Shown here: one piece after another, positions 1-64,000 of the stretch
Layout of the letters: each line of letters begins with the position of its first letter
How positions within the stretch are numbered: the stretch's first letter is position 1
Source of the DNA: Escherichia coli
Lineage (GTDB): Bacteria > Pseudomonadota > Gammaproteobacteria > Enterobacterales > Enterobacteriaceae
Assembly (NCBI RefSeq): GCF_030013595.1
Contig: NZ_CP122769.1
Length of the DNA: 64,000 nucleotides
Reading direction: 5' to 3' (one strand)
Made by a program: the position numbers and the translations under genes
The notes under the pieces: generated by a model
Database searches by the model: none
Seen by the model: the letters and a program-made list of their open reading frames with translations, nothing else
What the model was told of the DNA's origin: nothing

Positions 1-1206
1 CGTAATCCACAGGAAGTATCTGAACACTTTATTAAACTCGTTCATGCTCGAATTGCTGAAGTGTCTGGCTGGAAGTATATATTCGAAAGAATACCTGCTT
101 TCAAAGACGCTTGTGCAAAAGCCCCGAGCCAGGTTCCTTGCCCGTTTACTGGCGCAGGGAAATCGAAGTTTCGTTTCCGACAAAAAGACCTTTATACCGG
201 ATGTGCGATCCATAATGACTTTCCGGTAAATGAGTTTTGCGACGGAATTGATGTTCTGGCGAAATATTATGAATTAAGTAAAACGCAGACTTGCAAAAAG
301 ATTCTCTCAGATTTTTTCGGGATGGATCTGCATGCTCCGTTAACTGACGCCGACATTGAAAATGAACGACGCTATAAATCAGCAGTTCGTGCCACAGAAA
401 CTCTTGACCGAGAGGAAGTGGCAAAGCGAATGCGAAAACTTGATGTGATGTATCACTATACCGGTGAAATCAAGCCTAATACTCCTGTTGCTTTGTACCT
501 CCGTAATCGTGGGATCTCCCGCTTACTGAGTCACTTACCAAAGGATTTAGGCTTTAATAACCGGATCTACTATTGGGATAAAGATAAGCAGAAATCGATT
601 ATCTATCCGGGAATGATTGCGATCTATCGTGACACCCGAGGTCGGCCTCTGACTATTCATAGAACATACGTAGACAAAAATGGTGATAAGGCACCTGTAG
701 AAAATCCAAAGCTGATGATGAAGCCTCCTGCCGATATGACAGGTGGCTCAATTCAGTTGTTTGACCCTCACTATGATTCAGGTAGTTCGACCTGGACACT
801 GGGAGTGGCTGAAGGGATCGAGAACGCGCTTTCTGTTGTAGAAGCGACTTCAACACCATGCTGGGCAGCCAGCTCCGCATGGTGCCTTGAAAACGTTACT
901 GTTCCTGATTTTTTACTGCCTCCGCCGGATGTAAAATCTATAAACTTTTATATCTGGGCGGATAAGGATATTGCTAACTCACAAGGCACTCGTGCCGGTA
1001 TTGAAGCTGCTCAGCGACTTCAAAGCCGCATGGTTGAGTTTTTGGCTAAACGATATCCCGCATCAAAGCTGACAATTGAAGTCTTCGAACCAGCACAAGA
1101 TATTCCTGATGGGAAAAAGGGTATCGACTGGAACGATGTTCTCCAGTTAACAGGGCAGGATGGATTCCCGATTCACTGGGCTCCTGAATGTCTTAATCAG
1201 CTGTAA
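1..1206 (+). CDS. DNA primase-like protein (degenerate P4-type zinc-ribbon + Toprim), probably 5'-partial
   Basis: Reading frame is open from base 1; the ORF-track start at 61 is GTG with no SD. Motif CPFTGAGKSKFRF resembles the primase zinc-ribbon with Cys replaced; YIWADKDIANSQG is Toprim-like. Confidence 0.45.
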   Translation, partial: RNPQEVSEHFIKLVHARIAEVSGWKYIFERIPAFKDACAKAPSQVPCPFTGAGKSKFRFRQKDLYTGCAIHNDFPVNEFCDGIDVLAKYYELSKTQTCKKILSDFFGMDLHAPLTDADIENERRYKSAVRATETLDREEVAKRMRKLDVMYHYTGEIKPNTPVALYLRNRGISRLLSHLPKDLGFNNRIYYWDKDKQKSIIYPGMIAIYRDTRGRPLTIHRTYVDKNGDKAPVENPKLMMKPPADMTGGSIQLFDPHYDSGSSTWTLGVAEGIENALSVVEATSTPCWAASSAWCLENVTVPDFLLPPPDVKSINFYIWADKDIANSQGTRAGIEAAQRLQSRMVEFLAKRYPASKLTIEVFEPAQDIPDGKKGIDWNDVLQLTGQDGFPIHWAPECLNQL

Positions 1207-1215
1207 CAACGATAA

Positions 1216-1245
1216 CTCCCCCGCTTTTTGCGGGGGGGGTTATCT
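1216..1245 (+). terminator. Rho-independent terminator-like hairpin after primase-like gene
   Basis: ctcccccgc-ttttt-gcgggggg stem-loop followed by T-containing tract. Confidence 0.5.
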
Positions 1246-1476
1246 TATCAATATTATATTTTAAAATTGTATTGATAAGATAACCGCTTTCCTTCGTGAT
1301 AATTACCTGCCTTTAAGGTCTTTTCACGGCTGAGATGCTTGCTCAGTTAAATAAATGTGCGGTACTACTGGCTATGGTCGGTTGTATGACATGGTTATTC
1401 CATAAACTATTAAAACCCATAACGGGAGTATTACCGTTATGGTGATGCTCGTCGTTTTACATCGGAGAGCATTTTA

Positions 1477-1998
1477 ATGAATTTTCAAATTAACGAAGTT
1501 TTTAATAAATTTGCTGCTGTTATAAAATCGCGCATCGTCAATGAACCATCGTCATGCTATTTGCTGCATGATAATGAGATAGATATAACGATTTTGAAAC
1601 ATAGCATATTAGAAAATGACAGAAACCTGTTGTACGTAGTTCGTCCTTCAGGAACGTGTTTGTTGCGTTGTGACAAATATTTCTATCCGAAATATTATCT
1701 TCGTTGCCGTGGAGATTATAAGTCATTCATATATGTCCATCTTGATCTACATAGTGGTGAAGCTAAAGAAATCACATGGGAGCAAGCAGACGATATGCTG
1801 TCTAGTCCAGGAAAACCCCCATTAAAAGGGAATCTTGGACGATTTGAGTATATAAAAGTTGTGGTTGAGGACCTTCGTATTCGAGGTTACGCTGATTATC
1901 TTCCTGCGTATAATCTTGATGACCTTCGCCGTTTTGCCTTACAGGACGACCGCCCATCCCTTGTCAGATACATTGACAATGTCATGGCAACGGTCTGA
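1477..1998 (+). CDS. hypothetical protein
   Basis: 173-codon ORF, no recognisable motif. Confidence 0.5.
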   Translation: MNFQINEVFNKFAAVIKSRIVNEPSSCYLLHDNEIDITILKHSILENDRNLLYVVRPSGTCLLRCDKYFYPKYYLRCRGDYKSFIYVHLDLHSGEAKEITWEQADDMLSSPGKPPLKGNLGRFEYIKVVVEDLRIRGYADYLPAYNLDDLRRFALQDDRPSLVRYIDNVMATV

Positions 1999-2076
1999 TT
2001 GATTGCTAATTGATTTACATATTTTCCCTGATGGCCAACCTGCATCAGGGAGGCCTCAATAACGAATGGAGGCTGT

Positions 2077-2955
2077 ATGAAGTTAGCTACGGACCTGGTA
2101 AAAGCTATTTTGATTAGAAATGGCGTTGAACCAGTAAATATAAGCGAATCATCTAAGTTATCTTTGAAACAACCACTGACAGAACTTAAATTCAGTTTAT
2201 ATTTGCGAACTGAGCATTTATCTCACTTCCTACCCGGTTATGTTTATTCTATAAAAGAATGTCCACTGTCATATGACATCGGGATCGAAATTCAGAAAAT
2301 CTTCGAAAGTTTACATTTGTTAAACGAAGAATTTGAATCCCTCGGTTTTGTTTCTGTATGGATAGAAATGCATCAAAGCATTTTTGAACAAAGTCGGTTT
2401 AAGAAAAGTAACTTTACTTTTCGGGAGGAAGAGGTCGAGCTTGCTAAAGGGCTTGTTTGTTCTCACAATTCACAAATAAGTAATGCGGCTTATTTCTGGC
2501 TTCAGCACTTTGAGGAGTTTATGATTTATGTTCGTAATAAGCTTATCGACCTCTTTCGAGAGGCCTATGACCTGATCCTTGGAATGCAGCAAGTATTTTT
2601 CATTCGGGAAAAGGAAGAGCTGTTGAAAACTATAAGTTATGGCGATGAGCTGTATGAGGTGAAATTCATGGCGGCTGAGCTTTACTCTATCGAACAGAAC
2701 TTAAAGTGTTCTGAATCGATAAGTACAAAATCTCAAGCTTCGGCATATATTAACCGCATCCGTGAGTTTGTGCGTTCGGGGTGGAGGCAGGGCTATATAG
2801 TCTGCCATCATAAGCGAAGTAATCAAATTTCATCATTGTCATTACCGATGTACTTGAAAGATACGTCAGGCCGAAGTGCTCGAAAGCGAGTAAAACGTCT
2901 TATATCTTCTACAGTTTGTGGTAGAAATAAAGATTTAGGTCTTACAGATTTTTAA
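2077..2955 (+). CDS. hypothetical protein, paralogue family member 1
   Basis: 292-aa ORF; N-terminal pattern DLVKAILIRNGV shared with ORFs at 3026, 4030, 7147, 8257; preceded by hairpin ccctgatg/catcaggg at 2027-2051. Confidence 0.55.
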   Translation: MKLATDLVKAILIRNGVEPVNISESSKLSLKQPLTELKFSLYLRTEHLSHFLPGYVYSIKECPLSYDIGIEIQKIFESLHLLNEEFESLGFVSVWIEMHQSIFEQSRFKKSNFTFREEEVELAKGLVCSHNSQISNAAYFWLQHFEEFMIYVRNKLIDLFREAYDLILGMQQVFFIREKEELLKTISYGDELYEVKFMAAELYSIEQNLKCSESISTKSQASAYINRIREFVRSGWRQGYIVCHHKRSNQISSLSLPMYLKDTSGRSARKRVKRLISSTVCGRNKDLGLTDF

Positions 2956-2973
2956 TTAAATTATACCCATGTG

Positions 2974-3009
2974 GGGATCACACCCCATATGGGAGTGATC
3001 CCTTTTTTT
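2974..3009 (+). terminator. GC-rich hairpin plus T7 run (terminator-like)
   Basis: gggatcac ... gtgatccc inverted repeat followed by ttttttt. Confidence 0.55.
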
Positions 3010-3025
3010 ATTGAGAGAGGATCAC

Positions 3026-3961
3026 ATGAAAATTATCGAAAAAATCATTAATGCCTTTTTGGTTGTTCAACATAAAAAAATACAGGTTAAAAACATTACA
3101 TTTTTAGACAATGGGCAGGGCATGTTCTCTGGTATGTCTTTTGATGCTGATGTTTCACTGGAGTTTATGTATGAATCAGCAAAAGCATATAGTTCTTGTT
3201 TCTTTGATATTCCCTTTCCAGGTTTTGAAGATGCAAATCTGGAGGAAATTACGAAATTTCAATTAGATGCTTTGAAGCAAAGAAAGAATCATTCTTTCTT
3301 TGTTAACCATTTGAGGTTTCCTATAGTTTTAAGGGAAGGGTGCAAAATCGAAAGAGGAGAAGTCTATTCAATTTCGAATTGCACTTATAATAAAGAAAGA
3401 TTGCAGTATCTTTTTTCTCAGGATATTTACGGTAAGTTGTATAATTCCTTAGAGAAAGAATTAAGCTCGTTTTTCTCATTTATCAATGTTGAGGTGCACG
3501 AGTTGTTAAAAGATGCTGTATGCTTTGCATTAAAAATCCTGAATAAGATATCTTTGGATACACCTGAAAGACTTATTAAAGCTTTTAATTATCGTGACTG
3601 GTATTGTAGTTACGATGTTGAGCTTTTTAGGAAAGGCTTACCTGGTCATATTCTGGAAGAGCTCATTGCTCCAGATATCTTACTTTCAGACCTTAACGGT
3701 TGTAGAAAAATACTTAGAAATGCAAAACGATTTCTAAATGGACATACACAAACCAATTGTGTTTATATTAAATATGAATGGTGGTTGGGGCCTGTTGATA
3801 CCTCACACTCAGCTAAGTTGATGTCTGACAAAGAAATTAATAACCGAAGTGACTTGAAGAATTTTTCAAAGGTCTTTTTCAAAGAGTGTTTAAGTTCTGG
3901 TAAGTCGGAATATGAAAACCATCTTAGTGAAAAAGAACATGCGCTTCGCTATAATTATTAA
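3026..3961 (+). CDS. hypothetical protein, paralogue family member 2
   Basis: ATG at 3026 with RBS agagagg upstream (ORF-track TTG start at 3011 less likely); N-terminus KIINAFLVVQ fits family pattern. Confidence 0.55.
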   Translation: MKIIEKIINAFLVVQHKKIQVKNITFLDNGQGMFSGMSFDADVSLEFMYESAKAYSSCFFDIPFPGFEDANLEEITKFQLDALKQRKNHSFFVNHLRFPIVLREGCKIERGEVYSISNCTYNKERLQYLFSQDIYGKLYNSLEKELSSFFSFINVEVHELLKDAVCFALKILNKISLDTPERLIKAFNYRDWYCSYDVELFRKGLPGHILEELIAPDILLSDLNGCRKILRNAKRFLNGHTQTNCVYIKYEWWLGPVDTSHSAKLMSDKEINNRSDLKNFSKVFFKECLSSGKSEYENHLSEKEHALRYNY

Positions 3962-3974
3962 TTAAAATTATTTT

Positions 3975-4003
3975 CTCCCATAGGGATTTCTCCCTATGGG
4001 AGA
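3975..4003 (+). repeat. 13-bp-arm perfect inverted repeat (hairpin) between paralogues
   Basis: tctcccataggga-ttt-tccctatgggaga. Confidence 0.6.
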
Positions 4004-4029
4004 AATCCCTCTATTAAGAGGGTATTGAA

Positions 4030-4701
4030 ATGAATGCTATACAAAAGTTAGTTGAATCTATTCTTGTTAAAATGGGTTTTGTTGGCGCTGTAGTGGAAAA
4101 TATATATTTGGATTCAAAACCATTTCGGCATATTCGATTTGTGGCTGATATTCCAGTAATATCTTTTCTACCTCATTTGGTGAAATATCTTAAGGGTGCA
4201 GACCATCTTTACAGTGGTAACGATGATTTGCATCCTCTTTTCATTTATTTTTCCGAAGCGGCTACATTAAAAGCAGGTCCTGTAAATCTCGCGAACTTTC
4301 GTTTTGAAGTTTCTATAGCTTCAACTCATTTACGACTGGTCTCAGAGCAGCCTGATTTGCTTTTCAAAGGATTTAACCGGGATAATCTAGAATACGTTTA
4401 TTACCGCTCAGATTTGGCCTCTAGGGATCTTATACTAGGCCTTGTTGAACACGGTTCTCCTTTCATAAAACATCTACATGGACTTATACAAAAGCGAATT
4501 TTAAACGAGTTCTCTCTGATTTTTTCTGTTCTTGAAAAGATTTTAGAAAGCGCGAAGCCACAAATTCTTGCTTGCTTCCATAGTGTTGATTATGAAATGA
4601 ACGTAAAAATAATAGCCGAAGCTATACCTGAAACTGTATCTAATCAGATAGTCACATCTGATTATATAGTTAATGTTAGCGCCAATGATATAAGACTGTA
4701 A
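4030..4701 (+). CDS. hypothetical protein, paralogue family member 3; 3' end probably truncated by IS insertion
   Basis: N-terminus KLVESILVKMGF fits family; stop codon 4699-4701 abuts the IS21-family terminal inverted repeat. Confidence 0.5.
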   Translation: MNAIQKLVESILVKMGFVGAVVENIYLDSKPFRHIRFVADIPVISFLPHLVKYLKGADHLYSGNDDLHPLFIYFSEAATLKAGPVNLANFRFEVSIASTHLRLVSEQPDLLFKGFNRDNLEYVYYRSDLASRDLILGLVEHGSPFIKHLHGLIQKRILNEFSLIFSVLEKILESAKPQILACFHSVDYEMNVKIIAEAIPETVSNQIVTSDYIVNVSANDIRL

Positions 4702-4774
4702 TTCGCCATTTGGGTTGTCCGCTCCACCCAACATGTTGTTTCCTTGAGGTTCTCACACCAGAAAGGACATCGAC

Positions 4775-6744
<1,970 letters not shown>

Positions 6745-6775
6745 TCAAATAGCGGACATTAAAAATGGCGAAAAC

Positions 6776-7080
6776 CGGCCATAAATCTTGGCGTTGACAT
6801 TAATTCTATATCAGATGCGGACAAGTTTATAAATCATGTTCGTCGCTATTTAGCAGGCAGGGTAATGAAGAGGCGGATATACGCTGAATTAGATGTTTGT
6901 GAAGAAACATCAAGTATTTCACTAGTGAACTTAGGATGCTTTACGTCTCCTCTGCTCGTTACGGAATATCAAATGTTTAAGCCACACTCTTCAGGGTTAT
7001 ATCGAAAAGCTATAAACAACTCCTTAAAACAGTTCAAACCAGAAATGCATGTACCTTCTGAAGAACTCTTTTATAATTAA
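6776..7080 (+). pseudogene. possible 3' remnant of the IS-disrupted paralogue
   Basis: Frame is open from the IS right end (6776) through ORF 6865-7080; followed by the same type of hairpin as other family members. Confidence 0.3.
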
Positions 7081-7090
7081 TCTAACCCAT

Positions 7091-7128
7091 CCGGGAACCT
7101 GCTTCCCGGTGGGAAGCACTTCCTTTTT
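7091..7128 (+). repeat. GC-rich hairpin upstream of paralogue 4
   Basis: ccgggaa/ttcccgg and gcttccc/gggaagc arms, then ttttt; conserved with element at 8197-8235. Confidence 0.5.
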
Positions 7129-7146
7129 AGTCATGAGGTAGTGTAA

Positions 7147-8085
7147 ATGTTTAAAGAATCTGACCACGTGGAATTTGTTAGTGCCTTTCTTTATCAAAAT
7201 TTAGGCCTTAATGTTTCCGCTGACGATATAACCGTTCAATTATCTGATACTTCGTTCGACAAAGTAACCTTTGATTACGATGTAGATATCGATAATTTAA
7301 ATTGTATGTTGGATCTCTACATATCTGAGCTAATAAAGCACAACGCATCTTACTCCGATTCTATTCTTTTGAAACAAAAAATAATTTATTTTCTTGGAGT
7401 ATTTAAGAATTTCGGATTTTTTACGTTTGATATTCGCGGATATAGTAATACTTTAAGCCCAGTTAAAGTTATTGATATTGTTTCAATGATTATTAATGAC
7501 TGTGAAGAGTTATCTAAAGCTAATTCTTCTACTGATGCTATAAGAAATCTTTATCTCGATAAAATGAAGGTGGATGGGAAAGTGTTAGTTGCGAAATTTG
7601 CACTTAAACAGTTTTTTCATTCCGACTTTGGTGACTTTATCTCATTTGTCGAGAAAAGAATTACAGATTGTCTTAATGAAACTTTAAGGATTATCAAAGC
7701 TGTTGAACATGGCTTTGTACGTGTAGGGCAGCATAAGATTAATCGCCGTATTAATGATGACTTAAAGTTATGCATTGATTTCAATACTGATGATTATCCG
7801 GCAAATATGCCAGATATATATATTAAGTTTAACGATACATTTGATGGGAACGGGGCGTTATATTGTGACAATGATGCCCTCATATCCCTCTATACCGATG
7901 TTGCTTCAATTATCAATGTGCCGGTGATGATGGAAGTAAGATTGATCAATAAAAGAGGGCGTGTTGTCTGTGATTCTTCGCATTCAACTTACGTATCTCT
8001 CGAAAGTAATGACCGATACAGAGTAACTGATCGCACATTACTAATAACTGAAGCTTTTGACGATTTTCGTAACGCGTCTCAATGA
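7147..8085 (+). CDS. hypothetical protein, paralogue family member 4
   Basis: 312 aa; clear similarity to ORF 8257 (VDGKVLVAKFALKQFF vs VDGQVMIARFALQQFW; ITEAFDDFRN vs VSEVFDNLRN); RBS context gaggtagtgtaaATG. Confidence 0.6.
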   Translation: MFKESDHVEFVSAFLYQNLGLNVSADDITVQLSDTSFDKVTFDYDVDIDNLNCMLDLYISELIKHNASYSDSILLKQKIIYFLGVFKNFGFFTFDIRGYSNTLSPVKVIDIVSMIINDCEELSKANSSTDAIRNLYLDKMKVDGKVLVAKFALKQFFHSDFGDFISFVEKRITDCLNETLRIIKAVEHGFVRVGQHKINRRINDDLKLCIDFNTDDYPANMPDIYIKFNDTFDGNGALYCDNDALISLYTDVASIINVPVMMEVRLINKRGRVVCDSSHSTYVSLESNDRYRVTDRTLLITEAFDDFRNASQ

Positions 8086-8196
8086 TCCTTTTGCTTCAGT
8101 CCAAAAAAGTAACTTTGGTTGGCTGAAGACACTTGTCTATGACAATGTAAAATCTGTCGCTGGCATCTTCTTTTAGCTTAACCAAATTTTTATCTA

Positions 8197-8235
8197 ACCC
8201 AGTGGGGAAGTCGCTTCCCTTCTGGGGCACTTCCT
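8197..8235 (+). repeat. GC-rich hairpin upstream of paralogue 5
   Basis: gggaag-tcg-cttccc; similar to 7083-7125 (shared taaccca, gcttccc, cacttcc). Confidence 0.5.
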
Positions 8236-8256
8236 CTCAAATTCGAGGTAGTGTAT

Positions 8257-9213
8257 ATGACACATTCATCTGATGATAAAAACTATGTCCGAGCAGTTCT
8301 GAGTTATCTTGGCATAGATTTTGATGAGGCGGATATAGTATTAAGTGTTTGCCATTGTCAAAGTGACGAGCTTTCTTTTACCTGTAATATCAAAGCTATT
8401 GAACTCAAGAATGCTGTTGATTTATATGTCGATAGTATCTCTGAGAATGAAATAGAAGCTTTAAACAGAGAATCTTTAAAATCGCGACTCTGTTACTTTC
8501 TTGAGGTGTTTGACGCAGTCTCTGGTCAGTACCTTGAAATTTCAGGAAAACACTTTGCAACTAGTCGTTTTGAATATGATGATGTTTGTAGTGAAGTTCT
8601 TAGCATGTCTAATGATGTTTCTCAGTCGAAAGGTTATGACCGGGATGAATATAACAGACTGATGCAGGTTGATGGTCAGGTTATGATTGCCCGTTTTGCT
8701 TTGCAACAGTTCTGGGATACTCATTTTATTGGACTAATAACATTTGTATCTGAGTCTATAACATCGAGCCTCTATAAAGCTTATGAAACTTTTAGTGATA
8801 TTAGTTTGGCTTGCTATAAACTGAGTGAATATTCTTATTCACGCTCTATCAACAGTGAATTGACCCTTAATATTTCACTTAAAGAAAATGACTTCTGTGA
8901 GGACCTATCTGATTGCTATATGGAAGATGAGGCTTTACCTTCTGGTAGGGTAATTTCTCGACGCAACAATGACTCCATAATAAGTATTTATGAGAGCTAT
9001 GCTGCGGCTTCTTATATTCCGATGATTGCATCTTTGGAAGTCGTTGATGAATACGGCGAAGTGGTTACTGACCTCTGCCATACCGTTTATGTTTCAGAGT
9101 TAACCGGTGGGCGGATTAAAATCCACGACCGTAATGACTTAGTATCTGAAGTTTTCGATAACCTAAGAAATTTAAATCTTGCAGTTGGAGATTCAGTTTC
9201 ACAAGCTGCTTGA
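8257..9213 (+). CDS. hypothetical protein, paralogue family member 5
   Basis: ATG at 8257 in context gaggtagtgtatATG identical in layout to paralogue 4. Confidence 0.6.
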   Translation: MTHSSDDKNYVRAVLSYLGIDFDEADIVLSVCHCQSDELSFTCNIKAIELKNAVDLYVDSISENEIEALNRESLKSRLCYFLEVFDAVSGQYLEISGKHFATSRFEYDDVCSEVLSMSNDVSQSKGYDRDEYNRLMQVDGQVMIARFALQQFWDTHFIGLITFVSESITSSLYKAYETFSDISLACYKLSEYSYSRSINSELTLNISLKENDFCEDLSDCYMEDEALPSGRVISRRNNDSIISIYESYAAASYIPMIASLEVVDEYGEVVTDLCHTVYVSELTGGRIKIHDRNDLVSEVFDNLRNLNLAVGDSVSQAA

Positions 9214-9252
9214 TTCTTTCCCTGATTTTGATTTTTTCTCACATACTCTTAT

Positions 9253-9276
9253 GGCACGGTTTCCGTGCCTTTTTTT
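9253..9276 (+). terminator. Rho-independent terminator
   Basis: ggcacgg-ttt-ccgtgcc followed by T7. Confidence 0.65.
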
Positions 9277-9475
9277 GCCTCGCTTACAAGCGTCTACTCC
9301 TCTTCTACCTATCCCACCTTACATCACCACTTAAAATCTATCTTTCTAATTCCATTATCCTTTTCGTAGCCTCTAATGCTCTGGTATGAACATACTCTTT
9401 AAACTCAAAAAAGTGCTATTAACGAAAAAAAATCCCTAAAGAGATTTGTATACTGTTCTCAACCAAGGAGAGCTC

Positions 9476-9751
9476 ATGAATGAACTAAAATCCAAAAACG
9501 AGAACAGTACCAAAAGCAACTTTCCCCCGGTTGATAATCAGTTTTGCTTTTACCATGTTGATTTCAGCATAGAACGACTACTTTCTACGGCCGAGGATCT
9601 CCAGCTTGAGTACATCTTCCAGAAACCTGGAAGTGAAGTAAGAAAGGATTTGGTTGAGCGATTTGAACGTGGAGAGCGCTTTGTTACAGCTTCACACTGT
9701 GACAATTTCTGTGAAATCCTTGGTTGTCAAGGCCATCAGGAAAATGCATAA
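9476..9751 (+). CDS. hypothetical protein
   Basis: ORF with internal ATG at 9476 (track start 9446); no recognisable motif. Confidence 0.4.
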   Translation: MNELKSKNENSTKSNFPPVDNQFCFYHVDFSIERLLSTAEDLQLEYIFQKPGSEVRKDLVERFERGERFVTASHCDNFCEILGCQGHQENA

Positions 9752-9795
9752 ACCCATAAACCTACATTTCCACTTTTAAGGATGTTCACTAAAGA

Positions 9796-10386
9796 ATGAT
9801 TGGAGAAAGTATTTTTGACTGGGTAATTTACGGAATATCCATTTTGATATTTGCCTCAGCACTAATTGAAGGAAAGACAACTCGCTACCCAGCACTTTTT
9901 TTCTATGGGAGTTTAATTTTAATGTTAATCCTGATAGTTGCTGGAGGCCTTAACTGGTGGTTCTACAGGTCAAAATATGGCGCAGTAATCGTTATCTTCA
10001 CAGTGGTTTCTTTACTGATGACTCGATTCCGCCTGGTCATATATAAATTAAGATTAAGAAAGTTAGTTTCAGAGATCAGATTTCGTATAAAAACGGGTTT
10101 TCGTATAATTCTTGTTTTGTCGGATAATGAGGATGAGCGTAATGTTCTGCTGTCTATGCTTAGCAACGTATTGCCAGAGCAAACGCTTATTCACACGCGT
10201 GATGCTCTCGGACCTCATTCAGGGCCTATCCTAAAAGCTCTTGAGCTACATCATCAACAGGGAACAGGTTACATACTCGTCTGTGAACAACAAATCTCAG
10301 CGCGTACGTGGTTGAGTATCGTAGAAAATGGGAAACCTGATACATCTATAGCTGTTAATTTTCATTCGATCCCAGAAATGGAGTGA
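9796..10386 (+). CDS. hypothetical membrane protein (about 3 N-terminal TM helices)
   Basis: Hydrophobic segments ISILIFASALI, LILMLILIVAGGL, AVIVIFTVVSLL. Confidence 0.5.
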   Translation: MIGESIFDWVIYGISILIFASALIEGKTTRYPALFFYGSLILMLILIVAGGLNWWFYRSKYGAVIVIFTVVSLLMTRFRLVIYKLRLRKLVSEIRFRIKTGFRIILVLSDNEDERNVLLSMLSNVLPEQTLIHTRDALGPHSGPILKALELHHQQGTGYILVCEQQISARTWLSIVENGKPDTSIAVNFHSIPEME

Positions 10387-10393
10387 TTTTTCA

Positions 10394-10651
10394 ATGAGTA
10401 GAACCGTTTCACAAAGTGTCACAGAAGATTGTCTTTTTGATACCCGCACACAAGTCAGATTACAACTAAGTCGAAGCGTTCATAAAACGCTGGCATCTGC
10501 TAAAGAAATTTTACAGGGAAGGGGGGTTGATTCGGTCTCTATTGAAGATCTTGTGCGAGCCTGTCTTGAAGAGAACCAGCCAATTGATCTCGCCTCACTT
10601 TACCTTGAAAATCTCTTAAAACAGAAAGGTACCAGCATTTGCGATTTTTAG
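10394..10651 (+). CDS. hypothetical protein
   Basis: 85-aa ORF, 8-nt spacing from upstream gene. Confidence 0.4.
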   Translation: MSRTVSQSVTEDCLFDTRTQVRLQLSRSVHKTLASAKEILQGRGVDSVSIEDLVRACLEENQPIDLASLYLENLLKQKGTSICDF

Positions 10652-10724
10652 TGTTTTCAAACCTATTAGATAAAATGCCGGTTGTGTTTATATAACATCA
10701 ATAATTTCATGCAACAGGTAAAAC

Positions 10725-11261
10725 ATGAGTACTCAAAAGCAACTTTCCAGAACAACCGGCACTGAACGTATGTTTAAGGAAGAGCTGGCGTTATCCTTAA
10801 TTTGTTGGGTTTTCACCAGTCCATTTACCAACTGGACCGATAAAGTCTTCAGTGGTATTGAAGTTCCGTCTGAAGGACCGTCAACATTACTGGGTGAGGC
10901 TGAAAAATTCTTTCGTTTTGTCGTTAATGAAGAAGGCTACGACGCAGGAAGGGCTGCTCTTGGTCTTGACCTATGTTGTTTTTCACTTCCGTCGTGTTTG
11001 TTCCCGGACGCTGCCCTGTCTGAGGAAGAGGTTATGAGTAAGTTAACCGGAGAAGTTATCCATGGGATTCTTCTTTCCTTACCTGAATTTATTGATATGC
11101 CAGAAGTGCTCGCTTACCAGGTCAGGGATGAAATTCTTGCTTTTAACACTCGCTGTGGAGACGGGATCTTTCATGGTTGGAACACGGCTTCAGAATTGTG
11201 GAAGTTTGAAATCTTTCCCCGCACCACCATCATGATGCAGCATACTTCGGCAATACATTAA
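10725..11261 (+). CDS. hypothetical protein
   Basis: 178-aa ORF. Confidence 0.45.
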   Translation: MSTQKQLSRTTGTERMFKEELALSLICWVFTSPFTNWTDKVFSGIEVPSEGPSTLLGEAEKFFRFVVNEEGYDAGRAALGLDLCCFSLPSCLFPDAALSEEEVMSKLTGEVIHGILLSLPEFIDMPEVLAYQVRDEILAFNTRCGDGIFHGWNTASELWKFEIFPRTTIMMQHTSAIH

Positions 11262-11277
11262 AATTAGGCGGGGCAGA

Positions 11278-11724
11278 ATGCATAAAAAACTTTTTCTTCT
11301 CGAATGGAAACCCTGTCAGAGCCGCGTATGGGCCGGTTGGATGGCCCTGTGGTTGACTATCAGTTTTCTGATGTTATCTGCCTTGCTTATGACAGATCAT
11401 CTCCTGAACAAAGTCATCCTGCCGCCAACATGGTTGTTGATCTGGTTTTCGCCAATGCTGGGGTTTTTGATAAAAGTTCGCGTCGTCGAAACTCAACATT
11501 TCCTGGAGCATGACCTCTGTGTTGCAGGTTTCTCTTTTTACCGCTGGAAGAGGTTAGTTTCTCCCGGGCTTTGGTCAGTTGACTGTATAAATGGTCGTTT
11601 TCGCCTCAATCGGATCACCCAGGTGGGTAAGACTATCCACTATCCATGGCGTCTCCATTATCATCCTTTGTTCATGAGCCCTATCGAACATAAATCGCAT
11701 GCTGTGAAAGCTGTTTCAAAATGA
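11278..11724 (+). CDS. hypothetical membrane protein
   Basis: Hydrophobic N-terminal half (WMALWLTISFLMLSALLM). Confidence 0.4.
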   Translation: MHKKLFLLEWKPCQSRVWAGWMALWLTISFLMLSALLMTDHLLNKVILPPTWLLIWFSPMLGFLIKVRVVETQHFLEHDLCVAGFSFYRWKRLVSPGLWSVDCINGRFRLNRITQVGKTIHYPWRLHYHPLFMSPIEHKSHAVKAVSK

Positions 11725-11796
11725 CTTCTTTAGAGGTTTACATGACATTTATGTTCTGCAAGGTCAGCCAGGGCAGCAAAATTGATTTGAAATAAC

Positions 11797-12777
11797 ATGA
11801 GCCTGGAGAAACGTATGAGTTATGACGATTTGCCCTATTTTCGTGACCAGATTCTGGAACGTATCGACTCGCTTAAGTGTTTTCTTTCGAACACCCCCCC
11901 GCTGATGGCAAACCTGATGACTGTCTCCACCGTATCTCGAACAGAAGAGCGACTGAAGCAGGTTAAACCCATCAGGGTTAGTGTTAAAGACGATGCTTCG
12001 GTTGAGGAAATTATTCAGGCACTTACTGACATCTGTGTGGATGACATAGAGTCATTAAGTCATGATTCCACCAAAGTGACCACTAAATACCCGGGTCTTA
12101 TCATTGTCCCAGAAAGAGCAGATCTTCTCGAAAGCTTGATCACATCTATAAATGAAGCAAAAAATGATTTTGCTGCGGCAATGAGGCGTATCGATAATAA
12201 AAAGAATGTCCGTTTTGATAAAGTGCACAAGAAGCTCCCGGGCCTTGTCGCTATGCACTCAACAAGAAATGTCCTTTTCATCAAGTCCCAGCTTAAAAAA
12301 GTTACTTTTTCATGGCGGCTAAACCGAAACCAGGAAGTTAAAACAGCAGAGCAACTTGTGAGTTTGTTGGAGCGCAGGAGAGCCTCAGAAGTAAAAAATG
12401 TAGCAACTACCAATTTGAATGTCGTGTCTAATATCGATAAGGCTTTACACCGTCTTGAATTTCACCCACTGAAGCAGGGCGAATCTTATCGCCTTTGTCG
12501 AACTAACTCTTTCCCTGTTCCGATTGCTCACATTTTTGCATTTAGGCCTGAAGGGCAGGAACGAAACGGGAATAAATATGCTGAGACTGATTATTCAGTA
12601 GTAAAAGCATCCTTGCCCATTTTCGCAGCAGGCAACATACCTCAATTAAAAACGCTCTCTGACTGGGCTCCTGAAAACAGCCAGGGCCCGTCCAACCAAC
12701 GGAAGCTGAGCCTGAAATATACAGAACTCGTGCCGGGGGCTGAGCTGGGCATTTTCATTGTCAGCCCCGAAAATTAA
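11797..12777 (+). CDS. Tus-like replication terminus-binding protein homologue
   Basis: Segment FDKVHKKLPGLVAMHSTRNVLFIK..FSWRLNRN recalls the E. coli Tus region [29 protein letters not shown] (from memory); similar length. Confidence 0.5.
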   Translation: MSLEKRMSYDDLPYFRDQILERIDSLKCFLSNTPPLMANLMTVSTVSRTEERLKQVKPIRVSVKDDASVEEIIQALTDICVDDIESLSHDSTKVTTKYPGLIIVPERADLLESLITSINEAKNDFAAAMRRIDNKKNVRFDKVHKKLPGLVAMHSTRNVLFIKSQLKKVTFSWRLNRNQEVKTAEQLVSLLERRRASEVKNVATTNLNVVSNIDKALHRLEFHPLKQGESYRLCRTNSFPVPIAHIFAFRPEGQERNGNKYAETDYSVVKASLPIFAAGNIPQLKTLSDWAPENSQGPSNQRKLSLKYTELVPGAELGIFIVSPEN

Positions 12778-12786
12778 GGAACAACA

Positions 12787-13692
12787 ATGCAATGGATTTC
12801 CACAGCCAGCCAGAAAATCGATGAGCGTCTCTATCGTGTCTGCGTCTGGGTAAAAAAATATCACGCTGATGCGATTAACCGCGTTGTGCTTACCGTTGAT
12901 CTAAGTAAAGCCCGACATGACCCTGACGAGGACCAGGTAAGAGCAGAGCTGCTGTGCGGCCATTATTTTTTGCTTCGTAAGGAAAACGCTTCGAACTCTG
13001 CGCCTGACGATCAAAAGTTTGCTTTCCTGCCTGACGGGCGCAATCTGTGTTGGCAGACCGCAACCCCGGTGCTTCAGCATCTCCTGCTCAATAAAAACGT
13101 TCCTGAGTCGCTGAGGTTGCTTACGGACTACATACATATGCGTCTGGCCAGGCTGACAATGGTACCAATGTCCGGAACCATCATGAACGAGGCTCTGCTG
13201 GACAGCATCAGCTGGGTTAAGGTGGATTTGACCTACTTCTGGCAGTATGAACAGCTCAGCTCTCATCTGGGACCCATCCAGATAACCCACAAGGCACTAG
13301 TACGCTTCGGGCATCTGGCAAAGAATGATGAAAACTCCAGTGCCATAAGAATCCTGCGTCAGCGTCTGTCTTCAGAATTCTTACAAGAATTTCAGATGGC
13401 TGAGGATGAGCTAAAGCGCAAACAGTCGTTGATGGGCACCATGGACGTGAAAATGCTGTTTCATGCTCATTACCCCAGCCAGAAGATGCTGGTGGCTCGA
13501 TATAAAAATGGTTGGGTAATGGTGGATTGTTTTCTGTTTCATCATACCAAACCTAAGAAAAAAGCAAAAAACAAAACTACTGTGGCTAAGCCTCAACTTA
13601 AAGAGACTAAAAGAGAAGGGAGTGAAAATGGAACTGGGCATTATGGTGTGCATCGTGTTGTTACTCTCCGTGGCGGCGGCGTGGATCAGTAA
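12787..13692 (+). CDS. hypothetical protein
   Basis: 301-aa ORF with Lys-rich C-terminus. Confidence 0.5.
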   Translation: MQWISTASQKIDERLYRVCVWVKKYHADAINRVVLTVDLSKARHDPDEDQVRAELLCGHYFLLRKENASNSAPDDQKFAFLPDGRNLCWQTATPVLQHLLLNKNVPESLRLLTDYIHMRLARLTMVPMSGTIMNEALLDSISWVKVDLTYFWQYEQLSSHLGPIQITHKALVRFGHLAKNDENSSAIRILRQRLSSEFLQEFQMAEDELKRKQSLMGTMDVKMLFHAHYPSQKMLVARYKNGWVMVDCFLFHHTKPKKKAKNKTTVAKPQLKETKREGSENGTGHYGVHRVVTLRGGGVDQ

Positions 13693-13972
13693 TAAGACAG
13701 TTGATTTGCTCGAAAGATTCTATTTCAAGCGTCCGCTGAGCATGGAGTACGCGGCATGGCTACGTGTAATGTGTGCAGGCTTGTTATTGGTTTTTATTCA
13801 GGTTGCTCCACAATTTACACTTCTGTATACCCTTAAACTTGTCACGCTTATTAATCTTGGAATCCAGACAATGAAATTAAATGGCGTGTACAAATATAAA
13901 AGAACGGGAATTTTGCCTCCGGGAGGGGCACTCTCTAATCTCACCAGACTTAACCCGTTCAAGAAAAAATAA
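13628..13972 (+). CDS. small hypothetical membrane protein
   Basis: Two hydrophobic helices (MVCIVLLLSVAAAWI, MCAGLLLVFIQ). Confidence 0.35.
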   Translation: MELGIMVCIVLLLSVAAAWISNKTVDLLERFYFKRPLSMEYAAWLRVMCAGLLLVFIQVAPQFTLLYTLKLVTLINLGIQTMKLNGVYKYKRTGILPPGGALSNLTRLNPFKKK

Positions 13973-13993
13973 AGTTATGCGCCCGTGAGGGCG

Positions 13994-15184
13994 CTATTCA
14001 TCAAAGGCATTTCGCATAAGCTTGATCATTGCTTTTTTACCAGCTTCAATATTACGAATGTAGCGCATAACCATTTCTTCATTCGACCAGTTCCCCATTT
14101 CCATAATCTGTGGTAGCGAGTAACCTTCAATATTTAGCTGTATCGCTCCGCCTACACGAACGCTGTGCCCTGTCCAGTAACGAGTTTTAGTCTCATTTGG
14201 ATAAAGCTCATTCCACATCTCTTTAAATGCTCGTAAAAGGGAATTTTTGCTGAGCATACCGGCATCGTCCACAGTGTCTTCTTCATCTTCATCTTCATCG
14301 TTCAGAAGACTTTGCTTAGCACGATAGGGTAGGTTATGCCTTTTAAGAAGTTCAGATAGCTCATTCCCCTTACTCCGAAGCTTCCAGCCGGGTGGCATAT
14401 AGCCTGTATCATGGAAATTTACGGCCTGGAAAAGGAATTCATCCGGATGACTGTGCTGATCCATTTTCACGAGGTTCATCAATCTCAAGAGGCAGTTAGT
14501 TAACTGACGTGTCAGCCGGTAGGTAAGAAGTGTACTAATGTTCGTTTTTGTACGGTATACCGTCAGGTTAAATTCACCGGTCATACTATCCAGAGACAGA
14601 TCTTTCAGACGTATACGTCGAATTTCGGATGAACGGAGCAGTGTTTCAAAGCCTGTCCAGATCAGGCACAGGTCACGAAGTTTACGAACTGAGTTTGTAG
14701 TACTGCGTAACTTTATCAGAGCCTTGAGATCGCCAATAAGAAAGGGAGTTGCCTGTTTAGTCGTCTTTCGCTTCCGGGCTTCCGATTGTTTTAAGGCTTC
14801 CAGCATGTACCATGCTTCAGACGTAATAATCCCGGGCAGGTTAAGCCCTTTTTTATGGATACTATTTAAGGCCTGAAGACAGCTGTTTATGCTGCTTCGT
14901 GACAATTTGCCTTCAAGATGCCCCATAAACGCAAGCAGAGCGTCCTCAGACACGGGGAGCGAACTTACTGGCCAGTCTGTATGCAACCGGGCATTCGCCA
15001 GATACCATTCGTTCCATACTCGTAGCCAGTGCAGATAGGTTTTAGCAGTGTTGTATCTCAGATGGGAAAAGTAACGGATCAAGCGTGAAAGCTGTTTATC
15101 ATGGTTGCCGAACGTTTCCAGCTGCTGATGCAATTCGCTTTCCGAAAACTGTCTGATCACTGATTGATTCTTCATCCTGCTCAC
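13994..15184 (-). CDS. tyrosine site-specific recombinase (phage integrase family)
   Basis: C-terminal catalytic region GHSVRVGGA..LPQIMEMGNWSNEEMVMRYIRN (R..H..R..Y signature). Confidence 0.75.
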   Translation of the reverse strand: MSRMKNQSVIRQFSESELHQQLETFGNHDKQLSRLIRYFSHLRYNTAKTYLHWLRVWNEWYLANARLHTDWPVSSLPVSEDALLAFMGHLEGKLSRSSINSCLQALNSIHKKGLNLPGIITSEAWYMLEALKQSEARKRKTTKQATPFLIGDLKALIKLRSTTNSVRKLRDLCLIWTGFETLLRSSEIRRIRLKDLSLDSMTGEFNLTVYRTKTNISTLLTYRLTRQLTNCLLRLMNLVKMDQHSHPDEFLFQAVNFHDTGYMPPGWKLRSKGNELSELLKRHNLPYRAKQSLLNDEDEDEEDTVDDAGMLSKNSLLRAFKEMWNELYPNETKTRYWTGHSVRVGGAIQLNIEGYSLPQIMEMGNWSNEEMVMRYIRNIEAGKKAMIKLMRNAFDE

Positions 15185-15345
15185 CGGGATACACTGGTTT
15201 TAATTACAGGTCATTTTAGCACTCATGTACCTGGTTATGAACAGGGTGGAAACAACGAAAAAGGTTGTGAAATCGTTAGGCTTAAGTGAAAAATGATATT
15301 AAGATTATCCTTGGCCAGTTGAGGCCTGTCTAAAGAAGGTTGATT

Positions 15346-15558
15346 ATGTCTGACACAAAGCAGTCTTATTTAATGAAATTCCGTAAGTGTAGTTCGTTCG
15401 AAACGCTCGAAAAAGTATTTGAAAGGTTATGTGAAAAAAACTCGGGTGTCGCCTCTCTTGAAATTTCTGGTGCTTATGATCATCGTAAAGCCGAACTGAC
15501 AATGAAAAAGTTATATGACAAAGTTCCTGCGAGTGTGTGGACCTTTGTTCGCGAGTAA
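15346..15558 (+). CDS. hha: Hha/YmoA-family expression modulator
   Basis: YLMKFRKCSSFETLEKVFE ... DHRKAELTMKKLYDKVPASVW closely matches Hha (..LRRC..ETLERV.. ADHRLAELTMNKLYDKIP..VW). Confidence 0.85.
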   Translation: MSDTKQSYLMKFRKCSSFETLEKVFERLCEKNSGVASLEISGAYDHRKAELTMKKLYDKVPASVWTFVRE

Positions 15559-15888
15559 TTATTAATATTGGCACAACAAAAAGACTGTGCCTGGATTTGA
15601 AAATAGTTTATGCCCCTTTCGGGGCTAAAGGCATTGTAATAGCCTGTCTTTTAAAGTTGTTTATTAAGTTCGGAGAAAAACTTTAATCATAAGCCAAGCC
15701 CACTGCTAAATACATCCGATATTCTCCTTCATTTTATTAGAAGTGATAAAAGTTACTTTACCTAAACTTCTCTCTCAATATTTGTAAGGCTCTCATTTGA
15801 TTTTTGTCAAACATTAATCTGGAAGACGGAAAAATCATTTCTTTTAATACGTTTTACAGAAATCCTCCTCCGTTATTTCGGATATAGT

Positions 15889-17001
15889 TTGAATCATTAT
15901 CAAAAACGGGGTGCAGCCATGCGTAAGAGTTATACATTTGGTATTCCATTTGGACTCCAGCGTGAATCAGGACTCTTTTTAGATATTACAGAGGTCAGCC
16001 GGGGTATTGACTGTAACTGCATCTGCCCCGCTTGCAAAACTGATCTGTTAGCAAAGCAGGGGGAGGTCAAGCTTTGGCATTTCTCACACAGTACAGCTGT
16101 AGCCGGTGACTGTGATGGTCTGATGGAAGCCATCCGGGGAAAGATTATTGAAGTCATCAACGAGCACCAGGTTCTTGGTTTCCCAAATCTTCTCGCTGGC
16201 GACGATGGTGGGCCGGTTTCACTGAATGAGGTTAGTGGAAGCGGCAGTATGTTCGGAGGCACAGCTGATCTGTTCGTAAAGGTTAATGATTTATGTGTGG
16301 CCGTCTTTCTGGACAGGGATCGCAGCATTTCAGAGAAGTTAACCTTTGACCATCTTCATCCTTCCGAAAGAGTTGCCGCATTGCGTATCGATCTTCCTGA
16401 TATTGAATATGAAATCAGTCAGGTGCAGCTCGGGCGACGTAAAACAACATACAGTGAGTGCATTGAAAGCCTGATCATTGATGAGACCAGTTCCCGGGAA
16501 TGGCTATATCATCCATTAATGCATGAACTTGAATCTGAACCTCTTCAGGAGTATCGGGGACGGGAGCCTTCAGAGGAAGGGCCTCTTCTTCAGCGCCTTG
16601 CTGACTGTAAGATGAAATTGCCTGATATCCTTCCGGGCAGTCATAACGCGCTAGTCAGGTTACAGCAGGATACGATTGTATGTCTGTGTCGGTTAACGGT
16701 TCGGGCTTATGACATCGCTCAGACCGATGAATTTCCTTTGTTCCTTCGCTATTTCAGGTTGCACTGCCTGGAAAACAGCGAACATGTCAGTTACGAAAGA
16801 CTGATCTGCTGGCAGGAAATGATTTCAAAAACCCAGGAAGGCCAGTCCTTGACACAAAACGAACTTGAATATCTTCATGAGATTGTCCGCATCGCCTTTT
16901 ACAATCACCGGCTTAACAATGTCAGTATTTCAGATGTTAAAAACCATGACACTGGAAAGAAGAGCGGCAGGGTAGAGTCACAAAACTATTCACTTTTATA
17001 A
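15889..17001 (+). CDS. hypothetical protein with CoiA-like N-terminal zinc-finger/nuclease-type motif
   Basis: CNCICPACKTDLLAKQGEVKLWHFSH resembles the CoiA-family C-P-x-C ... HFxH motif. Confidence 0.4.
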   Translation: MNHYQKRGAAMRKSYTFGIPFGLQRESGLFLDITEVSRGIDCNCICPACKTDLLAKQGEVKLWHFSHSTAVAGDCDGLMEAIRGKIIEVINEHQVLGFPNLLAGDDGGPVSLNEVSGSGSMFGGTADLFVKVNDLCVAVFLDRDRSISEKLTFDHLHPSERVAALRIDLPDIEYEISQVQLGRRKTTYSECIESLIIDETSSREWLYHPLMHELESEPLQEYRGREPSEEGPLLQRLADCKMKLPDILPGSHNALVRLQQDTIVCLCRLTVRAYDIAQTDEFPLFLRYFRLHCLENSEHVSYERLICWQEMISKTQEGQSLTQNELEYLHEIVRIAFYNHRLNNVSISDVKNHDTGKKSGRVESQNYSLL

Positions 17002-17167
17002 ATAACTTGGGCTTTGCGCATTAAACCCTTGCCGCAGGCGGTGTACCGCATATCCGGCACAGACAGTCAGTTTTTTCTGGCAGCTTAAATTTGACACTGC
17101 TTAATATAGTGATTCATTAAACAGGTTCAGTATGCTGCCAGAACGTTTTAGTCGTAATGGGCGTCCG

Positions 17168-18721
17168 TTAGTTTTCAACTAACTGAACGACGACCAGCCT
17201 GCCGCCTTCCTCCTTTGACAGAACAAACTGAGCGTTATTCGTCAGTTCAATTTTTTCCCCAATGGCAATCTGTCGTTTATCCGGTAATGACATAAGCCCA
17301 TTTATGCCTTCATTTACTAACCACCACTGATCGTTATGGAAAACAAAATACCCAACTCGTTTCCTTTGTGCATCGGTTGTGCGCTCATTTGGCGCAATGA
17401 GGCGATTCACATGCCACGCATAGATTGACTGCCCGCTCCACACCATCAACCGGTGGTCGTCAGGACGATAACTGCCTTCCTTTCGGGATGAATATAAATT
17501 TAGAACCGGTAATTTACCCTTGTATGGCGTACCGCAGTAGGGACAAACCGGCTTTGTCTTACCTGAGAAAACGTACCATTTCTGTTCACACGCCTTGTTC
17601 TGGCAGGGCTGTATCAGATCGACTGTTTTAACCAGGGCACTTTCCCACTCATCGGCGGTCGGGCGTTTATTGGCATCGTGTAAGCCATCAATAAAGGCGC
17701 GTTCAAACAAAGGCGTCAAATAAGGGCCCATGATGGTGTAAGGAATTTTCTCCGGGTCAGCCCAGGGCAGTGAAAAGGAGGATATCTGACTGACTTTGAC
17801 TGCATTGCTTTTGTCTGTCGGATGTTCAATGAAGAGTGCCTTCTCACCCATAGATAAGGTCTCATCACGTACTTCATCCGACATGTCATGTATTTTTCCG
17901 CCACGTAGCGGATGACGGAAGAACAGATACATGTAGATAAGCACCGACAGCGCATGACGGTCAGTAGAAATGCTTGGCAATACGCGGTTCGGATCCTCTT
18001 TGGAAAGATGGCTGGTTTTCACCACTTCCGGAGCGATAAAATCCGGGGTGCCCACGACGTCGGGAGGATACTTTCCAGGGACAACCAGGCCGTCTACGTC
18101 AATGATGCAGGCATGTCCCATTTCTGGATCGATAAGCACGTTTTTATAGCTTAGATCGCTGTGACAGAGACCTGCCGCATGCATCCTTCTGACGGCTCTT
18201 GTTAGCAGCAGACAGACCTTGAGATAGGTAAGCGTATTGCCTCGTTCACGTGGGTCGAGAAATTTATTCTGGTTGCTGGCGCTGGCAAACCATTTGCCTT
18301 CCTTTTCACGGCCTTTTATGCCAAGAAAATCATCGTTTTTAGAGCCGTATTTAAAGAAAAAGTAGCTTTTGTAGGTTGGAACCACGATGCCGATTTTATC
18401 CCCATGCTCAACAACGTGGGTCGGCCAGCAAAACAGGTCCTTCCAGTATTCACCTCCGGACTGGCCAAAAATGTTTTGCCTGTAGCGTCCGGTGATCATA
18501 TCAATCCGATCCCGGGCCTGCTCGTTCTGCGGTTTATGATAAAAAGCGACGACGTATGATTTATCAGGCGAGAAGTAAACATCCTTCATCGAGCCCGAAC
18601 CAATTACCTCGTCAACATACTGGACTGTTTCGCCGTCCTTTGTTTTGCACGTAACAATATTTGCCATATTGATCACCGAAGAAGCGTATCCCTTACCACA
18701 ACACCGCAATAGTGCGGTCAT
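17168..18721 (-). CDS. Ser/Thr protein kinase with C-terminal zinc ribbon and FHA-like domain (ter-linked)
   Basis: Catalytic loop HSDLSYKNVLI, DVDG (DFG-like), GTPDFIAPE; CQNKACEQ..CPYCG zinc ribbon; WWLVNEGINGL FHA-like; alternative start at 18667 (MANIVT) avoids overlap with phosphatase gene. Confidence 0.8.
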   Translation of the reverse strand: MTALLRCCGKGYASSVINMANIVTCKTKDGETVQYVDEVIGSGSMKDVYFSPDKSYVVAFYHKPQNEQARDRIDMITGRYRQNIFGQSGGEYWKDLFCWPTHVVEHGDKIGIVVPTYKSYFFFKYGSKNDDFLGIKGREKEGKWFASASNQNKFLDPRERGNTLTYLKVCLLLTRAVRRMHAAGLCHSDLSYKNVLIDPEMGHACIIDVDGLVVPGKYPPDVVGTPDFIAPEVVKTSHLSKEDPNRVLPSISTDRHALSVLIYMYLFFRHPLRGGKIHDMSDEVRDETLSMGEKALFIEHPTDKSNAVKVSQISSFSLPWADPEKIPYTIMGPYLTPLFERAFIDGLHDANKRPTADEWESALVKTVDLIQPCQNKACEQKWYVFSGKTKPVCPYCGTPYKGKLPVLNLYSSRKEGSYRPDDHRLMVWSGQSIYAWHVNRLIAPNERTTDAQRKRVGYFVFHNDQWWLVNEGINGLMSLPDKRQIAIGEKIELTNNAQFVLSKEEGGRLVVVQLVEN

Positions 18722-20333
18722 CGTGGTTCCCTGTGGAGAAAAAGTTAAGCCAGTCGCCTAACCTCTCAGGCGCAATACTGGCGTCTGTAAGGACAGGGAT
18801 GAGCTCATCAAGGAGACGGGTCCATTTTTCGTCACTGCGAAGCCCGTTATCTGTCTCAAACAGAGGGTCTGATACGCCATCTGTCATGAGGATCAAGTGA
18901 GATACATCATTCCATTTACCCACGCTGATGCGGCCGCTAAACGAGGGGTCTGCGATAATGCTCTGGTCAAGAAAGCGGGTTTGTCCTGCGTATTCTCCGC
19001 TATCGGGATTTCCCAGTATCCTGACTTTACCGGAAGGGCTGTATGCACCTATCGCACCATCACCAAGCCAGAATGCAGCCGCAAACAGCTCGTTATCAGT
19101 TCGTAGCGCTACAGTTGCCAGTAGGGTTGTTGAATAGGATTTCACAGGTTGTTCTGCACAAATGGCTTCGTTCTGGATACTGTTGACCGCGAGCGTAGCT
19201 GCCTGTTTAAAATGATGAAGCATGGCGTTTATGGTTGCCTGCTGATCGCTCCCTTCCCACGCCGTGATGTGCTGCTTTAGATGGACGCCTTTCAAACCAC
19301 TGAGCTGATTGAAAAGGTAATCGCCAGCCGTTTGGACTGCAATCCGGGAGCCTTCCCGGGAATTTACCGCACTACCGGCCCCGTCTGCGACCAGCATGAC
19401 AGACCATCCTGTTTCCTGGCAGTGGTTGATATAGAAGTCGTCATCTCTGAAGCTCCCGGCATGCTCATGAGATCGTCCCCGGCGACTGGCGGCAGCAATA
19501 CGTATGTCACCCCTGACCAGGCCAGCAGCGTCCAGATGGGACTTAGGGTAGGAAGCGTCTGCTGGTGGCTCTACCACCTTCCACAGGCTTCTCGGATCGG
19601 GATTGACTATAAAAAGCTGTTTTGTTTCGCATTCGTCGTGCGAAGCGCATGACCAGAGTACTGAAAGCTCTATATCGCCGCTTTCGGTGGGTGTACCTGT
19701 CAGCAACTTATGCTCTTTGTCAAAGGTCAGGCCAATGTTCCTGGGAAAGACAACGTCCCTGACAGTAGCCTGCTGGCCCTCATCCAGAACTATAGCAACC
19801 GGCGAAGAGAAACGTTCGCCTGCGCGGGCGTTGGGAATAACTATTTTAGCTCTCGGGGGAACGGCAGGTGGCACAGCTAATCCGGCCCGCTGCTGGCCTG
19901 TCGGTATCTGCCCGGGTTTTAATACCAGGGAAGACAGGTTTTCGTCTTCCCTCTGTGCTGGTTTATCAAATTCGTAATAAGGCATCAGCTTCCAGAACGG
20001 AGGATGAGGTTCATTTTCTGGCAGGGGTTGCAGTAATGGTGTATCGGTAGCGTCAATGCCCGGGTTATCAGCATCACTTACGACCGTTTGTTGCTGATCG
20101 GAAAGGCTGGATGCTGACGAGGGGGCGATCTCTGCGTCGTTATAACCTTCGCTAACCCGCGCAGATAAACCCTGTGCAAGGCTCTCAATCCGCTCTTTAA
20201 GCCGCATAATCTCTTCAGTAAGGGAAGGGTCGTGCGATAGAAGAAAAAGCCGCTCACCTTCTACAGGGTGGCCCAGCTCAGACAGCACTAAGCGGATAAT
20301 CTTCTCTTCAAGTAAAACATTTTGCGACATCAA
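18693..20333 (-). CDS. PP2C-family Ser/Thr protein phosphatase (ter-linked)
   Basis: PP2C motifs RRGRSHEHAGSFRDDDF, VADGAGSA, LILMTDGVSD. Confidence 0.8.
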   Translation of the reverse strand: MMSQNVLLEEKIIRLVLSELGHPVEGERLFLLSHDPSLTEEIMRLKERIESLAQGLSARVSEGYNDAEIAPSSASSLSDQQQTVVSDADNPGIDATDTPLLQPLPENEPHPPFWKLMPYYEFDKPAQREDENLSSLVLKPGQIPTGQQRAGLAVPPAVPPRAKIVIPNARAGERFSSPVAIVLDEGQQATVRDVVFPRNIGLTFDKEHKLLTGTPTESGDIELSVLWSCASHDECETKQLFIVNPDPRSLWKVVEPPADASYPKSHLDAAGLVRGDIRIAAASRRGRSHEHAGSFRDDDFYINHCQETGWSVMLVADGAGSAVNSREGSRIAVQTAGDYLFNQLSGLKGVHLKQHITAWEGSDQQATINAMLHHFKQAATLAVNSIQNEAICAEQPVKSYSTTLLATVALRTDNELFAAAFWLGDGAIGAYSPSGKVRILGNPDSGEYAGQTRFLDQSIIADPSFSGRISVGKWNDVSHLILMTDGVSDPLFETDNGLRSDEKWTRLLDELIPVLTDASIAPERLGDWLNFFSTGNHDDRTIAVLW

Positions 20334-21370
20334 CCTCTCCCTCTGTTTACGTCGAAGTTAGTGTTTCCGCCATCATTGCTGAATGACAGACCTGTTTCAC
20401 ACCACGGGCAGATCACGTCATCCGGGCCGTCAATGCACAGCAATTTTCCGCATGAGCACAGGGCAAACGCACTGGCATTACCGCAGTGAGGGCAACCCGG
20501 TACGCCATGCAGTTCGCTGGTGTTTACCTGCAAACCGGTAGCGGTGGCATCTGACCATGCAAAATAGTCCTCATCGATGGGATAGCATCCGGCAATATTA
20601 AAGCTGTTCAGGTTCAGGCTGAAATCGAGCCCGGAAATCCTTGCTGGTGGCCGTTCATACTTCATCAGATACGGACGACGGGTCTTGCTGCAACGGCCGG
20701 TAAGCGTAACGCAGTTTTCGTCGTACGCTTTTACTGGCTCGTCCTTGGCCAGCCGGACTATGTATTCAGTCTGGCTGAGCTCAGGTTGTTTGTCGTCTCC
20801 GACGCTGCGGCTGTGCGCCGTAACCGAGGCTGTGATCCATTTGATGAAGCGGGTAAAGTCCCCTTCCTGAGACTCGGTGAACAGCATGACATTCTCTGTC
20901 AGTTGCCGCAGGGTATTCAGGTCCGCTGACGGCCCCAGGCCAACGGCAATGAGATTCACTTTACTCGCGTAGTGATCCTTCCAGCGCTTCACTTCTGCGG
21001 TTGTGTCGTCAGTCGGACGTCCGTCGGTAAGGAGATACACGACGGGTTTCCAGTCGCCTTTAGCCTCATGAGTGGTTTTTCTGACCTGGGTATCAATTTG
21101 TACGGTCAGCTCACGCAATGCGGCCCCAAGGCTCGTACCGCCGCCAACGGGAAGGCGGGGAGGGTAGAACGAGGCAATTTCGTGAAGAGGTACAATCGTA
21201 CGGGCTACACCGGCAAATGCGATTACCGAAACCCAGGCTGTTTCAAGTGCGTGTGGATCCTTTCTTAAATCTCCGATGATCATTTGCAGACCATCAGTCA
21301 TTTTTTTCAGGTTTTCACCAATCATGGACTCTGAACAGTCCAGGACAAAAAACACGGGAAGGCGTCTCAT
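20330..21370 (-). CDS. TerY-like vWA domain protein with C-terminal zinc ribbon
   Basis: MRRLPVFFVLDCSESM (vWA MIDAS motif) ... CPHCGNASAFALCSCGKLLC..CPWC; start assigned to internal ATG (21370) by analogy with the other TerY paralogues. Confidence 0.75.
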   Translation of the reverse strand: MRRLPVFFVLDCSESMIGENLKKMTDGLQMIIGDLRKDPHALETAWVSVIAFAGVARTIVPLHEIASFYPPRLPVGGGTSLGAALRELTVQIDTQVRKTTHEAKGDWKPVVYLLTDGRPTDDTTAEVKRWKDHYASKVNLIAVGLGPSADLNTLRQLTENVMLFTESQEGDFTRFIKWITASVTAHSRSVGDDKQPELSQTEYIVRLAKDEPVKAYDENCVTLTGRCSKTRRPYLMKYERPPARISGLDFSLNLNSFNIAGCYPIDEDYFAWSDATATGLQVNTSELHGVPGCPHCGNASAFALCSCGKLLCIDGPDDVICPWCETGLSFSNDGGNTNFDVNRGRG

Positions 21371-21455
21371 AATTTTCCTCGTACGGCTGGTACGGCCAGC
21401 AGAAAACGTTGCTGTACAGAAAGGTGCTGCCCGGAAAGCAGCACCTTTCTGTCTG

Positions 21456-22097
21456 TCAGAGCACCAGCTGGATTTCTGGTGGAGGAGGGGGAAGGGTATC
21501 AGTTCCGTTATTGATCCCCGCGCTTGTGCTGCCGGAAGACACGCTGGCCGATACCCATTTAAAGAAACCTGCAAACGCGGTTGAATCTAGCGTCTCCAGA
21601 GACACAACCTTATCGGTGAGCTGTTTTAAGTGCTCATGGCCTGCTTTAGGACCAACGGCGCAGGCAATGATGGATCCGAATCCCCGGCCGCGAATCGCTT
21701 TTACCGCTTCACCGTACGCCAGGGCATCAGAAGGGGTTCCATCAGTCATCAGGAATACCAGAGGACGCCAGTCTCCTTTTGTATCACCATCTGAGCGACG
21801 TACATCCCGTTCAACACACTGCATCAGACATTCAAGGGCAGCACCGGTGAACGTCCCGCCTGCGCTTGGCACAACGATGTCAGAAAACTGGAAGTCTTCC
21901 AGCGGCGTGAGAGGAATGAACTCACGCGCCTCATTGTCATAGGTGATAATGGAGATATGAACGCTTTCGAGGGCGTAGGGATCCTGGCGAAGAGCGCTAA
22001 GCATCGCCTGAATTCCAACGTTAACGGAATGGATGGACTCACCGCGCATCGAGCCGGATGTGTCGATAACAAGGTAAACAGGCAGGCGGCGCATCAC
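21456..22097 (-). CDS. terY: TerY (vWA domain) tellurite-resistance-associated protein
   Basis: MRRLPVYLVIDTSGSM MIDAS motif; 213 aa. Confidence 0.85.
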   Translation of the reverse strand: MMRRLPVYLVIDTSGSMRGESIHSVNVGIQAMLSALRQDPYALESVHISIITYDNEAREFIPLTPLEDFQFSDIVVPSAGGTFTGAALECLMQCVERDVRRSDGDTKGDWRPLVFLMTDGTPSDALAYGEAVKAIRGRGFGSIIACAVGPKAGHEHLKQLTDKVVSLETLDSTAFAGFFKWVSASVSSGSTSAGINNGTDTLPPPPPEIQLVL

Positions 22098-22735
22098 ATG
22101 TAATTCCTCAGGTGCGAGACAAACGAATCTGATTCTGAAGGCTCACCAATTGCCCTGAGTTTCCAGCCTGTAGCCTCGCGTATCAGCTCGGCAAAAACCA
22201 TGGAGCGCTGGCTGGCGAAGGCGGGTCCGCCAGAAAGATCGAATCGTGCCATTTCAATATTACGGGCATCTACTGCCCGGATGAAGGCATTCTGAACTTT
22301 ACCAAAGTGCTGCTGGAGCTTTTCACCATTGTAGATCTGAACGATGAACACAATTTTCTCGTACTGAGCGTCAAGGGAATTCAGGCGCACAATAATTTGC
22401 TCATCGTCACCATCACCGGCTCCGGTTCGGTTATCGCCCGTCAGCCAGATATTTCCTGACTTATGGCGAAGGCTGTTGAAAAAGATGATATCGCCATTCA
22501 CAAGCGTTGGTTTACCATTTTCCACATTGCCGAGATCGGTCACCTTTCCGGCTGAATTACACAGGAAAGCGATCACATCAAGGTCGTATTCTTCTTCTTT
22601 TTTACCAAAGATCCCGCCGAGGAAACCTTTCTTTTCCTCATTAATATCCCAACCCAGGCCGATAGTAACGGACGAGAGATCGTATTCATTTTTTTTCAGG
22701 CTTACGCCCTGGCCTTTGCTCAGACTGACAGACAT
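22094..22735 (-). CDS. terX: TerX (TerD-family) protein
   Basis: TerD-domain signature GDNRTGAGDGDDEQI; 213 aa. Confidence 0.85.
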   Translation of the reverse strand: MSVSLSKGQGVSLKKNEYDLSSVTIGLGWDINEEKKGFLGGIFGKKEEEYDLDVIAFLCNSAGKVTDLGNVENGKPTLVNGDIIFFNSLRHKSGNIWLTGDNRTGAGDGDDEQIIVRLNSLDAQYEKIVFIVQIYNGEKLQQHFGKVQNAFIRAVDARNIEMARFDLSGGPAFASQRSMVFAELIREATGWKLRAIGEPSESDSFVSHLRNYM

Positions 22736-22757
22736 GACATCCCCTTAATTAATAAAA

Positions 22758-23396
22758 TTATAAGACCACGTTTACTTCTGGCGGCGGCGGTGGCAGGTCT
22801 TCAAGACCGATCACTTCTTTTTTGCTGGACTCCACTTTCTGACTGCCTACCGAAATGCTCGCACTGACCCATTTAAAGAAAGCTTTAATCGTCGAACTGT
22901 CAGCTGTATCGAGCTGAACCACGATTTCAGTGATTTCTTTGAGGACGCTGGTATCGGCATCATGCCCGGCTGCACATGCCACAACAACGCCGGTTCTGGC
23001 CGCTTTAAAGTCATTCAGGCCTTTACGCCAGTCATCATTCGGACTTCCATCCGTCATCAGGAATACAAGGGGACGCCAGTCACCTTTAGTGTCAGCCGTC
23101 GTTTTCTGTACTTCTTTGGCAATGGAGCTGGCCGTCAGGGTAAGCGCTGCGCCAAGAGAGGTGGTGCCGCTGGCTGTTAGTGCTGGCATCTGGAAACTCA
23201 GGAGGTCTGTCAGGGGGACTGCCTGTCGGGCTGAAGAATCAAAGGTGATCACTGACACGTAAGCCGTTTCGAGTGCATACGGATCCTGTTTCAGCGTGGT
23301 AAGCAGCGTCTGAACGCCATTCTTAACCGCTTCGATAGGCTCTCCGTGCATAGAGCCGGACGTGTCGAGTAGCAGATATACGGGTAAGCGTCTCAA
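22758..23396 (-). CDS. terY: TerY (vWA domain) protein; probable TTG start
   Basis: LRRLPVYLLLDTSGSM; TTG at 23396 preceded by aaggaa RBS gives an N-terminus like the paralogues (the ATG-based ORF extends to 23477). Confidence 0.75.
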   Translation of the reverse strand: MRRLPVYLLLDTSGSMHGEPIEAVKNGVQTLLTTLKQDPYALETAYVSVITFDSSARQAVPLTDLLSFQMPALTASGTTSLGAALTLTASSIAKEVQKTTADTKGDWRPLVFLMTDGSPNDDWRKGLNDFKAARTGVVVACAAGHDADTSVLKEITEIVVQLDTADSSTIKAFFKWVSASISVGSQKVESSKKEVIGLEDLPPPPPEVNVVL

Positions 23397-23859
23397 ATGT
23401 AATTCCTTCTTAAGAGATCGGAAGAGGAGAGTAGTTTCAGGAAGAGGCCAGAGTTTGTAGATTTGATAAAACGGCACGACATCTGTCGGGTGGAGATTAA
23501 ATACTCAGAAGCGGCATTAAAGAAATAAGTTAACCACCATTGAATTACCGACATGTGAATGGCCTCTTATCAGAGAAAAAAATTCAGACCGTACTGGAAT
23601 ATAAAATTTCTGAAAAAAACTCCGGCAAAAATAAACTTTCTTATGTATGAAAATCATCATACATCACAGATCTGCATGAATGGAGTGTAAATCGCCCAAA
23701 GATTGATGTGTAGCACAAGAGGATGTCAAGACACCAGGTTTTGTAGGCAGAAAGGCGCTGCTGACATTGCGGGAGGAGAATAGATCAAAACTCCGTCACG
23801 CAGATACAGAGGTGAAATATGACAAAACCGGGGTTTTCACCCCGGTCTGAGATTTAGCG

Positions 23860-24327
23860 TCAGGACTTTTTAGCGCTGTATTCTTTTATCAGTTCATCAA
23901 CGGAGTGCAGAGCCAGCTTCTCTACCGCTTCACTTCGGGTCGAGCCACTCAGCGCAGCCAGACGGTCAATTTTTCTTAAAATCCGCATGCGTAGCGATAA
24001 TGACACGGCTGTTTTTTTATCCTTATCGAGTACGACCTTCCCTGTGGACTCACCGGTTTTCAGTTCAGCATTCTGTGCGAGCGCTTCATTCATCCGGCGA
24101 AGGGTCTTTTTATCCAGCTGGCCCGGATTAACGAGATGGTAGGAATGACCTGCCTTGCTGTATTTGATCTCCGCAGAATATGACTCGCGTAGCTCTTTGA
24201 GTGCCCGGGTTAATGTCGGCTCTGAGCATTCCAGACTGGTTATAATGTCGGCAGCGGAAACGGGCTTGCCGGTGCCCAGTAAGTTGGCAAGCTTAAAAAT
24301 CCGGGCCTGTCTGGTATTTAATTGCAT
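23860..24327 (-). CDS. terW: TerW-like DNA-binding protein
   Basis: 155 aa, position downstream of terY-terX-terY matches terW; predicted wHTH N-terminus. Confidence 0.65.
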   Translation of the reverse strand: MQLNTRQARIFKLANLLGTGKPVSAADIITSLECSEPTLTRALKELRESYSAEIKYSKAGHSYHLVNPGQLDKKTLRRMNEALAQNAELKTGESTGKVVLDKDKKTAVSLSLRMRILRKIDRLAALSGSTRSEAVEKLALHSVDELIKEYSAKKS

Positions 24328-24344
24328 CGTAAGATTTAGCCTGC

Positions 24345-25553
24345 TTAAAGGGTTAGTGGTTCAATAGGCTGAAAAATGAAGGTACTGCTCATCTTTCGAA
24401 TAACCGGGTGATCGCCTAACGCTTCAACCGGATCAATGTGTTCTAAGCCTGCAAAATTTACTGACGACATCTGGCTGCGACTGCATTTGCAGGACAGGAT
24501 ATACTCATCCTCCAGATAGCCGGTCCGCTTACTGACCCGTTGCGTAAAGCCTGACACAATCACGTTGTCGAACGGTAGCGTATGTAAAACGATACCGACC
24601 AGGCGGAACAAGCAGCCATGGACGTGGCGGGCATAGTTTTCGCGTACGGCTTTTTGCGTCATGGCTTTTTCCGTCAGCTCCGTGCCCCGGGCATTAACGC
24701 CGTAAATCTTATCAGGGAAATCTTCAATCTCAGCTAAATCAACATCCAGCAGGACTGCTGATAGCTCCGGCTTTACTTCAAATGCAACAAGCGTTTCACG
24801 CGGCCATTCAGTTTCTGCCAGCACACCCGCCAGGTATGATTCGAAAAACGCGGCGTCTGTCCGGAACTGCTGCCGGGCATCTGCCTGAGCCGTGGCGAGC
24901 CGTTTTTCATGTTCTTCAGCCTCAAACTTCCAGTTTGCATACTGTTCGGCCCAGGCCGTCCGTTGTTGCTGGTACCGGTGCTGTCGAAGGGTATTCTCAC
25001 GCTCCACATCAATCAGCTCCTGCTGCCACCGGCGAAGATTTTCGGCGTGGCGCTCAGCTTTAGCTGATTCCGATTCAAACCATTTACCCAGAAAACTAAT
25101 GCCTTCGCTCTCGGCAGGCTTTTCCGGCAATGCAAGATAGTCTGGCTTTTCTGGACGCACCGGTGCCGGAACCTGAAAAGGCGACGTTCTGTTATGCAGG
25201 TATACTGCTTCCAGCTCTGCCCAGCTGATGCCTGTTTTAGGATCCGGCGTCAGCTCGTGAATATTACGGATTGCGGTCACCGCTGACATGAGATCAGCGG
25301 CTTCCTCCTCAAGCGCCTGTCTGAGCCCCGGGTCGGTAGCCGTCCGGTTCCCACCTCCGGAACGCGCGGCCCGATCAAGCCGGGTACGGTAACTCAGCCC
25401 GGTACCGGGCAAGCCCAGATTGGCATAGGTCCCCCGGCTTCCAAAAGAAACGGAAGCACCTCTCGGCCCGACACTCAGGCTCGGTGCACCGTTACTCAGG
25501 TTGAGGCGAACACCAGGAATAATGTTGATCGACTTTCTGAATCTGAACCCCAT
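24345..25553 (-). CDS. ter-linked hypothetical protein with DUF4236-like N-terminus
   Basis: N-terminus MGFRFRKSINIIPGVRLNLSNGAPSLSVGPRG characteristic Gly/Ser-rich beta-rich start; acidic/coiled C-terminal half. Confidence 0.5.
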   Translation of the reverse strand: MGFRFRKSINIIPGVRLNLSNGAPSLSVGPRGASVSFGSRGTYANLGLPGTGLSYRTRLDRAARSGGGNRTATDPGLRQALEEEAADLMSAVTAIRNIHELTPDPKTGISWAELEAVYLHNRTSPFQVPAPVRPEKPDYLALPEKPAESEGISFLGKWFESESAKAERHAENLRRWQQELIDVERENTLRQHRYQQQRTAWAEQYANWKFEAEEHEKRLATAQADARQQFRTDAAFFESYLAGVLAETEWPRETLVAFEVKPELSAVLLDVDLAEIEDFPDKIYGVNARGTELTEKAMTQKAVRENYARHVHGCLFRLVGIVLHTLPFDNVIVSGFTQRVSKRTGYLEDEYILSCKCSRSQMSSVNFAGLEHIDPVEALGDHPVIRKMSSTFIFQPIEPLTL

Positions 25554-25563
25554 TATGATTTCC

Positions 25564-26523
25564 TTAATGATGCTGGGTCACGGTAAGTAATCTGATTCCA
25601 TCAGCGCTTTGCTCGTTCTGTAACCCATAAAAACGAGCTCTGTCCAGAATGCCAGCCGCCCAGCGGCGATGTGTGGCGGGTTCACACATTGCTCCCTGCG
25701 ACTTAAACACGGCCTGGGTAGAGTTCAGGATCCGCAGAGCGTCAGAATGCTCACCCTGAGTGACCATCAGCGCGTTTTGAATGACCTCTATCTGACCCGG
25801 GTGAATGGCCGTTTTCCCAACAAGCCCATGTGCCATATCAAGAGCCAGCTCTCTGGCCATTACGGCATGATCGTCAATATGCTCACATACGGGCGCGGTC
25901 AGGGCAAAATCACGCGGGCCGAAGACCGAAACGAGCATTTTGATGACGTAGCCCATCGGGCTGTCATACAGCGTCAGGTCCCGGGGACGGCGAAGCGACA
26001 CAACGTTCATAAGATCGTTGCCGCCGATTCGAAGCGCAATAATGCGGTCGTGGCAGGGATGTTCCACCAGACGGGTGGCCAGCTCCCGCATCTGAACCAC
26101 GTCAAAGACGTCTTCTGTTTCCAGCGTTGGCATCATGCACAGGTGAGTCCCGCCCATGATATCCCACCATTCAGCTAACGAACTGAGGGTAAATTTCGGC
26201 AACACAAACCCGTCGACAGCGGAAAGATCATAATGCGCTTTTAACCATCTGCCCATTTCGGCATGCCGGGGGCGAATGAACACCAGAGGCCAGTCATTTT
26301 TACCCAGGCTATGCATGCTGTTACTGAGCTCGTGCAGCAGGTGCTCCAGATTTTTGAGGGCGACGGGGATGTCTGCTTCACTGACAGCATCCTCCAGGCA
26401 AATCACCAGAGAGCGCAAACCCGGGATTTTCCCGTGCAGGACGGCATCAGCAATATCTTCCCGTGTTGCAGGCATGTATAGCGTGGCTCCCAGATTCCAG
26501 GGAGAAAGACGATTTTTCATCAA
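25564..26523 (-). CDS. HpcH/HpaI aldolase / citrate-lyase beta (CitE)-like TIM-barrel enzyme
   Basis: Overall CitE-like pattern (..FIRPRHAEMG.., ..LETEDVFD.., ..RIGGNDL..); ATGA overlap with upstream gene. Confidence 0.65.
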   Translation of the reverse strand: MMKNRLSPWNLGATLYMPATREDIADAVLHGKIPGLRSLVICLEDAVSEADIPVALKNLEHLLHELSNSMHSLGKNDWPLVFIRPRHAEMGRWLKAHYDLSAVDGFVLPKFTLSSLAEWWDIMGGTHLCMMPTLETEDVFDVVQMRELATRLVEHPCHDRIIALRIGGNDLMNVVSLRRPRDLTLYDSPMGYVIKMLVSVFGPRDFALTAPVCEHIDDHAVMARELALDMAHGLVGKTAIHPGQIEVIQNALMVTQGEHSDALRILNSTQAVFKSQGAMCEPATHRRWAAGILDRARFYGLQNEQSADGIRLLTVTQHH

Positions 26524-27599
26524 AGTACCTTCTTGATAATGGTTACAGCCCGATACTGGCCGAGGGTTCCCCCCATTTCTGTAACAACTATTCCCTTTTC
26601 ACGAGCAAGCCCTACAAGCAAGGCAACGTCCGGGTCGTCAATAGAACGCACAAATACATGGTCCGGTACCCGACGTAATACAGCCCGGGTTGCTTCAGCA
26701 ATACCGGGTTTTATACGATTGACGCTGTCCACTTTAAATTCATCGGCCAGGAACGCGATAACGTCGCGACTTGTCTGCCATAAGATCCGGGCTGACTCCG
26801 TATTCCAGCTCAGGGGAGCGAGGGATGACGGGGTTAACTTCTTACGGAAATGAGCGACGGTATCGACAAGCATCCGGCTGCATTCGAATTCACTGAGATG
26901 CTCGCAAACCATGCACCCGTGTAATCCTTCAGAGGACCACACTGACCGGGAGATCAGGCCTGACACCGGCGCACCCATGATGCCAAAAGGAATGAGCCAG
27001 TCATCATCACTGGCTGCAAGCCAGGAGCAGCCACAGGGATCGGCCAGGACAACCAGTCGCGGCTGCTCAGGATAGCCCGGGCGATCTTTCAGTGCGCGTA
27101 CAAGCTCTCCGGTAATTGCGCCTTTACCTGTCCATCCGTCAACAAAGACAATACCGCTGGTACCATGCCGCTCTTCAATGACGTCGAGGGCTGCACCGTC
27201 AATTCCACGATCCCGGATAATGCTGATACCGTAATGCCATGAGGTTTTCCCCATGTCACGCAGGGCCTGGTGCAGCATAACGCCGAGCGGCACGCCAGCC
27301 CTGACAAGACTGGCCAGTACAATGGGCTCATCACCAAAGCGTTTGGCCAGAGCAATAGCGAGCTGTGTGACTTCTTTTGCAAGTCTCTCTGCGCCCCGAT
27401 CCAGCGCCCGGTGAAACAAATCAAGATGCCATTGTGTTGGCGCTGGCTCCTGACTGAGCATGTCCGAATAATGTTTCTTCCCTGACTGAATCAGCTCTTC
27501 TTTTTGCTCAACCGGCGTCATCTCAATGACAACCGGCTTTAGCAGAAATTCCACGTCACCGGGCTGGTATGAGCCGGTAAATGTGTCATGTGGCTGCAT
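26520..27599 (-). CDS. ter-linked PRTase-like / StiP-like protein
   Basis: Member of the ter biosynthetic operon; start placed at internal ATG (27599) adjacent to HAD stop. Confidence 0.45.
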   Translation of the reverse strand: MQPHDTFTGSYQPGDVEFLLKPVVIEMTPVEQKEELIQSGKKHYSDMLSQEPAPTQWHLDLFHRALDRGAERLAKEVTQLAIALAKRFGDEPIVLASLVRAGVPLGVMLHQALRDMGKTSWHYGISIIRDRGIDGAALDVIEERHGTSGIVFVDGWTGKGAITGELVRALKDRPGYPEQPRLVVLADPCGCSWLAASDDDWLIPFGIMGAPVSGLISRSVWSSEGLHGCMVCEHLSEFECSRMLVDTVAHFRKKLTPSSLAPLSWNTESARILWQTSRDVIAFLADEFKVDSVNRIKPGIAEATRAVLRRVPDHVFVRSIDDPDVALLVGLAREKGIVVTEMGGTLGQYRAVTIIKKVL

Positions 27600-27600
27600 T

Positions 27601-28374
27601 TTAATTTTCTCCAAAAATTCGCTGTGAAATGGCATCTGCAAACTGACTCTGACGCGGGATGCCAAACCAGCTGCACAGTTTCATAAAACGATGATCGCTC
27701 AGGCTGTCGCCCAGGCCAATTACGGGGAAGACTCCGCGTTCAGCCCGAAGTTTTTCAAGCAGCCATCTGACTGCCAGCCCTTTCTCAACCGGGGTGGGAA
27801 GCCAGGCCACGTTATTACTGTTGCGGTGGATGTAGAAGCCCTCGGTCGGAAACACCGTTTCTATCTCATCTGCAATGGCATTGAGCTCGTCAAGGCGGGT
27901 GCTGTCGCGGTGCTTCATCACCATATAAACCGCCGTTTCACAGTATTCGAAGTTCAGCCTTGCCCAGGCATTGATCCCTTTTGCGTCCATCATTTCAGTG
28001 ATCAGACGCTGCATCGATGTCAGCTTTTCCTGGTAGGGAGCCAGCTGGCCAAGCATATGGGCCTTCCACTCCTCGTCGGGTTTGCCTTCAGGCGTGAGAA
28101 TGACGGCCCCGTGCGTGGTGATTGCCCAGGAGTGGAAAGGGATCCGGACGCGGCTGATTTCTTCAGTTCCCCGGGCGGTAACAGGTATGAGTTCAGCCTG
28201 CTCCAGGAGCCAGTCCACCAACATGGACTGTTCTTCCGTCATAAAGCTTCGTGGATTCAGGGTGCGATCAACGGCACCGGTACGGAATGGCTCCAGGGCC
28301 AGCTCGTCCACCATTTTACGACGGGTCTGAAAGAGCGTGTCGTCAAGGTCGCTCAGAACAACGGGTTTATTCAT
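27601..28374 (-). CDS. HAD-superfamily phosphatase
   Basis: HAD motif I VVLSDLDDTLF; start at internal ATG (MNKPVV) because the longer ORF overlaps the upstream PRTase by about 340 nt. Confidence 0.7.
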   Translation of the reverse strand: MNKPVVLSDLDDTLFQTRRKMVDELALEPFRTGAVDRTLNPRSFMTEEQSMLVDWLLEQAELIPVTARGTEEISRVRIPFHSWAITTHGAVILTPEGKPDEEWKAHMLGQLAPYQEKLTSMQRLITEMMDAKGINAWARLNFEYCETAVYMVMKHRDSTRLDELNAIADEIETVFPTEGFYIHRNSNNVAWLPTPVEKGLAVRWLLEKLRAERGVFPVIGLGDSLSDHRFMKLCSWFGIPRQSQFADAISQRIFGEN

Positions 28375-29515
28375 AGGTAACAATCTCCACGACGGGCGCA
28401 ACCTCAGCCAGGGCTTTAAGAAGCTGCGTGTCAATACTTTCTGCGGGTGTCTCAGTACACACAAGAATACGGTCAAACTGCTGGTGGGCGACGTTATAGA
28501 CAAAATTGGGGATGCCCAGCCCGTAGTTATCCGTAAAGGAAATGGCGGACTCAATGGCATAACCAACGGCGATAGGGGAGCGGGTGGTCGAACCATAAAG
28601 TGCCTGTGCTCCGGCAGCTTCGAGCCGTTCAGCAAGCAGGAACGGCTCCCAGACGAATTCCCCGGTCCCGAGAACCAGAATACGTTCCCCCTTGCGGACG
28701 GAGACCTCATGGCCGAGATCGGCCGCAGGTGCGAGCATCCCCAGTCGACCCCAGGACTGTTTTCCCAGGATGTCCCATTCTCCGCGTGAAGTTACGTTGA
28801 CTTTCGGCATGTCCGGGACAGGTGCATCAGGTAATGGGGTCCATCCCCACTGACCGCTTACAAGCGAAACCGAAGTGACGGGCAAGGATGTGCGCTCCGA
28901 CAGGGCGTTGCTACTCCAGTCGGTAAGCGTAACGGCGATAACCTGTTCAATATGTTGAAGCTTGCCGGTATTACGCAGGGCAGAAAGCAGGTTAATAAAG
29001 GTATTACCGGTGGTTGCCTCGTCATCAATCAAAACCAGCGTTCGTGCGTTGGTAACACGACGTCTTTTCTCTTCATCATCTGGCAGATAGATCAGATGAT
29101 CGGTGGCGTGGCTGTGTTCTTCCTTGAACTCGCAAAGTAACGTGCCATCAACCGGGTGACGGGTAGAGGTCAGATAGACAGATTCACGATGCTGGTGGCG
29201 CACTTCATCAAACACACCGGCCCCTAGCCCAACGGCGGTTTCAGCCATACCGATAAAAAGTACGGGCCCTGTCAGCGTTGCGGGGAACTGGCTGGCAAGC
29301 TGTCTGTAGGCCTGCCGCATGACTGAGGGTGGCACGGGAATGTGCCTGCCGAGTACTTTGCTGACAAACAGAAAGGCGCGTTTCGGGTTACGTCTTTCAG
29401 CGATATCAAACAGGTCATCGAGCGAAACATCACCCTGGTCGCGGGTTACCTGTATCGTACCGCATGAGAGGGTACGGCGATAAATCATATCTTCGAGGGT
29501 ATCAGACATAAACAC
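28367..29515 (-). CDS. phosphoribosyltransferase (PRTase) domain protein
   Basis: PRPP-binding motif LVLIDDEATTGNT. Confidence 0.7.
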   Translation of the reverse strand: MFMSDTLEDMIYRRTLSCGTIQVTRDQGDVSLDDLFDIAERRNPKRAFLFVSKVLGRHIPVPPSVMRQAYRQLASQFPATLTGPVLFIGMAETAVGLGAGVFDEVRHQHRESVYLTSTRHPVDGTLLCEFKEEHSHATDHLIYLPDDEEKRRRVTNARTLVLIDDEATTGNTFINLLSALRNTGKLQHIEQVIAVTLTDWSSNALSERTSLPVTSVSLVSGQWGWTPLPDAPVPDMPKVNVTSRGEWDILGKQSWGRLGMLAPAADLGHEVSVRKGERILVLGTGEFVWEPFLLAERLEAAGAQALYGSTTRSPIAVGYAIESAISFTDNYGLGIPNFVYNVAHQQFDRILVCTETPAESIDTQLLKALAEVAPVVEIVTYE

Positions 29516-29518
29516 GCC

Positions 29519-30577
29519 TTAATTCAGATGGTTAGAGAGTGATTCCGGGTAAACGATGACATCTGTGATGGATCTCACTGCAACCGGAGAAAAGGTATTT
29601 CTGGCGCTCTGGATCACCGCATCTTCAGACATCAGACCGAGCTTAAAGGCAGCAAACAACCCGGGAAGGTTCACCCCGCTGTGAAGGGTATAACCCACCC
29701 CGCCTGACGGACGCATGTTGGTTTCAAGCAGCACCGGGTTGCCATTCACATCGTTTCGCGTCTGAACATTCACCAGCCCGTCGGCCTTCATAACCCGGGC
29801 GCAGTCACAAGCCAGTTCCCAGGCGCTTCCTTCGTTTACCAGATACTGGATAGCCCCTTCCTTACGGCGTCCCACGGCTGCGAGTATTTCGCCCTTATCC
29901 GCGAGGATATCGACGGAAAATTCCGGGCCTGGCAGGTACGGCATCAAAACAAGGGGTTTAAACGACTCAGAAGCCGATGCTGCTGCAATATACTGTTGCG
30001 GACTGACCAGACGATGTTCGGGATGATTAAAGACGGCCATGGGCGAAGCACTGTCATCAAAGCGCCAGAATCCCATGCCATAGATACCCGTCACCGGCTT
30101 CACGCATACCGGGCTGTCCGAGAACGGCGGGGCCGCGAGGTGCGTCTTTAATTCTGCCAGCGTATTCACCCGCCAGGACGGTACGACCGGGAGCCCGTTT
30201 TGCTCCATAAACTGAGCAAAAGTAACTTTTTCGTCAGCCAGAGTTAACCAGTCGACGCCTGTTGCACCGGTAGTAAGGGTGGCTCCGGTCGATTCAATGG
30301 CTGAACGGTGTTCTTCAAACCACTGGCTGTTACGGCCAGTATGAATATGGTGGATGCCGTAGGTCTGAATGGTTTCCTGAATAAACTGAAGACGTTTTTG
30401 AGGATCTTCAGGTTCAGTCAAAGAATAATCGGCAACGGAAAGAATTTCATGTCTTTCGTTACGGTGGGAGGCAAATACGGTAATAGCAAAATTATTTTTT
30501 TGTGCAAATGATTTTACCCCCTGAATAATATCTCGCTGGGAGGACAAACCTTCCATAAACCAAATTTTCTTGTTCAT
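29519..30577 (-). CDS. ATP-grasp family ligase
   Basis: First gene of the ter-linked operon; ATP-grasp-like C-terminal region (..PVLLETNMRPSGG..). Confidence 0.6.
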   Translation of the reverse strand: MNKKIWFMEGLSSQRDIIQGVKSFAQKNNFAITVFASHRNERHEILSVADYSLTEPEDPQKRLQFIQETIQTYGIHHIHTGRNSQWFEEHRSAIESTGATLTTGATGVDWLTLADEKVTFAQFMEQNGLPVVPSWRVNTLAELKTHLAAPPFSDSPVCVKPVTGIYGMGFWRFDDSASPMAVFNHPEHRLVSPQQYIAAASASESFKPLVLMPYLPGPEFSVDILADKGEILAAVGRRKEGAIQYLVNEGSAWELACDCARVMKADGLVNVQTRNDVNGNPVLLETNMRPSGGVGYTLHSGVNLPGLFAAFKLGLMSEDAVIQSARNTFSPVAVRSITDVIVYPESLSNHLN

Positions 30578-30899
30578 TTTTTTTAATTATCCGGAACGCC
30601 ATGCAAATTTATGATTGAGAAGTGAGTCTATGAGTGTCTACGCTACATGTCAATCATAATATGATTAATAACTTCAGTGGTTATGGAGTGCGTCAGTGTT
30701 TTTTTAGTACCTTATAACGTATTGATATTTAAATTAAAAATAGAAAAATGAACACCATGAAAAGGATTTATTTTTGTGTTTTTGAAGAAAACTACCAAAA
30801 TTTCCCTTGTCAGAGAACTTCATCATGATATGATTTTCTTCGTCAGTTACTAAATATACCTTTGATTGTCTCGGTCATTACCATTTTAAGGAATAAAAC
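30578..30899. promoter_or_regulatory. AT-rich divergent promoter region between biosynthetic operon and terZ
   Basis: 322-bp AT-rich non-coding spacer between divergently oriented operons. Confidence 0.5.
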
Positions 30900-31481
30900 A
30901 TGGTTTCATTAGTTAAGAACCAGACGGTATCACTCAGCAAAGAATCAGCTGCATTAAGCCAGCTTCATTTCGGTCTCGGTTGGGATCCGGTTAAGAAAAA
31001 AGGTCTTCTTGGAGGATTGTTTGGAGGCAACGACTCAATCGATCTCGATGCTGGCTGCGTATTAATGGACAGCACCGGTAAAACAATTGACACCATCTGG
31101 TTCCGCAAACTGGAATCCACCTGCGGCGCTGTTGTGCACAGTGGCGATAACCTGACCGGTGAGGGTGACGGTGACGATGAGGTGATTAAGGTCAACCTCT
31201 CCCGACTGCCTGCAAACGTTGAATACCTGGCGTTTACGGTAAACAGCTTCCGTGGTCAGTCGTTCAATGACGTCGAAAACGCGTTCTGCCGCGTTGTCGA
31301 TCAAACCGGCAAAGAGCTGGCTCGCTACAAGCTGACTGAGCAGGGCTCACATACCGGGATCGTTATTTCTTCGCTGCGCCGTAATAACGGCAACTGGGAC
31401 TTTACCGCCCTTGGCCATGCCTGTCGCGGCCGCACAATTGACGATATGCACTCCGATATCGTTTCAGCGGTTATTCGCTAA
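30900..31481 (+). CDS. terZ: TerZ tellurite resistance protein (TerD family)
   Basis: 193 aa; [13 protein letters not shown] motif. Confidence 0.9.
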   Translation: MVSLVKNQTVSLSKESAALSQLHFGLGWDPVKKKGLLGGLFGGNDSIDLDAGCVLMDSTGKTIDTIWFRKLESTCGAVVHSGDNLTGEGDGDDEVIKVNLSRLPANVEYLAFTVNSFRGQSFNDVENAFCRVVDQTGKELARYKLTEQGSHTGIVISSLRRNNGNWDFTALGHACRGRTIDDMHSDIVSAVIR

Positions 31482-32638
31482 TGAACCTGACGCCGGGGGG
31501 CAATGCCCCCGTTCCAGCCCAGGAGTTGCGGGTCCGGATCACCTCGGGCGGCCAGGTGGATGCTTCGGCGTTTCGCCTGTATGCCGACGGGAAGGTGCAG
31601 GGTGATGCGGACATGGTGTTTTATGGTCAGCCACGTAACGATGATGGTACCGTCAGCCTGGTCAGTGAAGGCCAGTACTCAACCTTTACTGTCGCGCTCA
31701 ACCGGCTGAAACCTGATGTCCAGAAAATTGCGTTCACCGTGACCTGTGACGGTGGGCAGACGGTGTCCGGTCTTCGTAATCTTTCCATCGACGTGGAGCA
31801 AGGGGCTACCGGCCTGGTTAGCGGCAGTGTCGAACTGAGCGGCCGTCAGGAAGCAGCCTTAATTCTGGGTGAATTTTACCGTCGTAATAATGACTGGAAA
31901 TTCCGCTTCGTTGCGCAGGGGTTCAACGGTGGACTTAAACCGCTGGCAGAGCATTTCGGCGTAAATATTGCCGACGAACCGGCTCCCGCAGCCCCGACTC
32001 CTCCGGTTGTAACCCCTCCGCCAGTTGAGACAAAAATCAGCCTGAGCAAGGTATCGCTGACAAAAGAGAAGCCTGCAATCAGCCTGACCAAACGGGATAA
32101 CTTCGGTGAAATCCGGATCAACCTGAACTGGCACCGGGGCAGCGGCAAATCAGGCTTTGCAGGCATGTTCGGCTCCAAAGGAATCGACCTGGATCTGGGG
32201 GCCTTTGTTGAGCTTCAGGACGGGTATAAATCGGTCATTCAGGCGCTCGGTAATGCATTCGGTAATTATCGCGATGAACCGTATGTTCAGCTCAAGGGCG
32301 ATGACCGGACGGGTGATGTATCAGACGGCGAGTGGCTGCATATCAATGGACGTGAATGGAAGCATATCCGCGAAGTGCTGATTTACGCCTTTATTTATGA
32401 AGGTGTTCCCAGCTGGGACAAGACTGATGGTGTGGTCACCATTCATGTGCCGGATCAACCGCCCATTGAGACCCGCCTGACCGAAGGTGAAAACCGTCGC
32501 ACATTGTGCGCCATTGCCAGACTCGTAAACGAAAACGGCGCAATTAAAGTCGAGCGAATTAACCAGTACTTCAAAGGCCAGGACGAAATGGACCGGGCAT
32601 TTGGCTGGGGATTTCGCTGGAGCGCCGGTTCTAAATAA
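31481..32638 (+). CDS. terA: TerA tellurite resistance protein
   Basis: 385 aa with tandem TerD-like domains; 1-nt overlap with terZ stop. Confidence 0.9.
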   Translation: MNLTPGGNAPVPAQELRVRITSGGQVDASAFRLYADGKVQGDADMVFYGQPRNDDGTVSLVSEGQYSTFTVALNRLKPDVQKIAFTVTCDGGQTVSGLRNLSIDVEQGATGLVSGSVELSGRQEAALILGEFYRRNNDWKFRFVAQGFNGGLKPLAEHFGVNIADEPAPAAPTPPVVTPPPVETKISLSKVSLTKEKPAISLTKRDNFGEIRINLNWHRGSGKSGFAGMFGSKGIDLDLGAFVELQDGYKSVIQALGNAFGNYRDEPYVQLKGDDRTGDVSDGEWLHINGREWKHIREVLIYAFIYEGVPSWDKTDGVVTIHVPDQPPIETRLTEGENRRTLCAIARLVNENGAIKVERINQYFKGQDEMDRAFGWGFRWSAGSK

Positions 32639-32660
32639 CACAGCAACAAAGGAAACAGGT

Positions 32661-33116
32661 ATGAGCTTTTTCGACAAGGTAAAAGGTGCCATTAACTCTG
32701 GCCGGGACGAACTGACCCGCCAGGTTGGTCGTTTCAAAAACAAAAAATTTATGCACGGCACCGTTGCTGTATGTGCCCGTATTGCCGTATCGAGTGACGG
32801 CGTGAGTTCGGAAGAAAAGCAGAAAATGATGGGCTTTCTTCGCTCTTCAGAAGAGCTGAAGGTCTTCGATACCAATGAGGTGATCGAGTTCTTCAATAAA
32901 CTGGTTTCAAGCTTCGATTTCGATGTTGAAATCGGCAAGGGCGAAACCATGAAATACATCCTGGCGCTGAAAGATCAGCCTGAGGCCGCTCAGCTGGCCT
33001 TACGTGTTGGTATTGCCGTTGCGAAAAGTGACGGTAACTTCGATCAGGACGAGAAACTGGCCTCCCGCGAGATCGCTATCGCGTTGGGCTTCGACCCGGC
33101 TGAATTTGGCCTCTGA
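32661..33116 (+). CDS. terB: TerB tellurite resistance protein
   Basis: 151 aa from ATG at 32661 (MSFFDKVKGAINSG); the ORF-track start at 32601 is an upstream extension. Confidence 0.9.
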   Translation: MSFFDKVKGAINSGRDELTRQVGRFKNKKFMHGTVAVCARIAVSSDGVSSEEKQKMMGFLRSSEELKVFDTNEVIEFFNKLVSSFDFDVEIGKGETMKYILALKDQPEAAQLALRVGIAVAKSDGNFDQDEKLASREIAIALGFDPAEFGL

Positions 33117-33138
33117 TCCACATCCCTAAGGGTAAAAT

Positions 33139-34179
33139 ATGGTTTCCACACACATCGGCTTCCCGACTGAAACGGTCATTGTTTTCATTGCGCTTTCAGT
33201 CGGTGCCATCTTTATTGACCTGTTTATGCACCGTGATGACAAGCCCATTTCCCTGAAGAGTGCGGCGCTCTGGTCCGTATTCTGGGTTGTGGTTGCGATG
33301 GCATTTGCCGGTTTCCTCTACATCCACCACGGTGCTGAGGTTGCCAGCCTGTTTGTAACGGGTTATGCGCTGGAGAAAGTGCTGTCGGTCGACAACCTGT
33401 TTGTCATGATGGCCATCTTCTCCTGGTTCGCCGTTCCTGATCGTTACCGCCACCGTGTTCTCTACTGGGGGATCATTGGTGCCATCGTCTTCAGGGGCAT
33501 CTTTGTCGCCATCGGTACGAGCCTGCTGAGTCTGGGGCCGTATGTTGAAGTTGTCTTCGCTATCATCGTCGCCTGGACGGCGGTCATGATGCTTAAAAGC
33601 GGTGATGACGATGATGAAATTGAGGATTATTCCCAGCATCTGGCTTACCGCATGGTTAAACGCTTCTTCCCTATCTGGCCGAAGCTCAGAGGTCATGCTT
33701 TCCTGCTTAACCAGAAGGAAGTGGATGCCGAACTGGCGAAACCAGAAAACAGCGATGTCACCATTGGCCGTGGTAAAAAGGCGGCGCTGTATGCGACCCC
33801 TCTGTTCCTGTGTGTGGCCGTGGTTGAACTCTCGGATGTTATGTTTGCGTTTGACTCGGTACCGGCAATCATTGCCGTCAGTCGTGAACCGCTTATCGTC
33901 TATAGTGCCATGATGTTTGCTATCCTGGGCCTGCGTACTCTGTACTTTGTCCTTGAAGCACTGAAACAGTACCTGGTTCATCTGGAGAAGGCCGTTATCG
34001 TGCTGCTGTTCTTCATCGCGGCAAAACTGGGCCTGAATGCGACCGATCACATTTGGCATCATGGTTACAGCATCGCGGCGACAACCAGCCTGTATGTTGT
34101 ACTGGGTGTTTTGGCGCTGGGCATTCTCGCAAGCGTCATGTTCCCGGGCAAACCTGAATCTGAGGAAAAGGGGAGCTGA
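33139..34179 (+). CDS. terC: TerC integral membrane protein
   Basis: 346 aa, multiple TM helices. Confidence 0.9.
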   Translation: MVSTHIGFPTETVIVFIALSVGAIFIDLFMHRDDKPISLKSAALWSVFWVVVAMAFAGFLYIHHGAEVASLFVTGYALEKVLSVDNLFVMMAIFSWFAVPDRYRHRVLYWGIIGAIVFRGIFVAIGTSLLSLGPYVEVVFAIIVAWTAVMMLKSGDDDDEIEDYSQHLAYRMVKRFFPIWPKLRGHAFLLNQKEVDAELAKPENSDVTIGRGKKAALYATPLFLCVAVVELSDVMFAFDSVPAIIAVSREPLIVYSAMMFAILGLRTLYFVLEALKQYLVHLEKAVIVLLFFIAAKLGLNATDHIWHHGYSIAATTSLYVVLGVLALGILASVMFPGKPESEEKGS

Positions 34180-34227
34180 TCCCCTGAAGTGTTAACCTGA
34201 ACAATTACTAATCGAAGAGGTTATTTT

Positions 34228-34806
34228 ATGAGTGTTTCTCTTTCCAAAGGCGGGAACGTCTCCCTGAGTAAAGCAGCTCCGTCAATGAAAAACGTCCTGG
34301 TGGGCCTTGGCTGGGATGCGCGTTCAACAGACGGTCAGGACTTTGACCTGGATGCTTCAGCATTCCTGCTGGCCGCAAATGGCAAAGTGCGCGGCGATTC
34401 AGATTTCATCTTCTATAACAACCTGACGTCATCTGACGGTTCCGTAACCCATACCGGTGATAACCGTACCGGTGAAGGTGATGGTGATGATGAATCGCTG
34501 AAAATTAAACTGGACGCCGTCCCGTCTGATGTTGACAAGATCATCTTCGTTGTCACTATCCATGATGCTCAGGCTCGTCGCCAGAGCTTTGGTCAGGTAT
34601 CCGGTGCGTTTATTCGCCTGGTCAATGACGATAACCAGACTGAAGTCGCTCGCTACGATCTGACCGAAGATGCGTCCACTGAGACTGCCATGCTGTTCGG
34701 CGAGCTGTATCGCCACAATGGTGAGTGGAAATTCCGCGCAGTGGGCCAGGGTTATGCTGGTGGTCTGGCATCTGTATGTGCTCAGTACGGCATTAACGCG
34801 TCCTGA
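34228..34806 (+). CDS. terD: TerD tellurite resistance protein
   Basis: 192 aa; [13 protein letters not shown]. Confidence 0.95.
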
Positions 34807-34873
34807 TCGAAAAGTAACTTTTCACCCGGGGCTGTTAATGCAGCCCTCATTCAACTGTTTGCAGGAGCTAAAA

Positions 34874-35449
34874 ATGGCAGTTTCTCTCGTAAAAGGCGGC
34901 AACGTATCTCTGACCAAAGAAGCACCAACCATGAATATCGCTATGGTTGGCCTCGGCTGGGATGCCCGTGTAACTGACGGTCAGGCTTTTGACCTGGACG
35001 CTTCCGTGTTCGCAGTAGGCGAAGACGGTAAAGTGCTGTCAGATGCGCATTTCATTTTCTTCAATAACAAAACCAGCCCTGATGGCGCGGTAGAGCACCA
35101 GGGCGACAACCGTACCGGTGAAGGCGACGGTGACGATGAGCAGGTCAAAATCGATCTGACCAAAGTCTCAGCAGATATCAAAAAACTGGTGTTTGCCGTT
35201 ACCATCTATGATGCAGAAGCGCGTAAACAAAACTTCGGCATGGTGAGCAACAGCTTCATGCGCGTTTACAACAACGACAACGGCACGGAAATTGCCCGTT
35301 TCGATCTGTCTGAAGATGCCTCAACCGAAACCGCTATGGTCTTCGGTGAACTGTATCGTCATGGCGCTGAGTGGAAGTTTAAAGCTGTCGGTCAGGGCTT
35401 TGCCGGTGGCCTGGCGGCTCTTGCCTCCCAGCACGGCGTTAACATCTAA
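34874..35449 (+). CDS. terE: TerE tellurite resistance protein
   Basis: 191 aa from ATG 34874 ([13 protein letters not shown]), RBS ggagc upstream; the ORF-track start at 34670 is an extension. Confidence 0.95.
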
Positions 35450-35466
35450 AACAACGCTGAATCATA

Positions 35467-35491
35467 CCCCGGCAATGCCGGGGTTTTTTTT
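35467..35491 (+). terminator. Rho-independent terminator after terE
   Basis: ccccggca-a-tgccgggg followed by T8. Confidence 0.8.
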
Positions 35492-35877
35492 GGTTGCGAT
35501 CCGCTTTCAGGAGGGAGTAGTAGAAAGGGGACTGGAAATTTCAGAAAGCAGGTCATGTTAATTCAGACCTGAGCCTTTTAAAGGCAGGAAACGGATTTAT
35601 CTCTGGTTGCTGGTTAAAGCCGGTATTCCGTGCCTTTTATCAACAGAATGCCCCTCTGATATATGTTACTTTTGCGGTTTATGAAGGAACGGGATCTGGA
35701 ACATAAGATACCCGGTCAATCAAAATTCCAGTTCAACAGGTATAGAAACTTCAGCGTGATGAAATATGGTGTCACACCATATATACGCCTCACCAGAAAT
35801 CCAGCGTCCTGAACTAAGCCTGGGGAACATATATAAGCGCTGCGCTTTAAAAATAATCAAAAATCAGGAGAGTTAAT

Positions 35878-37119
35878 GTGAATCTACAATCCGGACAAAA
35901 CATACCGCTTCAGCAATCTGCGATCAGGCTGAATCTTCAGTACCCTGCCAAATCCGGCTTTAAAGGCGAACCCGATACCTGCCTCTTCCTGCTTAATGCT
36001 CAGGGAAAGGTAACCGGCGATTCTGACTTTATCTTTTATAATAATCTGTCTTCTCCTGAAGGGGCAGTAAAGCTCGTTACCGGTTCTCAGCAGTCCAGCA
36101 TTGAGATAGCACTGGATCGTGTTCCGGCGAACGTCAGTAAGATTGCGATCACCGTTGTCATTGATGGTGAAGATACTATCAGTGGGCTCAGTTTATTGAG
36201 CATTCAGGCTCCTGGTATCGCTGATTTTCAGGCTGAGACTCAGGGCCGCAGTGAGAAAGCAATCATCCTGGGTGAAGTATATCGGCACAATGGCGCCTGG
36301 AAGCTTCGTGCGCTCGGGCAGGGTTTCAACGGTGGTCTTGAGCCTCTGGCCATTAGCTTTGGCGTTGATGTCGCACAGCCAGCTCCGCAGCCAGCAAAGC
36401 CCGCTCGTATCAGTCTGGAAAAGAAACTTGAAACCAGATCTCCGCGCCTCGTAAGCCTCGCTAAAAAAGCCTCGGTCAGTCTCACTAAAAATAAACTGGA
36501 CACCCTTGAGGCAGCGGTTGCATTTGTACTTGACGCATCCGGCTCAATGAGTGGCCAGTTCAGTAAGGGCAACGTTCAGTCTGTGCTGGACCGCATCGCC
36601 GTTCTTGCCGCCCAGTTCGACGACGACGGTGAAATGGATGTCTGGGGATTTGGAGAGAAGCACAAGAAGTATCCAAACGTCACACTGGACAACCTGGACA
36701 CATATATTCAGTCCATTCGCGGGTCTGGAAAGCGTTCAGCCTGGGAGAACCTGCCGGGACTTGGTGGGACAAACAATGAGCCCCCTGTGATGGAAGAAAT
36801 TGTCGACTACTTTAAGGACTCGAAAATCCCGGTATATGTTGTATTTATTACCGATGGCGGGATCAGCAAGACCCGGGCGATTAAAGATGCAATCCGGCGT
36901 TCTGCCAACTACCCCATCTTCTGGAAGTTTGTCGGCCTGGGTGGTTCAAGCTACGGTATCCTCAAAAATCTGGATGACTTTACTGACCGCCGGGTTGATA
37001 ACACCCACTTCTTTGCCATGGATGATTTCGGTTCGATCAGCGATGAAAAGTTATATGATAATTTACTGGAAGAATTCAGACCGTGGATCGATGAAACAAA
37101 AAGGTTAGGCATCCTGTAA
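35878..37119 (+). CDS. terF: TerF (TerD-domain + vWA domain) protein
   Basis: 413 aa; N-terminal TerD-like domain, C-terminal vWA (VLDASGSM); GTG start with aggag RBS. Confidence 0.8.
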
Positions 37120-37681
37120 TACGCACAGTTTTCGCATGGTTAAAGGAGCTCTACAGCAGCTTAATACTGTAGAGCCTTTGTTCACTGGAAATCGTACAGG
37201 GAGGAGCATATGGACCGCATCAAGTACCTGAAATGGATAGCTGAAGAATCACCAACTGATGATGAAATCGACAACTACGATAGTATCATTAGTCGGGGCG
37301 CAGAAAGGGCCGAGAAGGTTCAGTTGTCTTTAAGACGTTAATATACGGGAGTTTAAATGTTCGCAGAAATCAAAGATAATTATTCGTTAGGTGGATAAAG
37401 AAAGGTTGCCATTACCAGCTTTCGACGAGTCGAAAATAAAAACCTTATTTATAGTGACAGGGAGTATGAGCTGACGCTTGCCAATGGAACAATAATTAAA
37501 AATGTACTTAGAAAAGAAGAGTGGGAACTGTTAGAAAGCAATTCAATTAAGGTTATATTATAACGAAAATATATTTACAGTTTTGGATAGGTTTCAAACG
37601 AGTCCGGACATTTGTACCTGAAGTATCTGACATTACAGTTAAGTGACGATTATGTCAGCACGTCTGTTGCTGGCAGCTTAG

Positions 37682-37963
37682 CTATCGGTCTAAAAGCTGA
37701 TCCATTAATAATTCTTCGTAAAGCCCAGAGGTATCGGGCTTTATTACAATATCCGTTATTTCGAAGCGTTCAAGTACAAATTGCAGATATTCCGGAGTAA
37801 CGTAGTAGGGATCAGGTTCAGCCAGATTAGTATAGAGTGGGTCTTCTGCTGCATTAATGTCATAATCAATGCACATATGAAACCACTGCAAAGGTGGATC
37901 CCAGCCTAACATCACCTGAACAATTCCCTGATTGCTTTTCACCTCATACCAGTGCTGGCTCAT
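37682..37963 (-). CDS. hypothetical protein
   Basis: 93-aa ORF. Confidence 0.35.
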   Translation of the reverse strand: MSQHWYEVKSNQGIVQVMLGWDPPLQWFHMCIDYDINAAEDPLYTNLAEPDPYYVTPEYLQFVLERFEITDIVIKPDTSGLYEELLMDQLLDR

Positions 37964-38012
37964 ACTTAGTCCTTAAGAAAATTTGTCATCGGAAAATAAC
38001 ACGAAGCCTGCA

Positions 38013-38204
38013 TCATCGAGGCGCATAACCTTCTTCCCTTAACGCCTGTTGTAATTTATCAACTGCGCTTTTCATTACCCAGGCTTCTTCGTCACTCACA
38101 GCACAACCACGTAGATCGCTCCAGCTCAGACGTTTAACAAATTGAGCAAGGGCCATAGTTTCGTTCTCATCAAGCCGCAAACTCAGTGTCTCAATACCTT
38201 CCAC
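38013..38204 (-). CDS. small hypothetical protein
   Basis: 63-aa ORF. Confidence 0.3.
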   Translation of the reverse strand: MEGIETLSLRLDENETMALAQFVKRLSWSDLRGCAVSDEEAWVMKSAVDKLQQALREEGYAPR

Positions 38205-38295
38205 TATCTAACCTCCCTTATAATGAAAAATGGCGCTTTACTTCTGACCAGATGCCGAAGCCTTGAATGCAGCCGGAACTGTCGTTGTTTCTACT

Positions 38296-38667
38296 TTACA
38301 GAAATGGAATTAAAAAGTGGTGATGCTGGGCACGTTTCTTTTCCAGCCGGGGTTTAAGCCAGAGCTGAAACTCATTCAACTTCTCAGCAGCCAAAACCGC
38401 TTCAACGGGGAAAACTTTATATTTACCCTGTTGCTGAGGTTCACCCAGCCATCGCCTGATGGCTCCGTCAGTCCATAAACGAGTCTCTTTTAGCCTAGTT
38501 ACAGTGACCCATTTTCTGGACCATTCATCAAATTGTCGCTGGCGATCCCGATAACGTTGTTCTTCCTGCTGCCGAAGCCACTCGCGATCAACAGCAAATT
38601 TTCGGTATCCAACAAAGAGCCCTTGTACTTTGGCCATGTCATATTCCGGTTGCTTAGAGTTACTCAT
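38296..38667 (-). CDS. hypothetical protein (basic, Arg/Gln-rich)
   Basis: 123-aa ORF. Confidence 0.4.
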   Translation of the reverse strand: MSNSKQPEYDMAKVQGLFVGYRKFAVDREWLRQQEEQRYRDRQRQFDEWSRKWVTVTRLKETRLWTDGAIRRWLGEPQQQGKYKVFPVEAVLAAEKLNEFQLWLKPRLEKKRAQHHHFLIPFL

Positions 38668-38970
38668 TCAACCAAAACCTAAACGTCGATACAAACTCTG
38701 TTTCATAACCAGGGTTTTATCCTTACCGCGACAGTAAGTAACAGGGGCTGCATAAACCGGTCATTTAGTCCGTTATGCAAAAATTATTGAGGATCCGGGC
38801 TGTTAAACTGTTCTTCCTCTTTCGCTTCCGGTGAAAAGGGGAGGTGTCACCCTGCGAGCCCGTGTAGTGAAAGGGATTCGTCGTAATACAGGCCAAAGGC
38901 TAACATGACCGCAAAGGACGCCCGGGCGACCGGATACCTGCCGGGTTGTGCGATGTAAAATCCGGAAGCA

Positions 38971-39402
38971 GTGATAACACAAACAGGCCCCTACAGCGTA
39001 AGGATTGTGATGGACGATAAAGAGCAGTTTACGAATCTTGTGGCAAAGCATGCCTCCGGACTCACCGAAGAGCAGCTGGCCGGGTACGATGCCTGTTCCC
39101 TGGATGGTGAATGCGTCACGCCTTCATACGAGGTTTTCCGGGGGTATCGTACCCGCCACACACTGGATGAATTTCTGGAGATGGCCATATCGCTGAATGC
39201 CATCCACCCGGATGAATATTTAACGGATATGCTGCTGAAGCCTCATGAGGTGATCGGCGCTCTGGCCGATGAAGGCGACCAGCTGAACAACGCCACCCCG
39301 GTTTATTTCTTTCCGGATACCGGCGTCTATGCAGCGGCCGTTAGTGAAACCCGGGTGCTCGATGCCTGGCTTTGCTGGCCATGCTACCCGGCGAACTGGT
39401 AA
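38971..39402 (+). CDS. hypothetical protein
   Basis: 143-aa ORF; likely start at internal ATG about 39010 (MDDKEQ). Confidence 0.4.
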   Translation: MITQTGPYSVRIVMDDKEQFTNLVAKHASGLTEEQLAGYDACSLDGECVTPSYEVFRGYRTRHTLDEFLEMAISLNAIHPDEYLTDMLLKPHEVIGALADEGDQLNNATPVYFFPDTGVYAAAVSETRVLDAWLCWPCYPANW

Positions 39403-39876
39403 CGCGGCCGTTGGAATTGCACCGGCCGGATACGAATTTAACCGACCCCGTGGCGGGAAGGCTATCAGAGTTGCATGTCCTCATCCCTCAAGCCCCCTGC
39501 CAGGCCCCAACGTGCTGTCAGGCTTCGCCTGATTCCCGATCTGCGCCGATACTTCAGCCGATAACTTTTTGTTTTCTTTTTATTTTCTTCCCATCTCCTC
39601 AAAAATCGCGGGCGGCGTGGACAGGGCACCATTGCCGCATGTGGGGTCTTAATAAGGGCAGGGTGGTCAGTTTTGCTCGATGCCAGGGGTAGGCCCTCCC
39701 CTTCATGGGATGAGGACATGCAAGTAAGCTAACTATCTGAAATGACGAAGGTTCATTTGGTGAATGTCGCTTCATATTAATGTTGTGTCACTTATGATCG
39801 TATGTAGCTGGTTGCAAAGAGGAGCGATGAGACAATAAAGTTGTATCGCTAACAAGATTTATGCTGCCACATAGTA

Positions 39877-39975
39877 ACAGCCTAAAAGTTGTACGCCCTA
39901 TTTAACAGCTTTTAGGCTGTTAATTTGATATTACAGCTTTTAGGGTGTATGTTTAGGAAACAGCCTGCAAGGTGT
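39877..39975 (+). promoter_or_regulatory. hipBA promoter with four phased operator-like inverted repeats ACAGC-N6-GYTGT
   Basis: Sites at 39877-39892, 39905-39920, 39933-39948, 39960-39975 (27-28 bp spacing). Confidence 0.55.
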
Positions 39976-40002
39976 ATCAGAGGAAACTACTGAGGCCAGC
40001 TT

Positions 40003-40299
40003 ATGATCAATAATGATTACCCGTTAAACACGCTCAACCAGCTGCGTCCCTTGCTCATTGGTTTTCGCAAGGCGAATGGCCTGACGCAAAAAGACCTGTC
40101 CGAAAGGTTAGGCGTCACTCAACAGACATACTCACGTCTGGAAGCCAACCCTGCCAGTGCGAGCATTGAACGGCTATTCAAGGTGTTTTCCATCCTGGGC
40201 GTAAAAATCAGCTTCTCCTCGGCAACCACCTCTTCAGAGAGGAAGCAGACGGAAGAAATGCTTAAATCAAACTCACCTGCACGACAGGAGGATTGGTAA
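40003..40299 (+). CDS. hipB: HipB-like HTH (XRE family) antitoxin
   Basis: HTH GLTQKDLSERLGVTQQTYSRLE; directly upstream of hipA. Confidence 0.85.
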   Translation: MINNDYPLNTLNQLRPLLIGFRKANGLTQKDLSERLGVTQQTYSRLEANPASASIERLFKVFSILGVKISFSSATTSSERKQTEEMLKSNSPARQEDW

Positions 40300-40303
40300 C
40301 GAT

Positions 40304-41629
40304 ATGAGCCGGAAACAGCAACGTCTGGTAATTTGGATGAACGGCATCAAAGTCGGGTACTGGGAAAAAAGCAAAGGGGTAGACAGCTTAGAATACCTTC
40401 CTGAATGGGTTGCTGACGAACAGGGAAGGCCGCTGTCATTGTCCCTTCCTTTTACTCCCGGGAACCAGGTCTGGCGTGGAAATGTGGTACGTGACTATTT
40501 TGATAATTTACTGCCGGACAGCGAAGGCATACGCAGACGTCTGGCAATGCGTTACAAGGCCGATAGCCTGGAGCCTTTTGATCTGCTGACGGAGCTGGGA
40601 AAAGACTGCGTGGGCGCGATACAGCTGCTTCATGACGGAGATGAACCCACTGATTTATATTCCGTGAAGTATCACCCGCTTACTGAATCAGAAATTGCGG
40701 CAACTTTGCGTAATACCACGGAGACATTGCTACCGGGCAGGCCAGAAGATAACGACGACTTACGTTTATCTATTGCCGGTGCTCAGGAGAAAACAGCCCT
40801 ACTGTGGCATGAAGATCGGTGGTGTATGCCGGAGGGTAATACACCAACGACGCATATATTCAAGCTACCGCTCGGACTTGTGGGGAACATGAAAGCCGAC
40901 ATGAGCTCGTCGGTTGAAAATGAATGGCTCTGCTCGGTACTTCTCGGCCAGTACGGGCTCCCCGTGGCAAGAACGCAGATTGCTCACTTTGAAGATCAGA
41001 AAGCGCTGGTGGTAGAACGTTTTGACCGAAAATGGTCAGGAGACGGACAATGGATCATTCGTTTACCCCAGGAGGATATGTGTCAGGCCCTGGGCGTTTC
41101 GCCATTACGAAAATATCAGGCGGACGGCGGGCCAGGTATATCGGAAATTATGGAGGTTCTGAGTAATTCAGACCGTGCTGAGCGTGACAAAGCGCAGTTT
41201 TTTATGACGCAGATAATTTTCTGGATGATGGCCGCAACAGATGGCCACGCTAAAAATTTCAGTATTTCTATTGGGCCACAGGGACGTTATCACCTTACAC
41301 CAAACTATGATGTGTTGTCGGCATGGCCGGTGATCGGTCATGGGAACAATCAGATATCCTGGCAGAAGTGCAAACTGGCGATGGCCGTACGTGGCAGTAG
41401 CAACTATTACCAGATATATCGAATACAACGACGCCACTGGATCAGGCATGGTGAGATAACCGGCCTGAGTAAACAGCAGACAGAGGCGATGATAGAGGAA
41501 ATCATCGCCAGAACCCCGGGTGTCATTGAACGTGTTAGCGGGCTTCTTCCGGACCAGTTCCCCCAGCAGCTTGCGGAAAGTATTTTTGATGGAATGAGGC
41601 AGCAATGCAGGCGCCTGGCTGAGAAATGA
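40304..41629 (+). CDS. hipA: HipA-family Ser/Thr kinase toxin
   Basis: 441 aa; motifs SIAGAQEK and DGHAKNFSI. Confidence 0.9.
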   Translation: MSRKQQRLVIWMNGIKVGYWEKSKGVDSLEYLPEWVADEQGRPLSLSLPFTPGNQVWRGNVVRDYFDNLLPDSEGIRRRLAMRYKADSLEPFDLLTELGKDCVGAIQLLHDGDEPTDLYSVKYHPLTESEIAATLRNTTETLLPGRPEDNDDLRLSIAGAQEKTALLWHEDRWCMPEGNTPTTHIFKLPLGLVGNMKADMSSSVENEWLCSVLLGQYGLPVARTQIAHFEDQKALVVERFDRKWSGDGQWIIRLPQEDMCQALGVSPLRKYQADGGPGISEIMEVLSNSDRAERDKAQFFMTQIIFWMMAATDGHAKNFSISIGPQGRYHLTPNYDVLSAWPVIGHGNNQISWQKCKLAMAVRGSSNYYQIYRIQRRHWIRHGEITGLSKQQTEAMIEEIIARTPGVIERVSGLLPDQFPQQLAESIFDGMRQQCRRLAEK

Positions 41630-41689
41630 CAGCCGCAATTTATAGTGTGCATGTTTTCAGAATAGCTGATGTAAGCGTGAGGATTCAGT

Positions 41690-41896
41690 ATGACTGAAGA
41701 ACAAAAAAGAATAGAGCGGGCTATTGAGTTGGCTTGTCGTTACGGCGGAACCGATGAAATGCATCATCTGCAATGGGTCGTGGATCAGATGGTAAGAGAA
41801 CTTGCTGGAGAACGTTATGCACAGATTGTAGCTGATGCCACCAGCGGAGAAGATGGGCCTGATACTTACAAATGGAGTGTTGGGATCGCGCCTTAA
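41690..41896 (+). CDS. small hypothetical protein
   Basis: 68-aa ORF. Confidence 0.3.
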   Translation: MTEEQKRIERAIELACRYGGTDEMHHLQWVVDQMVRELAGERYAQIVADATSGEDGPDTYKWSVGIAP

Positions 41897-41997
41897 CAGC
41901 TGTCGGTCTGGGGGTGAAAACGTATTCTTCATTCAGCGAATTCCCAGGCTTCACATTAAGACTAAAGCGGCGGCCGCAGTAACGTAAGAGAAAATAA

Positions 41998-42408
41998 ATG
42001 GCTATTTTAGCAATCATTGCAGTTATCGCCCTGGGTGGGTACGCCTACGGATTTATTAAAACCCGTGAGCTGAGCGCTTTGCGTAAAGAAATGAAACTAT
42101 ACGTGGATCGCATGGAAGCGGCGGAGCTGGACTTACACGCAATCAGAAGTGTAGCGGAGCACCGGTTGCACGGTGCAGGTAAACAGTTTGCCGACCTTTA
42201 CAGCCGTATCGACGGTGCAACTGTGACGCTGACACCCGAAGATCAGCTGTTACTGGCAACGATGCCATTTAATATTCAGGATGTAGAAGACATCGTAAAC
42301 GAGCGCGGTCCAAAGACAATTAGCGGCCGTCCATTCTGGGAAGTTGAGCCAGGCCTGCATGATTATGAATATGGCCCGCAATATCCGTATTTCCCAGACC
42401 AGCGCTAG
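41998..42408 (+). CDS. hypothetical membrane-anchored protein
   Basis: N-terminal TM helix MAILAIIAVIALGGYAYGFI. Confidence 0.45.
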   Translation: MAILAIIAVIALGGYAYGFIKTRELSALRKEMKLYVDRMEAAELDLHAIRSVAEHRLHGAGKQFADLYSRIDGATVTLTPEDQLLLATMPFNIQDVEDIVNERGPKTISGRPFWEVEPGLHDYEYGPQYPYFPDQR

Positions 42409-42420
42409 GAAGAGATCAAG

Positions 42421-43236
42421 ATGAGAGAGCCAAGACCACGCCATACCTTGCAGGTCATTCGTGTACCTTCTCTGGAGGTTCAGGACCTGGGGCTGACCAG
42501 CTTTGATAGCTGGCTTGACGAGCACGGGTATGACAAAACGAATGCCAGAAATAACCGTACCATCTGGGCGAGAGAAGGCGGATGGCATCTGAAACGTTGC
42601 AGAAATCTTGAAACTGGCACGGACGATTTCTGGTTTATCGCTTTCGATGGTAAAGGCGGGAAGATTTACCCGCTGAAAACCCAAAGAGACTACCGGGCTG
42701 CATATCGTAAGCTGGAAGCAGAAGGTTATGCGCCTGCGGTCATCGAGCAAATGACCACAGGCGCAGCATATAACCTGGCCTATCCACGTTCCACCCTAAA
42801 ACAAGCTGAGACGGCCACCAGCGAGCCAATTCGGAAACCTGACGTAGATATCCAGGGTGAGCACTGCGAGCGCGTAGTGACGCAACGTAGTGGCGTGGCA
42901 CAGGGTAAATTCAAAGCTCTGCTCATCGAGAATTTCGCAGGCCGTTGTGCGGTAACCGGTTGGGTTAATGGAGGTGTCCTGGATGCGGCACACATTGAAC
43001 ATGGAACCCGGTACAATCCGTCTAATGGCATCCTGATGACTCCAACAATGCATGCGCTGTTTGATGCCGATCTTATGGGCATAGATCCGGCCACCCTGAC
43101 CGTTCATTTTAAGCCAGGCATTGAGGTGGGCGAGCTGTTTGAAGGCCGTAAAATCACACCGCTGGTGTACGATCTGGACTTAGAGCGGCTGGCCGTACGC
43201 TGGGCAGAATACCAGGGCCTTGCTCAGGACCAATGA
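42421..43236 (+). CDS. HNH endonuclease-domain protein
   Basis: C-terminal motif FAGRCAVTG..LDAAHI..NGILMTPTMHALFD (HNH_2-type). Confidence 0.7.
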   Translation: MREPRPRHTLQVIRVPSLEVQDLGLTSFDSWLDEHGYDKTNARNNRTIWAREGGWHLKRCRNLETGTDDFWFIAFDGKGGKIYPLKTQRDYRAAYRKLEAEGYAPAVIEQMTTGAAYNLAYPRSTLKQAETATSEPIRKPDVDIQGEHCERVVTQRSGVAQGKFKALLIENFAGRCAVTGWVNGGVLDAAHIEHGTRYNPSNGILMTPTMHALFDADLMGIDPATLTVHFKPGIEVGELFEGRKITPLVYDLDLERLAVRWAEYQGLAQDQ

Positions 43237-43489
43237 AGGGTGACAGCCAGGTTGTGCCTAAACCTGGCAGTAAAACCTGCATGCCACAAACCTTTAAATT
43301 CTGACTCAAGAGCCTGGCACAAGATAAAAGCGAAATGAAAAGGTTAAAACCGGTGCACCAGACCTCTTAGGTTTAATACCTGAGCCAGTATACTGGCAGT
43401 CTCAGGTAAGTGGGTATCATACACTTCAGAAATATCCACACCGAGATAACCGCAACAGTTAAAGAGCTAAAAAGGACGGTTTTAATTTT

Positions 43490-43611
43490 ATGAATAAAAC
43501 AGCTTTAATTATGATTCTGGGAATCCTCGGATGTGGTAAAGCATTTGCAGCCACTGAATTACAGCTCCAGCAAAAACGCGTTATGCATTTCTGTGCCAAT
43601 GCCAGCCTTCC
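43490..43611 (+). pseudogene. small secreted/lipoprotein-like gene truncated by IS1
   Basis: ATG with aaggacgg RBS, signal-peptide-like MNKTALIMILGILGCGKAFAA; reading frame runs into IS1 inverted repeat. Confidence 0.4.
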
Positions 43612-43667
43612 GGGTGATGATGCCAACTTACTGATTTAGTGTATGATGGTGTTTTTGAGGTGCTCCA

Positions 43668-43943
43668 GTGGCTTCTGTTTCTATCAGCTGTCCCTCCTGT
43701 TCAGCTACTGACGGGGTGGTGCGTAACGGCAAAAGCACCGCCGGACATCAGCGCTATCTCTGCTCTCACTGCCGTAAAACATGGCAACTGCAGTTCACTT
43801 ACACCGCTTCTCAACCCGGTACGCACCAGAAAATCATTGATATGGCCATGAATGGCGTTGGATGCCGGGCAACCGCCCGCATTATGGGCGTTGGCCTCAA
43901 CACGATTTTCCGCCATTTAAAAAACTCAGGCCGCAGTCGGTAA
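43668..43943 (+). CDS. insA: IS1 InsA
   Basis: 91 aa, [23 protein letters not shown]. Confidence 0.95.
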
Positions 43944-44365
43944 CCTCGCGCATACAGCCGGGCAGTGACGTCATCGTCTGCGCGGAAATGGACGAACAGT
44001 GGGGATACGTCGGGGCTAAATCGCGCCAGCGCTGGCTGTTTTACGCGTATGACAGGCTCCGGAAGACGGTTGTTGCGCACGTATTCGGTGAACGCACTAT
44101 GGCGACGCTGGGGCGTCTTATGAGCCTGCTGTCACCCTTTGACGTGGTGATATGGATGACGGATGGCTGGCCGCTGTATGAATCCCGCCTGAAGGGAAAG
44201 CTGCACGTAATCAGCAAGCGATATACGCAGCGAATTGAGCGGCATAACCTGAATCTGAGGCAGCACCTGGCACGGCTGGGACGGAAGTCGCTGTCGTTCT
44301 CAAAATCGGTGGAGCTGCATGACAAAGTCATCGGGCATTATCTGAACATAAAACACTATCAATAA
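43862..44365 (+). CDS. insB: IS1 InsB (expressed as InsAB' by -1 frameshift)
   Basis: 167-aa ORF overlapping insA in the -1 frame. Confidence 0.9.
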
Positions 44366-44523
44366 GTTGGAGTCATTACCGGCAGCATCAACTACATCGC
44401 AAGCAGTAAGAGTAAGTGACGATGCCACAGCAAGACACAATAAAGAAAATCTGTTTTTGAACATATTTGAGACCTTTTATAAAAATAAAATAACAGGAGA
44501 ATTGTATCATTAACAGTCTAGTT

Positions 44524-45189
44524 CTAACGACTACCACTTTTAAGTATGTATTGAGCCAGTTTTATATTCAGGCACACCATATTGCACTCTAGCTCTTTCA
44601 TCATTCTTGAAGAACTCTTAATTAAGTATTCTTCAAGTGGGCCAGCATATGCCCCTGATGTCACGATCGTTAGTTGCGTAAGAGGATGAGTCAAACTCTC
44701 AATGCCCTTCAGGATGTCATTCTGGACAGCAGCAATATAAACAGGCGAAGCCGCAATCAAATATTCATCATTCGGGCTGGACTGCATTAACTGGCTTATA
44801 GTTGCGCAACGGTTATGCTTACCTAGTGATTTTGTGATGGCTTTCCACCAGAGATCATGCCTGAATGGTACTTGATGAAATGTCGCCTCGTAAGAGGGCA
44901 CCCGATCTCGACTATTTAAAAACCCCATCCCGGCAGAGATTATCCACAACTCCAGATTTCTGGTTGAGTTTAAAATTTCCTTTGCCGTAGACCAGTGATT
45001 ACCTGAATACAAGGACAATGCCGGTACCGCCTGATTACTTCTGGCGTCGTCTACAATGTTACTCCAGGCATATGCTGCGTCGTCCGGGGTTTGTTTTGGA
45101 TCTATGTCCAATGTCGGCCAGACGTGGCCCTGATGATTCTTGCCCTTTGTACAGGAAGTGATTAAGTGTACTGAGCGTTCAGAGAACAT
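44524..45189 (-). CDS. hypothetical protein
   Basis: 221-aa ORF, no recognisable motif. Confidence 0.5.
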   Translation of the reverse strand: MFSERSVHLITSCTKGKNHQGHVWPTLDIDPKQTPDDAAYAWSNIVDDARSNQAVPALSLYSGNHWSTAKEILNSTRNLELWIISAGMGFLNSRDRVPSYEATFHQVPFRHDLWWKAITKSLGKHNRCATISQLMQSSPNDEYLIAASPVYIAAVQNDILKGIESLTHPLTQLTIVTSGAYAGPLEEYLIKSSSRMMKELECNMVCLNIKLAQYILKSGSR

Positions 45190-45246
45190 TATCTTCCTTA
45201 CATACCCATAGAACAGCTTTCTAAGAACGGTGGGCTCGCCTGAAAA

Positions 45247-45627
45247 TTACAAATCAGCCCCTTTCACGGCATCATTTTGATTCTTCGCGTCTGCCCCCAG
45301 TAAGATGACCGGTTTTCTGCATGACAGTGTTATTCCTAACAAACGCAACACAAAACCACGCCAGCCAGAGCAAATTTTTTCATTTGCTGCGTAAAGCCTA
45401 TTGTTTTCTCTTTTAAGCTTCGCCCACTCGTTACAGAGGGTAACATCATCAAGCGCTGTTATATGCTTCGCCTCACCTTCGACGATAACGGTATGGATAC
45501 CGTATGCTGTAAATCTCATACTATTTTCCAGAACCCAGTTGCGGTATTCGTCGAGTCCACCTTCGGAACCGGTAGCTCTGCGCCACATTTCAATTTGCTT
45601 GTGTGATGGGTCAAGTGTACTTGTCAT
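45247..45627 (-). CDS. hypothetical protein
   Basis: 126-aa ORF upstream of and co-directional with 44524-45189. Confidence 0.45.
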   Translation of the reverse strand: MTSTLDPSHKQIEMWRRATGSEGGLDEYRNWVLENSMRFTAYGIHTVIVEGEAKHITALDDVTLCNEWAKLKRENNRLYAANEKICSGWRGFVLRLLGITLSCRKPVILLGADAKNQNDAVKGADL

Positions 45628-45895
45628 TGAAGCCTCGTCTCAGCGATAACGCTTGAAATAGCCCGCTTTGGTCATCATGAAATTAGCCATCTGACTGGCG
45701 ATTTGATTGTATCTTACTCATAGTGCCCTACCTATAGGTTAAAAAGGGGCATTTTCGCTTTATAGCGTGTTCAGCAGCATCAATCCTCCCAAGAAAGGCT
45801 GGCTTATTAAGCCGGTCCATCATTTTCTGTATATCTCTCATCAATTTTTATATCCGCCCTGGAGTGCACCGTTCAAGCACACCGATTAGGCAGAT

Positions 45896-45954
45896 AGTCA
45901 CTAGTTAACTCTTTACTAGTGACTAAATTCCATTGATATACGTGACAACGTCAC
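45896..45954. repeat. palindromic elements in intergenic region
   Basis: agtcactagt-taactcttt-actagtgact (10-bp arms) and gtgac-aac-gtcac. Confidence 0.5.
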
Positions 45955-46220
45955 GTCATGAAAGCTTTTAAATGCCTATTTTTCATACAATGGGATTTAA
46001 TTAGGAGTAAATCCCATAGGCTTACATAAGGATGACAATTAAAAGCGTTAAATATCAACCAGATAGAATGATTACCCCCAATTAATGGGCTCATCACATT
46101 ATTTCACTGGCTGGGGTTATTGCTGGCATATCTGAAAGTGCTAATATGTTAGTCATTAGTAATTAGTAAAGCCTTTACTAAACGCGTTTCTACGTAAATT
46201 CTATAGGTTTTATAGGGTCC

Positions 46221-46301
46221 TGTCCGAGGACAATAAAGTTGTACACAAAGCACTAAAGTTGTAACCATTCTCAAAAAACGACGCTAATGTTGTATACTTA
46301 C
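46221..46301 (+). repeat. Tn7-like right-end terminus with TnsB-binding-site-like repeats
   Basis: TGTCCGAG-GACAATAAAGTTGTA... parallels the Tn7R terminus TGTGGGCG-GACAATAAAGTCTTA (from memory); further AAGTTGTA/ATGTTGTA repeats at 46251-46270 and 46282-46301; about 80 bp upstream of tnsA. Confidence 0.55.
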
Positions 46302-46378
46302 TGAATGTGTGGTTATAGGGTTGGAGACTATAAAATGCACATATAGGTACGTATCAATGTCGTTTTTAGGGTACGATC

Positions 46379-47221
46379 ATGGCTAGGGGTAGGCGTCTCA
46401 AATCCTATTTGGATTATGAAAATGCGCTAGGTGACGGCATAGGAGTGGGCTATGGCCAAAGTTATCAGCCCTGGCTTAGAGCTCAGGACGTTAAATCCCG
46501 TGGAAACCGTTCGATAGTCTTTGGCCTTAAGACGTTTCGAAACCATCATCTCCTTTCTTCTGTCGAAAGTAACTTTTTCTATCTGGCTGAGTTTAATGAC
46601 TCGGTGATTGATATCCGGGAACAATTCCCACTCTTTCCTCTCCGGCTTACCCAACAAATAGCAAATCATCTACATTTTCAACATCCTATGGTGAGGGGAG
46701 TAAGAGGAGTACCTGTCGAAGTTCTGAATGTTATGACAACCGATTTTTTACTGACCTTGAGAACTCCTGAAGGCGGACTTCGATACAAAGCTATAGCAGT
46801 AAAACATAACGAGAGCATACCTGAACGCGAAGCCCAAAAACTTGAAATAGAGAGGATGTTTTGGCAGTTGATTGATGTTGAGTTTCAAATTTATGTTGGC
46901 TCGGAACTCAATAACGTCGTCGGTAAAAACATTTGCTGGGCTACTTCTGTATTAAGAGATGGTTCTGAATTTTATGATAAATATCCTCTTGATAAAATCC
47001 TATGGAAGCTTAAACCAGATGTTTATCCCATAGTAGGACTACGTGCAATGATTTCATCAATCTTTGGGGTAGATGCACAAGAAGCGATGATGTTATTGCA
47101 GGCAATGATTGGATTAAAAATGATAAATGTTGATTTATCATATCCAATACTCGAAACCGGTCTGATAAAGATAATTTCCAATGACCACTATATAGGACTG
47201 AACGCAAATGGATATTATTAG
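46379..47221 (+). CDS. tnsA: Tn7-like transposase subunit TnsA
   Basis: 280 aa, position and size; overlaps tnsB start. Confidence 0.75.
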   Translation: MARGRRLKSYLDYENALGDGIGVGYGQSYQPWLRAQDVKSRGNRSIVFGLKTFRNHHLLSSVESNFFYLAEFNDSVIDIREQFPLFPLRLTQQIANHLHFQHPMVRGVRGVPVEVLNVMTTDFLLTLRTPEGGLRYKAIAVKHNESIPEREAQKLEIERMFWQLIDVEFQIYVGSELNNVVGKNICWATSVLRDGSEFYDKYPLDKILWKLKPDVYPIVGLRAMISSIFGVDAQEAMMLLQAMIGLKMINVDLSYPILETGLIKIISNDHYIGLNANGYY

Positions 47222-49331
47222 GAATTCAGTCTGGCTCTCTCAAGGCACTGATTTGCTTGCAGAGGGACTTTACCGTGTTTTGGATTTTGACAGAAAGGTC
47301 GATTTGTTAATTTTGTTTAAAATAAAATCAGAAAGAACGGGTAAGCCAATCCCTTTCTCATTTTCAATGTTTAAATATTATATTGAATCAAATAGCATAA
47401 CTTGTAAAGATTATATATATCCTTCATATATGTTAGTAGATGAGAAAGAATTAACAGATAAAGACAGAGGAAGGCGAGATGAAAATTACAATATCATTAA
47501 AGATCTTGTAGATGACAGAATGTTTCTGTTCGACTATGCATTACATAAAAAGTCGCACCTTTTAATGGATTACTCAAGAAATAAAAAAATATCACAATAT
47601 ACTATCAGAACGCTTCTGGCGTTGTATTGGCGACATGGGCAGGATATTTATGCATTGCTACCCGCATTCTCGAACTGTGGCGCCGCTGGGAAAAGTAGAA
47701 TCAAACATGAAATTAAACTTGGGAATTCCAAAAAAAACAGAGCATTACCTAATGAACGATCACGTGTTTTCATTCTTAATGAAAGAGATATAAATAATAT
47801 TAGAAAATCTCTCATTACGTATCATTATAAAGTTAACGGAGATACGATAAAGAAAACATTAGAGAGACATATTGATTTGTATTTTAGGGATGAAATTAAA
47901 ACAGCAAACCTAGAAAATAGAGCTCCATATGTTCCTTCTTTAAAACAATTTTCATACTGGAATAAAAAACTCTTCACTAAAGATTTCTCGATAAATAAGA
48001 AGAACACGAAAAAAGAAATAGACCTCAAAATGCGGGCGCTTTTAGGTAGTGTGGCTAATACAACTGTTTTGCCGGGTGATGTTTTCGAAATAGACTCAAC
48101 TGTCGCTGATGTACATCTTATTTCGAGTTTAAACAGACGAAAAGTCATTGGGCGTCCTACTATTTATACAGTGGTGGATCGTGCAACAAGAATGATTGTT
48201 GGCCTTCATGTTTCTTTATACCATGCTTCATGGCGAGCCGCCCGACAAGCGTTAGCAAATTGCTTTATGCCAAAAAAAGAATATTGTAGATTATTTGGAA
48301 TCTCTATTACTGATGATGATTGGCCTTGTTCTCACATTCCATTAACATTGATGTGTGACAACGGGGAGATGATTGGTCTTAAACCTCAGGAAGAGATGAC
48401 CCCCCTGACAAAACTTGAGTTTGCGCCAGTCGGTAGAGGCGACAGAAAAAGCATTGTTGAACGCTGTTTCGGCATTCTGAATGATGAGGTTATTCATAGG
48501 CTTATTGGAACAACACGAAGGGGAAAGATTGTTAAAGGAGAGCCAACACCGCAATCCAGGGCTTGTTTAACGATTCAGGAGGTCACGTCTTTACTGATTC
48601 GGGAGATACTTGCACATAATCAGAGAACGTATGAGGAACTGGCTTATATCAATCCCTTACTGATTGAAAATGATCTCGTAATATCACCAAAAAATAGTTG
48701 GATGATAAGCTTAAAGCACGGGAGATTCAGCGCAAGAGCCGTTGGGGCCGACGAAGTGATCGCACGATTGTTAATCCCTGTGAACGCTAACATTACCGCC
48801 GGTGGGATTCAGTACAATAATCTTTTTTATGAATGTGATCCTGAAATTGCATCAGGTGTCAGAGTATTTGGAAGAACCACTTGTGAAGCAAGAATAGATG
48901 ACAATTGCGTAGATTATATATATGTAAGATTTGACAAAAATAGCATTTTCAAAAAACATTACCTACTTAAGAAAAGAGATGTATTTAAAGGGAAAGCTCA
49001 TCTTGATACAGATGTAATGGCTGATTGGGTAGATACTCAAAAAGAAATTAATTTATTTACTCTGGATTCGCTCAGCAATATCAATAATAAAGATGAATTT
49101 AACAGGAAAGGTAACGAAAGATTAAATGAAATATACGAATCTCGCCGGGTACATGGTAAAGATATTAAAAAGAACAGAAAAAATGAACTTGATTCATTAG
49201 GGCGAACTCATGTTGCTAATGGAAGATCTGAACCCCTACTTCCTTCATCCAGTAATGTTCTGCTTTTGCCTGGCCGGGAGGAGAAACAAAGATGGTTAAA
49301 AGGTAAGAAGAAGACTGAGGACGCAGAATAA
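47208..49331 (+). CDS. tnsB: Tn7-like DDE transposase TnsB
   Basis: 707 aa; DDE core region (EIDSTVADV..VVDRATRMIVG..MCDNGEM). Confidence 0.85.
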   Translation: MDIIRNSVWLSQGTDLLAEGLYRVLDFDRKVDLLILFKIKSERTGKPIPFSFSMFKYYIESNSITCKDYIYPSYMLVDEKELTDKDRGRRDENYNIIKDLVDDRMFLFDYALHKKSHLLMDYSRNKKISQYTIRTLLALYWRHGQDIYALLPAFSNCGAAGKSRIKHEIKLGNSKKNRALPNERSRVFILNERDINNIRKSLITYHYKVNGDTIKKTLERHIDLYFRDEIKTANLENRAPYVPSLKQFSYWNKKLFTKDFSINKKNTKKEIDLKMRALLGSVANTTVLPGDVFEIDSTVADVHLISSLNRRKVIGRPTIYTVVDRATRMIVGLHVSLYHASWRAARQALANCFMPKKEYCRLFGISITDDDWPCSHIPLTLMCDNGEMIGLKPQEEMTPLTKLEFAPVGRGDRKSIVERCFGILNDEVIHRLIGTTRRGKIVKGEPTPQSRACLTIQEVTSLLIREILAHNQRTYEELAYINPLLIENDLVISPKNSWMISLKHGRFSARAVGADEVIARLLIPVNANITAGGIQYNNLFYECDPEIASGVRVFGRTTCEARIDDNCVDYIYVRFDKNSIFKKHYLLKKRDVFKGKAHLDTDVMADWVDTQKEINLFTLDSLSNINNKDEFNRKGNERLNEIYESRRVHGKDIKKNRKNELDSLGRTHVANGRSEPLLPSSSNVLLLPGREEKQRWLKGKKKTEDAE

Positions 49332-50779
49332 TGAATCTTATACGGCGCGTTTCAGCGATATATAAAGAACAGGAGTTACCTGAGTATCGTGGCAATCCCT
49401 TAATTGAAGCACTTCCTGAAGCGCTTACGGAAGATGAAGTACTTCTGGAAATGAGTTATTTCCCCGAAATTGACGAAAAAATCCGCTGGACTGCCCCGGC
49501 GAATGTTAGAGAGCAGTATGTCGAACGTATAAAGAAATTCCGTTGCCCTCAAACCAATCTTATCCAGGCTTATAAGATGATCTTACGGGCACTTAGGGAA
49601 AGCTATGCAGCTCGTAATCCTTTAAAAAGCGGAACAATTCAATATCTTCATTACTATGGAAATGAGCGTCCTGATATTGAGCCAGAAAGTGGATATTTTA
49701 AATCCCAGGCTGAAACTATTACGATAGTTGGAATGAGTGGTTCTGGAAAAACTACCATGATTGAGCAAGTCATGGAACATTTCCCTCAGATTATAGAACA
49801 CAGCAGCTATAAAGGAGTTTTTCCCGGCTTCAGTAAGCAAATTGTATGGGTAAAGATTAATTGTCCATACAATTCAAGTGTGAGAGACCTTTGTGAAGAG
49901 ATTTTACAAAAATTAGATGATGCAATTGGTATTGAACGAACTACACCTGAGATTAGAAATGGTGCTCTGGCTCGCCAGATTGCACAAAGAATTAAATCAT
50001 CATTTTTGGGTATCCTTGTTATTGATGAAATGCAGAGGCTTAAATTTTCAAGAACCGGGGGTGAGAGTAAGTTGATTGATTTTTTACATGAAATTGTAGA
50101 TTCCATGGGGGTATCTATGGTTTTTTGTGGAAATCATCCTTTTGACGAGACGCTGACAAAGAAAATGAGAATTGCCAGGCGGGCAGAGTCTGGTGGTTAC
50201 ATGAAAATTAAGAATGTTAGATACGATTCACAAGACTGGCAATCGTTTATTCATTATTTATGGCCATTACAATGGACAAATGTTGAAACTCCATTAAATG
50301 ATGAGTTAAACGAAAAATTATTCATTTTATCTAAAGGCAATATTGGATTGGCTCAGATGATTTATCGGGGGGCACAATTAAAGGTTATCGGTAGCGGCAA
50401 TGAAATCATCACTGGCGCAGTCTTGTCGGCCTCTGTACCGGTACTCGTGAGTCATACGGAGGAATATAAGGATACTCCACTCCCGGGGGCCGCGACTGAA
50501 GATGAGGAAGCTAAATGGCTCTCTGCATCTAATGAGGGTGATGCTTCGGCTAAAATCATGGCAGAGAAGTCCCTAAAGTCTTTGATCCCTGGGGATATAG
50601 ACAGGCCACAGCACAAGGAATTCGTAGGAAAAATAGACGAGGTTTTGCGCAATTTCGACGAGAAAATACTGTCTCTTGACCACGATCTTGTTATCAACAG
50701 AACAGCTGAAAAGAAAAATACCTACGATGCTCTTCAGCGTTGCGGGCTTATAAATATAGATCCACTTAATAAATTGTAA
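49331..50779 (+). CDS. tnsC: Tn7-like AAA+ ATPase TnsC
   Basis: Walker A GMSGSGKTT, Walker B VIDEMQ. Confidence 0.85.
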   Translation: MNLIRRVSAIYKEQELPEYRGNPLIEALPEALTEDEVLLEMSYFPEIDEKIRWTAPANVREQYVERIKKFRCPQTNLIQAYKMILRALRESYAARNPLKSGTIQYLHYYGNERPDIEPESGYFKSQAETITIVGMSGSGKTTMIEQVMEHFPQIIEHSSYKGVFPGFSKQIVWVKINCPYNSSVRDLCEEILQKLDDAIGIERTTPEIRNGALARQIAQRIKSSFLGILVIDEMQRLKFSRTGGESKLIDFLHEIVDSMGVSMVFCGNHPFDETLTKKMRIARRAESGGYMKIKNVRYDSQDWQSFIHYLWPLQWTNVETPLNDELNEKLFILSKGNIGLAQMIYRGAQLKVIGSGNEIITGAVLSASVPVLVSHTEEYKDTPLPGAATEDEEAKWLSASNEGDASAKIMAEKSLKSLIPGDIDRPQHKEFVGKIDEVLRNFDEKILSLDHDLVINRTAEKKNTYDALQRCGLINIDPLNKL

Positions 50780-50819
50780 TGAGGTAACAGTTCGTAACGG
50801 TCAAAGAGAGGTGTGGGAA

Positions 50820-52376
50820 ATGAGAATGTTGCCTGTTTTGCCTGATGAATCCTTGTTCAGCCGGTTTTGTCGGACAACTACCGTGTACGGTATGTCCCCA
50901 TCTTCTCTGTTAACGATCATTTTCAACAAACCTGATATGAACGTCCATCCAATTCTCAATTCAGGATTAAAGGCTATTTCTCTTCATACATCCGAAAGTG
51001 CAGATCAGCTCTGGCATGAACAGACTTTACTCCCTCTTTTTGCCTGGGCACTACCAATCAGTCGTAATGAAATTATGGATTTCAACACGACCCCTGCCAG
51101 GCTTAATCGATTGTGCCGCCTTAGTAATTTTTCACTAGGGCAGCGCACACTATTGAAGTTTTGCCCGGTTTGCGCTCGTGAAGATACTTTTCATTATGGT
51201 GTTACTTATTGGCATCTGGCGCATCAGCTTCATGGGGTTACAACCTGCCATCGGCATCCGGTAGCGCTTGAAAGCATCCATGTCCCTTCTTCACCGCACA
51301 TACGTATTGGACTGATGCCTCCTGTTTCGTATACAGAACAACTTAGCAATGAGATAGACTTCGATTTTGCTAAGTTTTGTTATGAGTCCCTAAATATAAT
51401 CAGAAGAAAAGATATTACACACCCCAATTACATGGATGTACTTAAAAAGTTGAATTTATTATCATTGGATGGAAATTTAAAGAAAAATGTATTCTACGCA
51501 CATGTTTATGCTAAGTGCCAGTTATTTGGGGAGGGTTCATCGGGACTTATACCAACATCCCTAACTGATTATCATTACTGGGAGCCTATACTCAAAGACA
51601 AATGTTGTCAGCATCCCACAAAGCATCTTTTGCTTTGTTATTGTTTGTTAAATACTTGCTGGCCAACGTATGCAGGAAGTCGTACTAATAAAAAGAAAGA
51701 AATCTTTAAAAGTCATAAGAAATACAGTTTTCATATAGTTGAAAATAATACTAGTGTTAGCAACCTTGGGAAGGAATTTAGTCGCAGCAGATGTTACATT
51801 AAAACACTTATTTATAAAAAATACCTGAGGGCGTTTAAGCGAAACACAAAAATTAATATATTCACTGAATTGCTTATCAAGTCTATGGCTGTAAGGGGGT
51901 TTAGTCTGGCATCCATAGCTGAGAAAAACTCATTATCGGAAGGAGCTGTATCCTCTGTAATTTCATCTTGTTACGGTTTATGCTCATGGCGTAAAAAATG
52001 TAAAAAAGATTCTTTAAGACGGCGTCATAAGCAGAAAATATTAAGATTTATACATAATCAATCCGTTTCTATAACACGAAAGTTAGTCAAAGAAAGTTGT
52101 TATGCAAGTTTCTATTGGCTAAATAAACATGAATGTGACTGGCTTAATTCCTGTCTTCCTAAAACAATACGATGCTATAAAAATAAAAGAGTAGACTGGA
52201 GCGAGAGAGATATTATCTCATCATCATTAATAAATGATGTTTTATCTCAGGGGCAGTACTCGATGTCACTTACAAGTCTAGATGCTTTACTGGGAGGGCA
52301 TGGCTGGCTTTTGAAATACAGAGATAAACTACCAATGACAATGATACTTCTCAGAAAAATGGAACTAATTAAATAA
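50820..52376 (+). CDS. tnsD: TnsD/TniQ-family target-selection protein
   Basis: N-terminal LPDESLFSRF and zinc finger CPVC..H..CHRH; ATG 50820 with gagagg RBS. Confidence 0.7.
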   Translation: MRMLPVLPDESLFSRFCRTTTVYGMSPSSLLTIIFNKPDMNVHPILNSGLKAISLHTSESADQLWHEQTLLPLFAWALPISRNEIMDFNTTPARLNRLCRLSNFSLGQRTLLKFCPVCAREDTFHYGVTYWHLAHQLHGVTTCHRHPVALESIHVPSSPHIRIGLMPPVSYTEQLSNEIDFDFAKFCYESLNIIRRKDITHPNYMDVLKKLNLLSLDGNLKKNVFYAHVYAKCQLFGEGSSGLIPTSLTDYHYWEPILKDKCCQHPTKHLLLCYCLLNTCWPTYAGSRTNKKKEIFKSHKKYSFHIVENNTSVSNLGKEFSRSRCYIKTLIYKKYLRAFKRNTKINIFTELLIKSMAVRGFSLASIAEKNSLSEGAVSSVISSCYGLCSWRKKCKKDSLRRRHKQKILRFIHNQSVSITRKLVKESCYASFYWLNKHECDWLNSCLPKTIRCYKNKRVDWSERDIISSSLINDVLSQGQYSMSLTSLDALLGGHGWLLKYRDKLPMTMILLRKMELIK

Positions 52377-52387
52377 GAGGGAGTTAT

Positions 52388-53314
52388 ATGGTTTACGAAA
52401 ATGAATTGTGGCACAGTTTTCTTCTGCGTTCACAGATAATGTATAACTTATCCAATTGCAGGAACATAATATCAAAGCATGGCGCACTAAGGTACGATGC
52501 CTTTCCTCGTTTCGAACTGATTGATATGTACAAATTGCATAGCTTGCAGGATATATATGACATTCTTGCCACTAGAAATGGTTATATACTAACTTCCAAT
52601 ATAGTGTCGTTATCTTCTGGTGTTTACGGGTATTTTAACGCTGTTGAAGATGCCTGTCGGAAAAATTTTCACATAACTAATTCATATCCATTGGTAAACA
52701 TCTCAAACATTCGTTACTGTCACAAATGTATTGTTGAAGATATACACTCTAAAGGCATTGGTTATCTGCGTCATAGATGGTTGTTTGAATCTAAATGTGC
52801 AGTTCATAGTACCAGTTTATATGAGGTTTGTTTTGATAACTATTTGAATGCAGTGAAAGGACTTAGTGACTTAATTATAAGTGGAATAAATCCTCATGGT
52901 TATTGTTCCCTTGTGGTTGACGTTTCAAACCCTTTCAAAAATCCAGTGTATATATTACCATGTGCACGTAATAAAATTTTAAAATGGATTTCGGACAATA
53001 AAAATATGCTGATTTACTTTCTCTTTGATCTCTTCAAATGTAAGTCGCATTCAAGTTTATCTAAGGTTATCGAAGTCAAGATAATGCATGATAGATATAT
53101 TTCTGCGGTGTTCAAGATGTTAAGTGAAGTTAATTTTTGTAATTTCAACTCATTTATTTCTGATATTTTTGAGGACGTAAGTTATGCCTCTATCGGACTT
53201 GATGATTATTCTGTTAATGTGCATTTTCTCAGGCTAAGGGCTGCAGATTGTAAATTTTGCCAGTTGAATGGTAAATATTTTTGCTCACTTTACAATGTAA
53301 AATTTCTTCGCTAA
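52388..53314 (+). CDS. second TniQ-like protein (short)
   Basis: N-terminal ENELWHSFLLRS and C-x2-C-x22-C-x2-H motif (CHKC...CAVH). Confidence 0.5.
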   Translation: MVYENELWHSFLLRSQIMYNLSNCRNIISKHGALRYDAFPRFELIDMYKLHSLQDIYDILATRNGYILTSNIVSLSSGVYGYFNAVEDACRKNFHITNSYPLVNISNIRYCHKCIVEDIHSKGIGYLRHRWLFESKCAVHSTSLYEVCFDNYLNAVKGLSDLIISGINPHGYCSLVVDVSNPFKNPVYILPCARNKILKWISDNKNMLIYFLFDLFKCKSHSSLSKVIEVKIMHDRYISAVFKMLSEVNFCNFNSFISDIFEDVSYASIGLDDYSVNVHFLRLRAADCKFCQLNGKYFCSLYNVKFLR

Positions 53315-53586
53315 TTTCACTTCATTTATAAAATACTAAGAAAGCTAGTTAGATAAGGTTTTATATTTTGACTGGGGCAGGAATAAATTATCACTCATAG
53401 AGTTTCCCTGGGGGTTACCACCTGTGTATGATGCCGGTTAGCAACAACGTCTAAAAGACCTGCGATCACGTGGGTCCCTCTCCAGCAAAGGGGCAAGGGG
53501 TGCTATATAACGGTGTACTGCTTACCCAATACGGCCTTGTATTTGAAAGATGCCGCATCTTGGCAGGATTCGTATTACAGCCTATA

Positions 53587-53629
53587 GTCTGTTAATGAGC
53601 ATTACAGCCTATATGCTGTAAATCCCTGC
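53587..53629 (+). promoter_or_regulatory. operator-like inverted repeats upstream of hipB paralogue
   Basis: ACAGC-N6-TCTGT at 53587-53602 and ACAGC-N6-GCTGT at 53614-53629, same type as hipBA operators. Confidence 0.45.
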
Positions 53630-53666
53630 GTTATGCTTGTTAACTCGTCGATACGGAAGGTCACTT

Positions 53667-53966
53667 ATGAACACTCAATACGCTTTGAAGACTTTGAATC
53701 AGTTACGTCCTGTTTTAATCGGCTTTCGCAAAGCCAATGGACTGACGCAAAAAGATGTTTCTGAACGTTTGGGTATAACACAGCAAACTTATGCCCGACT
53801 AGAGGCCAACCCTGCAAGTGCGGGTTTTGAGCGTTTGTTTAGGGTGTTCAGCGTCCTTGGAGTGGAGATCGTACTTTCATCCAGGGAACCATTGTCAGAT
53901 GCAAAGCCCGAATACGGAGCTATGCACAATTATTCTTCACTTCCAGCCAGGCGGGAGAAATGGTGA
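53667..53966 (+). CDS. HipB-like HTH regulator (orphan paralogue, no adjacent hipA)
   Basis: MNTQYALKTLNQLRPVLIGFRKANGLTQKDVSERLGITQQTYARLE closely parallels hipB at 40003. Confidence 0.75.
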   Translation: MNTQYALKTLNQLRPVLIGFRKANGLTQKDVSERLGITQQTYARLEANPASAGFERLFRVFSVLGVEIVLSSREPLSDAKPEYGAMHNYSSLPARREKW

Positions 53967-54529
53967 CGCCTGGCGCTTCCCGGTCTAATTTTTCTTCAAC
54001 AAGATTAACCCCTTAGCGGCCTGAAGTATCAGGTTGCGATAGAGCCTTTCATTTCTTCTGTTATGTTAAATACACCATTTTGAGCTATTTCGCTCGGCCT
54101 TAAATTATCTCTTCATTCTTCAGTGAAAATTTTATGTCGATCACATTATCGATGAATTTAGGAAATAATCCGTAAATGAAAATCTATCTTCTTTTAAATT
54201 CATCAGTGTCAGTAGCAAATATTACGCATAAAAGAATGGTTATTATTATCATTTAAATTATAAAGCTCATGAGTCAATTCCAAAAAATATAATAAGCATT
54301 GAAATCATTACCCGTGATTCTGGAGTTTTAACTTTGCCATGTAACCAACCACAAGTTAGTTTCCGGTGTTTTGAGGGGCAGTAAAGTTCTGAAAGCGCGA
54401 CCAGATCATAATCCCGAAATGTCGTTAAGATATTCTGAATAACGGTTATCCCTGCTTGTTGGCAGGCATTTGAAAATATATTTTGTATTCAGGTTGCAGC
54501 AAAACGCTTTCTTACACACAGGACTTCAT

Positions 54530-56355
54530 ATGCGGCTCAGAAAATTAAAACTGAAAAACTTCAGAGGCTACAGAAACTCTACTGAAATCATTATTGATGA
54601 AAGCATGACGGGTATTGTCGGTCGTAATGACTTTGGGAAATCAACGCTTCTGGAAGCGCTGGCTATTTTTTTTGAAACAGAAGGAATGAAGGCTGACAAG
54701 AATGACATGAACTGTTTCAGCCTAAGAGAAGGGGACGGCCGTTTTGAAATAGCCTGTGAATTTGATGACCTGCCCGATTTTATCATGATCGACGACAGGG
54801 TGCAGACCACGCTCGCCTCAGAACATCTGCTGAATGAGGACGGCAATTTTGAAATCGTCAAAACGTTTAAAGCAACGACCTCAGGAAAACCGGAGCAGAC
54901 CTGCATCCGCTGCATCCACCCGGATGAGGAGCCCCTGAGAAATTTACTGGGCATGAAAATTTCTGAGCTCAAGGCGGTGGGAAAAGAAGTTGAAAAAAAT
55001 GTGGCGGATAAACGCACTGCATCGTTATGGCGTCAGGCCATCAGGGAAGCCGCAGCCCCCTATACCTGTTCGGAAATTATGCTGGATGTCGATAAAGAGT
55101 TCGGAACCGACACAAAATCATTATGGGGTAAGATCCTCGATTTGCTGCCCACGTATGCGATTTTCAAAGCCGACAGGGAAAGCAGCGACGGGGATTCCGA
55201 AGCTAAAAACCCCTTACAGCAGGCCGTAAAAGACGCTCAGGCTGCGCTGCAGGACAAAATTACAGCGCTGGAAAATGAGATTCAGGACAGCGTCCTGGAT
55301 GTCGCACAGAGAACGCTGGATAAATTACGTGAAATGGCCCCCGAACTCGCCAGTGAACTGACTCCACGATTTAAGGAGAAACCCAAGTGGACCTTCAATT
55401 TCACCCTGGACGGGGAAAATGGCATCCCCATCAATAAGCGCGGCAGCGGGATAAGGAGGCTTATCCTGTTGAATTTTTTCGGGCTGAGGCTGAAAAGAAT
55501 GTCGCGGGGACGCCCAGAAATGTGATTTATGCCATAGAGGAGCCTGAAACGTCACAGCATCCGAACTATCAGATGATGCTGATGAAAGCGTTACTGGCAC
55601 TGGCAGGCCAGCCGCACCGTCAGATTATCGTCACCACCCATGTCCCGGCGCTGGCCGGATTAATCCCTGTCGAAGGCGTACGTTATGTTACCCGAAATGA
55701 GGCGGGTGAACCCGTAGTAAAAATGCCGGATGACGCAGTGCTGAAGGAAGCCACTGAAAGCCTGGGGGTGCTGCCAGAGACCGGTATGGAAAGGGCGCAG
55801 GGGATTGTTCTGGTAGAGGGAAAGTCGGATGTTACTTTCCTGAGGCATGCGGCCAGTTCATTAAAACAGTCAGGTGCGCTGCCAGCCTCTCTGGAGGACG
55901 TGAAAATAGTGCCAGTCCTCATAGGAGGGTGTGGTAGCGTCAAACACTGGGTTACATTGAATCTGGCCAAAGATCTGGGGCTTCCCTGGTGCGTATTTCT
56001 GGACTCCGATATTGGGGGAGACCCTGCACAGGTTCTGTCCATCCAGAAGCGTAAAAAAGAAGTAGAGGAGGCCGGTAAGGTATTTTTCGCTACGCGCAAA
56101 CGTGAGATAGAAAACTATCTGTGCCCGGATCTTATCGAGGAAATTACTGGTGTAGCCGTCACGTTTACGGACACCTGTGACGCTAAAAAAATAATCGGCC
56201 GGGCTGTGGGAATGAAACCCGATAATGTACTAGATAAATTCTGGCCTCAGATGACATCAGAAAGAATCATCTCAAGATCAACCTATCATGACGGAACGCA
56301 GGAGAGAAGCGAGCTGGTTGAGATCCTGAGCGACATTGTATCCATGACGAGATAA
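54530..56355 (+). pseudogene. OLD-family ATP-dependent nuclease (AAA ATPase + Toprim), apparent frameshift
   Basis: Walker A GRNDFGKST; downstream frame has IEEPETSQHP and Toprim VLVEGKSDV / VFLDSD; frames switch at the T6C run 55474-55480. Confidence 0.65.
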
Positions 56356-56453
56356 TGTATTAAATAAGCATCTCAGGTGCATATATTCCGGTCCTCAACA
56401 AAGGACCGGAGTACAGAGTAGTAAAAACCCGAAATTAAGGTAATGACTCCAAC

Positions 56454-56957
56454 TTATTGATAGTGTTTTATGTTCAGATAATGCCCGATGACTTTGTCAT
56501 GCAGCTCCACCGATTTTGAGAACGACAGCGACTTCCGTCCCAGCCGTGCCAGGTGCTGCCTCAGATTCAGGTTATGCCGCTCAATTCGCTGCGTATATCG
56601 CTTGCTGATTACGTGCAGCTTTCCCTTCAGGCGGGATTCATACAGCGGCCAGCCATCCGTCATCCATATCACCACGTCAAAGGGTGACAGCAGGCTCATA
56701 AGACGCCCCAGCGTCGCCATAGTGCGTTCACCGAATACGTGCGCAACAACCGTCTTCCGGAGCCTGTCATACGCGTAAAACAGCCAGCGCTGGCGCGATT
56801 TAGCCCCGACATAGCCCCACTGTTCGTCCATTTCCGCGCAGACGATGACGTCACTGCCCGGCTGTATGCGCGAGGTTACCGACTGCGGCCTGAGTTTTTT
56901 AAGTGACGTAAAATCGTGTTGAGGCCAACGCCCATAATGCGGGCGGTTGCCCGGCAT
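56454..56957 (-). CDS. insB: IS1 InsB
   Basis: Near-identical to copy 1 InsB. Confidence 0.9.
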
Positions 56958-57151
56958 CCAACGCCATTCATGGCCATATCAATGATTTTCTGGTGCGTAC
57001 CGGGTTGAGAAGCGGTGTAAGTGAACTGCAGTTGCCATGTTTTACGGCAGTGAGAGCAGAGATAGCGCTGATGTCCGGCGGTGCTTTTGCCGTTACGCAC
57101 CACCCCGTCAGTAGCTGAACAGGAGGGACAGCTGATAGAAACAGAAGCCAC
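56876..57151 (-). CDS. insA: IS1 InsA
   Basis: Near-identical to copy 1 InsA (one substitution F to L). Confidence 0.95.
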
Positions 57152-57299
57152 TGGAGCACCTCAAAAACACCATCATACACTAAATCAGTAAGTTGGCAGC
57201 ATCACCGAAATTAATCGGGTTTGAATTGTATAAAGATTAACCGACTCCCGCGCCCAGGAACGATGTAAAATCACGCTTGTCGTGACATTTCTACAATGT

Positions 57300-57650
57300 T
57301 TACTTTTGACTATCAAGCCATTTATTCATCTGCTCAATTTCACCTTTTTGAGCTTTAATGATGTCCTGCGCGAGCTTTCTCATTTTCGGATCTTTTCCGT
57401 ATTTGAGCTCGGTCTCAGCCATTGCTATTGCCCCTTCATGGTGCGCTACCATGCCTTTCGCAAAAGCCTTGTCGGGATCGGACTCATTTACGGCAGCCAT
57501 CATTTTGTCATGCATGTCTTTCATGCCAGCCATATATTCCTGTGACGAAGCCGAGGTAGACATATCAGTCATTTTCATTTCTGAATGTTCTGCTGAAATC
57601 GCTGGCAGGGATAACATTAATACTGCAAATAAAGTGTTTCTGGCTTTCAT
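57300..57650 (-). CDS. DUF305-like periplasmic Met/His-rich protein
   Basis: Signal peptide; MVAHHEGAIAMAE..LAQDIIKAQKGEIEQMNKWL resembles DUF305. Confidence 0.6.
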   Translation of the reverse strand: MKARNTLFAVLMLSLPAISAEHSEMKMTDMSTSASSQEYMAGMKDMHDKMMAAVNESDPDKAFAKGMVAHHEGAIAMAETELKYGKDPKMRKLAQDIIKAQKGEIEQMNKWLDSQK

Positions 57651-57797
57651 AAAAAATATCCTTTTAGCGTTGATGCCCGTTAACTGTAGCAGAATCTGAT
57701 AAAAATGCCCCCTGTAGGGGGCAAAGATGTTGCCATATATCCGGTTACGGAAAAATCTATCAAGGAAATAAGGACAGCACAGATACTTCCCTCGCCG

Positions 57798-58229
57798 TCA
57801 GCCTGCACTGAGCATGCGACGATGCGCTTCGGCCATGGCCTGATGTGGGCCAGACTGACCGTTATTCATAAATTCATGGGCAACTGCAGCTCTTTCATGC
57901 TCATTCATTGCCGCTAATGACTTCGACGGCCCGGTAGGGGAAACGGTCTGACTTCCCATCATCCTCTGATGACTTTCCACCATTTTCTGGTGCGCATCCG
58001 CCGACCCGTTCGTCATGGTTTCATGAGCAATAATGGCCTGTTCATGCTGGTCCATACCGGTCATACGAGGAGCAGTCCCCTGGATCCCGACAGGAGCCGC
58101 AGCAGACTGCATCTGGTGAGCAGGAGCCTGTGCATTGTTGACGCGATCATGGATATTCACGGTTTCAGTGGCCCAGGCCGATGAAATTAAACCAAAGCCC
58201 AGCAAAGATGCTAATACGATATTTTTCAT
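57798..58229 (-). CDS. silE: SilE periplasmic silver-binding protein
   Basis: 143 aa from MKNIVLASLLGF..; His/Met-rich repeats; the ORF-track start at 58346 is an upstream extension. Confidence 0.9.
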   Translation of the reverse strand: MKNIVLASLLGFGLISSAWATETVNIHDRVNNAQAPAHQMQSAAAPVGIQGTAPRMTGMDQHEQAIIAHETMTNGSADAHQKMVESHQRMMGSQTVSPTGPSKSLAAMNEHERAAVAHEFMNNGQSGPHQAMAEAHRRMLSAG

Positions 58230-58448
58230 GATAACTCTCCATTTCTGAATTAGTGATGTCCGGGGAAGTACAACCGGTGTTTTCAGTTCCATAACTGAAA
58301 CAAGTTCGGCAGCGTTTATTTCTCCGGAAGAGGGCTGGATATTCATTTCCTGGCGTACTCTGACGCCGGGTATTGATGAAGCAATCCAGCCTTCCTGATA
58401 AGTTGCACTAATTATATCGAATGGCTTCTGTTTGCTGCATGACAGGCT

Positions 58449-58466
58449 AATGACATCTTTGTCATT
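58449..58466 (-). promoter_or_regulatory. SilR/CusR-type box upstream of silE
   Basis: aATGACAtctTTGTCATt palindrome. Confidence 0.55.
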
Positions 58467-58479
58467 TACATCTTTATTT

Positions 58480-59955
58480 TCAGCATTGGGTTTCCGGGAT
58501 CATTTTCTCCAGTCTGGGCACGGATAAGATAAAACGCGTGGAGCGTACGTCTGATTCCACCTGCACTCTTCCGTGATGTGCTTCCACGATTGACTTCACA
58601 ATCGCAAGGCCGATGCCGCTGCCTTCTCCTTTGCGTTGTCTGGATGGATCCACCCGATAAAAACGGTCAAACAGCCTTGATAAATGTTCTTCAGGGATCG
58701 GTTTCCCCGGATTTTCAATCACAAGGTCAAAAAAGCTCTCCTGCTCTCTTATTGAGACGGTGATTGCCTGTCCCTCCGGGGTATAACGCAGGGCATTGGA
58801 TAACAGATTATTGATCGCCCTTCTGAACATTTGTGGATCTCCCTCAACCAGGCAGGGCATCCCGTTAAATTTGAGCGTGATATTGCGTTCTTCGGCCCAG
58901 GCTTCGAAAAACTCGAAGACTTTCATGACTTCCGCTCTGAGGTCAAACATGACCCTGTCAGGTATCAGCTGATTATTATCTGCCTGTGCCAGGAACAGCA
59001 TATCGCTGACCATTTTGGTCATCCGGTTATACTCTTCAAGACTGGAATAGAGGACATCCTCAAGTTCCCTCTGTGTTCGATCCTGACTCAGTGCGATTTC
59101 AGTCTGCGTCACCAGATTGGTGATGGGCGTTCTGATCTCATGCGCGATATCGGCAGAGAAATTGGCCTGGCGGGTAAAGACATCCTCAATCTTTCCAATC
59201 ATATGATTGAACGAGATAACCAGTTGCTCCAGCTCAATGGGAACGCGTGTCGGTTCCAGTCGCGCATCAAGATTCTCGGAGGTGATGTTTTTAATGGCAT
59301 TGCTGACATTACGAAGGGGCAGGTGCCCCTGACGGACAGCGATTCGAATGATCAGAACAATCAACAGGCTTATCACGACGGCAATCGCAATCAGGTTCTT
59401 TTTCAGCGCATCGAGGTAATGGAGATGGAAATTAATGGATAGGCCAGTCAGCATGACATAGTTCTGCTGTTTGCCCTGAAATATCGCCTGACCAGAGGAG
59501 GCGATAATCCTGTATGTTTCCATCTTCATTTCGGACCCGGTATCCATCGGTCCCGCAGGATCCTCCACCGTCCAGAGAAAGACATCCCGTGCGCGGCTGT
59601 GCTCGCTAAAATCTGCTGAATTCACTGCCGGGCGTAGTGCCGCCCCCTGAGCTGAGCTAAAGAGCACTTCACCCCTGGGATTGAGGAGCAAAAGGGCAAC
59701 GTTGCGGTAGCTGGCAATTGATTCCTTTATTTTGCTTATTTTTTTATCATCCGGATCCACCGGGGACTGCAGTATACGGTTCAGTGTGGTGCTGATTTGT
59801 TGAAGATCGCTGACATCCTGCTCGGCAAAATGATTTTCAACAGAATGCAGCATAAACCAGGTGAAGGCGATAAAAGCCAGTATCGTGGACAGGCTGATAA
59901 AAAAGGTCAGCCGCAGAGCGAGTGAGAAAGGGCGTCTGGAAGGTTTGCTATGCAT
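58480..59955 (-). CDS. silS: SilS sensor histidine kinase (CusS-like)
   Basis: Two TM segments, H-box [10 protein letters not shown], ATPase motifs. Confidence 0.9.
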
Positions 59956-60628
59956 CCGGGACCTCCAGCATGTAGCCCACGCCCCGGACTGTCTGGATCA
60001 GCTTTGTCCCGTAATCGTTGTCTATTTTAGCGCGGAGTCGCTTTACTGCGACATCGATCGCATTAGTGTCGCTGTCAAAATTCATGTCCCAGACCTGAGA
60101 GGCAATCAGGGAGCGGGGAAGAACCTCTCCCTGATGGCGAATGAAGAATTCCAGCAGGCTGAACTCTTTACTGGTGAGTACAATGCGGTTTCCGGCGCGA
60201 CTGACTTTTCTGGATACGAGATCAATCGAGAGGTCAGCCACCTTAAACTGGCTTTCCGTGATCATCGTGTTTCCCCGCCTCAGAAGGGTTCTCACCCGGG
60301 CGAGCAGTTCGGCAAACGCAAAGGGTTTAACCAGATAATCGTCCGCACCCAGTTCCAGTCCTTTGACCCTGTGTTCGATCGTGCCGAGGGCTGTCAGCAG
60401 TAAGACCGGCATACCCTTTCCGGCAGTGCGCAGCATGCGGATGATATCCCAGCCGTTCACATCAGGTAGCATGATATCCAGAATGACTAAATCATACTCG
60501 GCTGTCATGGCGAGATGATATCCGGTAAGACCATTATCAGCGTGATCCACTACGAACCCTGCCTCTGTAAGCCCTTTGCTGAGATATTCACCTGTTTTAA
60601 TTTCGTCTTCGACGATCAATATTTTCAT
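59948..60628 (-). CDS. silR: SilR response regulator (CusR-like, OmpR family)
   Basis: MKILIVEDE receiver domain, winged-helix C-terminus. Confidence 0.9.
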
Positions 60629-60695
60629 CTTGCTCCCCGGCTGGCTGCTAATGTCATTCTATTGCGCCCACGATCGTTATCAACGGATTACAGCA

Positions 60696-60716
60696 AAAAT
60701 GACAACATTGTCATTA
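60696..60716 (+). promoter_or_regulatory. SilR/CusR box in silRS-silCFB divergent promoter
   Basis: aaaATGACAAcaTTGTCATta. Confidence 0.65.
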
Positions 60717-60817
60717 TCCTGTCACCCGGCAAACAGAGAGCGTTAGGTAAAGTACCCCTATCAATACTCTGGACTTCGTTTGAACCATTTACCAGGTCTG
60801 CCTGTACGAGAAGCGTT

Positions 60818-62203
60818 ATGTTCAAATTAAAATTACTCAGCATCAGTACCATATTCATCCTGGCTGGTTGTGTTTCTCTGGCACCTGAATATCAGCGTCC
60901 GCCAGCTCCGGTTCCCCAGCAGTTTTCATTGTCTAAAAACAGTCTGACGCCTGCGGTAAACAGCTATCAGGATACGGGCTGGCGAAACTTTTTTGTCGAT
61001 CCCCAGGTCAGCAGGCTGATCGGTGAAGCCCTGAATAATAACCGTGATTTGAGAATGGCTGCCCTGAAGGTTGAAGAGGCCCGGGCCCAGTTCAACGTCA
61101 CGGATGCAGATCGTTATCCCCAACTGAATGCCTCATCCGGGATCACATACAACGGTGGTCTGAAAGGTGACAAGCCGACCACACAGGAGTACGACGCGGG
61201 TCTGGAGCTCAGCTATGAGCTCGATTTTTTTGGCAAACTTAAGAACATGAGTGAGGCTGATCGCCAGAACTACTTTGCCAGCGAAGAAGCCCGTCGTGCC
61301 GTACACATCCTGCTGGTCTCCAACGTTTCACAGAGCTATTTCAGCCAGCAACTGGCGTACGAACAACTCCGTATTGCGCGGGAAACGCTGAAAAATTATG
61401 AACAGTCCTATGCTTTCGTTGAGCAACAGCTCGTGACCGGGAGTACGAACGTTCTGGCACTTGAACAGGCGAGAGGACAAATCGAAAGTACCCGCGCCGA
61501 AATAGCCAAACGAGAAGGCGATCTGGCTCAGGCAAACAATGCCCTGCAACTGGTGCTGGGAACGTACCGCGCACTTCCGTCAGAAAAAGGGATGAAAGGC
61601 GGGGAGATCGCACCAGTAAAATTGCCACCAAATCTATCTTCACAAATTTTGCTGCAGCGACCGGATATTATGGAAGCGGAATATCAGCTGAAAGCGGCTG
61701 ATGCCAATATTGGCGCAGCGCGAGCGGCCTTTTTCCCCTCCATTACCCTGACCAGTGGTCTTTCCGCAAGCAGTACGGAGCTGTCAAGCCTGTTTACGTC
61801 AGGAAGTGGAATGTGGAATTTTATCCCTAAAATTGAAATTCCTATTTTTAATGCTGGCAGGAATAAAGCCAATCTGAAGCTGGCTGAAATTCGCCAGCAA
61901 CAATCGGTGGTTAATTACGAACAAAAAATTCAGTCAGCCTTTAAGGATGTTTCCGACACGCTTGCGCTGCGCGACAGCCTTAGCCAGCAACTTGAGTCAC
62001 AGCAGCGTTATCTTGATTCACTTCAGATAACTCTCCAGCGTGCCAGAGGATTATATGCAAGTGGTGCTGTCAGTTACATCGAAGTGCTGGATGCAGAACG
62101 TTCCCTCTTCGCTACGCAGCAAACCATTCTCGATCTTACCTATTCCCGACAGGTTAACGAAATTAATCTGTTTACCGCGCTGGGTGGCGGTTGGGTAGAG
62201 TAA
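60818..62203 (+). CDS. silC: SilC outer-membrane efflux channel (CusC-like)
   Basis: 461 aa from MFKLKLLSISTIFILAGC lipoprotein signal; the ORF-track start at 60515 is an extension. Confidence 0.9.
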   Translation: MFKLKLLSISTIFILAGCVSLAPEYQRPPAPVPQQFSLSKNSLTPAVNSYQDTGWRNFFVDPQVSRLIGEALNNNRDLRMAALKVEEARAQFNVTDADRYPQLNASSGITYNGGLKGDKPTTQEYDAGLELSYELDFFGKLKNMSEADRQNYFASEEARRAVHILLVSNVSQSYFSQQLAYEQLRIARETLKNYEQSYAFVEQQLVTGSTNVLALEQARGQIESTRAEIAKREGDLAQANNALQLVLGTYRALPSEKGMKGGEIAPVKLPPNLSSQILLQRPDIMEAEYQLKAADANIGAARAAFFPSITLTSGLSASSTELSSLFTSGSGMWNFIPKIEIPIFNAGRNKANLKLAEIRQQQSVVNYEQKIQSAFKDVSDTLALRDSLSQQLESQQRYLDSLQITLQRARGLYASGAVSYIEVLDAERSLFATQQTILDLTYSRQVNEINLFTALGGGWVE

Positions 62204-62230
62204 ATTTATTTAATTAATCAGGAAATTAAA

Positions 62231-62584
62231 ATGCGTAATTCACTTAAAGCCGTTTTATTTGGTGCCTTCTCTGTCATGTTTTCTGCCGGTCTTCATGCTG
62301 AAACACATCAGCATGGCGATATGAATACTGCCAGTGATGCTTCGGTACAGCAAGTTATCAAGGGCACCGGTGTCGTTAAAGACATTGATATGAATACTAA
62401 GAAAATCACCATTTCGCATGAAGCAATTCCAGCGGTGGGCTGGCCTGCAATGACCATGCGCTTTACTTTTGTTAATGCAGACGATGCTATTAATGCCCTG
62501 AAAACAGGCAACCATGTCGATTTCTCGTTTATTCAGCAGGGCAATATCTCCTTACTCAAAAGCATTAACGTGACGCAGTCCTGA
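62231..62584 (+). CDS. silF: SilF periplasmic metallochaperone (CusF-like)
   Basis: 117 aa with signal peptide and MTMRF motif. Confidence 0.85.
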   Translation: MRNSLKAVLFGAFSVMFSAGLHAETHQHGDMNTASDASVQQVIKGTGVVKDIDMNTKKITISHEAIPAVGWPAMTMRFTFVNADDAINALKTGNHVDFSFIQQGNISLLKSINVTQS

Positions 62585-62697
62585 TTGGCTGTCCGGAGCG
62601 ATTACATCCTGTGCGCCTGTACATTCACATAGGTATATGTGTGAGTTAACCGTCAGGCGCATATGCCAGGTGTTTTGATTTTTTAGCGGAAAATTGT

Positions 62698-63990
62698 ATG
62701 GCTTCTTTAAAGATAAAATATGCTGCAATAATTATCAGCAGCCTCATAGCAGGGGGGCTGATATCGGTTACTGCCTGGCAGTATGTAAACTCATCACAAA
62801 AAACAGTACAAACCGAACAAAAGGCACCGGAGCGAAAGGTACTTTTCTGGTATGACCCGATGAAACCGGATACCAAATTTGATAAACCCGGAAAATCGCC
62901 CTTTATGGATATGGACCTGGTGCCAAAATATGCTGATGACAGTGGCGATAAAAGCAGTGGCGGGATCCGTATCGACCCAACCCAGGTTCAGAATCTGGGA
63001 TTAAAAACGCAAAAAGTCACGCGAGGAATGCTGAATTATTCTCAGACAATCCCGGCTAATGTCAGCTATAACGAGTATCAGTTTGTTATTGTGCAGGCGC
63101 GTTCTGACGGGTTTGTCGAAAAAGTCTACCCCATGACGATTGGCGATCATGTGAAGAAGGGGACGCCACTTATCGATATTACCATTCCGGACTGGGTGGA
63201 AGCACAGAGTGAATTCCTTCTGTTATCCAGCACCGGTGGTACTTCCACGCAAATTAAAGGCGTTCTGGAACGGCTTCGCCTGGCAGGTATGCCGGAAGAG
63301 GATATTCAGAGACTGCGTTCTACCCGGAGCATTCAGACCCGTTTTACCATTAAAGCACCTATTGATGGTGTCATTACTGCATTTGACCTGCGCACCGGCA
63401 TGAATATTTCGAAAGATAAGGTGGTGGCTCAGATTCAGGGAATGGACCCGGTCTGGATCAGCGCTGCAGTGCCAGAATCTATTGCCTATCTGCTGAAAGA
63501 TACGTCGCAGTTTGAAATTTCGGTACCGGCTTATCCGGATAAAACATTCCATGTCGAAAAATGGAATATTCTTCCCAGCGTGGATCAGACAACCCGTACG
63601 CTTCAGGTCCGTCTCCAGGTTTCTAATAAGGATGAGTTTCTCAAGCCGGGCATGAATGCCTATCTGAAACTGAATACCAGAAGCCAGGAGATGCTGCTGA
63701 TACCAAGCCAGGCCGTTATCGATACCGGCAAAGAACAGCGCGTGATTACTGTTGATGATGAAGGCAAGTTTGTGCCGAAACAGATCCACGTTCTGCATGA
63801 GTCACAGCAACAGTCCGGCATCGGCTCCGGCCTGAATGAAGGCGATACCGTGGTGGTCAGTGGCCTGTTCCTCATTGACTCTGAAGCCAATATTACGGGC
63901 GCACTGGAACGTATGCGCCACCCTGAAAAAACAGAAAGCAGTATGCCAGCAATGTCTGACCAGCCTGTAAATATGCATTCAGGGCACTGA
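62698..63990 (+). CDS. silB: SilB membrane fusion protein (CusB-like)
   Basis: 430 aa; N-terminal TM anchor. Confidence 0.9.
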   Translation: MASLKIKYAAIIISSLIAGGLISVTAWQYVNSSQKTVQTEQKAPERKVLFWYDPMKPDTKFDKPGKSPFMDMDLVPKYADDSGDKSSGGIRIDPTQVQNLGLKTQKVTRGMLNYSQTIPANVSYNEYQFVIVQARSDGFVEKVYPMTIGDHVKKGTPLIDITIPDWVEAQSEFLLLSSTGGTSTQIKGVLERLRLAGMPEEDIQRLRSTRSIQTRFTIKAPIDGVITAFDLRTGMNISKDKVVAQIQGMDPVWISAAVPESIAYLLKDTSQFEISVPAYPDKTFHVEKWNILPSVDQTTRTLQVRLQVSNKDEFLKPGMNAYLKLNTRSQEMLLIPSQAVIDTGKEQRVITVDDEGKFVPKQIHVLHESQQQSGIGSGLNEGDTVVVSGLFLIDSEANITGALERMRHPEKTESSMPAMSDQPVNMHSGH

Positions 63991-64000
63991 GGAGACGACG

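Follow-up and report, generated by a model that had tools for sequence, protein, structure and literature searches.

A conserved LexA box is predicted on the promoter of a Cre-type recombinase in the core backbone of IncH plasmids

The window analysed here, a 64-kb stretch of Escherichia coli DNA, is IncHI2 plasmid backbone and 100% identical to NZ_CP117034. It carries a core module of IncH plasmids in which a Cre-type tyrosine recombinase, predicted to be intact, is preceded by a promoter with a candidate LexA operator. In the explanation that we favour, with a probability of roughly 0.55, this recombinase is repressed by LexA, induced in the SOS response, and serves to resolve plasmid multimers or cointegrates. 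The analysis shows the identities of the genes, the active site, the fold, the conservation of the module, the LexA box with its position and its conservation, and the absence of a lox-type site. The conserved LexA box on the recombinase promoter and the Cre type of the enzyme both go beyond the earlier note on this DNA, and literature searches with the ORF names, and with LexA in combination with IncHI, returned no description of LexA control or of a target site for a recombinase of this type (R0183 in plasmid R27). The features of the locus are as follows.

11797..12777, plus strand: Tus-like (replication terminus-binding) gene (PF05472, E 5e-19), orthologue of R27 R0186
12787..13972, plus strand: two conserved ORFs, also annotated as CDS, encoding 301 aa and a predicted membrane protein of ~114 aa, counterparts of R27 R0185/R0184
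13979..13994, no strand assigned: GC-rich hairpin GCGCCC-GTGA-GGGCGC, between the convergent recombinase gene and small ORF
13994..15175, minus strand: Cre-type tyrosine recombinase gene, 393 aa (ORF, PGAP CDS in the identical plasmid, PF00589), orthologue of R27 R0183
15192..15211, minus strand: predicted LexA (SOS) box ACCTGTAATTAAAACCAGTG, from a LexA weight matrix
15213..15241, minus strand: predicted sigma-70 promoter of the recombinase, from a consensus scan
15346..15558, plus strand: hha, plasmid Hha/YmoA-family gene, 70 aa (PF05321), orthologue of R27 R0182
15889..17001, plus strand: CoiA_N-domain protein gene (PF25164, E 6e-8), on the far side of hha

By gene content and order, the locus belongs to the core backbone of IncH-type plasmids, as a module equivalent to R0182–R0186 of R27, and is not an acquired island. 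The IncHI2 backbone is matched at 100% at the locus in >1000 plasmids, the recombinase and hha are annotated together in >1000 plasmid records, and the surrounding 8-kb region is collinear in 1071 plasmid records; a homologue of the recombinase is carried by ~2800 plasmid records, and related Klebsiella plasmids account for >1300 records in PLSDB. The order tus-like gene, two to four small ORFs, recombinase, and hha is common to 14 lineages in which recombinase identity falls to as low as 30%. The hha gene is divergently paired with the recombinase in all but one of these lineages (13/14), the two start codons in the window being 170 bp apart, and the Tus-like gene is found downstream of the recombinase wherever sufficient flanking DNA is available. 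The ORF pair between tus and the recombinase is convergent with the latter and keeps its position in other lineages; neither ORF matched a Pfam, NCBIfam or PHROG entry. The CoiA_N-domain gene also follows hha in lineages L009, L011, and L017, and in the IncHI1B-type plasmid, and is likely to belong to the ancestral neighbourhood of the module. The earlier note had considered that the recombinase might mark an island boundary, an idea contradicted by the conservation of IncH backbone on both of its flanks (IncHI1, IncHI2, IncHI1B-type, and more distant lineages) and by the absence of tRNA genes from the window; an Rfam scan likewise gave no match. The hairpin downstream of the recombinase gene is probably a terminator; IncHI1 and IncHI1B-type backbones conserve its hairpin form, and unrelated hairpins occupy this position in other lineages. 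It shares one base with the recombinase stop codon.

The closest described counterparts are R0182 (hha) and R0183 (“putative cre”) of R27, which are direct IncHI1 orthologues with 62% recombinase identity, the same divergent layout, and the same neighbours on the tus side, and from which the present pair does not differ in kind. The R27 annotation already notes the similarity of R0183 to Cre. In the literature, R0183 figures only with this similarity and with a deletion lacking a stability phenotype: a derivative of R27 from which R0183 had been cleanly deleted (R27 Del183) showed no loss of stability in unstressed E. coli MG1655 (PMC4853401).

As for the recombinase itself, the earlier note's assignment to the tyrosine recombinases is borne out by the ORF and by its R-H-R-Y residues, which are R181, H337, R340, and Y372. 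The product matches the Pfam Phage_integrase profile (PF00589) with E 2e-13 and 50.9 bits (cut-off 27.1). A mechanically called ORF, 13994-15184(-), would start at an alternative upstream GTG at 15184 and give 396 aa. Residues R181/E184/K210/H337/R340/W363/Y372 align with R173/E176/K201/H289/R292/W315/Y324 of Cre, and all seven are invariant in 10 members of the recombinase family. W363 is the counterpart of the Cre-specific tryptophan (W315), which in Cre-type enzymes stands in for the second histidine of most tyrosine recombinases. Cre is also the best match in a phmmer search of the PDB (E ~2e-23), with 25.5% identity over 330 aligned residues. P1-type Cre and Dre were the only matches among 50,697 phage records, and no relatives were found in viral contigs. 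In a Foldseek search with an AF2 model of the recombinase (pLDDT 71.8), the top 33 matches were all Cre chains (E 4e-17, TM 0.72–0.75 by Cre length, ~370 alignment columns), and the model predicts the two-domain, C-shaped clamp fold of Cre. The protein differs from Cre in a largely acidic insertion of ~45 residues (residues 264–306) that is predicted to be disordered. With a dN/dS of 0.14–0.16 the gene is under purifying selection, and synonymous sites are saturated between IncHI2 and IncHI1 (pS 0.74). Taken as sequence, the recombinase is predicted to be a catalytically intact enzyme of the Cre type.

These data bear directly on the suggestion that the gene is a relic, kept by linkage and with no current function. 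Such a relic could be deleted from R27 without a phenotype and would lack a recognisable target, as seen here, but it would hardly retain all catalytic residues in all lineages, a low dN/dS, and a full-length reading frame in ~2750 plasmid records, nor would its promoter and operator be conserved against a saturated neutral divergence. We therefore hold a relic to be extremely improbable.

The predicted promoter consists of a −35 element TTCATA (15241-15236), a 17-nt spacer, and a TG-extended −10 element TAAAAT (15218-15213). The LexA box extends from 2 nt past the −10 hexamer to 16 nt short of the recombinase ATG, and the predicted operator covers the predicted transcription start. The weight matrix was built from E. 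coli LexA operators and was validated on two independent controls, both recovered as top matches: the umuD operator of the plasmid (26.2 bits) and the annotated LexA site of P1 (18.0 bits). At 15.0 bits the box is the top match in the window, where the next best site scores 9.6, and it ranks third across the 232-kb plasmid, behind the umuD operator. It is also the sole match to CTGT-W8-MCAG in the window, and the chance of a comparable site in a 170-bp region is ~5e-4. Its score lies within the range of the training sites (12.2–22.2 bits), as does its heterology index of 9.1 (training sites 0.4–9.2). Among operators of this kind, the box in the window is a weak one. Promoter and box together form the sole non-coding block near the recombinase that is conserved with IncHI1 and IncHI1B-type backbones.

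The box is found at the same promoter position in 12 of the 14 lineages, with scores of 13.7–23.4 bits. The two exceptions are a Photorhabdus member, whose box is degenerate (CTAT, 11.5 bits), and L022, the most divergent member (30% recombinase identity), where no LexA box was found. In the 11 lineages that have the box besides that of the window, the best LexA match of the whole locus lies directly after the extended −10 element, and in nine of them it is placed 26–44 nt before the start codon; in L017 it precedes the probable true start by ~34 nt, and in L005 it lies upstream of an inserted intron. The remainder of the DNA between recombinase and hha is unalignable between lineages, and where DNA has been inserted before hha (in Rahnella, and in MGH83 by an ICE), the box has stayed with the recombinase. 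A position fixed in this way appears to be beyond chance.

Could the CTGT-N8-ACAG dyad be a site for the recombinase itself, either an autoregulatory operator or a crossover core, and not a site for LexA? No other non-coding element near the gene is conserved, the 8-bp AT-rich centre of the dyad has the spacer length of loxP, and in L010 the dyad occurs in two tandem copies as a 13-6-13 repeat. However, its symmetry ends at the 4–5 bp of the LexA core, where a Cre-type site would have 13-bp arms. The core CTGT/ACAG to which the dyad is confined does not vary among lineages with recombinases of only 35–42% identity, whereas characterised Cre-type enzymes have differing target sites, i.e., loxP, rox, and vox (PMC10250229, PMC3553980). 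Retention of one core by recombinases with as little as 35% identity points to a shared host factor. Furthermore, the bases flanking the core fit the preferences of LexA, which is why a matrix trained solely on E. coli LexA operators ranks the box first. A site of the recombinase's own is accordingly very unlikely, and the element is best read as a candidate LexA operator.

The regulatory region of lox-cre in P1 also contains a LexA site, which is annotated as serving a divergent promoter. A LexA box near a Cre-type gene need therefore not control that gene. The box in the present locus differs from the P1 site in lying on the recombinase's own promoter, and the genetic surroundings differ as well, since the recombinase is paired here with hha and tus, and cre in P1 with immunity genes. 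The P1 protein Cra (73 aa), encoded upstream of cre, was considered as a possible relative of Hha and shows no similarity.

The nearest characterised relative of the recombinase is Cre, which resolves plasmid dimers of P1, and both Cre/loxP of P1 and Dre/rox of D6 operate, like the present enzyme, on low-copy extrachromosomal replicons of enterobacteria. Since the gene also resides on large low-copy plasmids, where other maintenance genes are its neighbours, a constitutive multimer-resolution system of the Cre/loxP kind, next to which the LexA-like dyad would be incidental, has to be weighed. Such a system should have a lox-type site, but none was found within ±4 kb of the gene in any lineage. 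Inverted-repeat searches and custom scans at several stringencies gave no 13-8-13-like palindrome within ±1 kb, comparison of the hha-recombinase intergenic region with shuffled sequences in 11 lineages gave no lox-type dyad, and cross-locus comparison of candidate arms gave no lox-type site common to the loci. The same scan recovered a loxP-like site in the P1-like control locus L023. Dyads detected across the whole plasmid could all be assigned elsewhere, namely to RepHI2 iterons, an oriT-like array, hairpins, and the ends of a Tn7-like transposon. The usual Cre-type arrangement of ~13-bp arms around a 6–8-bp spacer close to the gene thus appears to be missing from this locus, and the recombinase does not count among the standard multimer-resolution enzymes whose site is known. 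As further evidence against constitutive resolution, the stability of R27 is not lowered by deletion of R0183, and a box that 12 of the 14 lineages keep at one and the same place in the promoter is hardly incidental. We regard this alternative as quite unlikely.

Several individual candidates were set aside during the search. The palindrome at 1245-1278 is part of a 16-16-16 hairpin with a sequence that is not conserved in IncHI1, and that at 3972-4005 is one of an interleaved series of intergenic hairpins. Hairpins downstream of the gene are ordinary terminators, unrelated between lineages. In plasmid MGH83, homology is lost at a point 85 bp upstream of the recombinase; this point was considered as a clue to the site, and corresponds to the end of a 42-kb ICE that has its own integrase.

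A different function would be programmed rearrangement, by inversion, deletion, fusion, or integration into another replicon, with SOS control as a means of diversifying or mobilising DNA in stressed cells. Integrons provide the paradigm of a tyrosine recombinase under LexA control (PMC3108266), R27 shows no stability phenotype, and the lack of a simple palindromic site may mean that the substrate is unconventional. On the other hand, apart from known repeat arrays, which include one in the partition region, and IS copies, no short inverted or direct repeat pairs bounding an invertible or excisable segment were found anywhere on the plasmid, and the collinearity of the 8-kb region across so many records also speaks against such rearrangement. 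The target repeats that the earlier note had proposed to look for in the flanks were not found, and its idea of a shufflon enzyme finds no support in repeated or inverted recombination sites, either near the gene or elsewhere on the plasmid. Programmed rearrangement remains doubtful in our view.

The integron integrase IntI offers a close regulatory analogy, as in many lineages a LexA box lies over its promoter and couples recombination with the SOS response as well as with conjugation (PMC3108266). IntI belongs to a separate clade (Foldseek E 3e-8, versus 4e-17 for Cre), and it acts on a gene-adjacent attI and on folded attC sites, whereas neither a cassette array nor attC-like structures are seen here. 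XerCD/cer and ResD/rfsF of F resemble the present system in the proposed role and, as its gene does, belong to large low-copy plasmids, but they act at a defined cis site and their loss affects stability; in the present case the searches gave no site, and R27 remains stable after the deletion.

That LexA binds the box, that the SOS response induces the gene, and what the recombinase does are inferred from the sequence features described above. In undamaged cells, LexA would repress the recombinase gene, and cleavage of LexA in the SOS response would switch it on; transient expression is also probable on conjugative entry of the plasmid into a new cell. The enzyme would then perform conservative site-specific recombination at a target other than a gene-adjacent palindrome of the loxP type. 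Its most likely task, in keeping with the resolvase that the earlier note had considered, would be the damage-triggered resolution of plasmid multimers or cointegrates, as these may arise from RecA-dependent recombination during damage repair. That deletion of R0183 had no effect on stability in unstressed cells is expected of a LexA-repressed gene. The same result would also be seen if the gene contributed nothing to stability.

IncHI2 and IncHI1 plasmids are major carriers of mcr-1, of ESBL genes, and of multidrug resistance in typhoid. A recombinase of the backbone that is induced by damage would couple plasmid recombination with antibiotic stress and with conjugative entry, in analogy to SOS-controlled integron integrases. 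A more far-reaching possibility, which we consider unlikely, is a damage-triggered recombination system of a new design, shared by IncH and large Klebsiella IncFIB/IncHI1B plasmids, where a Cre-type enzyme with the extra acidic segment would act on an unconventional or non-palindromic target, perhaps with Hha (together with H-NS) or the Tus-like protein as a partner that provides architecture or direction. In that case, quinolones and other SOS-inducing antibiotics would directly provoke plasmid fusion, resolution, or rearrangement. Whatever its role, the recombinase is a natural Cre-type enzyme that appears to break the rule of a “palindrome next to the gene” by which recombinases for genome engineering are mined, and its site, once found, would widen this rule. 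A Ter-core motif, GTTGTAAC, was considered as a signal near tus, and occurs at chance frequency.

The neighbouring gene is an Hha-family member, as the earlier note had recognised, with a match to PF05321 (E 9e-19, 67.9 bits, cut-off 25) that covers profile positions 1–56 of 57. The product is 50% identical to E. coli Hha. It scores 75.6 bits against the NCBIfam Hha subfamily, below the 90-bit cut-off for chromosomal Hha, and also falls below the cut-off for YdgT, which identifies it as a plasmid paralogue. The earlier note had further suggested looking for an H-NS paralogue on the replicon; tblastn searches with E. coli H-NS and StpA found none, either in the window or on the 232-kb IncHI2 plasmid, and the plasmid Hha would therefore have to partner chromosomal H-NS. 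In R27, according to a citing article, conjugation at 37 °C is held down by Hha and H-NS acting jointly (Forns 2005, cited in PMC7074111). Compared with the Hha and H-NS/Sfh of R27, an Hha-family protein is likewise present on the IncH plasmid studied here, but this IncHI2 plasmid carries only the Hha half of the pair. In the scheme proposed above, Hha would be the plasmid's co-silencer with H-NS, linked to the recombinase throughout the history of the family. The annotated start of hha is at 15346, and the mechanically called ORF, 15340-15558(+), begins with a TTG at 15340.

The window is plasmid DNA. Its positions 11000–19000 match IncHI2 plasmids at 100% identity, for instance NZ_CP117034 (IncHI2A replicon, MOBH relaxase), and 1071 PLSDB records contain at least 80% of those positions. 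The entire window corresponds, in collinear order, to bases 48055–112055 of NZ_CP117034. The recombinase and Hha open reading frames recognized in the earlier note are both present, with Pfam matches to Phage_integrase and HHA. The two genes and the predicted control elements are as follows.

13994–15175, minus strand: recombinase coding sequence, 393 aa, Pfam Phage_integrase above cut-off
15184, minus strand: end of the mechanical recombinase ORF, with an in-frame GTG upstream of the coding-sequence start
15192–15211, minus strand: candidate LexA box, ACCTGTAATTAAAACCAGTG, rank 1 in the 64-kb window by weight matrix
15218–15213, minus strand: −10 element of a predicted sigma-70 promoter, TTCATA-17-TAAAAT with TG extension, from a consensus scan
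15346–15558, plus strand: hha coding sequence, Pfam HHA E 9e-19, 50% identity to E. coli Hha

The hha product does not reach the NCBIfam cut-offs that define chromosomal Hha and YdgT, and is therefore regarded as a plasmid paralogue.

Among all solved structures, the only sequence matches of the recombinase are Cre and engineered Cre variants (E ~2e-23). Alignment with Cre pairs R181, E184, K210, H337, R340, W363, and Y372 with Cre R173, E176, K201, H289, R292, W315, and Y324, and these residues are invariant in the family members aligned (n=10); a tryptophan at the W315 position is a hallmark of Cre-type enzymes. The top 33 structural matches to an AlphaFold model (mean pLDDT 71.8) are Cre chains (E 4e-17, TM 0.72–0.75 on the Cre length), with integron integrase and XerH matching far less well. 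Unlike Cre, the recombinase has an extra ~45 residues with an acidic run, predicted to be disordered (264–306). This insertion is common to the family, which an exhaustive profile search delimits as a small full-length group followed by a steep fall to ordinary ~340-aa Cre-type proteins that lack it. Only two types of phage enzyme match among 50,697 phage records: P1-type Cre, at ~25% identity, and Dre, through its C-terminus. The gene is under purifying selection, since dN/dS is 0.14–0.16 where synonymous sites are unsaturated.

The two genes belong to a module with a recurrent order: a tus-like gene, two to four small ORFs, the recombinase (convergent), and hha (divergent). The module is present in IncHI1 pHCM1 (recombinase identity 62%), an IncHI1B-type Klebsiella plasmid (66%), Photorhabdus (75%), several metagenomic contigs (69, 60, 53, and 42%), Rahnella (36%), a large Klebsiella IncFIB/IncHI1B plasmid group (35–37%; >1300 records), and two additional deep lineages. 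In the IncHI1 plasmid R27 the same genes are annotated as R0182 (Hha), R0183 (similar to P1 Cre), and R0186 (Tus-like), with R0184 and R0185 between the latter two (PMC4853401, Supplementary Table S2). The earlier note had suggested that the recombinase could mark an island boundary, a reading that is unsupported because the module recurs as plasmid core in many lineages, with no tRNA anywhere in the window by tRNA scan and no Rfam match around the recombinase/hha locus.

A divergent hha lies upstream of the recombinase in 13 of 14 lineages, the contig of the 14th being too short to tell, and the two genes have been paired for as long as the recombinase family has existed. Tight coupling of the two genes in cis is nevertheless unlikely, because the pairing survives large insertions: foreign DNA separates them in three lineages (MGH83, a Klebsiella locus, and Rahnella), in Rahnella as a YeeR-like gene. 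The MGH83 insertion (L006 700–42620, NZ_CP073055) is a ~42-kb conjugative element (ICE) with trb genes, relaxase, replication and partition genes, and its own integrase; it entered T-rich sequence ~85 bp upstream of the recombinase start, leaving promoter and LexA box intact. In the Klebsiella IncFIB/IncHI1B plasmid NZ_CP147751 (L005 3961–5916), a group II intron (ltrA 4344–5831) starts with GTGCG directly after the LexA box, within the 5'UTR of the recombinase and in the same orientation, and would therefore be transcribed from the predicted LexA-controlled promoter. The arrangement is uninterrupted in an intron-less relative (L019).

Between IncHI2 and IncHI1/IncHI1B-type plasmids, conservation outside the module's coding sequences is confined to ~80 bp immediately 5' of the recombinase gene (15185–15263). 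More distant lineages keep only the −10 element and an adjoining CTGT-N8-ACAG or CTG-N10-CAG in their intergenic regions. The CTGT-N8-ACAG core is that of an E. coli-type LexA operator. To avoid circularity, sites were scored with a weight matrix built from 20 classical LexA operators of E. coli. The box scores 15.0 bits versus 9.6 for the runner-up in the 64-kb window (training sites, 12.2–22.2 bits). Across the whole plasmid (232 kb) it ranks third. Second is a site inside a tra coding sequence, and first, as an internal positive control, is the umuD site (26.2 bits, 20 bp 5' of the gene); the annotated LexA site in the P1 lox-cre region is likewise recovered as top match (18.0 bits). In simulated sequence, sites of at least 15 bits occur at ~3e-6 per position, or ~5e-4 per 170-bp intergenic region. 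A LexA box directly after an extended −10 is the best match of the whole locus in 12 of the 14 lineages (13.7–23.4 bits), 26–44 nt ahead of the called start codon in ten of these. In L017 the likely genuine start is an internal Met, with the box ~34 nt ahead of it, and in L005 the box precedes the inserted intron. The Photorhabdus box is degenerate (CTAT, 11.5 bits), and the matrix scan found no box at the locus of the most divergent member (30% identity). Heterology indices are 2.6–10.2 for the boxes versus 0.4–9.2 for the training set.

Synonymous sites are saturated between IncHI2 and IncHI1 (pS 0.74), which argues that the box survived by selection and not through recent common ancestry. 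A symmetric element could also be the recombinase's own, co-evolving target, but the conserved symmetry is confined to the LexA core and is identical where recombinases share only 35%, so a shared host LexA explains it better. Judged from sequence, the recombinase gene is likely to be LexA-repressed and SOS-induced, a control known from integron integrases and here predicted for a Cre-type gene. The R27 annotation already records the gene pair and the likeness to Cre (PMC4853401); conserved SOS control appears unreported in the searchable literature. A 47%-identity relative (L010 175–210), whose contig also carries phage lysis genes, has two tandem LexA-like boxes (TACTGTAATAAATTACAGG TGTAATAAATTACAGGG) before the recombinase and 1.9 kb downstream without a called gene. 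In phage P1 (L020 46–65), the annotated LexA site is 45 bp from the loxP centre, between lox and the cre promoters, and has been assigned to the divergent P2coi promoter. The association of a LexA box with a Cre-type gene may be older than either the P1 or the IncH system alone implies.

In Cre-type systems characterized so far, a 13-bp inverted repeat with an 8-bp spacer lies ~1 kb or less from the gene, and a published mining pipeline relies on such a nearby repeat (PMC10250229). The target repeats sought in the flanks after the earlier note's resolvase or shufflon proposal did not materialize: there is no lox-type site within ±1 kb of the recombinase, the best hha–recombinase intergenic dyads are no better than those of shuffles (n=11 lineages), the 3' side has unrelated terminator hairpins only, and cross-locus comparison gave no common lox-type site. 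Strong plasmid-wide dyads are RepHI2 iterons, an oriT-like array adjoining mobI, Tn7-like ends, and hairpins, and short repeats trace to a known repeat array and to IS copies. This absence carries weight, since the identical scan finds a loxP-like site, ATAACTTTATATA-actgccat-TATATAAAGTTAC, in the P1-like control contig L023. The target may lack symmetry, sit within a coding region, or be distant from the gene; the absence of a lox-type site appears unreported in the searchable literature. The control site (L023 2180–2213), ~1.8 kb upstream of the gene for a 346-aa Cre homologue, appears to be a natural lox variant not described before. Beyond the window, ~330 bp upstream of mobI (L013 45012–45091; NZ_CP117034 158012–158091), a 15-mer (AAGTGACCCTATGT) occurs in four alternating copies with 7-bp spacers, probably as part of an oriT or relaxosome binding array.

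Deletion of R0183, singly and in combinations, caused no loss of R27 stability in E. coli MG1655 without stress; for the larger deletion that was unstable, the cause mapped to incC in the FIA-like replicon (PMC4853401). This disfavours a constitutive, essential role in multimer resolution, and is also what would be expected for a LexA-repressed gene. We propose as the likeliest explanation that DNA damage, or conjugative entry of single-stranded plasmid DNA, would relieve LexA repression, and that the Cre-type enzyme would then resolve multimers or cointegrates arising from RecA-dependent recombination. The resolution role taken by itself is tentative, and the main rival is programmed rearrangement at times of stress on the integron model; for LexA control together with a resolution role as worded here, we estimate a probability of roughly 0.55. 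Interest is moderate at present, and antibiotic-induced plasmid recombination or an unconventional target, if shown, would add to it.

The complete IncHI2 plasmid encodes a single Hha, the one in the window. The H-NS paralogue that the earlier note had proposed to look for on the replicon did not emerge, as H-NS and StpA of E. coli gave no tblastn match in the window or on the complete plasmid; the plasmid Hha must therefore rely on chromosomal H-NS. R27-type IncHI1 plasmids, in contrast, carry the H-NS paralogue Sfh (PMC7074111).

Elsewhere in the window, at 1209–1290, a GC-rich terminator hairpin 3' of a toprim-domain gene directly adjoins a perfect inverted repeat that is AT-rich and has 16-nt arms 16 nt apart (GGTTATCTTATCAATA...TATTGATAAGATAACC). 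The inverted repeat that IncHI1 carries in the same place has other arm sequences, which looks like compensatory change. Spacers in a tandem series of paralogous ~300-aa genes (2955–3026 and 3962–4029; likewise L007 36905–36990, 37910–38000, and 38910–38995) each contain two interleaved, mutually exclusive hairpins with a T-run after the second. Their sequence varies between spacers and between IncHI1 and IncHI2 while the architecture is kept, and they may represent a terminator/antiterminator arrangement. At 17168–24400, a Ser/Thr kinase-like gene, a PP2C phosphatase, a TerY-C protein, and VWA/TerD genes adjoin the tellurite-resistance ter operon, as annotated backbone or accessory content. 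At ~4700–6900, an IS21-family element (istA, istB; GC 0.50–0.55 versus ~0.40 in its surroundings) splits the array of paralogous genes, and another copy is found elsewhere on the plasmid.

Follow-up and report, generated by a model that had tools for sequence, protein, structure and literature searches.

A CoiA-like gene in a 64,000-nucleotide stretch of Escherichia coli plasmid DNA (contig NZ_CP122769.1; hereafter, the window) belongs to the backbone of IncHI-type conjugative plasmids. As read from alignments, its product has lost the canonical catalytic residues of CoiA, and two of the three conserved active-site acidic residues are absent. Comparative genomics contradicts a role for the gene in the TerY-P/ter system beside which it lies. 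The best overall explanation, which we favor with modest confidence, is that the protein is an IncHI backbone factor and a probably non-catalytic derivative of CoiA that would act via its zinc finger and C-terminal domain. Within this explanation, the identity of the protein, its architecture, and its independence from ter are parts that we hold with high confidence; the non-catalytic adaptor mechanism is a tentative proposal to which we give somewhat less than even odds.

Gene model and domain architecture

The gene and the modules of its product are laid out as follows.

15889 to 15918, plus strand: in-frame 10-codon extension from a TTG, missing from the PGAP model and from 8 of 9 aligned orthologs
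15919 to 17001, plus strand, including the stop codon: CoiA-like coding sequence, 360 amino acids, WP_001232449.1 (open reading frame, PGAP start, conserved N terminus, purifying selection)
15940 to 16113, plus strand: CoiA_N zinc-finger module, residues ~8 to 65, IPFG...C32xC34xC36PxC39...H54FxH57...C65 (PF25164, hhalign, conservation)
16114 to 16533, plus strand: restriction-endonuclease-like α/β core, residues ~66 to 205; active site degenerate (M69, D117, F130, D132)
16534 to 16638, plus strand: linker, residues ~206 to 240 (pLDDT of 63 to 81, and below 50 at residues 217 to 219)
16639 to 16953, plus strand: family-specific C-terminal helical domain, residues ~241 to 345, with a conserved YFRxxC motif

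The initial annotation described an open reading frame at 15889 to 17001 on the plus strand. That frame is present and its translation includes GIDCNCICPACKTDLLAKQGEVKLWHFSHST as described, but the start needs correction: the TTG at 15889 merely opens the frame in the mechanical sense, and the gene runs from 15919 to 17001, beginning at the ATG that PGAP also selects, 10 codons inside. A GGGG Shine-Dalgarno-like run lies 8 to 12 nt 5' of this ATG, and the N terminus MRKSY is found in all nine aligned orthologs, one of which (P0008) carries a different, 3-residue extension introduced by the gene caller. On this sequence evidence, the stretch from 15889 to 15918 is probably untranslated. A promoter scan of the plus strand 5' of the gene returned no sigma-70-like site at the threshold of the tool; the 360 nt preceding the gene have a GC content of 34%. 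Among IncHI lineages, pS is about 0.8 (saturated) and pN is 0.16 to 0.29, with dN/dS of 0.08 to 0.35 where it could be computed; these values indicate that the gene is real and under purifying selection.

The CoiA-type C-P-x-C...HFxH signature noticed at the N terminus proved genuine and well outside what chance would give. PF25164 (Pfam CoiA_N) matches residues 33 to 59 of the 360-residue protein (E = 1.5e-7) and all 128 of the aligned relatives, across which C34, C36, C39, H57, and C65 are invariant and the Cys and His residues of the module as a whole are invariant or close to it. In hhalign, C36, C39, H54, and H57 fall opposite C30, C33, H48, and H51 of CoiA, whose aligned residues in this module also include C57. 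Nearly half of the residues that are invariant family-wide (23 of 47) lie in the zinc-finger module, with few in the core and several in the C-terminal domain. The protein had been regarded as an orphan, a description that does not hold for its N-terminal 210 residues, which have more than 2,000 relatives. Similarly, of the ~300 residues thought to be unassignable, residues 66 to 205 form a CoiA-homologous restriction-endonuclease-like core, and the C-terminal ~120 do remain unassigned.

The C terminus is made up of helices and lacks CxxC pairs. The C-terminal domain of CoiA, PF25166, gave no Pfam match, and the hhalign alignment to CoiA ends by residue 136. A PADLOC match to a CorA-like protein over the C-terminal helices (E = 0.0023) was rejected as compositional. 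NCBIfam yielded no match for the 360-residue protein or nine relatives, and PHROGs none for the CoiA-like protein. In PADLOC, relatives weakly match the N terminus of DruB (E = 0.007 to 0.07). Our literature search returned nothing relevant on WP_001232449.1, DUF7828, PF25164, or CoiA-like proteins on conjugative plasmids.

A nuclease-like core with a degenerate active site

AlphaFold2 models have a pLDDT of 91 for the full-length protein and 93 for residues 1 to 215. With the broad profile A4, hhalign aligned the protein to Bacillus CoiA with a probability of 95.8% (E = 8e-9) across the zinc finger, helix α1, and strands β2 and β3; the family-only profile A1 aligned only the zinc finger (85%), and the extension into the core thus depends on the broader A4. 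The Bacillus comparators were database proteins that carry PF06054 (PF25164+PF06054+PF25166). PF06054 itself matched neither the 360-residue protein nor any of the 128 relatives, even at E ≤ 0.1. Given that A4 nevertheless aligns to CoiA, we conclude that the core is homologous and that the protein lies beyond the boundary of the Pfam family. Sequence searches of the PDB with profiles A3 and A4 gave nothing meaningful.

What the plasmid protein shares with CoiA (CoiA/YjbF of Bacillota) is the order of zinc finger, core, and C-terminal extension; a zinc finger that is followed by a conserved cysteine; and the α1-β2-β3 core of the PD-(D/E)xK fold, in which D117 retains the β2 aspartate. Both catalytic glutamates are lost. 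M69 stands opposite E64 of CoiA in α1 and F130 opposite E113 in β3 (Bacillus subtilis numbering), so that the CoiA motif PD-ExQ (PMC1189080) is replaced by AD...FxD. M69 is invariant in nine orthologs, which have F or Y at position 130, and both glutamates are kept in only 27 to 30 of the 128 nearest relatives. In Streptococcus pneumoniae CoiA, either D95A or E105A abolishes function (bioRxiv 10.1101/2024.02.06.579203). From this pattern of substitutions, the loss of CoiA-type DNA cleavage appears most likely. The 360-residue protein is also acidic (pI 5.2 and net charge −16, versus a pI of 9.5 for CoiA), the core alone having a pI of 4.65, and this charge points away from a basic DNA-processing enzyme of the CoiA kind.

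These features bear on the idea that the protein is a genuine CoiA ortholog and, like its Bacillota counterparts, resolves transformation D-loops. Its CoiA_N domain and homologous core favor such a reading, as does the name “competence protein CoiA family protein” in some RefSeq records. Against it are the missing glutamates, the lack of matches to PF06054 and PF25166, an unrelated C-terminal domain, the acidic rather than basic charge, and the location of the gene on plasmids of Enterobacterales, in contrast to a chromosomal competence-regulon gene of Bacillota; CoiA is reported to be restricted to Bacillota, with YraN performing its job elsewhere (bioRxiv 10.1101/2024.02.06.579203). We regard orthology in this sense as extremely improbable. 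Because two of three conserved active-site acids and the CoiA C-terminal domain are absent, the RefSeq name is misleading. YraN (UPF0102, PF02021) is a small one-domain protein that has the canonical catalytic residues and lacks a zinc finger (bioRxiv 10.1101/2024.02.06.579203), and it shows no specific relationship to the plasmid protein.

The closest known group comprises proteobacterial proteins with CoiA_N and DUF7828, in some cases followed by DUF7830 or a zinc ribbon, which UniProt names “Competence protein CoiA-like.” They align over residues ~9 to 210 (phmmer E of about 1e-15; E = 2.5e-17 over residues 9 to 210 for the DUF7828-bearing relative P0031) and are predicted to fold alike (Foldseek TM of about 0.7). 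C34, C36, C39, H57, C65, and W195 are invariant in both groups and H198-P199 is near-invariant, and most of these proteins likewise lack both glutamates and have aromatic residues instead. DUF7828 was matched in 35 of the 128 relatives at E ≤ 0.001 and in 86 at E ≤ 0.1, but the plasmid protein falls below the Pfam threshold for this domain and has no T-H-P-G-R motif after β3. A ~105-residue helical domain replaces the C-terminal CxxC...CxxC zinc ribbon (DUF7830/Zn_ribbon_11), and the gene is fixed in IncHI backbones, whereas the others are scattered in variable islands. The 50 matches listed by Foldseek against the AlphaFold database were all proteobacterial proteins automatically named “CoiA-like,” with no clearly genuine Bacillota CoiA among them.

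IncHI backbone context and the neighboring ter island

The genes and boundary that define the context of the CoiA-like gene are the following.

11797 to 12777, plus strand: Tus-like replication terminus-binding protein gene, conserved neighbor (PF05472, E = 6.5e-19)
13994 to 15175, minus strand: tyrosine recombinase, conserved backbone neighbor (PGAP; PHROG integrase, E = 4.7e-21)
15346 to 15558, plus strand: hha/ymoA-family gene, conserved same-strand upstream neighbor (PGAP; PF05321)
17002 to 17167, no strand: 166-bp spacer separating the stop codons of the convergent CoiA-like and kinase genes, and left boundary of the ter island
17168 to 18721 (PGAP, 17168 to 18667), minus strand: TerY-P kinase gene, a neighbor outside the feature

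The window belongs to an IncHI2 plasmid and is identical at the DNA level (100%) to many IncHI2A records. Relatives of the protein are encoded in 2,809 plasmid records: ~1,120 at ≥95% identity, 291 at 60 to 80%, and 1,389 at <60%. The examples that we examined were typed as IncHI2A at ≥95% identity, as IncHI1B (R27-like) at 60 to 80%, and as Klebsiella IncHI1B/IncFIB at <60%. Synteny was assessed, with collinearity from tblastn, in IncHI2, IncHI1-type, and Klebsiella IncHI1B/IncFIB plasmids, three metagenomic lineages, and one lineage at 33% identity.

The order Tus-like, recombinase (minus strand), Hha (plus strand), CoiA-like (plus strand) is kept down to 34% identity, and Tus-like, recombinase, CoiA-like is kept at 33%. 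The Tus-like gene is found at the corresponding place in all IncHI-type orthologous loci, and a tyrosine recombinase occupies the equivalent position in L002 to L005, L007, L016, and L021. A PF05321 HHA gene lies directly 5' of the ortholog in L002 to L005 and L007; in IncHI1, the two are parted only by an IS1-RepE-IS1 insertion. A 52-residue open reading frame 5' of the L021 ortholog was considered as an Hha and rejected as not Hha-like. In the P0013 lineage (44% identity), which resides on a different plasmid type, the gene comes 18 nt after an AAA ATPase gene and a DUF6933 gene, and neither Hha nor Tus was found nearby; the IncHI maintenance-module context is therefore not universal. The DUF6933 protein (L013) and a 237-residue neighbor in L021 are unrelated.

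On its other side, the CoiA-like gene adjoins the ter-linked kinase-phosphatase-vWA (TerY-P) module, and the initial annotation, placing it directly upstream of the kinase-phosphatase-TerY triad, had suggested that it might be an accessory or effector of that system. In IncHI2, the kinase gene is indeed only 166 bp away, and a kinase gene annotated as this type occurs in Klebsiella IncHI1B/IncFIB plasmids, ~7.6 kb downstream of the CoiA-like gene. The part of PMC11090510 that summarizes Anantharaman et al. 2012 reports TerY-P triads alongside DNA restriction and processing genes. The CoiA-like gene is not upstream of the triad, however; it lies on the opposite strand, tail-to-tail with the kinase gene and convergent with the triad operon, and the spacer contains a terminator-like hairpin (17028 to 17009, minus strand). 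Conserved linkage to ter loci, set beforehand as a test of the proposal, was not found, and each occurs without the other. Orthologs at 33 to 75% identity sit in IncHI contexts that have no ter genes. Conversely, all five of the chromosomal E. coli ter islands listed encode the triad at ~98 to 99% identity and have no intact CoiA-like gene; homology ends exactly at the kinase stop codon (window position 17167) in four of them. The fifth, in strain M9, has an intact ter and retains just 145 nt of the CoiA-like gene, from its 3' end, next to an IS66 element. No adjoining TerY-P genes were seen among the distant relatives examined.

Relative to IncHI1, the ~22-kb ter island (window ~17.0 to 38.9 kb) is an insertion immediately 3' of the CoiA-like gene; in tblastn against IncHI1, collinear backbone genes restart at window position 39010. 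The gene adjoins the tellurite-resistance kinase module because the island inserted beside it, and an accessory or effector role in TerY-P is very improbable.

Possible functions of the CoiA-like protein

We postulate that the protein is a zinc-finger-dependent recognition or adaptor factor. The PD-(D/E)xK-like core shares an ancestor with the CoiA nuclease core and, its α1 and β3 glutamates having become M69 and F130, may now serve as a dead scaffold. The conserved face of the zinc finger would engage a nucleic-acid or protein ligand; since extended DNA binding fits poorly with the acidic charge, that ligand may not be DNA. The C-terminal helical domain, which is specific to this plasmid family, could contact a plasmid or host partner. 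Such a protein may take part in the maintenance or establishment of plasmid DNA, beside functions in replication termination, multimer resolution, and silencing by nucleoid proteins.

An alternative hypothesis is that the protein has kept nuclease activity through a rewired site, in which D117 of β2 and D132 of β3, two positions past the lost glutamate, bind metal and R135 or R73 supplies the positive charge, and that it cuts a plasmid-relevant DNA structure such as single-stranded DNA, a D-loop, or a junction. Of the 128 relatives, 125 have D117; D132 does not vary among the 11 full-length family members and, aligned with the Q of ExQ, should face the active site; and position 135 is R or K in 102 of the 128 relatives. 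The fold is well preserved in the model, and catalytic residues are known to migrate within the PD-(D/E)xK superfamily (PMC1189080). Yet bulky hydrophobic residues occupy both glutamate positions, and D117, kept in 9 of the 11 family lineages, is replaced by proline in P0010 and P0013, as R135 is by asparagine in P0015. The core is also poor in invariant residues and strongly acidic, and the E105A mutant of CoiA is dead. We consider both the rewired site and the proposed substrates unlikely.

The acidic, dead nuclease fold might instead act as an anti-defense factor or decoy of the plasmid, blocking a host nuclease, defense system, or recombination factor upon plasmid entry. This possibility draws on the net negative charge, on the maintenance of a dead enzyme fold under purifying selection, on the position of the gene next to the “stealth” gene hha on conjugative plasmids, and on the distant relatives that occur in defense or mobile islands, with Abi_2/SNF2 and with Cap4 nuclease/TIR/DruA. 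The zinc finger is also weakly similar to the DruB N terminus. On the other hand, the charge is nothing unusual for a cytoplasmic protein, whereas that of ArdA-type DNA mimics is far higher, and PADLOC and PHROGs together offered only the weak CorA-like match. A decoy of this sort seems quite improbable to us. Also improbable is a further reading, in which a dead or rewired CoiA homolog fixed in the IncHI backbone, usually with hha, protects or establishes the incoming plasmid as a decoy or adaptor; its zinc finger would recognize single-stranded or branched plasmid DNA intermediates, or else a nuclease or recombination protein of the host.

Multidrug, colistin (mcr), and metal resistance is carried to a major extent by IncHI plasmids, the backbone genes of which are for the most part functionally uncharacterized. 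For one of these, a tempting but mistaken guilt-by-association link to TerY-P/ter has been removed, and the analysis supplies candidates for testing: M69, D117, F130, D132, and the zinc-finger Cys and His residues, with Hha, the Tus-like protein, and the tyrosine recombinase as candidate partners. At present, the protein is an uncharacterized accessory backbone protein; a role as a plasmid establishment or anti-defense factor, if true, would be of moderate interest. About three-quarters of the sampled proteobacterial CoiA-like proteins lack both glutamates. If the decoy or adaptor reading is true, most proteobacterial CoiA-like proteins would be an unrecognized family, non-catalytic or mechanistically new, rather than competence nucleases.

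Gene model and place in the IncHI backbone

The 1.6 kb surrounding the target gene is 100% identical to many Escherichia coli and Salmonella IncHI2A plasmids, which identifies the window as IncHI2 plasmid DNA. The initial annotation put an orphan gene for a CoiA-like protein at 15889-17001, and the six-frame list does hold a 370-aa open reading frame (ORF) there on the + strand, with a TTG start and a translation that contains the quoted string GIDCNCICPACKTDLLAKQGEVKLWHFSHST. Its start did not stand: PGAP begins the gene at ATG 15919, a GGGG run lies 8 to 12 nt 5' of that codon, and MRKSY is the N terminus of all nine orthologs (51 to 75% identity). We therefore take the gene to be 15919-17001. 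Sequence comparison shows the gene to be genuine; the nonsynonymous difference between IncHI lineages is 0.16 to 0.29 versus saturated synonymous sites at ~0.8, and dN/dS is 0.08 to 0.35 wherever dS was computable. The features that bear on its context are the following.

11797-12777, + strand: Tus-like gene (PF05472, E = 6.5e-19), left of the recombinase gene
13994-15175, - strand: tyrosine recombinase gene, left of hha/ymoA
15346-15558, + strand: hha/ymoA gene, upstream neighbor of the target
15919-17001, + strand: target gene (PGAP, ATG start, 360 aa, WP_001232449.1, "hypothetical protein")
17168-18667 (PGAP model) or 17168-18721 (517-aa mechanical ORF, 18 codons longer), - strand: TerY-P kinase gene
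~17002-38900: ter island (TerY-P triad, terW, ATP-grasp/PRTase/StiP/HpcH biosynthetic genes, terZABCDE, vWA gene)

The order Tus-like gene, recombinase (-), Hha (+), and target (+) recurs across loci. It is kept in metagenomic and isolate lineages with 53 to 63% identity (loci L002 to L005), where ter genes are absent from the available 3' DNA (10 kb in L002 and L003; the contigs end 0.7 kb past the gene in L004 and 2.7 kb past it in L005). The same order is found in IncHI1-type plasmids (73% identity; L006 and L016, p109/9), which have no ter locus, and in Klebsiella IncHI1B/IncFIB plasmids (34% identity), in which the gene for a kinase annotated as the same type is found 7.6 kb from the target, past a RepB gene. 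In a lineage with 33% identity, the Tus-like gene and the recombinase are retained and Hha is missing; the lineage of the full-length relative P0013 (44% identity) belongs to another plasmid type with TrwB/TrwC, KfrA, and ParA/ParG. It is firmly supported that the target is an IncHI-type backbone gene.

Several further observations concern these plasmids. The hha-target intergenic region (15559-15918; 33.6% GC versus 46% in the gene) is 360 nt long, 2 to 4 times longer than in other lineages (85 to 190 nt), and a scan of it returned no + strand sigma-70-like promoter at the scan threshold. In IncHI1-type plasmids (L016 6482-9591; L006), hha and the target are separated by an inserted IS1-RepE-IS1 unit (RepFIA-type replicon), which sits exactly between them. 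Positions 9796-13972 hold about eight small-to-medium + strand ORFs, only the Tus-like one assignable to a family; this run is collinear between IncHI2 and IncHI1 (56 to 78% protein identity) and occurs in every metagenomic IncHI-like locus, which makes it a conserved block of the backbone. In P0013-type plasmids (L013 6521-11038; also L014 and L015), a tightly packed one-strand row encodes a 552-aa unknown protein, a 322-aa AAA_16/AAA_22 ATPase, DUF6933, and, last, the target homolog. In L013, an 18-nt gap separates the last two genes, with a resolvase upstream of the row and KfrA and an RNase_T-like exonuclease downstream.

Relation to the ter island

The gene had been described as directly upstream of the TerY-P triad (kinase, PP2C phosphatase, and TerY-C), with a possible accessory or effector role. 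All three triad genes are on the - strand and the target is on the + strand, with facing stop codons separated by a 166-bp spacer; the target is thus convergent with the triad, neither upstream of it nor in its operon. When IncHI1 (L016) backbone proteins were compared with the window by tblastn, they were collinear from 9931 to 16998, and homologs resumed at 39010-39399 (94.6% identity), 42421-43218, and 44527-45117. The ter island in its entirety makes up the ~22 kb in between; it is an insertion relative to the IncHI1 backbone, and the adjacency of target and kinase is a consequence of the insertion site.

Searched by megablast in a set of 5,426 complete genomes of E. coli, 15300-19300 matched 298 plasmid and 56 chromosomal places. 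Among the five chromosomal matches listed, four cover only query positions 1868-4001 (window 17167-19300, kinase and phosphatase, ~98.9% identity), with the kinase stop codon as their exact starting point. The complete ter island of strain NCCP15648 terminates with the kinase, beyond which there are only IS fragments. On the strain M9 chromosome (L023 4001-4306), the final 145 nt of the target gene (window 16857-17001) survive between an IS66 element and the kinase, a remnant which suggests that this ter island derived from an IncHI2-like plasmid context. Convergent orientation, orthologs without ter, ter islands without the target, and the inserted state of ter all speak against the accessory or effector role, and the lack of a conserved link to ter is firmly supported.

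RefSeq names for the TerY-P kinase vary ("lipopolysaccharide kinase InaA family protein," "protein kinase," "helix-hairpin-helix domain-containing protein"). To the right of the ter island, ~40000-43250 (NZ_CP031547.1 27612-30842) holds an HTH/HipA toxin-antitoxin pair and an HNH endonuclease gene, the latter common to IncHI1 (79% identity).

Domains and active-site residues

The sole Pfam domain of the protein is CoiA_N (PF25164; E = 1.5e-7, residues 33 to 59), which bears out the CoiA-type zinc-finger signature reported initially and was detected in all 128 aligned relatives. The resemblance is not new: the protein is already entered in UniProt as [quoted passage not shown] and in a number of recent RefSeq records as "competence protein CoiA family protein"; a literature search found no publication on the protein. 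Among 1.84 billion representative proteins, 2,369 relatives were found (E ≤ 0.001), with alignments nearly always confined to residues ~9 to 60 or ~9 to 210; the only full-length representatives were P0008, P0013, and P0015. In the 128-sequence alignment, C34, C36, C39, H57, C65, and W195 are invariant, and C32, P37, H54, F55, D117, H198, and P199 are nearly so.

The three examined loci that encode distant relatives of the N-terminal module are unrelated, variable regions: an Abi_2/SNF2/HTH island, a cassette-like array containing genes for SUKH and Barstar, and a Cap4-nuclease/TIR/DruA/IS66 island. The TerY-P triad adjoins none of them. The distant relative P0097, which keeps the canonical E/D/E residues, is preceded on two independent contigs (L019 4935-9053, L020 542-4744) by two conserved unannotated genes (517 to 545 aa and 450 aa), and the three may form an undescribed system; one contig is an island with Cap4 nuclease, TIR_2, DruA, IS66, and integrases. 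Weak PADLOC matches (E = 0.007 to 0.07) of the zinc-finger region of P0047, P0097, P0027, P0064, and others to the N terminus of Druantia DruB hint that DruB may start with a CoiA_N-like zinc finger.

An AlphaFold2 model built with the 128-sequence alignment (pLDDT 91, pTM 0.78) begins with a zinc-finger module that is small and rich in β structure. An α/β domain follows, in which helix 67-83 precedes strands through 118-122 and 125-132; then come a short helix, strand 152-158, and additional helices. A linker modeled with lower confidence leads to a helical C-terminal domain (helices 242-260, 272-283, 292-304, and 313-345). We compared a profile of the N-terminal domain with ten genuine Bacillus CoiA proteins (architecture PF25164+PF06054+PF25166), and it matched at 95.8% probability (E = 8e-9, 111 columns), the alignment starting in the zinc finger and continuing over helix α1 and the "RPD" strand to the "VEYQC" strand. 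By this model and alignment, the middle of the protein, part of the ~300 residues initially deemed unassignable, can be assigned. The C-terminal domain showed no relationship to any Pfam, PDB, or CoiA_C entry. Of 47 residues invariant in 11 full-length members, 23 fall in the zinc-finger module, very few in the core, and several in the C-terminal domain (R226, P239, L259, T260, Y278-F279-R280, C283, T312, and E315). The family is acidic (pI 5.2, net charge -16, core pI 4.65), versus a pI of ~9.5 for Bacillus CoiA. We regard as firmly supported a CoiA-homologous zinc finger and PD-(D/E)xK-like core joined to a lineage-specific helical C-terminal domain.

The active site of CoiA carries a variant motif, PD-ExQ (PMC1189080), and D95A or E105A abolishes transformation in Streptococcus pneumoniae (bioRxiv 10.1101/2024.02.06.579203). 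Target residues C36/C39/H54/H57 align with C30/C33/H48/H51 of Bacillus subtilis CoiA, C65 with C57, M69 with E64, D117 with D100, F130 with E113, and D132 with Q115. The α1 glutamate position is thus M69, invariant in the target and nine orthologs, and the β3 glutamate position is F130 (F or Y in 9/9 orthologs). As read from these alignments, the loss of two of the three conserved CoiA active-site acidic residues is firmly supported. Both glutamates are retained in only 27 to 30 of the 128 relatives, the others carrying F, Y, M, or W; given these substitutions, the canonical metal-dependent mechanism has very probably been lost in the target family. PF06054, the Pfam CoiA nuclease model, had no match in the target protein or in the 128 relatives. 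In roughly three-quarters of the sampled proteobacterial "CoiA-like" proteins, both glutamate positions are occupied by aromatic or hydrophobic residues, and D117, R/K at 135, and the W-x-Y-H-P motif are still conserved; despite database names, this large group probably does not consist of CoiA-type nucleases. Within the proteobacterial CoiA_N-DUF7828 group, the target is atypical, with no DUF7828 Pfam match and a helical domain replacing the zinc ribbon.

Proposed function

We tentatively propose that the protein acts noncatalytically in a plasmid maintenance or establishment setting, because its neighbors represent replication termination, site-specific recombination, and nucleoid-protein silencing. 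The conserved zinc-finger face would recognize a nucleic acid or protein ligand, the dead nuclease core would provide a scaffold, and contact with a partner would fall to the C-terminal domain. It seems less likely that the protein is still an active nuclease, with a rewired site built on D117 and D132: D132 is invariant in 11/11 full-length members and occupies the inward-facing ExQ +2 position, but D117, present in most family members, is proline in P0010 and P0013.

We consider an anti-defense decoy more doubtful still. Far less probable is a TerY-P accessory, given that its adjacency to the kinase results from where the island inserted. Least credible is a true CoiA ortholog, as the protein lacks the catalytic glutamates and matches to PF06054 and PF25166, and its taxonomic and genomic setting differs, so that it falls outside the defining features of CoiA. 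The main value of these results is that they correct both the association of this gene with ter and the misleading "competence protein" label.

Follow-up and report, generated by a model that had tools for sequence, protein, structure and literature searches.

The three co-directional genes at positions 17168-21370 of the window (the whole stretch of 64,000 nucleotides that was analysed) are the TerY-phosphorylation (TerY-P) triad of a ter cluster: a TerY-type vWA protein, a PP2C phosphatase and a Ser/Thr protein kinase (STK). The genes sit in a ter cluster and therefore correspond to the ter-linked triad of the literature, which PMC4978471 defines as TerY, STK and PP2C. The locus does not add to the known kinds of system: a description of the module dates from 2012, anti-phage activity of its relatives was shown in 2020, and hundreds of public records already carry annotation of the sequence. 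Clusters of ter genes occur very commonly on IncHI2 plasmids, both multidrug and mcr-1 ones, as well as in pathogenic E. coli and Klebsiella. Tellurite resistance, phage inhibition and colicin resistance are among their activities, and their roles with respect to tellurite, phage, colicin, oxidative stress and zinc are under debate. Apart from the triad, the ter cluster has no obvious signalling element, and the triad is a reasonable experimental entry point. In the joint reading that we regard as reasonably probable, the TerY-P triad ends the IncHI2 ter cluster and acts as a reversible phospho-switch on the Ter machinery.

Locus, gene array and distribution

The window belongs to an IncHI2 (R478-like) conjugative plasmid, and the plasmid examined was typed as IncHI2A. 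The first-pass annotation had proposed three co-directional genes; all three were confirmed on the minus strand, with identical boundaries in the RefSeq annotation of an identical plasmid, where the products are named TerY-C domain protein, PP2C and kinase, and the neighbours include TerD-family, VWA, terW and terZ/terC/terD genes. The following features were assigned to the array.

17168-18667, minus strand: Ser/Thr protein kinase, 499 aa (ORF, RefSeq CDS, Pfam)
18693-20330, minus strand: PP2C (PPM) phosphatase, 545 aa; variable N-terminal part, then Ig-like and catalytic domains
20330-21370, minus strand: TerY3, 346 aa, vWA and TerY_C domains
21416-21452, minus strand: 17-bp perfect hairpin in the terY2-terY3 spacer (RNA fold)
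21456-22094, minus strand: TerY2, stand-alone vWA paralogue, in the same direction as the triad (RefSeq VWA protein)
22094-22735, minus strand: TerX, TerD-family protein (ORF; RefSeq TerD family protein)
22758-23396, minus strand: TerY1, stand-alone vWA paralogue (ORF, RefSeq, vWA alignment)
23848-23825: terminator-like hairpin with a T-run, between terW and terY1, just upstream of terY1

A longer kinase ORF extending to 18721 was rejected because the homologues begin at the Met at 18667.

The triad forms the distal end of a six-gene co-directional run, terY1-terX-terY2-terY3-PP2C-kinase, of which terY1 is probably the first gene. The proposed membership in a ter-linked phospho-signalling module is borne out by this neighbourhood, with terW, terY1, terX and terY2 upstream and terZABCDE divergent. 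The three-gene triad as originally delineated is thus real, but it is the tail of the longer array rather than a self-contained unit. The TerY3 stop and the PP2C start overlap by 1 nt (TGATG), an arrangement that suggests translational coupling of the two genes, and a gap of 25 nt separates PP2C from the kinase. In a terminator scan, the coding (minus) strand of the triad was predicted to be free of intrinsic terminators; the few weak terminator-like sites found there are all on the opposite strand, and overall the scan gave no more sites than shuffled sequence does. The hairpin between terY2 and terY3 is strong (-41.9 kcal/mol, z -3.6, with none of 200 shuffles as stable in RNA folding) and is not followed by a T-run, and two relatives carry non-homologous terminator-like hairpins at the same position. 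It is possibly a partial terminator or an mRNA-stability element, and triad expression may therefore differ from that of terY1-terX-terY2.

Sequence at least 99% identical to the triad stretch was found in 733 PLSDB plasmids, mostly typed as conjugative, and the stretch occurs in 337 of 5,426 complete E. coli genomes. Full-length copies with 100% identity were present in PLSDB plasmids among the matches listed, and the occurrence of such identical copies in many deposited plasmids rules out a chance pattern. Of the 1,298 matching plasmids, 1,201 retain 80% or more of the stretch in a single piece. In some natural plasmids the kinase gene is split by an mcr-1/pap2 cassette with the rest of the ter cluster intact, and in another an IS100 element interrupts the triad region. 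As these plasmids exist, the kinase is dispensable for plasmid carriage, and losing the kinase alone is evidently not toxic.

Domain architecture of the three proteins

The kinase comprises three parts, and a further domain was delimited within the phosphatase.

17615-18667, minus strand: kinase catalytic domain, aa 1-351, with the Lys moved to the Gly loop (K28)
17522-17614, minus strand: zinc ribbon, aa 352-382 (C355, C360, C375, C378)
17171-17521, minus strand: divergent FHA-fold domain, aa 383-499
19596-19853, minus strand: Ig-like (He_PIG/cadherin-like) domain of the phosphatase, approximately aa 160-245 (phmmer, homologue Pfam, motif)

The Pfam Pkinase model matches residues 169-287 of the kinase (E 1e-9), and the protein can be aligned to PKA and PknG. 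The catalytic residues of a Hanks-type (eukaryote-like) Ser/Thr kinase, for which a check had been proposed, are in place (D171, N176, D190/D192, A212-P-E214), and the motifs that contain them, H169-S-D171...N176, D190-V-D192-G and A212-P-E214, are kept in 75-89 of 90 kinase homologues. The beta3 (VAIK) Lys is missing, since the corresponding segment reads V39-V40-A41-F-Y with Ala at position 41, and a lysine is found instead in the Gly loop, G23-S-G25-S-M-K28-D-V-Y. K28 is present in 71 of 90 homologues, and in a set of about 150 homologues K28 and K41 are mutually exclusive, a pattern that makes K28 the likely catalytic lysine. The missing beta3 Lys would therefore be no argument against kinase activity, as K28 appears to compensate for it. 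In WNK kinases, too, beta3 has no catalytic Lys, and this residue is found in beta2, where it takes the place of the third Gly of the GxGxxG loop; the Gly loop of WNK1 is GRGSFKTVY, to be compared with GSGSMK28DVY here. The eukaryotic WNK kinases and the triad kinase are unrelated by descent, the Lys having moved independently in the bacterial family, and the parallel does not imply chloride sensing.

The predicted fusion of the kinase to a zinc ribbon was substantiated: C355, C360, C375 and C378 are invariant in 27 kinase homologues, and the AF2 model contains two beta-hairpin knuckles with pLDDT above 90. The FHA-like domain also stood, in that the C-terminal domain has the FHA beta-sandwich fold, though no sequence profile detects it; Pfam FHA (PF00498) gave no match to the kinase even at E<=10. 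By equivalences drawn from the sequence pattern and not from superposition, His419 is conserved in 49 of 53 homologues and Asn452 in 48 of 53, the residue at His-3 is Tyr, Phe or His and not Ser, and no conserved Arg follows Gly412. Since the canonical Arg and Ser phosphothreonine ligands appear to be missing, phospho-dependent docking is uncertain.

The phosphatase matches Pfam PP2C_2 over 209 of 209 model positions (E 1.8e-46), and this domain is preceded by an N-terminal extension of about 284 aa, as had been noted from the sequence. Its metal-binding Asp motifs (RDDD, ADGAGS, GDG, TDGVSD and HDDRT) reach a conservation of at least 90% across 42 homologues. The Ig-like domain was recognized from a phmmer match to the cadherin-like modules of SraP (4m03, E 3.9e-5), from PF05345 in a phosphatase homologue (P0386), and from the conserved motif L.GTPTESGD. 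Median identity over 30 loci is 38% for the phosphatase and 59% for the kinase, and among close relatives the respective values are 64-66% and 86-88%; judged by these identities, the phosphatase appears to be the fastest-evolving member of the triad.

In TerY3, the expected TerY-like vWA domain (aa 6-160, Pfam VWA, E 3e-13) is joined to a C-terminal Cys-rich domain, identified as TerY_C (aa 217-346, PF15616, E 4.5e-53). Eight Cys are conserved in TerY_C, which is probably Zn-binding. The MIDAS residues D11-x-S13-x-S15, T79 and D116 are invariant across TerY1, TerY2 and TerY3 and are conserved in 33 TerY3 homologues. The vWA domains of TerY2 and TerY3 are 38% identical, and the MIDAS site of TerY2 is intact.

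Relatives and comparison with known systems

Gene neighbourhoods were compared in 27 species genomes, each with a kinase at least 49% identical and at least 6 kb of upstream sequence. PP2C is adjacent to the kinase in 27/27 of these loci and a vWA protein with TerY_C is present in 26/27, in the same order; TerD-family genes lie within 10 kb of the kinase in 25/27, with the order kept. Across phyla, the loci keep the same genes in the same order, and the kinase remains approximately 60% identical between Enterobacteria and Chitinophaga. By contrast, among seven more distant relatives six have a bare vWA-PP2C-kinase arrangement, and neither TerY_C nor TerD was found in any of the seven. TerY_C can be used as a marker to tell Ter-linked triads from stand-alone ones.

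According to the summaries in PMC11090510 and PMC4978471, the TerY-P triad of Anantharaman, Iyer and Aravind (2012, Mol Biosyst 8:3142) has the same three genes in the same order, the same linkage to TerD and TerY, and the same linkage to nucleoside-like-metabolite genes (PRTase, ATP-grasp, HpcH, StiP). The present locus is an example of that triad and differs from it in no essential respect. PMC11090510 reports a zinc ribbon fused to the STK and puts forward the hypothesis of a metal-sensing phospho-switch. The FHA fold, the relocated Lys and the phosphatase Ig-like domain are not mentioned in these two summaries of the 2012 paper. Small new points that are useful for mutant design are the FHA fold that follows the zinc ribbon, the assignment of K28, the TerY_C marker and the fast-evolving phosphatase.

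The anti-phage TerY-P system (Gao et al. 2020 Science) shares the vWA, PP2C and STK logic (PMC7699616) and is presumably also a phospho-switch. A P. aeruginosa TerY-P variant protects against Autographiviridae, with the cells surviving (bioRxiv 2022.08.12.503731). The validated systems are stand-alone cassettes, whereas the triad here is embedded in a ter cluster and its vWA protein carries TerY_C. The PADLOC library includes a model, STK_OB, which we infer to be that of the Gao 2020 TerY-P kinase, whose C-terminus is an OB fold according to PMC11090510. Even at E<=10, the PADLOC models did not match the vWA and PP2C proteins, and the kinase was matched only by generic kinase models (mad6, PD-T4-6, MkoA) and not by STK_OB. 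An OB fold is absent from the kinase C-terminus, its place being taken by the zinc ribbon and the FHA fold. The likeness to anti-phage TerY-P put forward in the first-pass annotation therefore holds for gene content and not for the PADLOC models or the kinase tail.

The E. coli K-12 proteins YegI, PphC/YegK and YegL form the same enzyme trio, including a CxxC motif after the kinase C-lobe. They are only distant relatives, with identities of 29% for the vWA protein (YegL), 25% for PP2C (PphC/YegK) and 21% for the kinase (YegI). YegI is 648 aa long and has a different C-terminal region, PphC lacks the N-terminal extension and YegL lacks TerY_C, while the yeg locus contains no Ter genes and has yegJ inserted between the genes. 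The TerY-P triads of CoCoNuT systems (type II and III-A, McrBC-like) have the same vWA-PP2C-STK-zinc-ribbon composition but, according to PMC11090510, are linked to McrBC-like GTPase and HEPN nucleases and not to TerD or TerC genes. Compared with actinobacterial signalling by STPK, PstP (PP2C) and FHA proteins, e.g., PknB/PknG-GarA, the triad has its FHA domain fused to the kinase, apparently lacks the canonical Arg and Ser ligands, and has a vWA partner.

Proposed function and alternative explanations

We infer that the triad functions as a phospho-switch within the Ter system. The kinase and PP2C would constitute a reversible Ser/Thr phosphorylation switch, the partners of which may be the TerY vWA proteins and, through them, TerD-family proteins or the Ter complex. 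TerY3, with its metal-dependent MIDAS site and Cys-rich TerY_C domain, would serve as an adaptor or sensor. The kinase, which would be catalytically competent and use a WNK-style Gly-loop lysine, would phosphorylate a partner or itself, and its tail of zinc ribbon and FHA fold would anchor it to a partner, with docking that may depend on phosphorylation. The phosphatase would reset the state, with targeting by the Ig-like domain and the fast-evolving N-terminus. As none of the three genes obviously encodes a toxic or nucleolytic effector, the triad would not act through an autonomous effector; its output would instead be to modulate the stress-response machinery of Ter.

An autonomous anti-phage system of the TerY-P type, which would sense infection and impose a phosphorylation block independently of the other ter genes, would account for the gene content shared with the validated systems (PMC7699616, bioRxiv 2022.08.12.503731) and for the bare vWA-PP2C-kinase cassettes among distant relatives of the kinase; the faster divergence of the phosphatase is compatible with an arms race, and IncHI2 ter clusters confer phage inhibition (PMC12054061). 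We nevertheless consider it unlikely, given the unmatched PADLOC models and the kinase tail described above, the near absence of isolated triads in the clade, and a conservation of the kinase across phyla that is unusual for a defence gene. Moreover, according to PMC12054061, which cites Whelan 1995, transposon insertions mapped the classical R478 phenotypes, including phage inhibition, to terZ, terC and terD (terA in part), and not to the triad. Such a system could be triggered by T7-like phages, for example, and part of the 'Phi' phenotype known historically from IncHI2 plasmids would then be due to it. In a related reading, which we likewise hold to be doubtful, the Ter-linked triad is an infection- or stress-sensing arm that gates TerD/TerC and explains part of the IncHI2 phage inhibition; the phosphatase, with its variable N-terminus and Ig-like domain, would be the sensor, and the WNK-style kinase would read out via a non-canonical FHA domain without the usual phosphothreonine ligands. 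If this were true, the Lys relocation and the cryptic FHA domain would define a mechanistic subclass of bacterial Hanks-type kinases that had not been recognised before.

It is still less probable that the triad is an anti-toxicity regulator, which would keep the membrane-active TerZ/A/B/C/D proteins non-toxic until stress and would not sense an external signal. The terW/X/Y region reportedly shields E. coli against ter-cluster toxicity, a finding attributed to Whelan and colleagues in 1997; the triad follows terW-terY1-terX-terY2 immediately, in the same orientation, and has no effector domain of its own. However, plasmids whose kinase gene is disrupted but whose ter cluster is otherwise whole are maintained, which shows that preventing toxicity does not require the kinase, and relatives such as L004 have the TerD-TerY-triad array without terZABC nearby. 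This explanation places the triad in the R478 'protective region' (terW/terX/terY). Hitch-hiking, decaying plasmid cargo without a current role, to which the occasional disruptions by mcr-1/pap2 and IS100 might point, is very improbable: the reading frames are intact in the window, most matching plasmids keep at least 80% of the stretch in a single piece, no catalytic motif has been lost, the same gene set recurs in the same order across phyla, and TerY3 and PP2C appear to be translationally coupled.

Gene organization and genomic distribution of the triad

The triad comprises three intact, tightly spaced genes that are co-directional, as the first-pass annotation had described them, and the boundaries of each coincide with a RefSeq CDS of an identical plasmid:

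17168-18667, minus strand: Ser/Thr kinase
18693-20330, minus strand: PP2C phosphatase
20330-21370, minus strand: vWA/TerY_C protein (TerY3)

The stop codon of the vWA gene overlaps the phosphatase start by 1 base (TGATG, with GGGAGAGG just before it), and 25 nt separate the phosphatase from the kinase. A longer kinase ORF starting at 18721 was rejected, since alignments of the homologues begin at the Met at 18667. No intrinsic terminators were predicted inside the triad on the coding strand by a simple scan; the few weak terminator-like sites within it all lie on the opposite strand, and their total does not exceed that of shuffled sequence.

Rather than standing alone as a cassette, the triad has the genes for TerY2 (vWA), TerX (TerD family) and TerY1 (vWA) directly upstream in the same direction, followed further upstream by terW, a gene for a DUF4236 protein and the HpcH/StiP/PRTase/ATP-grasp genes; terZABCDE is divergent. 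Since a terminator-like hairpin with a T-run comes after terW, the transcription unit probably begins before terY1; no sigma-70 consensus turned up ahead of terY1 on the minus strand in a simple promoter scan, which is uninformative here. The terY2-terY3 spacer contains a hairpin (21416-21452, minus strand; perfect 17-bp stem, 3-nt loop, -41.9 kcal/mol, z -3.6) with no T-run after it, and no known element corresponds to it, as Rfam detected no RNA family over the whole window. Unrelated terminator-like hairpins with T-runs occupy the same position in Enterobacter sp. BIGb0383 (locus L009) and Serratia silvae (locus L010), and the equivalent spacer in other relatives is merely 13-39 nt. The hairpin may function in attenuation, or else in processing or stability, and so let the triad be expressed differently from terY1-X-Y2.

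The window is part of an IncHI2 (R478-like) conjugative plasmid, a backbone that is very common, and the triad is an already described module. Its 4.4-kb stretch occurs at 99% identity or higher in 733 PLSDB plasmids from Escherichia, Enterobacter, Salmonella, Klebsiella and other hosts, and is present in 337 of 5,426 complete E. coli genomes (294 plasmid and 56 chromosomal places, the latter including O104:H4). Linkage to Ter genes was assessed by a GTDB scan of one genome per species with the full-length kinase alignment as query, in which the 10-kb flanks were annotated by phmmer with the window's own proteins. The Ter-linkage sample, restricted to kinases at least 49% identical that had 6 kb or more of sequence upstream, comprised 27 species of gamma-, beta- and alpha-proteobacteria, Bacteroidota and Cloacimonetes. 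PP2C was adjacent in all 27 loci, a vWA protein with TerY_C was found in 26 and a TerD-family protein in 25, the gene order being invariably (TerD)(vWA)n - vWA/TerY_C - PP2C - kinase. Co-occurrence of TerY/TerD genes with the triad is thus conserved. Seven distant kinase relatives (32-44% identity; Firmicutes, Verrucomicrobia, Chloroflexi, Gemmatimonas and Thiomargarita) had neither TerY_C nor TerD (0/7 each), and six had a bare vWA-PP2C-kinase trio. Since TerY_C was found in 26 of 27 close loci versus none of seven distant ones, this domain marks the Ter-linked clade, to which the window triad belongs.

Domain composition and catalytic residues

TerY3 matches Pfam VWA (E 3e-13) and TerY_C (E 4.5e-53); its MIDAS is intact (D11-x-S13-x-S15, T79, D116) and its TerY_C domain contains eight conserved cysteines, in agreement with the TerY-like vWA protein with a C-terminal Cys-rich domain proposed from the sequence. 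Among the TerY paralogues, the three vWA domains share 38-41% identity. TerY2 (21456-22094) and TerY1 (22758-23396) share a proline-rich C-terminal tail, LPPPPPE(I/V)x(L/V)VL, in place of which TerY3 has the TerY_C domain; the tail may be a short docking motif.

The phosphatase, annotated earlier as a PP2C with a long N-terminal extension, indeed matches PP2C_2 over the whole length of that domain (E 1.8e-46) after an extension of ~284 residues, and retains all of the Asp motifs (RDDD, ADGAGS, GDG, TDGVSD, HDDRT). The extension includes a conserved Ig-like (He_PIG / cadherin-like) domain at approximately residues 160-245, which has no Pfam match in the window protein and was recognized by similarity to SraP and by a He_PIG match on a homologue; the N-terminus preceding it is variable and partly low-complexity. 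In the close enterobacterial relatives (loci L009-L011), identity is 86-88% for the kinase, 82-90% for TerY3, 64-66% for the PP2C catalytic domain and 37-38% for the PP2C N-terminus. Across 30 Ter-linked loci, the kinase is the most conserved component and the PP2C catalytic domain the least (median identities: kinase 59%, TerX 55%, TerY2 51%, TerY3 vWA 50%, TerY_C 40%, PP2C catalytic 38%). Judged by these identities, the phosphatase evolves far faster than the neighbouring genes.

The kinase has only a partial Pfam Pkinase match (E 1e-9), and a segment of it is alignable to PKA and PknG. Across 90 diverse homologues, conservation is seen for the catalytic loop (H-S-D171-L-S-x-x-N176), for D190-x-D192-G as the DFG equivalent and for the A-P-E214 motif. 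At beta3, the canonical lysine is absent (V-V-A41-F-Y; A41 codon at 18545-18547, minus strand), and in the glycine loop a lysine takes the place of the third glycine (G-S-G-S-M-K28-D-V-Y; K28 codon at 18584-18586, minus strand). Relatives that lack K28 and have an intact catalytic loop carry Gly at position 28 and Lys at position 41, so that K28 and K41 exclude each other throughout the family: the Ter-linked clade uses the former, as do the stand-alone relatives nearest to it, and distant bacterial and archaeal relatives use the latter. The catalytic lysine thus appears to have moved from beta3 to the glycine-rich loop. A glycine-loop lysine without a beta3 lysine is the arrangement of eukaryotic WNK kinases, which the window kinase would share. 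Catalytic residues, whose absence on alignment had been named as an argument against the first-pass reading, are therefore present; a naive alignment would flag a loss, but the family seems to have relocated the lysine. The mutual exclusivity of K28 and K41, together with the intact catalytic loop, led us to reject a pseudokinase reading based on the missing beta3 lysine. With catalytic and metal-binding motifs preserved, both the kinase and the phosphatase look active.

Some relatives encode a second, tandem kinase paralogue (loci L008, 10001-11452; L026; L040; L055). The L008 copy has lost K28 and its catalytic loop is degenerate, and it is therefore a probable pseudokinase; it adjoins genes for a PIF1-type helicase and AIM24 inside a TerD/TerY array.

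The kinase tail bears both a zinc ribbon and an FHA fold, as had been suggested. In an AlphaFold2 model (mean pLDDT 95.9) that covers residues 340-499 and draws on 53 diverse homologues, the invariant C355, C360, C375 and C378 form a zinc-ribbon-like pair of knuckles ahead of the FHA domain. The latter has no Pfam match in the kinase, and its fold was recovered by structure instead. Conserved residues include the structural His H419 and the Asn N452 of the loop; Tyr, Phe or His occupies the His-3 position where Ser is usual, and the conserved Gly-Arg is absent. The FHA domain thus appears atypical, and phosphothreonine binding cannot be assumed.

Relation to TerY-P systems and proposed function

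The TerY-phosphorylation (TerY-P) triad was defined as TerY, a Ser/Thr kinase and PP2C (PMC4978471), and the window triad is an exact instance of its ter-linked form; a 2025 paper on Klebsiella denotes the cluster terY-CYXYW-ZABCDEF (PMC12054061). In PMC11090510, which cites Anantharaman et al. 2012, the TerY-P kinase is described as having a zinc-ribbon fusion and a role in tellurite resistance, and TerY-P is hypothesised to be a metal-sensing phosphorylation switch. Anti-phage activity was reported for the TerY-P system of Gao et al. 2020 against T7-like phages (PMC7699616) and for a P. aeruginosa variant against Autographiviridae, with survival of the cells (bioRxiv 2022.08.12.503731). These validated systems are described as modules resembling TerY-P, with a kinase that has an OB fold replacing the zinc ribbon (PMC11090510), whereas the window kinase has a zinc ribbon and FHA. 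A distant relative in E. coli K-12, YegI/PphC/YegL, shows 29% (vWA), 25% (PP2C) and 21% (kinase) identity to the window proteins.

PADLOC defence models gave no relevant match to the three triad proteins, even at E<=10, nor to TerY1, TerY2 and TerX, YegI/PphC/YegL or the triads of four other loci. The library contains the model STK_OB, which we infer from its name to represent the kinase of the validated anti-phage TerY-P; the single trace of a defence-type kinase was a 12.9-bit match of this model to a distant stand-alone kinase. NCBIfam produced only sub-threshold partial matches to the triad proteins (lanthionine synthetase kinase domains, cobaltochelatase vWA). Given the missing PADLOC match and the OB fold of the validated kinases, the window triad is a ter-linked TerY-P triad outside the validated family of defence systems, although its mode of action may be similar. 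The resemblance to TerY-P noted earlier therefore holds, by domains and context, for the ter-linked triad and fails for the validated family, and the first-pass interpretation is essentially right. Relative to Anantharaman et al. 2012, as represented in papers citing it, only details are new: the cryptic FHA, the relocated lysine, the TerY_C clade marker and the fast-evolving phosphatase.

For the mechanism as a whole, we infer a phospho-switch acting on the Ter machinery, a reading that we consider reasonably probable. The kinase would phosphorylate, and the phosphatase dephosphorylate, Ser/Thr residues of a TerY/TerD-family partner or of one another; TerY3, with its MIDAS and Cys-rich module, would be an adaptor or sensor that depends on metal; and the kinase tail would dock the kinase to its partner. 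Because the triad carries no effector domain, the output would be regulation of the Ter machinery. That the triad is instead an autonomous phage-defence cassette, as its validated relatives, the phage inhibition by IncHI2 ter clusters and the fast evolution of the phosphatase might suggest, seems unlikely in view of the lack of a PADLOC match and of an OB fold in the window kinase, the strict Ter linkage and the unusual conservation of the kinase; moreover, phage inhibition by R478 was mapped to terZ/terC/terD (PMC12054061).

Disruptions and neighbouring plasmid segments

In Salmonella plasmid p77_84_18 (locus L088, NZ_MZ666126.1 150065-157680), an mcr-1.1/pap2 colistin-resistance cassette splits the triad kinase gene; natural plasmids of this kind show that carriage of the plasmid does not require the kinase. 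IS100 (istA/istB) breaks the triad region in plasmid NZ_CP122916.1 of E. coli ETEC1706.

Compared with plasmid pP136-1, the window has a 2.1-kb insertion at 4675-6799 containing IS21-family, IS100-like istA (4775-5947) and istB (5944-6744). At ~41860 it lacks a ~13-kb IS26 / mph(B) / Tn21-type mer segment, which in pP136-1 comes after a HipA-family toxin-antitoxin pair; there the backbone continues at once with the gene that lies before the HNH endonuclease genes. The kinase gene is followed immediately downstream by a convergent gene (15889-17001, plus strand) for the 370-aa hypothetical protein WP_001232449, which has a Cys-rich N-terminal motif (CNCICPAC...WHFSH) and is conserved along with the plasmid backbone.

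Follow-up and report, generated by a model that had tools for sequence, protein, structure and literature searches.

The DNA segment comprising terW, terY1, terX and terY2 in the 64,000-nt stretch of Escherichia coli DNA analysed here (the window) is a known part of the ter cluster of the R478/IncHI2 type, which is linked to tellurite resistance and phage inhibition. All four genes are intact, and terY1, terX and terY2 belong to a block that also includes the downstream phosphatase and kinase genes and is conserved across phyla. We consider it quite probable that this overall description holds, including its functional part, in which the TerY and TerX proteins would form a metal- and phosphorylation-dependent signalling assembly.

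The four open reading frames coincided exactly with the gene limits listed in Table 1 and all lie on the minus strand of positions 21456-24327. The order of transcription is therefore terW, terY1, terX, terY2 and terY3, and the sequence-only reading, in which terW followed the set, had the direction reversed. Along terY2, terX, terY1 and terW, the Pfam search returned VWA, TerD, VWA and a weak HTH match, respectively, whereas none of the four had a specific family in NCBIfam. Together with the RefSeq annotation and the identity to the terW reference, these assignments bore out the gene identities proposed earlier. The DNA was 100% identical to that of several hundred IncHI2-type plasmids, in which it is annotated as TerD/VWA/terW, and the names terW-Y1-X-Y2-Y3 are already in print (PMC11003894; PMC12054061; bioRxiv 10.1101/334409). 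A literature search on TerY1, TerY2 and TerY3 returned almost exclusively Trichodesmium locus tags. According to Pfam, the segment is flanked on one side by the vWA + TerY_C, PP2C and kinase genes; DUF4236, HpcH-like, StiP, PRTase and ATP-grasp genes lie on the other side. The genes, their order and both flanks are the same as in the ter cluster of R478 (IncHI2) and in that of E. coli KL53 (pKL53-L). The kinase and PP2C genes are intact in the window, whereas many mcr-1-bearing relatives have lost them; otherwise, nothing material differs.

Table 1. Features of the terW-terY1-terX-terY2 segment and the adjoining triad (window positions).
Feature	Position	Strand	Basis
Ser/Thr kinase gene	17168-18721	minus	Pfam
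PP2C phosphatase gene	18693-20333	minus	Pfam
terY3, vWA + TerY_C zinc-binding domain	20330-21370	minus	Pfam
TerY-P triad (terY3, PP2C, kinase), completing the conserved block	17168..21370	minus	Pfam; synteny in ~45 loci
17-bp stem-loop between terY2 and terY3, right after the terY2 stop	21416..21452	minus	90-nt fold, -39.9 kcal/mol
terY2, 212-aa TerY-type vWA paralogue, C-terminal tail LPPPPPEIQLVL	21456..22094	minus	Pfam VWA, E 2.6e-12
terX, 213-aa TerD-family protein with GDNRTGAGDGDDE loop	22094..22735	minus	Pfam TerD, E 1.3e-52
terY1, 212-aa TerY-type vWA, intact MIDAS, TTG start, C-terminal LPPPPPEVNVVL tail	22758..23396	minus	Pfam VWA, E 4.9e-14
Shine-Dalgarno AAGGA, 7 nt upstream of the terY1 TTG	23404..23408	minus	read from the sequence
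Possible 53-codon upstream ORF	23393..23554	minus	found by script; AAGAGG 8 nt before ATG
Intergenic region upstream of terY1, 463 nt	23397..23859	minus	
Intrinsic-terminator-like hairpin just past the terW stop	23825..23848	minus	10-bp stem, 6 GC pairs, T-rich tail
terW, small DNA-binding regulator (predicted)	23860..24327	minus	reference identity, weak Pfam HTH, AF2

The three vWA genes of the window (terY1, terY2 and terY3) are consecutive TerY paralogues, one of them with a zinc ribbon, as had been proposed: their pairwise alignment yielded identities of 47% (TerY1 and TerY2), 42% and 38%. The VWA domain scored 47.8 bits in TerY1 and 53.4 bits in TerY2 against a cut-off of 23.8, and terY2 corresponds to the RefSeq CDS WP_001253658.1. 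The AF2 model of TerY1 (pLDDT 91) had the Rossmann-like vWA fold, matched hundreds of vWA structures and comprised, besides the vWA domain, a single long helix and a short tail. The MIDAS motif DxSxS...T...D was complete (D11, S13, S15, T79 and D116) in 57/57 TerY1 and 51/51 TerY2 sequences, counting those of the window, in which it may serve as a divalent-metal site; across 47 TerY3 sequences it was invariant with the exception of a single T-to-S replacement. At the C-terminus, the motif LPPPPPE, followed by a hydrophobic end, was at least 90% conserved in both TerY1 and TerY2, and a Ser/Thr-rich linker (residues about 178-197) adjoins this tail. The distant relatives from Lachnospiraceae carried another conserved tail instead, ...VDFDEGW.

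The similarity of three adjoining genes could be taken to mean that the extra copies arose recently by local duplication and are decaying into pseudogenes. Against this, the orthologues of TerY1, TerY2 and TerY3 formed three clean clades, and the median identity between orthologues (67%, 58% and 54%) exceeded that between paralogues (49%, 42% and 38%). In addition, the MIDAS motif was invariant, and dN/dS was about 0.03 (0.02-0.03 for terY1, 0.02-0.03 for terX and 0.03-0.04 for terY2), values that show terY1, terX and terY2 to be under strong purifying selection. The clades and the dN/dS values thus refuted recent, decaying duplication, to which we attach virtually no credence. The duplication proposed by the sequence-only reading was retained, but as an ancient triplication, which the three clades point to, rather than a local event.

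The gene between the two vWA genes, terX, encodes a clear TerD-family protein. Its TerD domain (PF02342) scored 178.4 bits against a cut-off of 25.3, and full-length alignments were obtained with the PDB relatives 3ibz and 2kxt (E 1e-33 to 1e-37). In solved TerD structures, the acidic GDNxTGxGxGDDE loop is the Ca2+ site. The GDNRTGAGDGDDE stretch of TerX aligned with this loop in 3ibz, and the loop is common to TerX and the TerD proteins compared, namely that of Klebsiella pneumoniae (2kxt/2kxv) and the TerD-like protein of Streptomyces (3ibz). Relative to TerD, TerX has two insertions of 11 and 12 residues. Moreover, terX lies between two vWA genes, whereas TerD is encoded within terZABCDEF. 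The genes are closely packed: terY1 and terX are separated by 22 nt, and the stop codon of terX overlaps the ATG of terY2 (TGATG).

The start of terY1 required a separate comparison, since the mechanical open reading frame extends up to 23477. An earlier mention of an ATG at this position was incorrect: the codon there is GTG, and the nearest ATG, at 23482, is out of frame. Initiation at GTG 23477 would result in a protein of 239 aa with a 27-residue N-terminal extension (MPFYQIYK...). The frame is open that far back and GTG is permitted as a start codon; however, no purine-rich ribosome-binding site precedes it, and the extension was missing or could not be initiated in 55/55 orthologues. The homologous start codon in the 55 orthologous loci compared was ATG in 46/55, GTG in 4/55 and TTG in 5/55, and none of the 5/5 TTG-type loci, the closest of this type included, had an in-frame start upstream. 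In frame, ATG does not occur until codon 43 of the extended reading frame; this codon lies inside the DxSxS metal-binding motif and therefore cannot be the start. The RefSeq CDS WP_049589870.1 (639 nt) has the same limits as terY1 and begins exactly at TTG 23396. Read from this codon, the N-terminus of TerY1 is (M)RRLPVYLLLDTSGSMHGEPIEAVK, which places MRRLPV, the N-terminus of all three vWA paralogues, at the position of the TTG; both paralogues of TerY1 start at this motif. In the Shine-Dalgarno sequence of the enterobacterial orthologues, GGA was invariant and AGGA nearly so. Thus, the proposed start of terY1 translation at TTG 23396 is well supported, and initiation at GTG 23477 is highly improbable.

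The intergenic region upstream of terY1 contains a conserved TTGACA...CTTGTGCTACACATCAATCTTT block at about 23698-23729 and a perfect palindrome, ATGTATGA-N6-TCATACAT, at 23643-23664; neither had a second copy elsewhere in the window. This leader was conserved only in the close relatives L014 and L004. The promoter scan of the coding (minus) strand upstream of terY1 revealed no clear sigma-70-like site, the folding of the leader was unexceptional (z -1.2), and an Rfam search (E up to 1) covering 21200-24500 produced only a chance snoRNA match (E 0.99). The TGA of the possible upstream ORF overlaps the terY1 TTG (TTTGA). Among the five TTG-type relatives, a same-frame upstream ORF was present in L014, L004 and L002 and absent from L003 and L005, and its peptide was not conserved. 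The overlap of the stop and start codons may hint at translational coupling, a weak lead at present.

Comparison of orthologous loci demonstrated that the order Y1-(X)-Y2-Y3Zn-PP2C-kinase and the strand were kept across about 45 loci from several phyla, including Enterobacterales, Acinetobacter, beta- and alpha-proteobacteria, Bacteroidota, Fibrobacteres and Sulfurovum. The co-directional block from terY1 to the kinase gene indicates that terY1-terX-terY2 is not a loose extra. The set does lie between the signalling triad and the biosynthetic operon, as the sequence-only reading had it, but it is integral to the conserved block and not additional to it. The block is dispensable for core ter function, since the chromosomal ter islands of the E. 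coli O157:H7 type retain terW along with the other cluster genes but are devoid of the entire block from terY1 to the kinase gene. Between terY2 and terY3, the 90-nt stretch with the stem-loop had a folding z of -5.2. In relatives, a hairpin was found at the equivalent position, with a different sequence and in some cases with T-runs after it. The terminator scan of the window did not score the terY2/terY3 hairpin as a canonical terminator, and it probably acts as an attenuator or stabilises the mRNA.

This hairpin would also suit an arrangement in which terY1-terX-terY2 merely adjoins the triad as a separate unit, for example a "protective" terXYW opposed to terZABC-type toxicity. The kinase and PP2C genes of widespread mcr-1 plasmids are disrupted, with parts of them lost, while terY1, terX, terY2 and terY3 are 100% identical to those of the window, which indicates that TerY1-X-Y2 can be maintained in the absence of the enzymes, at least on a short timescale. 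A protection phenotype of the R478 terXYW genes was reportedly described by Whelan and co-workers in 1997. In a comparison of constructs, survival in the presence of tellurite was better once terX-Y1-W had been added to terZABCDEF (PMC11003894). On the other hand, the Y1-(X)-Y2-Y3-PP2C-kinase order spans phyla and includes genomes without terW, and many of these loci had no detected terZABCDEF-type gene in their 6-kb flanks. Conversely, the O157:H7 islands carry terZABCDEF without terY1XY2, so that protection is not obligatory. A separate unit is thus rather unlikely, and we retain the view that terY1-terX-terY2 belongs to the block.

The terW gene has another affiliation. TerW matched the AMRFinderPlus terW reference at 100% identity and a protein cluster named TerW at 99%. 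All of its Pfam matches were below threshold (HTH_11, E 6e-4; RHH_1, E 0.0019; HVO_A0261_N). The AF2 model (pLDDT 87) showed a wHTH topology, with an N-terminal winged helix-turn-helix, a flexible linker and a C-terminal two-helix unit resembling a ribbon-helix-helix, and Foldseek returned weak matches to MarR/ArsR-type regulators (E about 2e-3). These data lend moderate support to a predicted winged-helix DNA-binding fold. The gene starts 17 nt past DUF4236 and is followed by the terminator-like hairpin, which may close the transcription unit of the biosynthetic operon and terW. Thus, terW belongs with the upstream biosynthetic operon, at its 3' end, and is an add-on confined to Enterobacterales. 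Binding of TerW to the ter promoter region, and regulation of this region by TerW, have been reported (Valkovicova et al., 2011, cited by PMC12054061). The candidate TerW operator (motif from PMC7843439) was found only at 30652-30666 and 30821-30835, in the terZ/ATP-grasp intergenic region, and was absent from the terY1 leader even with up to 3 mismatches allowed. TerW may therefore act on the divergent terZ and biosynthetic promoters, and terY1 is not an obvious target.

Gene neighbourhood and analogy together suggest how the block might function. TerY1 and TerY2, with their MIDAS motifs, and TerX, with its Ca2+-binding TerD fold, would form a metal-dependent protein assembly that acts as a partner, and probably a substrate, of the adjacent kinase/PP2C switch. 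The minimal TerY-P triad consists of a TerY vWA protein, a PP2C phosphatase and a Ser/Thr kinase (Anantharaman et al., 2012, as cited in PMC11090510) and has been proposed to be a metal-sensing phosphorylation switch (PMC11090510), the scheme on which the switch considered here is modelled. Like the TerY of the triad, TerY1 and TerY2 are TerY-type vWA proteins with a full MIDAS, encoded directly upstream of the triad and co-directional with it. In contrast to it, they stand outside the minimal triad, have the LPPPPPE tail instead of the TerY_C zinc-binding domain, and are separated by an inserted TerD-family gene. In TerY1 and TerY2, the likely phospho-acceptor would be the Ser/Thr-rich linker and the likely docking element the tail, and the hairpin past terY2 probably holds the three structural proteins above the enzymes in abundance. 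A Pfam search for a proline-binding domain in those N- and C-terminal stretches of the PP2C and kinase proteins that have no assigned domain found nothing. A tentative extension, which we regard as possible but less than probable, is that TerY1, TerX and TerY2 are obligate members of an ancient six-gene unit that predates its capture by ter, with the tail docking to the kinase/phosphatase or TerY3 and the linker acting as a phospho-switch.

A parallel to this scheme is found in archaea. ArnB (8s05) was the sole PDB sequence match and the best Foldseek match for TerY1. In the ArnB/ArnA system, which regulates the archaellum of Sulfolobus acidocaldarius, a vWA protein with a zinc-finger partner is under Ser/Thr kinase/phosphatase control; the kinase ArnC phosphorylates ArnB sequentially, and the binding partner of ArnB is the zinc finger of ArnA (PMC12852372). 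By analogy, phosphorylation might alter the binding of a TerY protein to its zinc-binding partner, as is the case for ArnB. However, the identity between TerY1 and ArnB was 23-24%, the target-normalised TM-score was only 0.36, and TerY1 is 212 aa long versus about 380 aa. The additional beta-sandwich and the phosphorylated C-terminal domain of ArnB are both lacking in TerY1, and the ArnB system is archaeal and governs motility. The likeness is therefore one of analogy, not of family membership.

Association with TerY-P also raises the question of whether the six genes together constitute a phage-defence module, with TerY1, TerX and TerY2 as sensors or effectors, related to the TerY-P systems of the Gao et al. 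2020 type, for which protection against phage has been shown. TerY-P-like modules occur as stand-alone defence systems and are associated with restriction systems (PMC11090510), and phage inhibition by the R478 ter cluster has been reported (cited in PMC11003894). However, PADLOC models matched none of TerY1, TerY2, TerX, TerY3 and PP2C even with E allowed up to 10, and the kinase obtained generic kinase matches only, in a library that may not hold TerY-P models. In the TerY-P system tested experimentally, the kinase is fused to an OB-fold and only one vWA gene is present (PMC11090510), an architecture different from that of the block. A defence function is accordingly unlikely, and the signalling assembly remains our preferred explanation.

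The ter cluster is common among the resistance and virulence plasmids found in Enterobacterales. Since the segment has already been annotated and named, little is gained by confirming its identity. The present analysis adds comparative data that settle the TTG start of terY1, and evidence that the vWA triplication is old, conserved and tied to the kinase/phosphatase pair across phyla. In addition, it provides two small testable leads on how TerY modules may signal, namely the polyproline tail common to TerY1 and TerY2 and the parallel with ArnB.

The analysis confirmed that a terW-terY1-terX-terY2 gene set lies on the minus strand, and the span of 21456-24327 assigned to it by the sequence-only reading is bounded exactly by the stop codon of terY2 and the start codon of terW. 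The vWA, TerD and TerW identities given there were likewise borne out by the Pfam and AMRFinderPlus results listed in the table. For TerW, Pfam returned weak HTH matches only; the protein was 99% identical to a protein cluster named TerW.

Gene layout of the terW-to-kinase region, in order of transcription
Feature	Position	Strand	Assignment or remark
gene just upstream of terW		-	Pfam DUF4236
terW	24327 to 23860	-	100% identical to the AMRFinderPlus terW reference; first of the set in transcription order
terminator-like hairpin	23848-23825	-	between terW and the 463-nt intergenic region
intergenic region, 463 nt	between the 23848-23825 hairpin and terY1	-	
terY1	23396 to 22758	-	Pfam VWA, E 4.9e-14
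terX	22735 to 22094	-	Pfam TerD, E 1.3e-52
terY2	22094 to 21456	-	Pfam VWA, E 2.6e-12
strong stem-loop	21452-21416	-	between terY2 and terY3
terY3	21370 to 20330	-	Pfam VWA and TerY_C
PP2C phosphatase	20333 to 18693	-	Pfam PP2C_2
Ser/Thr kinase	18721 to 17168	-	Pfam Pkinase

Several hundred plasmids of Escherichia, Salmonella, Enterobacter, and Klebsiella carry the 3-kb segment at 100% identity; the matching plasmid records numbered 1261, including 747 at an identity of at least 99%. In the one IncHI2A plasmid inspected as an example, the RefSeq annotation contained the same genes. The names terW, terY1 (or terY), terX, terY2, and terY3 have already been applied to R478-type and pKL53-L plasmids (PMC11003894) and are also in print elsewhere (bioRxiv 10.1101/334409), and the same arrangement has been written as “terY-CYXYW” (PMC12054061). 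Thus, the locus was already known and the sequence-only reading of it is correct, its interpretation being supported with small corrections.

One of these corrections concerns the start of terY1, for which TTG 23396 had been proposed and an ATG at 23477 named as the alternative. The codon at 23477 reads GTG; the mechanical ORF opens there, and the nearby ATG 23482 is out of frame. Translation from GTG 23477 would be the rival to the TTG start; however, no purine-rich stretch was found before 23477, unlike at TTG 23396, which has AAGGA 7 nt upstream. The RefSeq CDS (639 nt) begins exactly at this TTG, and MRRLPV, the N-terminus of both TerY2 and TerY3, stands at the position aligned with it. 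Across 55 orthologous loci, drawn from one-genome-per-species contigs, the homologous start codon was ATG in 46, GTG in 4, and TTG in 5. In each of the last five, the frame upstream of the TTG ran into a stop codon without passing through an ATG, GTG, or TTG; in one of them, only a single codon was open. Going downstream, the long ORF offers no in-frame ATG until the Met codon that immediately follows DxSxS; a protein begun there would lack the first strand together with the Asp that binds the metal. On these sequence grounds, the TTG start is settled, short of direct proteomic proof.

A 53-codon uORF (23393-23554, minus strand) was also observed, with AAGAGG 8 nt before its own ATG and a TGA stop that overlaps the terY1 TTG (TTTGA). 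An uORF in the same frame was found in three of the five relatives with a TTG-type start (L014, Citrobacter; L004, Silvania; and L002) and was absent from L003 and L005; the peptide sequence was not conserved among them. Translational coupling of the uORF to terY1, which could compensate for the weak start codon, is a weak lead.

Aligned with one another, the three TerY vWA proteins of the window gave pairwise identities of 47% (TerY1-TerY2), 42% (TerY1-TerY3), and 38% (TerY2-TerY3). A neighbour-joining tree of 155 TerY1, TerY2, and TerY3 sequences from related loci resolved three clean clades, a test that is partly circular because the sequences were labelled by their best tblastn match; the labels agreed with gene position at every locus. 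Median identities were 67%, 58%, and 54% within clades and 49%, 42%, and 38% between them. All three clades keep the MIDAS residues D11, S13, S15, T79, and D116 without change, apart from one T-to-S substitution in TerY3. For terY1, terX, and terY2, dN/dS was 0.02-0.04 against the closest diverged relatives, at a dS of at least 1. The three clades and the low dN/dS values indicate that the terY genes are an ancient triplication under strong constraint. Thus, the duplication and divergence first proposed holds, but not as a recent local event. A fourth vWA-domain gene (RefSeq WP_001053338.1, 1242 nt) was noted from about 35878 onward on the plus strand, downstream of terZABCDEF, by way of positions 26479-27001 of L001, an mcr-1 IncHI2 plasmid locus.

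In a synteny survey (tblastn of the window proteins against 80 loci), the block TerY1-(TerX)-TerY2-TerY3(Zn)-PP2C-kinase kept its order and strand in Enterobacterales, Acinetobacter, beta-proteobacteria (Polaromonas, Undibacterium, Azoarcus-like, Vitreoscilla), alpha-proteobacteria (Magnetospirillum, Azospirillum, Roseospira), Bacteroidota (Dysgonomonas, Chitinophaga, Prevotellaceae), one Fibrobacteres MAG, and Sulfurovum. Where TerX was missing between TerY1 and TerY2, a TerD-family gene usually lay immediately upstream of TerY1. Given this conserved order, the “additional set” terY1-terX-terY2 is more aptly seen as the leading half of a module of six genes.

The block from terY1 to the kinase is also separable from the other genes of the ter cluster. 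In E. coli, chromosomal islands of the O157:H7 type retained terW, the biosynthetic genes, and the terZ genes and lacked the whole terY1-terX-terY2-terY3-PP2C-kinase block; in the O157:H7 chromosome (L082, 5147-6532), IS66-family elements directly downstream of terW end the island. About 620 E. coli genomes matched the terW end of the query only. In the otherwise identical mcr-1 plasmid NZ_CP020493.1 (L001, 6517-10224), an ISApl1-mcr-1-pap2 cassette replaces the 1.5-kb stretch 18150-19623, which encodes the N-terminus of the kinase and the C-terminus of PP2C and is intact and uninterrupted in the window.

Among the 80 loci, TerW was found by tblastn only in Enterobacterales and one Rheinheimera-labelled MAG, always with the biosynthetic genes StiP and HpcH upstream of it; DUF4236 stood between HpcH and terW in some loci only. 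In the window, terW starts 17 nt past the DUF4236 stop; it thus belongs with the upstream biosynthetic operon. The TerW model (pLDDT 87) begins with a winged helix-turn-helix and a long helix, which a disordered linker connects to two helices at the C-terminus; its Foldseek matches, of MarR/ArsR type, were weak. The C-terminal third (residues ~105-155) has a ribbon-helix-helix look, a short strand-prone segment being followed by two helices in the model; its match to RHH_1 fell just below threshold (E 0.0019), and one homologue has a precomputed RHH_1 match. TerW may therefore carry two DNA-binding modules. A candidate TerW operator has been proposed from Pectobacterium and R478 sequences (PMC7843439). 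This sequence, AATCATATNATGATT, was found at 30652-30666 without mismatches and at 30821-30835 with one, both within the divergent terZ/ATP-grasp intergenic region; upstream of terY1, no match was found at up to 3 mismatches.

The terY1 leader was conserved among close relatives only; it gave no sigma-70-like promoter call in the promoter scan, no Rfam match, and nothing unusual on folding. It contains a perfect palindrome, ATGTATGA-N6-TCATACAT (23643-23664), and a block, TTGACA...CTTGTGCTACACATCAATCTTT (23698-23729), common to Citrobacter (L014) and Silvania (L004); neither has a second copy elsewhere in the window. Directly after the terY2 stop, the hairpin has a 17-bp perfect stem, and the 90-nt stretch containing it was very stable (-39.9 kcal/mol, z -5.2). 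Enterobacterial relatives have a hairpin of different sequence at the same place, in some cases followed by T-runs. This element resembles a conserved attenuator or stabiliser, which we infer would separate the terY1-terX-terY2 message from the enzyme genes. Such a separation would count in favour of a less likely rival explanation, in which terY1-terX-terY2 serves a protective function of its own; a role of the block against phage is a further, likewise less likely alternative. The genes terY1, terX, and terY2 are intact and constrained, with MIDAS sites and the TerD loop, and the kinase/PP2C pair is their fixed neighbour.

The TerY1 model, built from 106 TerY1 and TerY2 sequences, was confident (pLDDT 91, pTM 0.90) and showed a vWA fold followed by a long C-terminal helix at residues 167-190, then a linker rich in Ser/Thr, and finally a short strand. 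The only match in a PDB sequence search with TerY1 was ArnB, from the Sulfolobus ArnA-ArnB complex, and this protein was also the best Foldseek match of the model (E 1.8e-9, 23-24% identity). TerY1 and ArnB are both vWA proteins; however, ArnB has two further domains, and the likeness is therefore one of analogy, not membership. TerX aligned over its full length with the solved TerD proteins 3ibz and 2kxt, including the GDNxTGxGxGDDE loop, but with two insertions.

At their C-termini (22758-22793 and 21456-21491), TerY1 and TerY2 share a near-invariant tail, L-P-P-P-P-P-E-[VI]-x-[VLI]-V-[LI] (loci L002-L058). Positions L201, P202-P205, and E207 were conserved at 90-100% across phyla. TerY3 lacks this tail, and distant Lachnospiraceae TerY-like vWA proteins have another conserved ending, ...VDFDEGW. 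The conservation suggests a C-terminal docking peptide; in addition, the PPPPP run may make translation of TerY1 and TerY2 EF-P-dependent.

A switch has been proposed for the TerY-P triad, in the summary given in PMC11090510, and the kinase ArnC sequentially phosphorylates the vWA protein ArnB, altering its binding to the zinc-finger/FHA protein ArnA (PMC12852372). Given this proposal and precedent, TerY1, TerX, and TerY2 would form a metal-dependent assembly that acts as the partner, and probably the substrate, of the kinase/PP2C switch, with the LPPPPPE-hydrophobic tail and the preceding Ser/Thr-rich linker of TerY1 and TerY2 as candidates for docking and phosphorylation.
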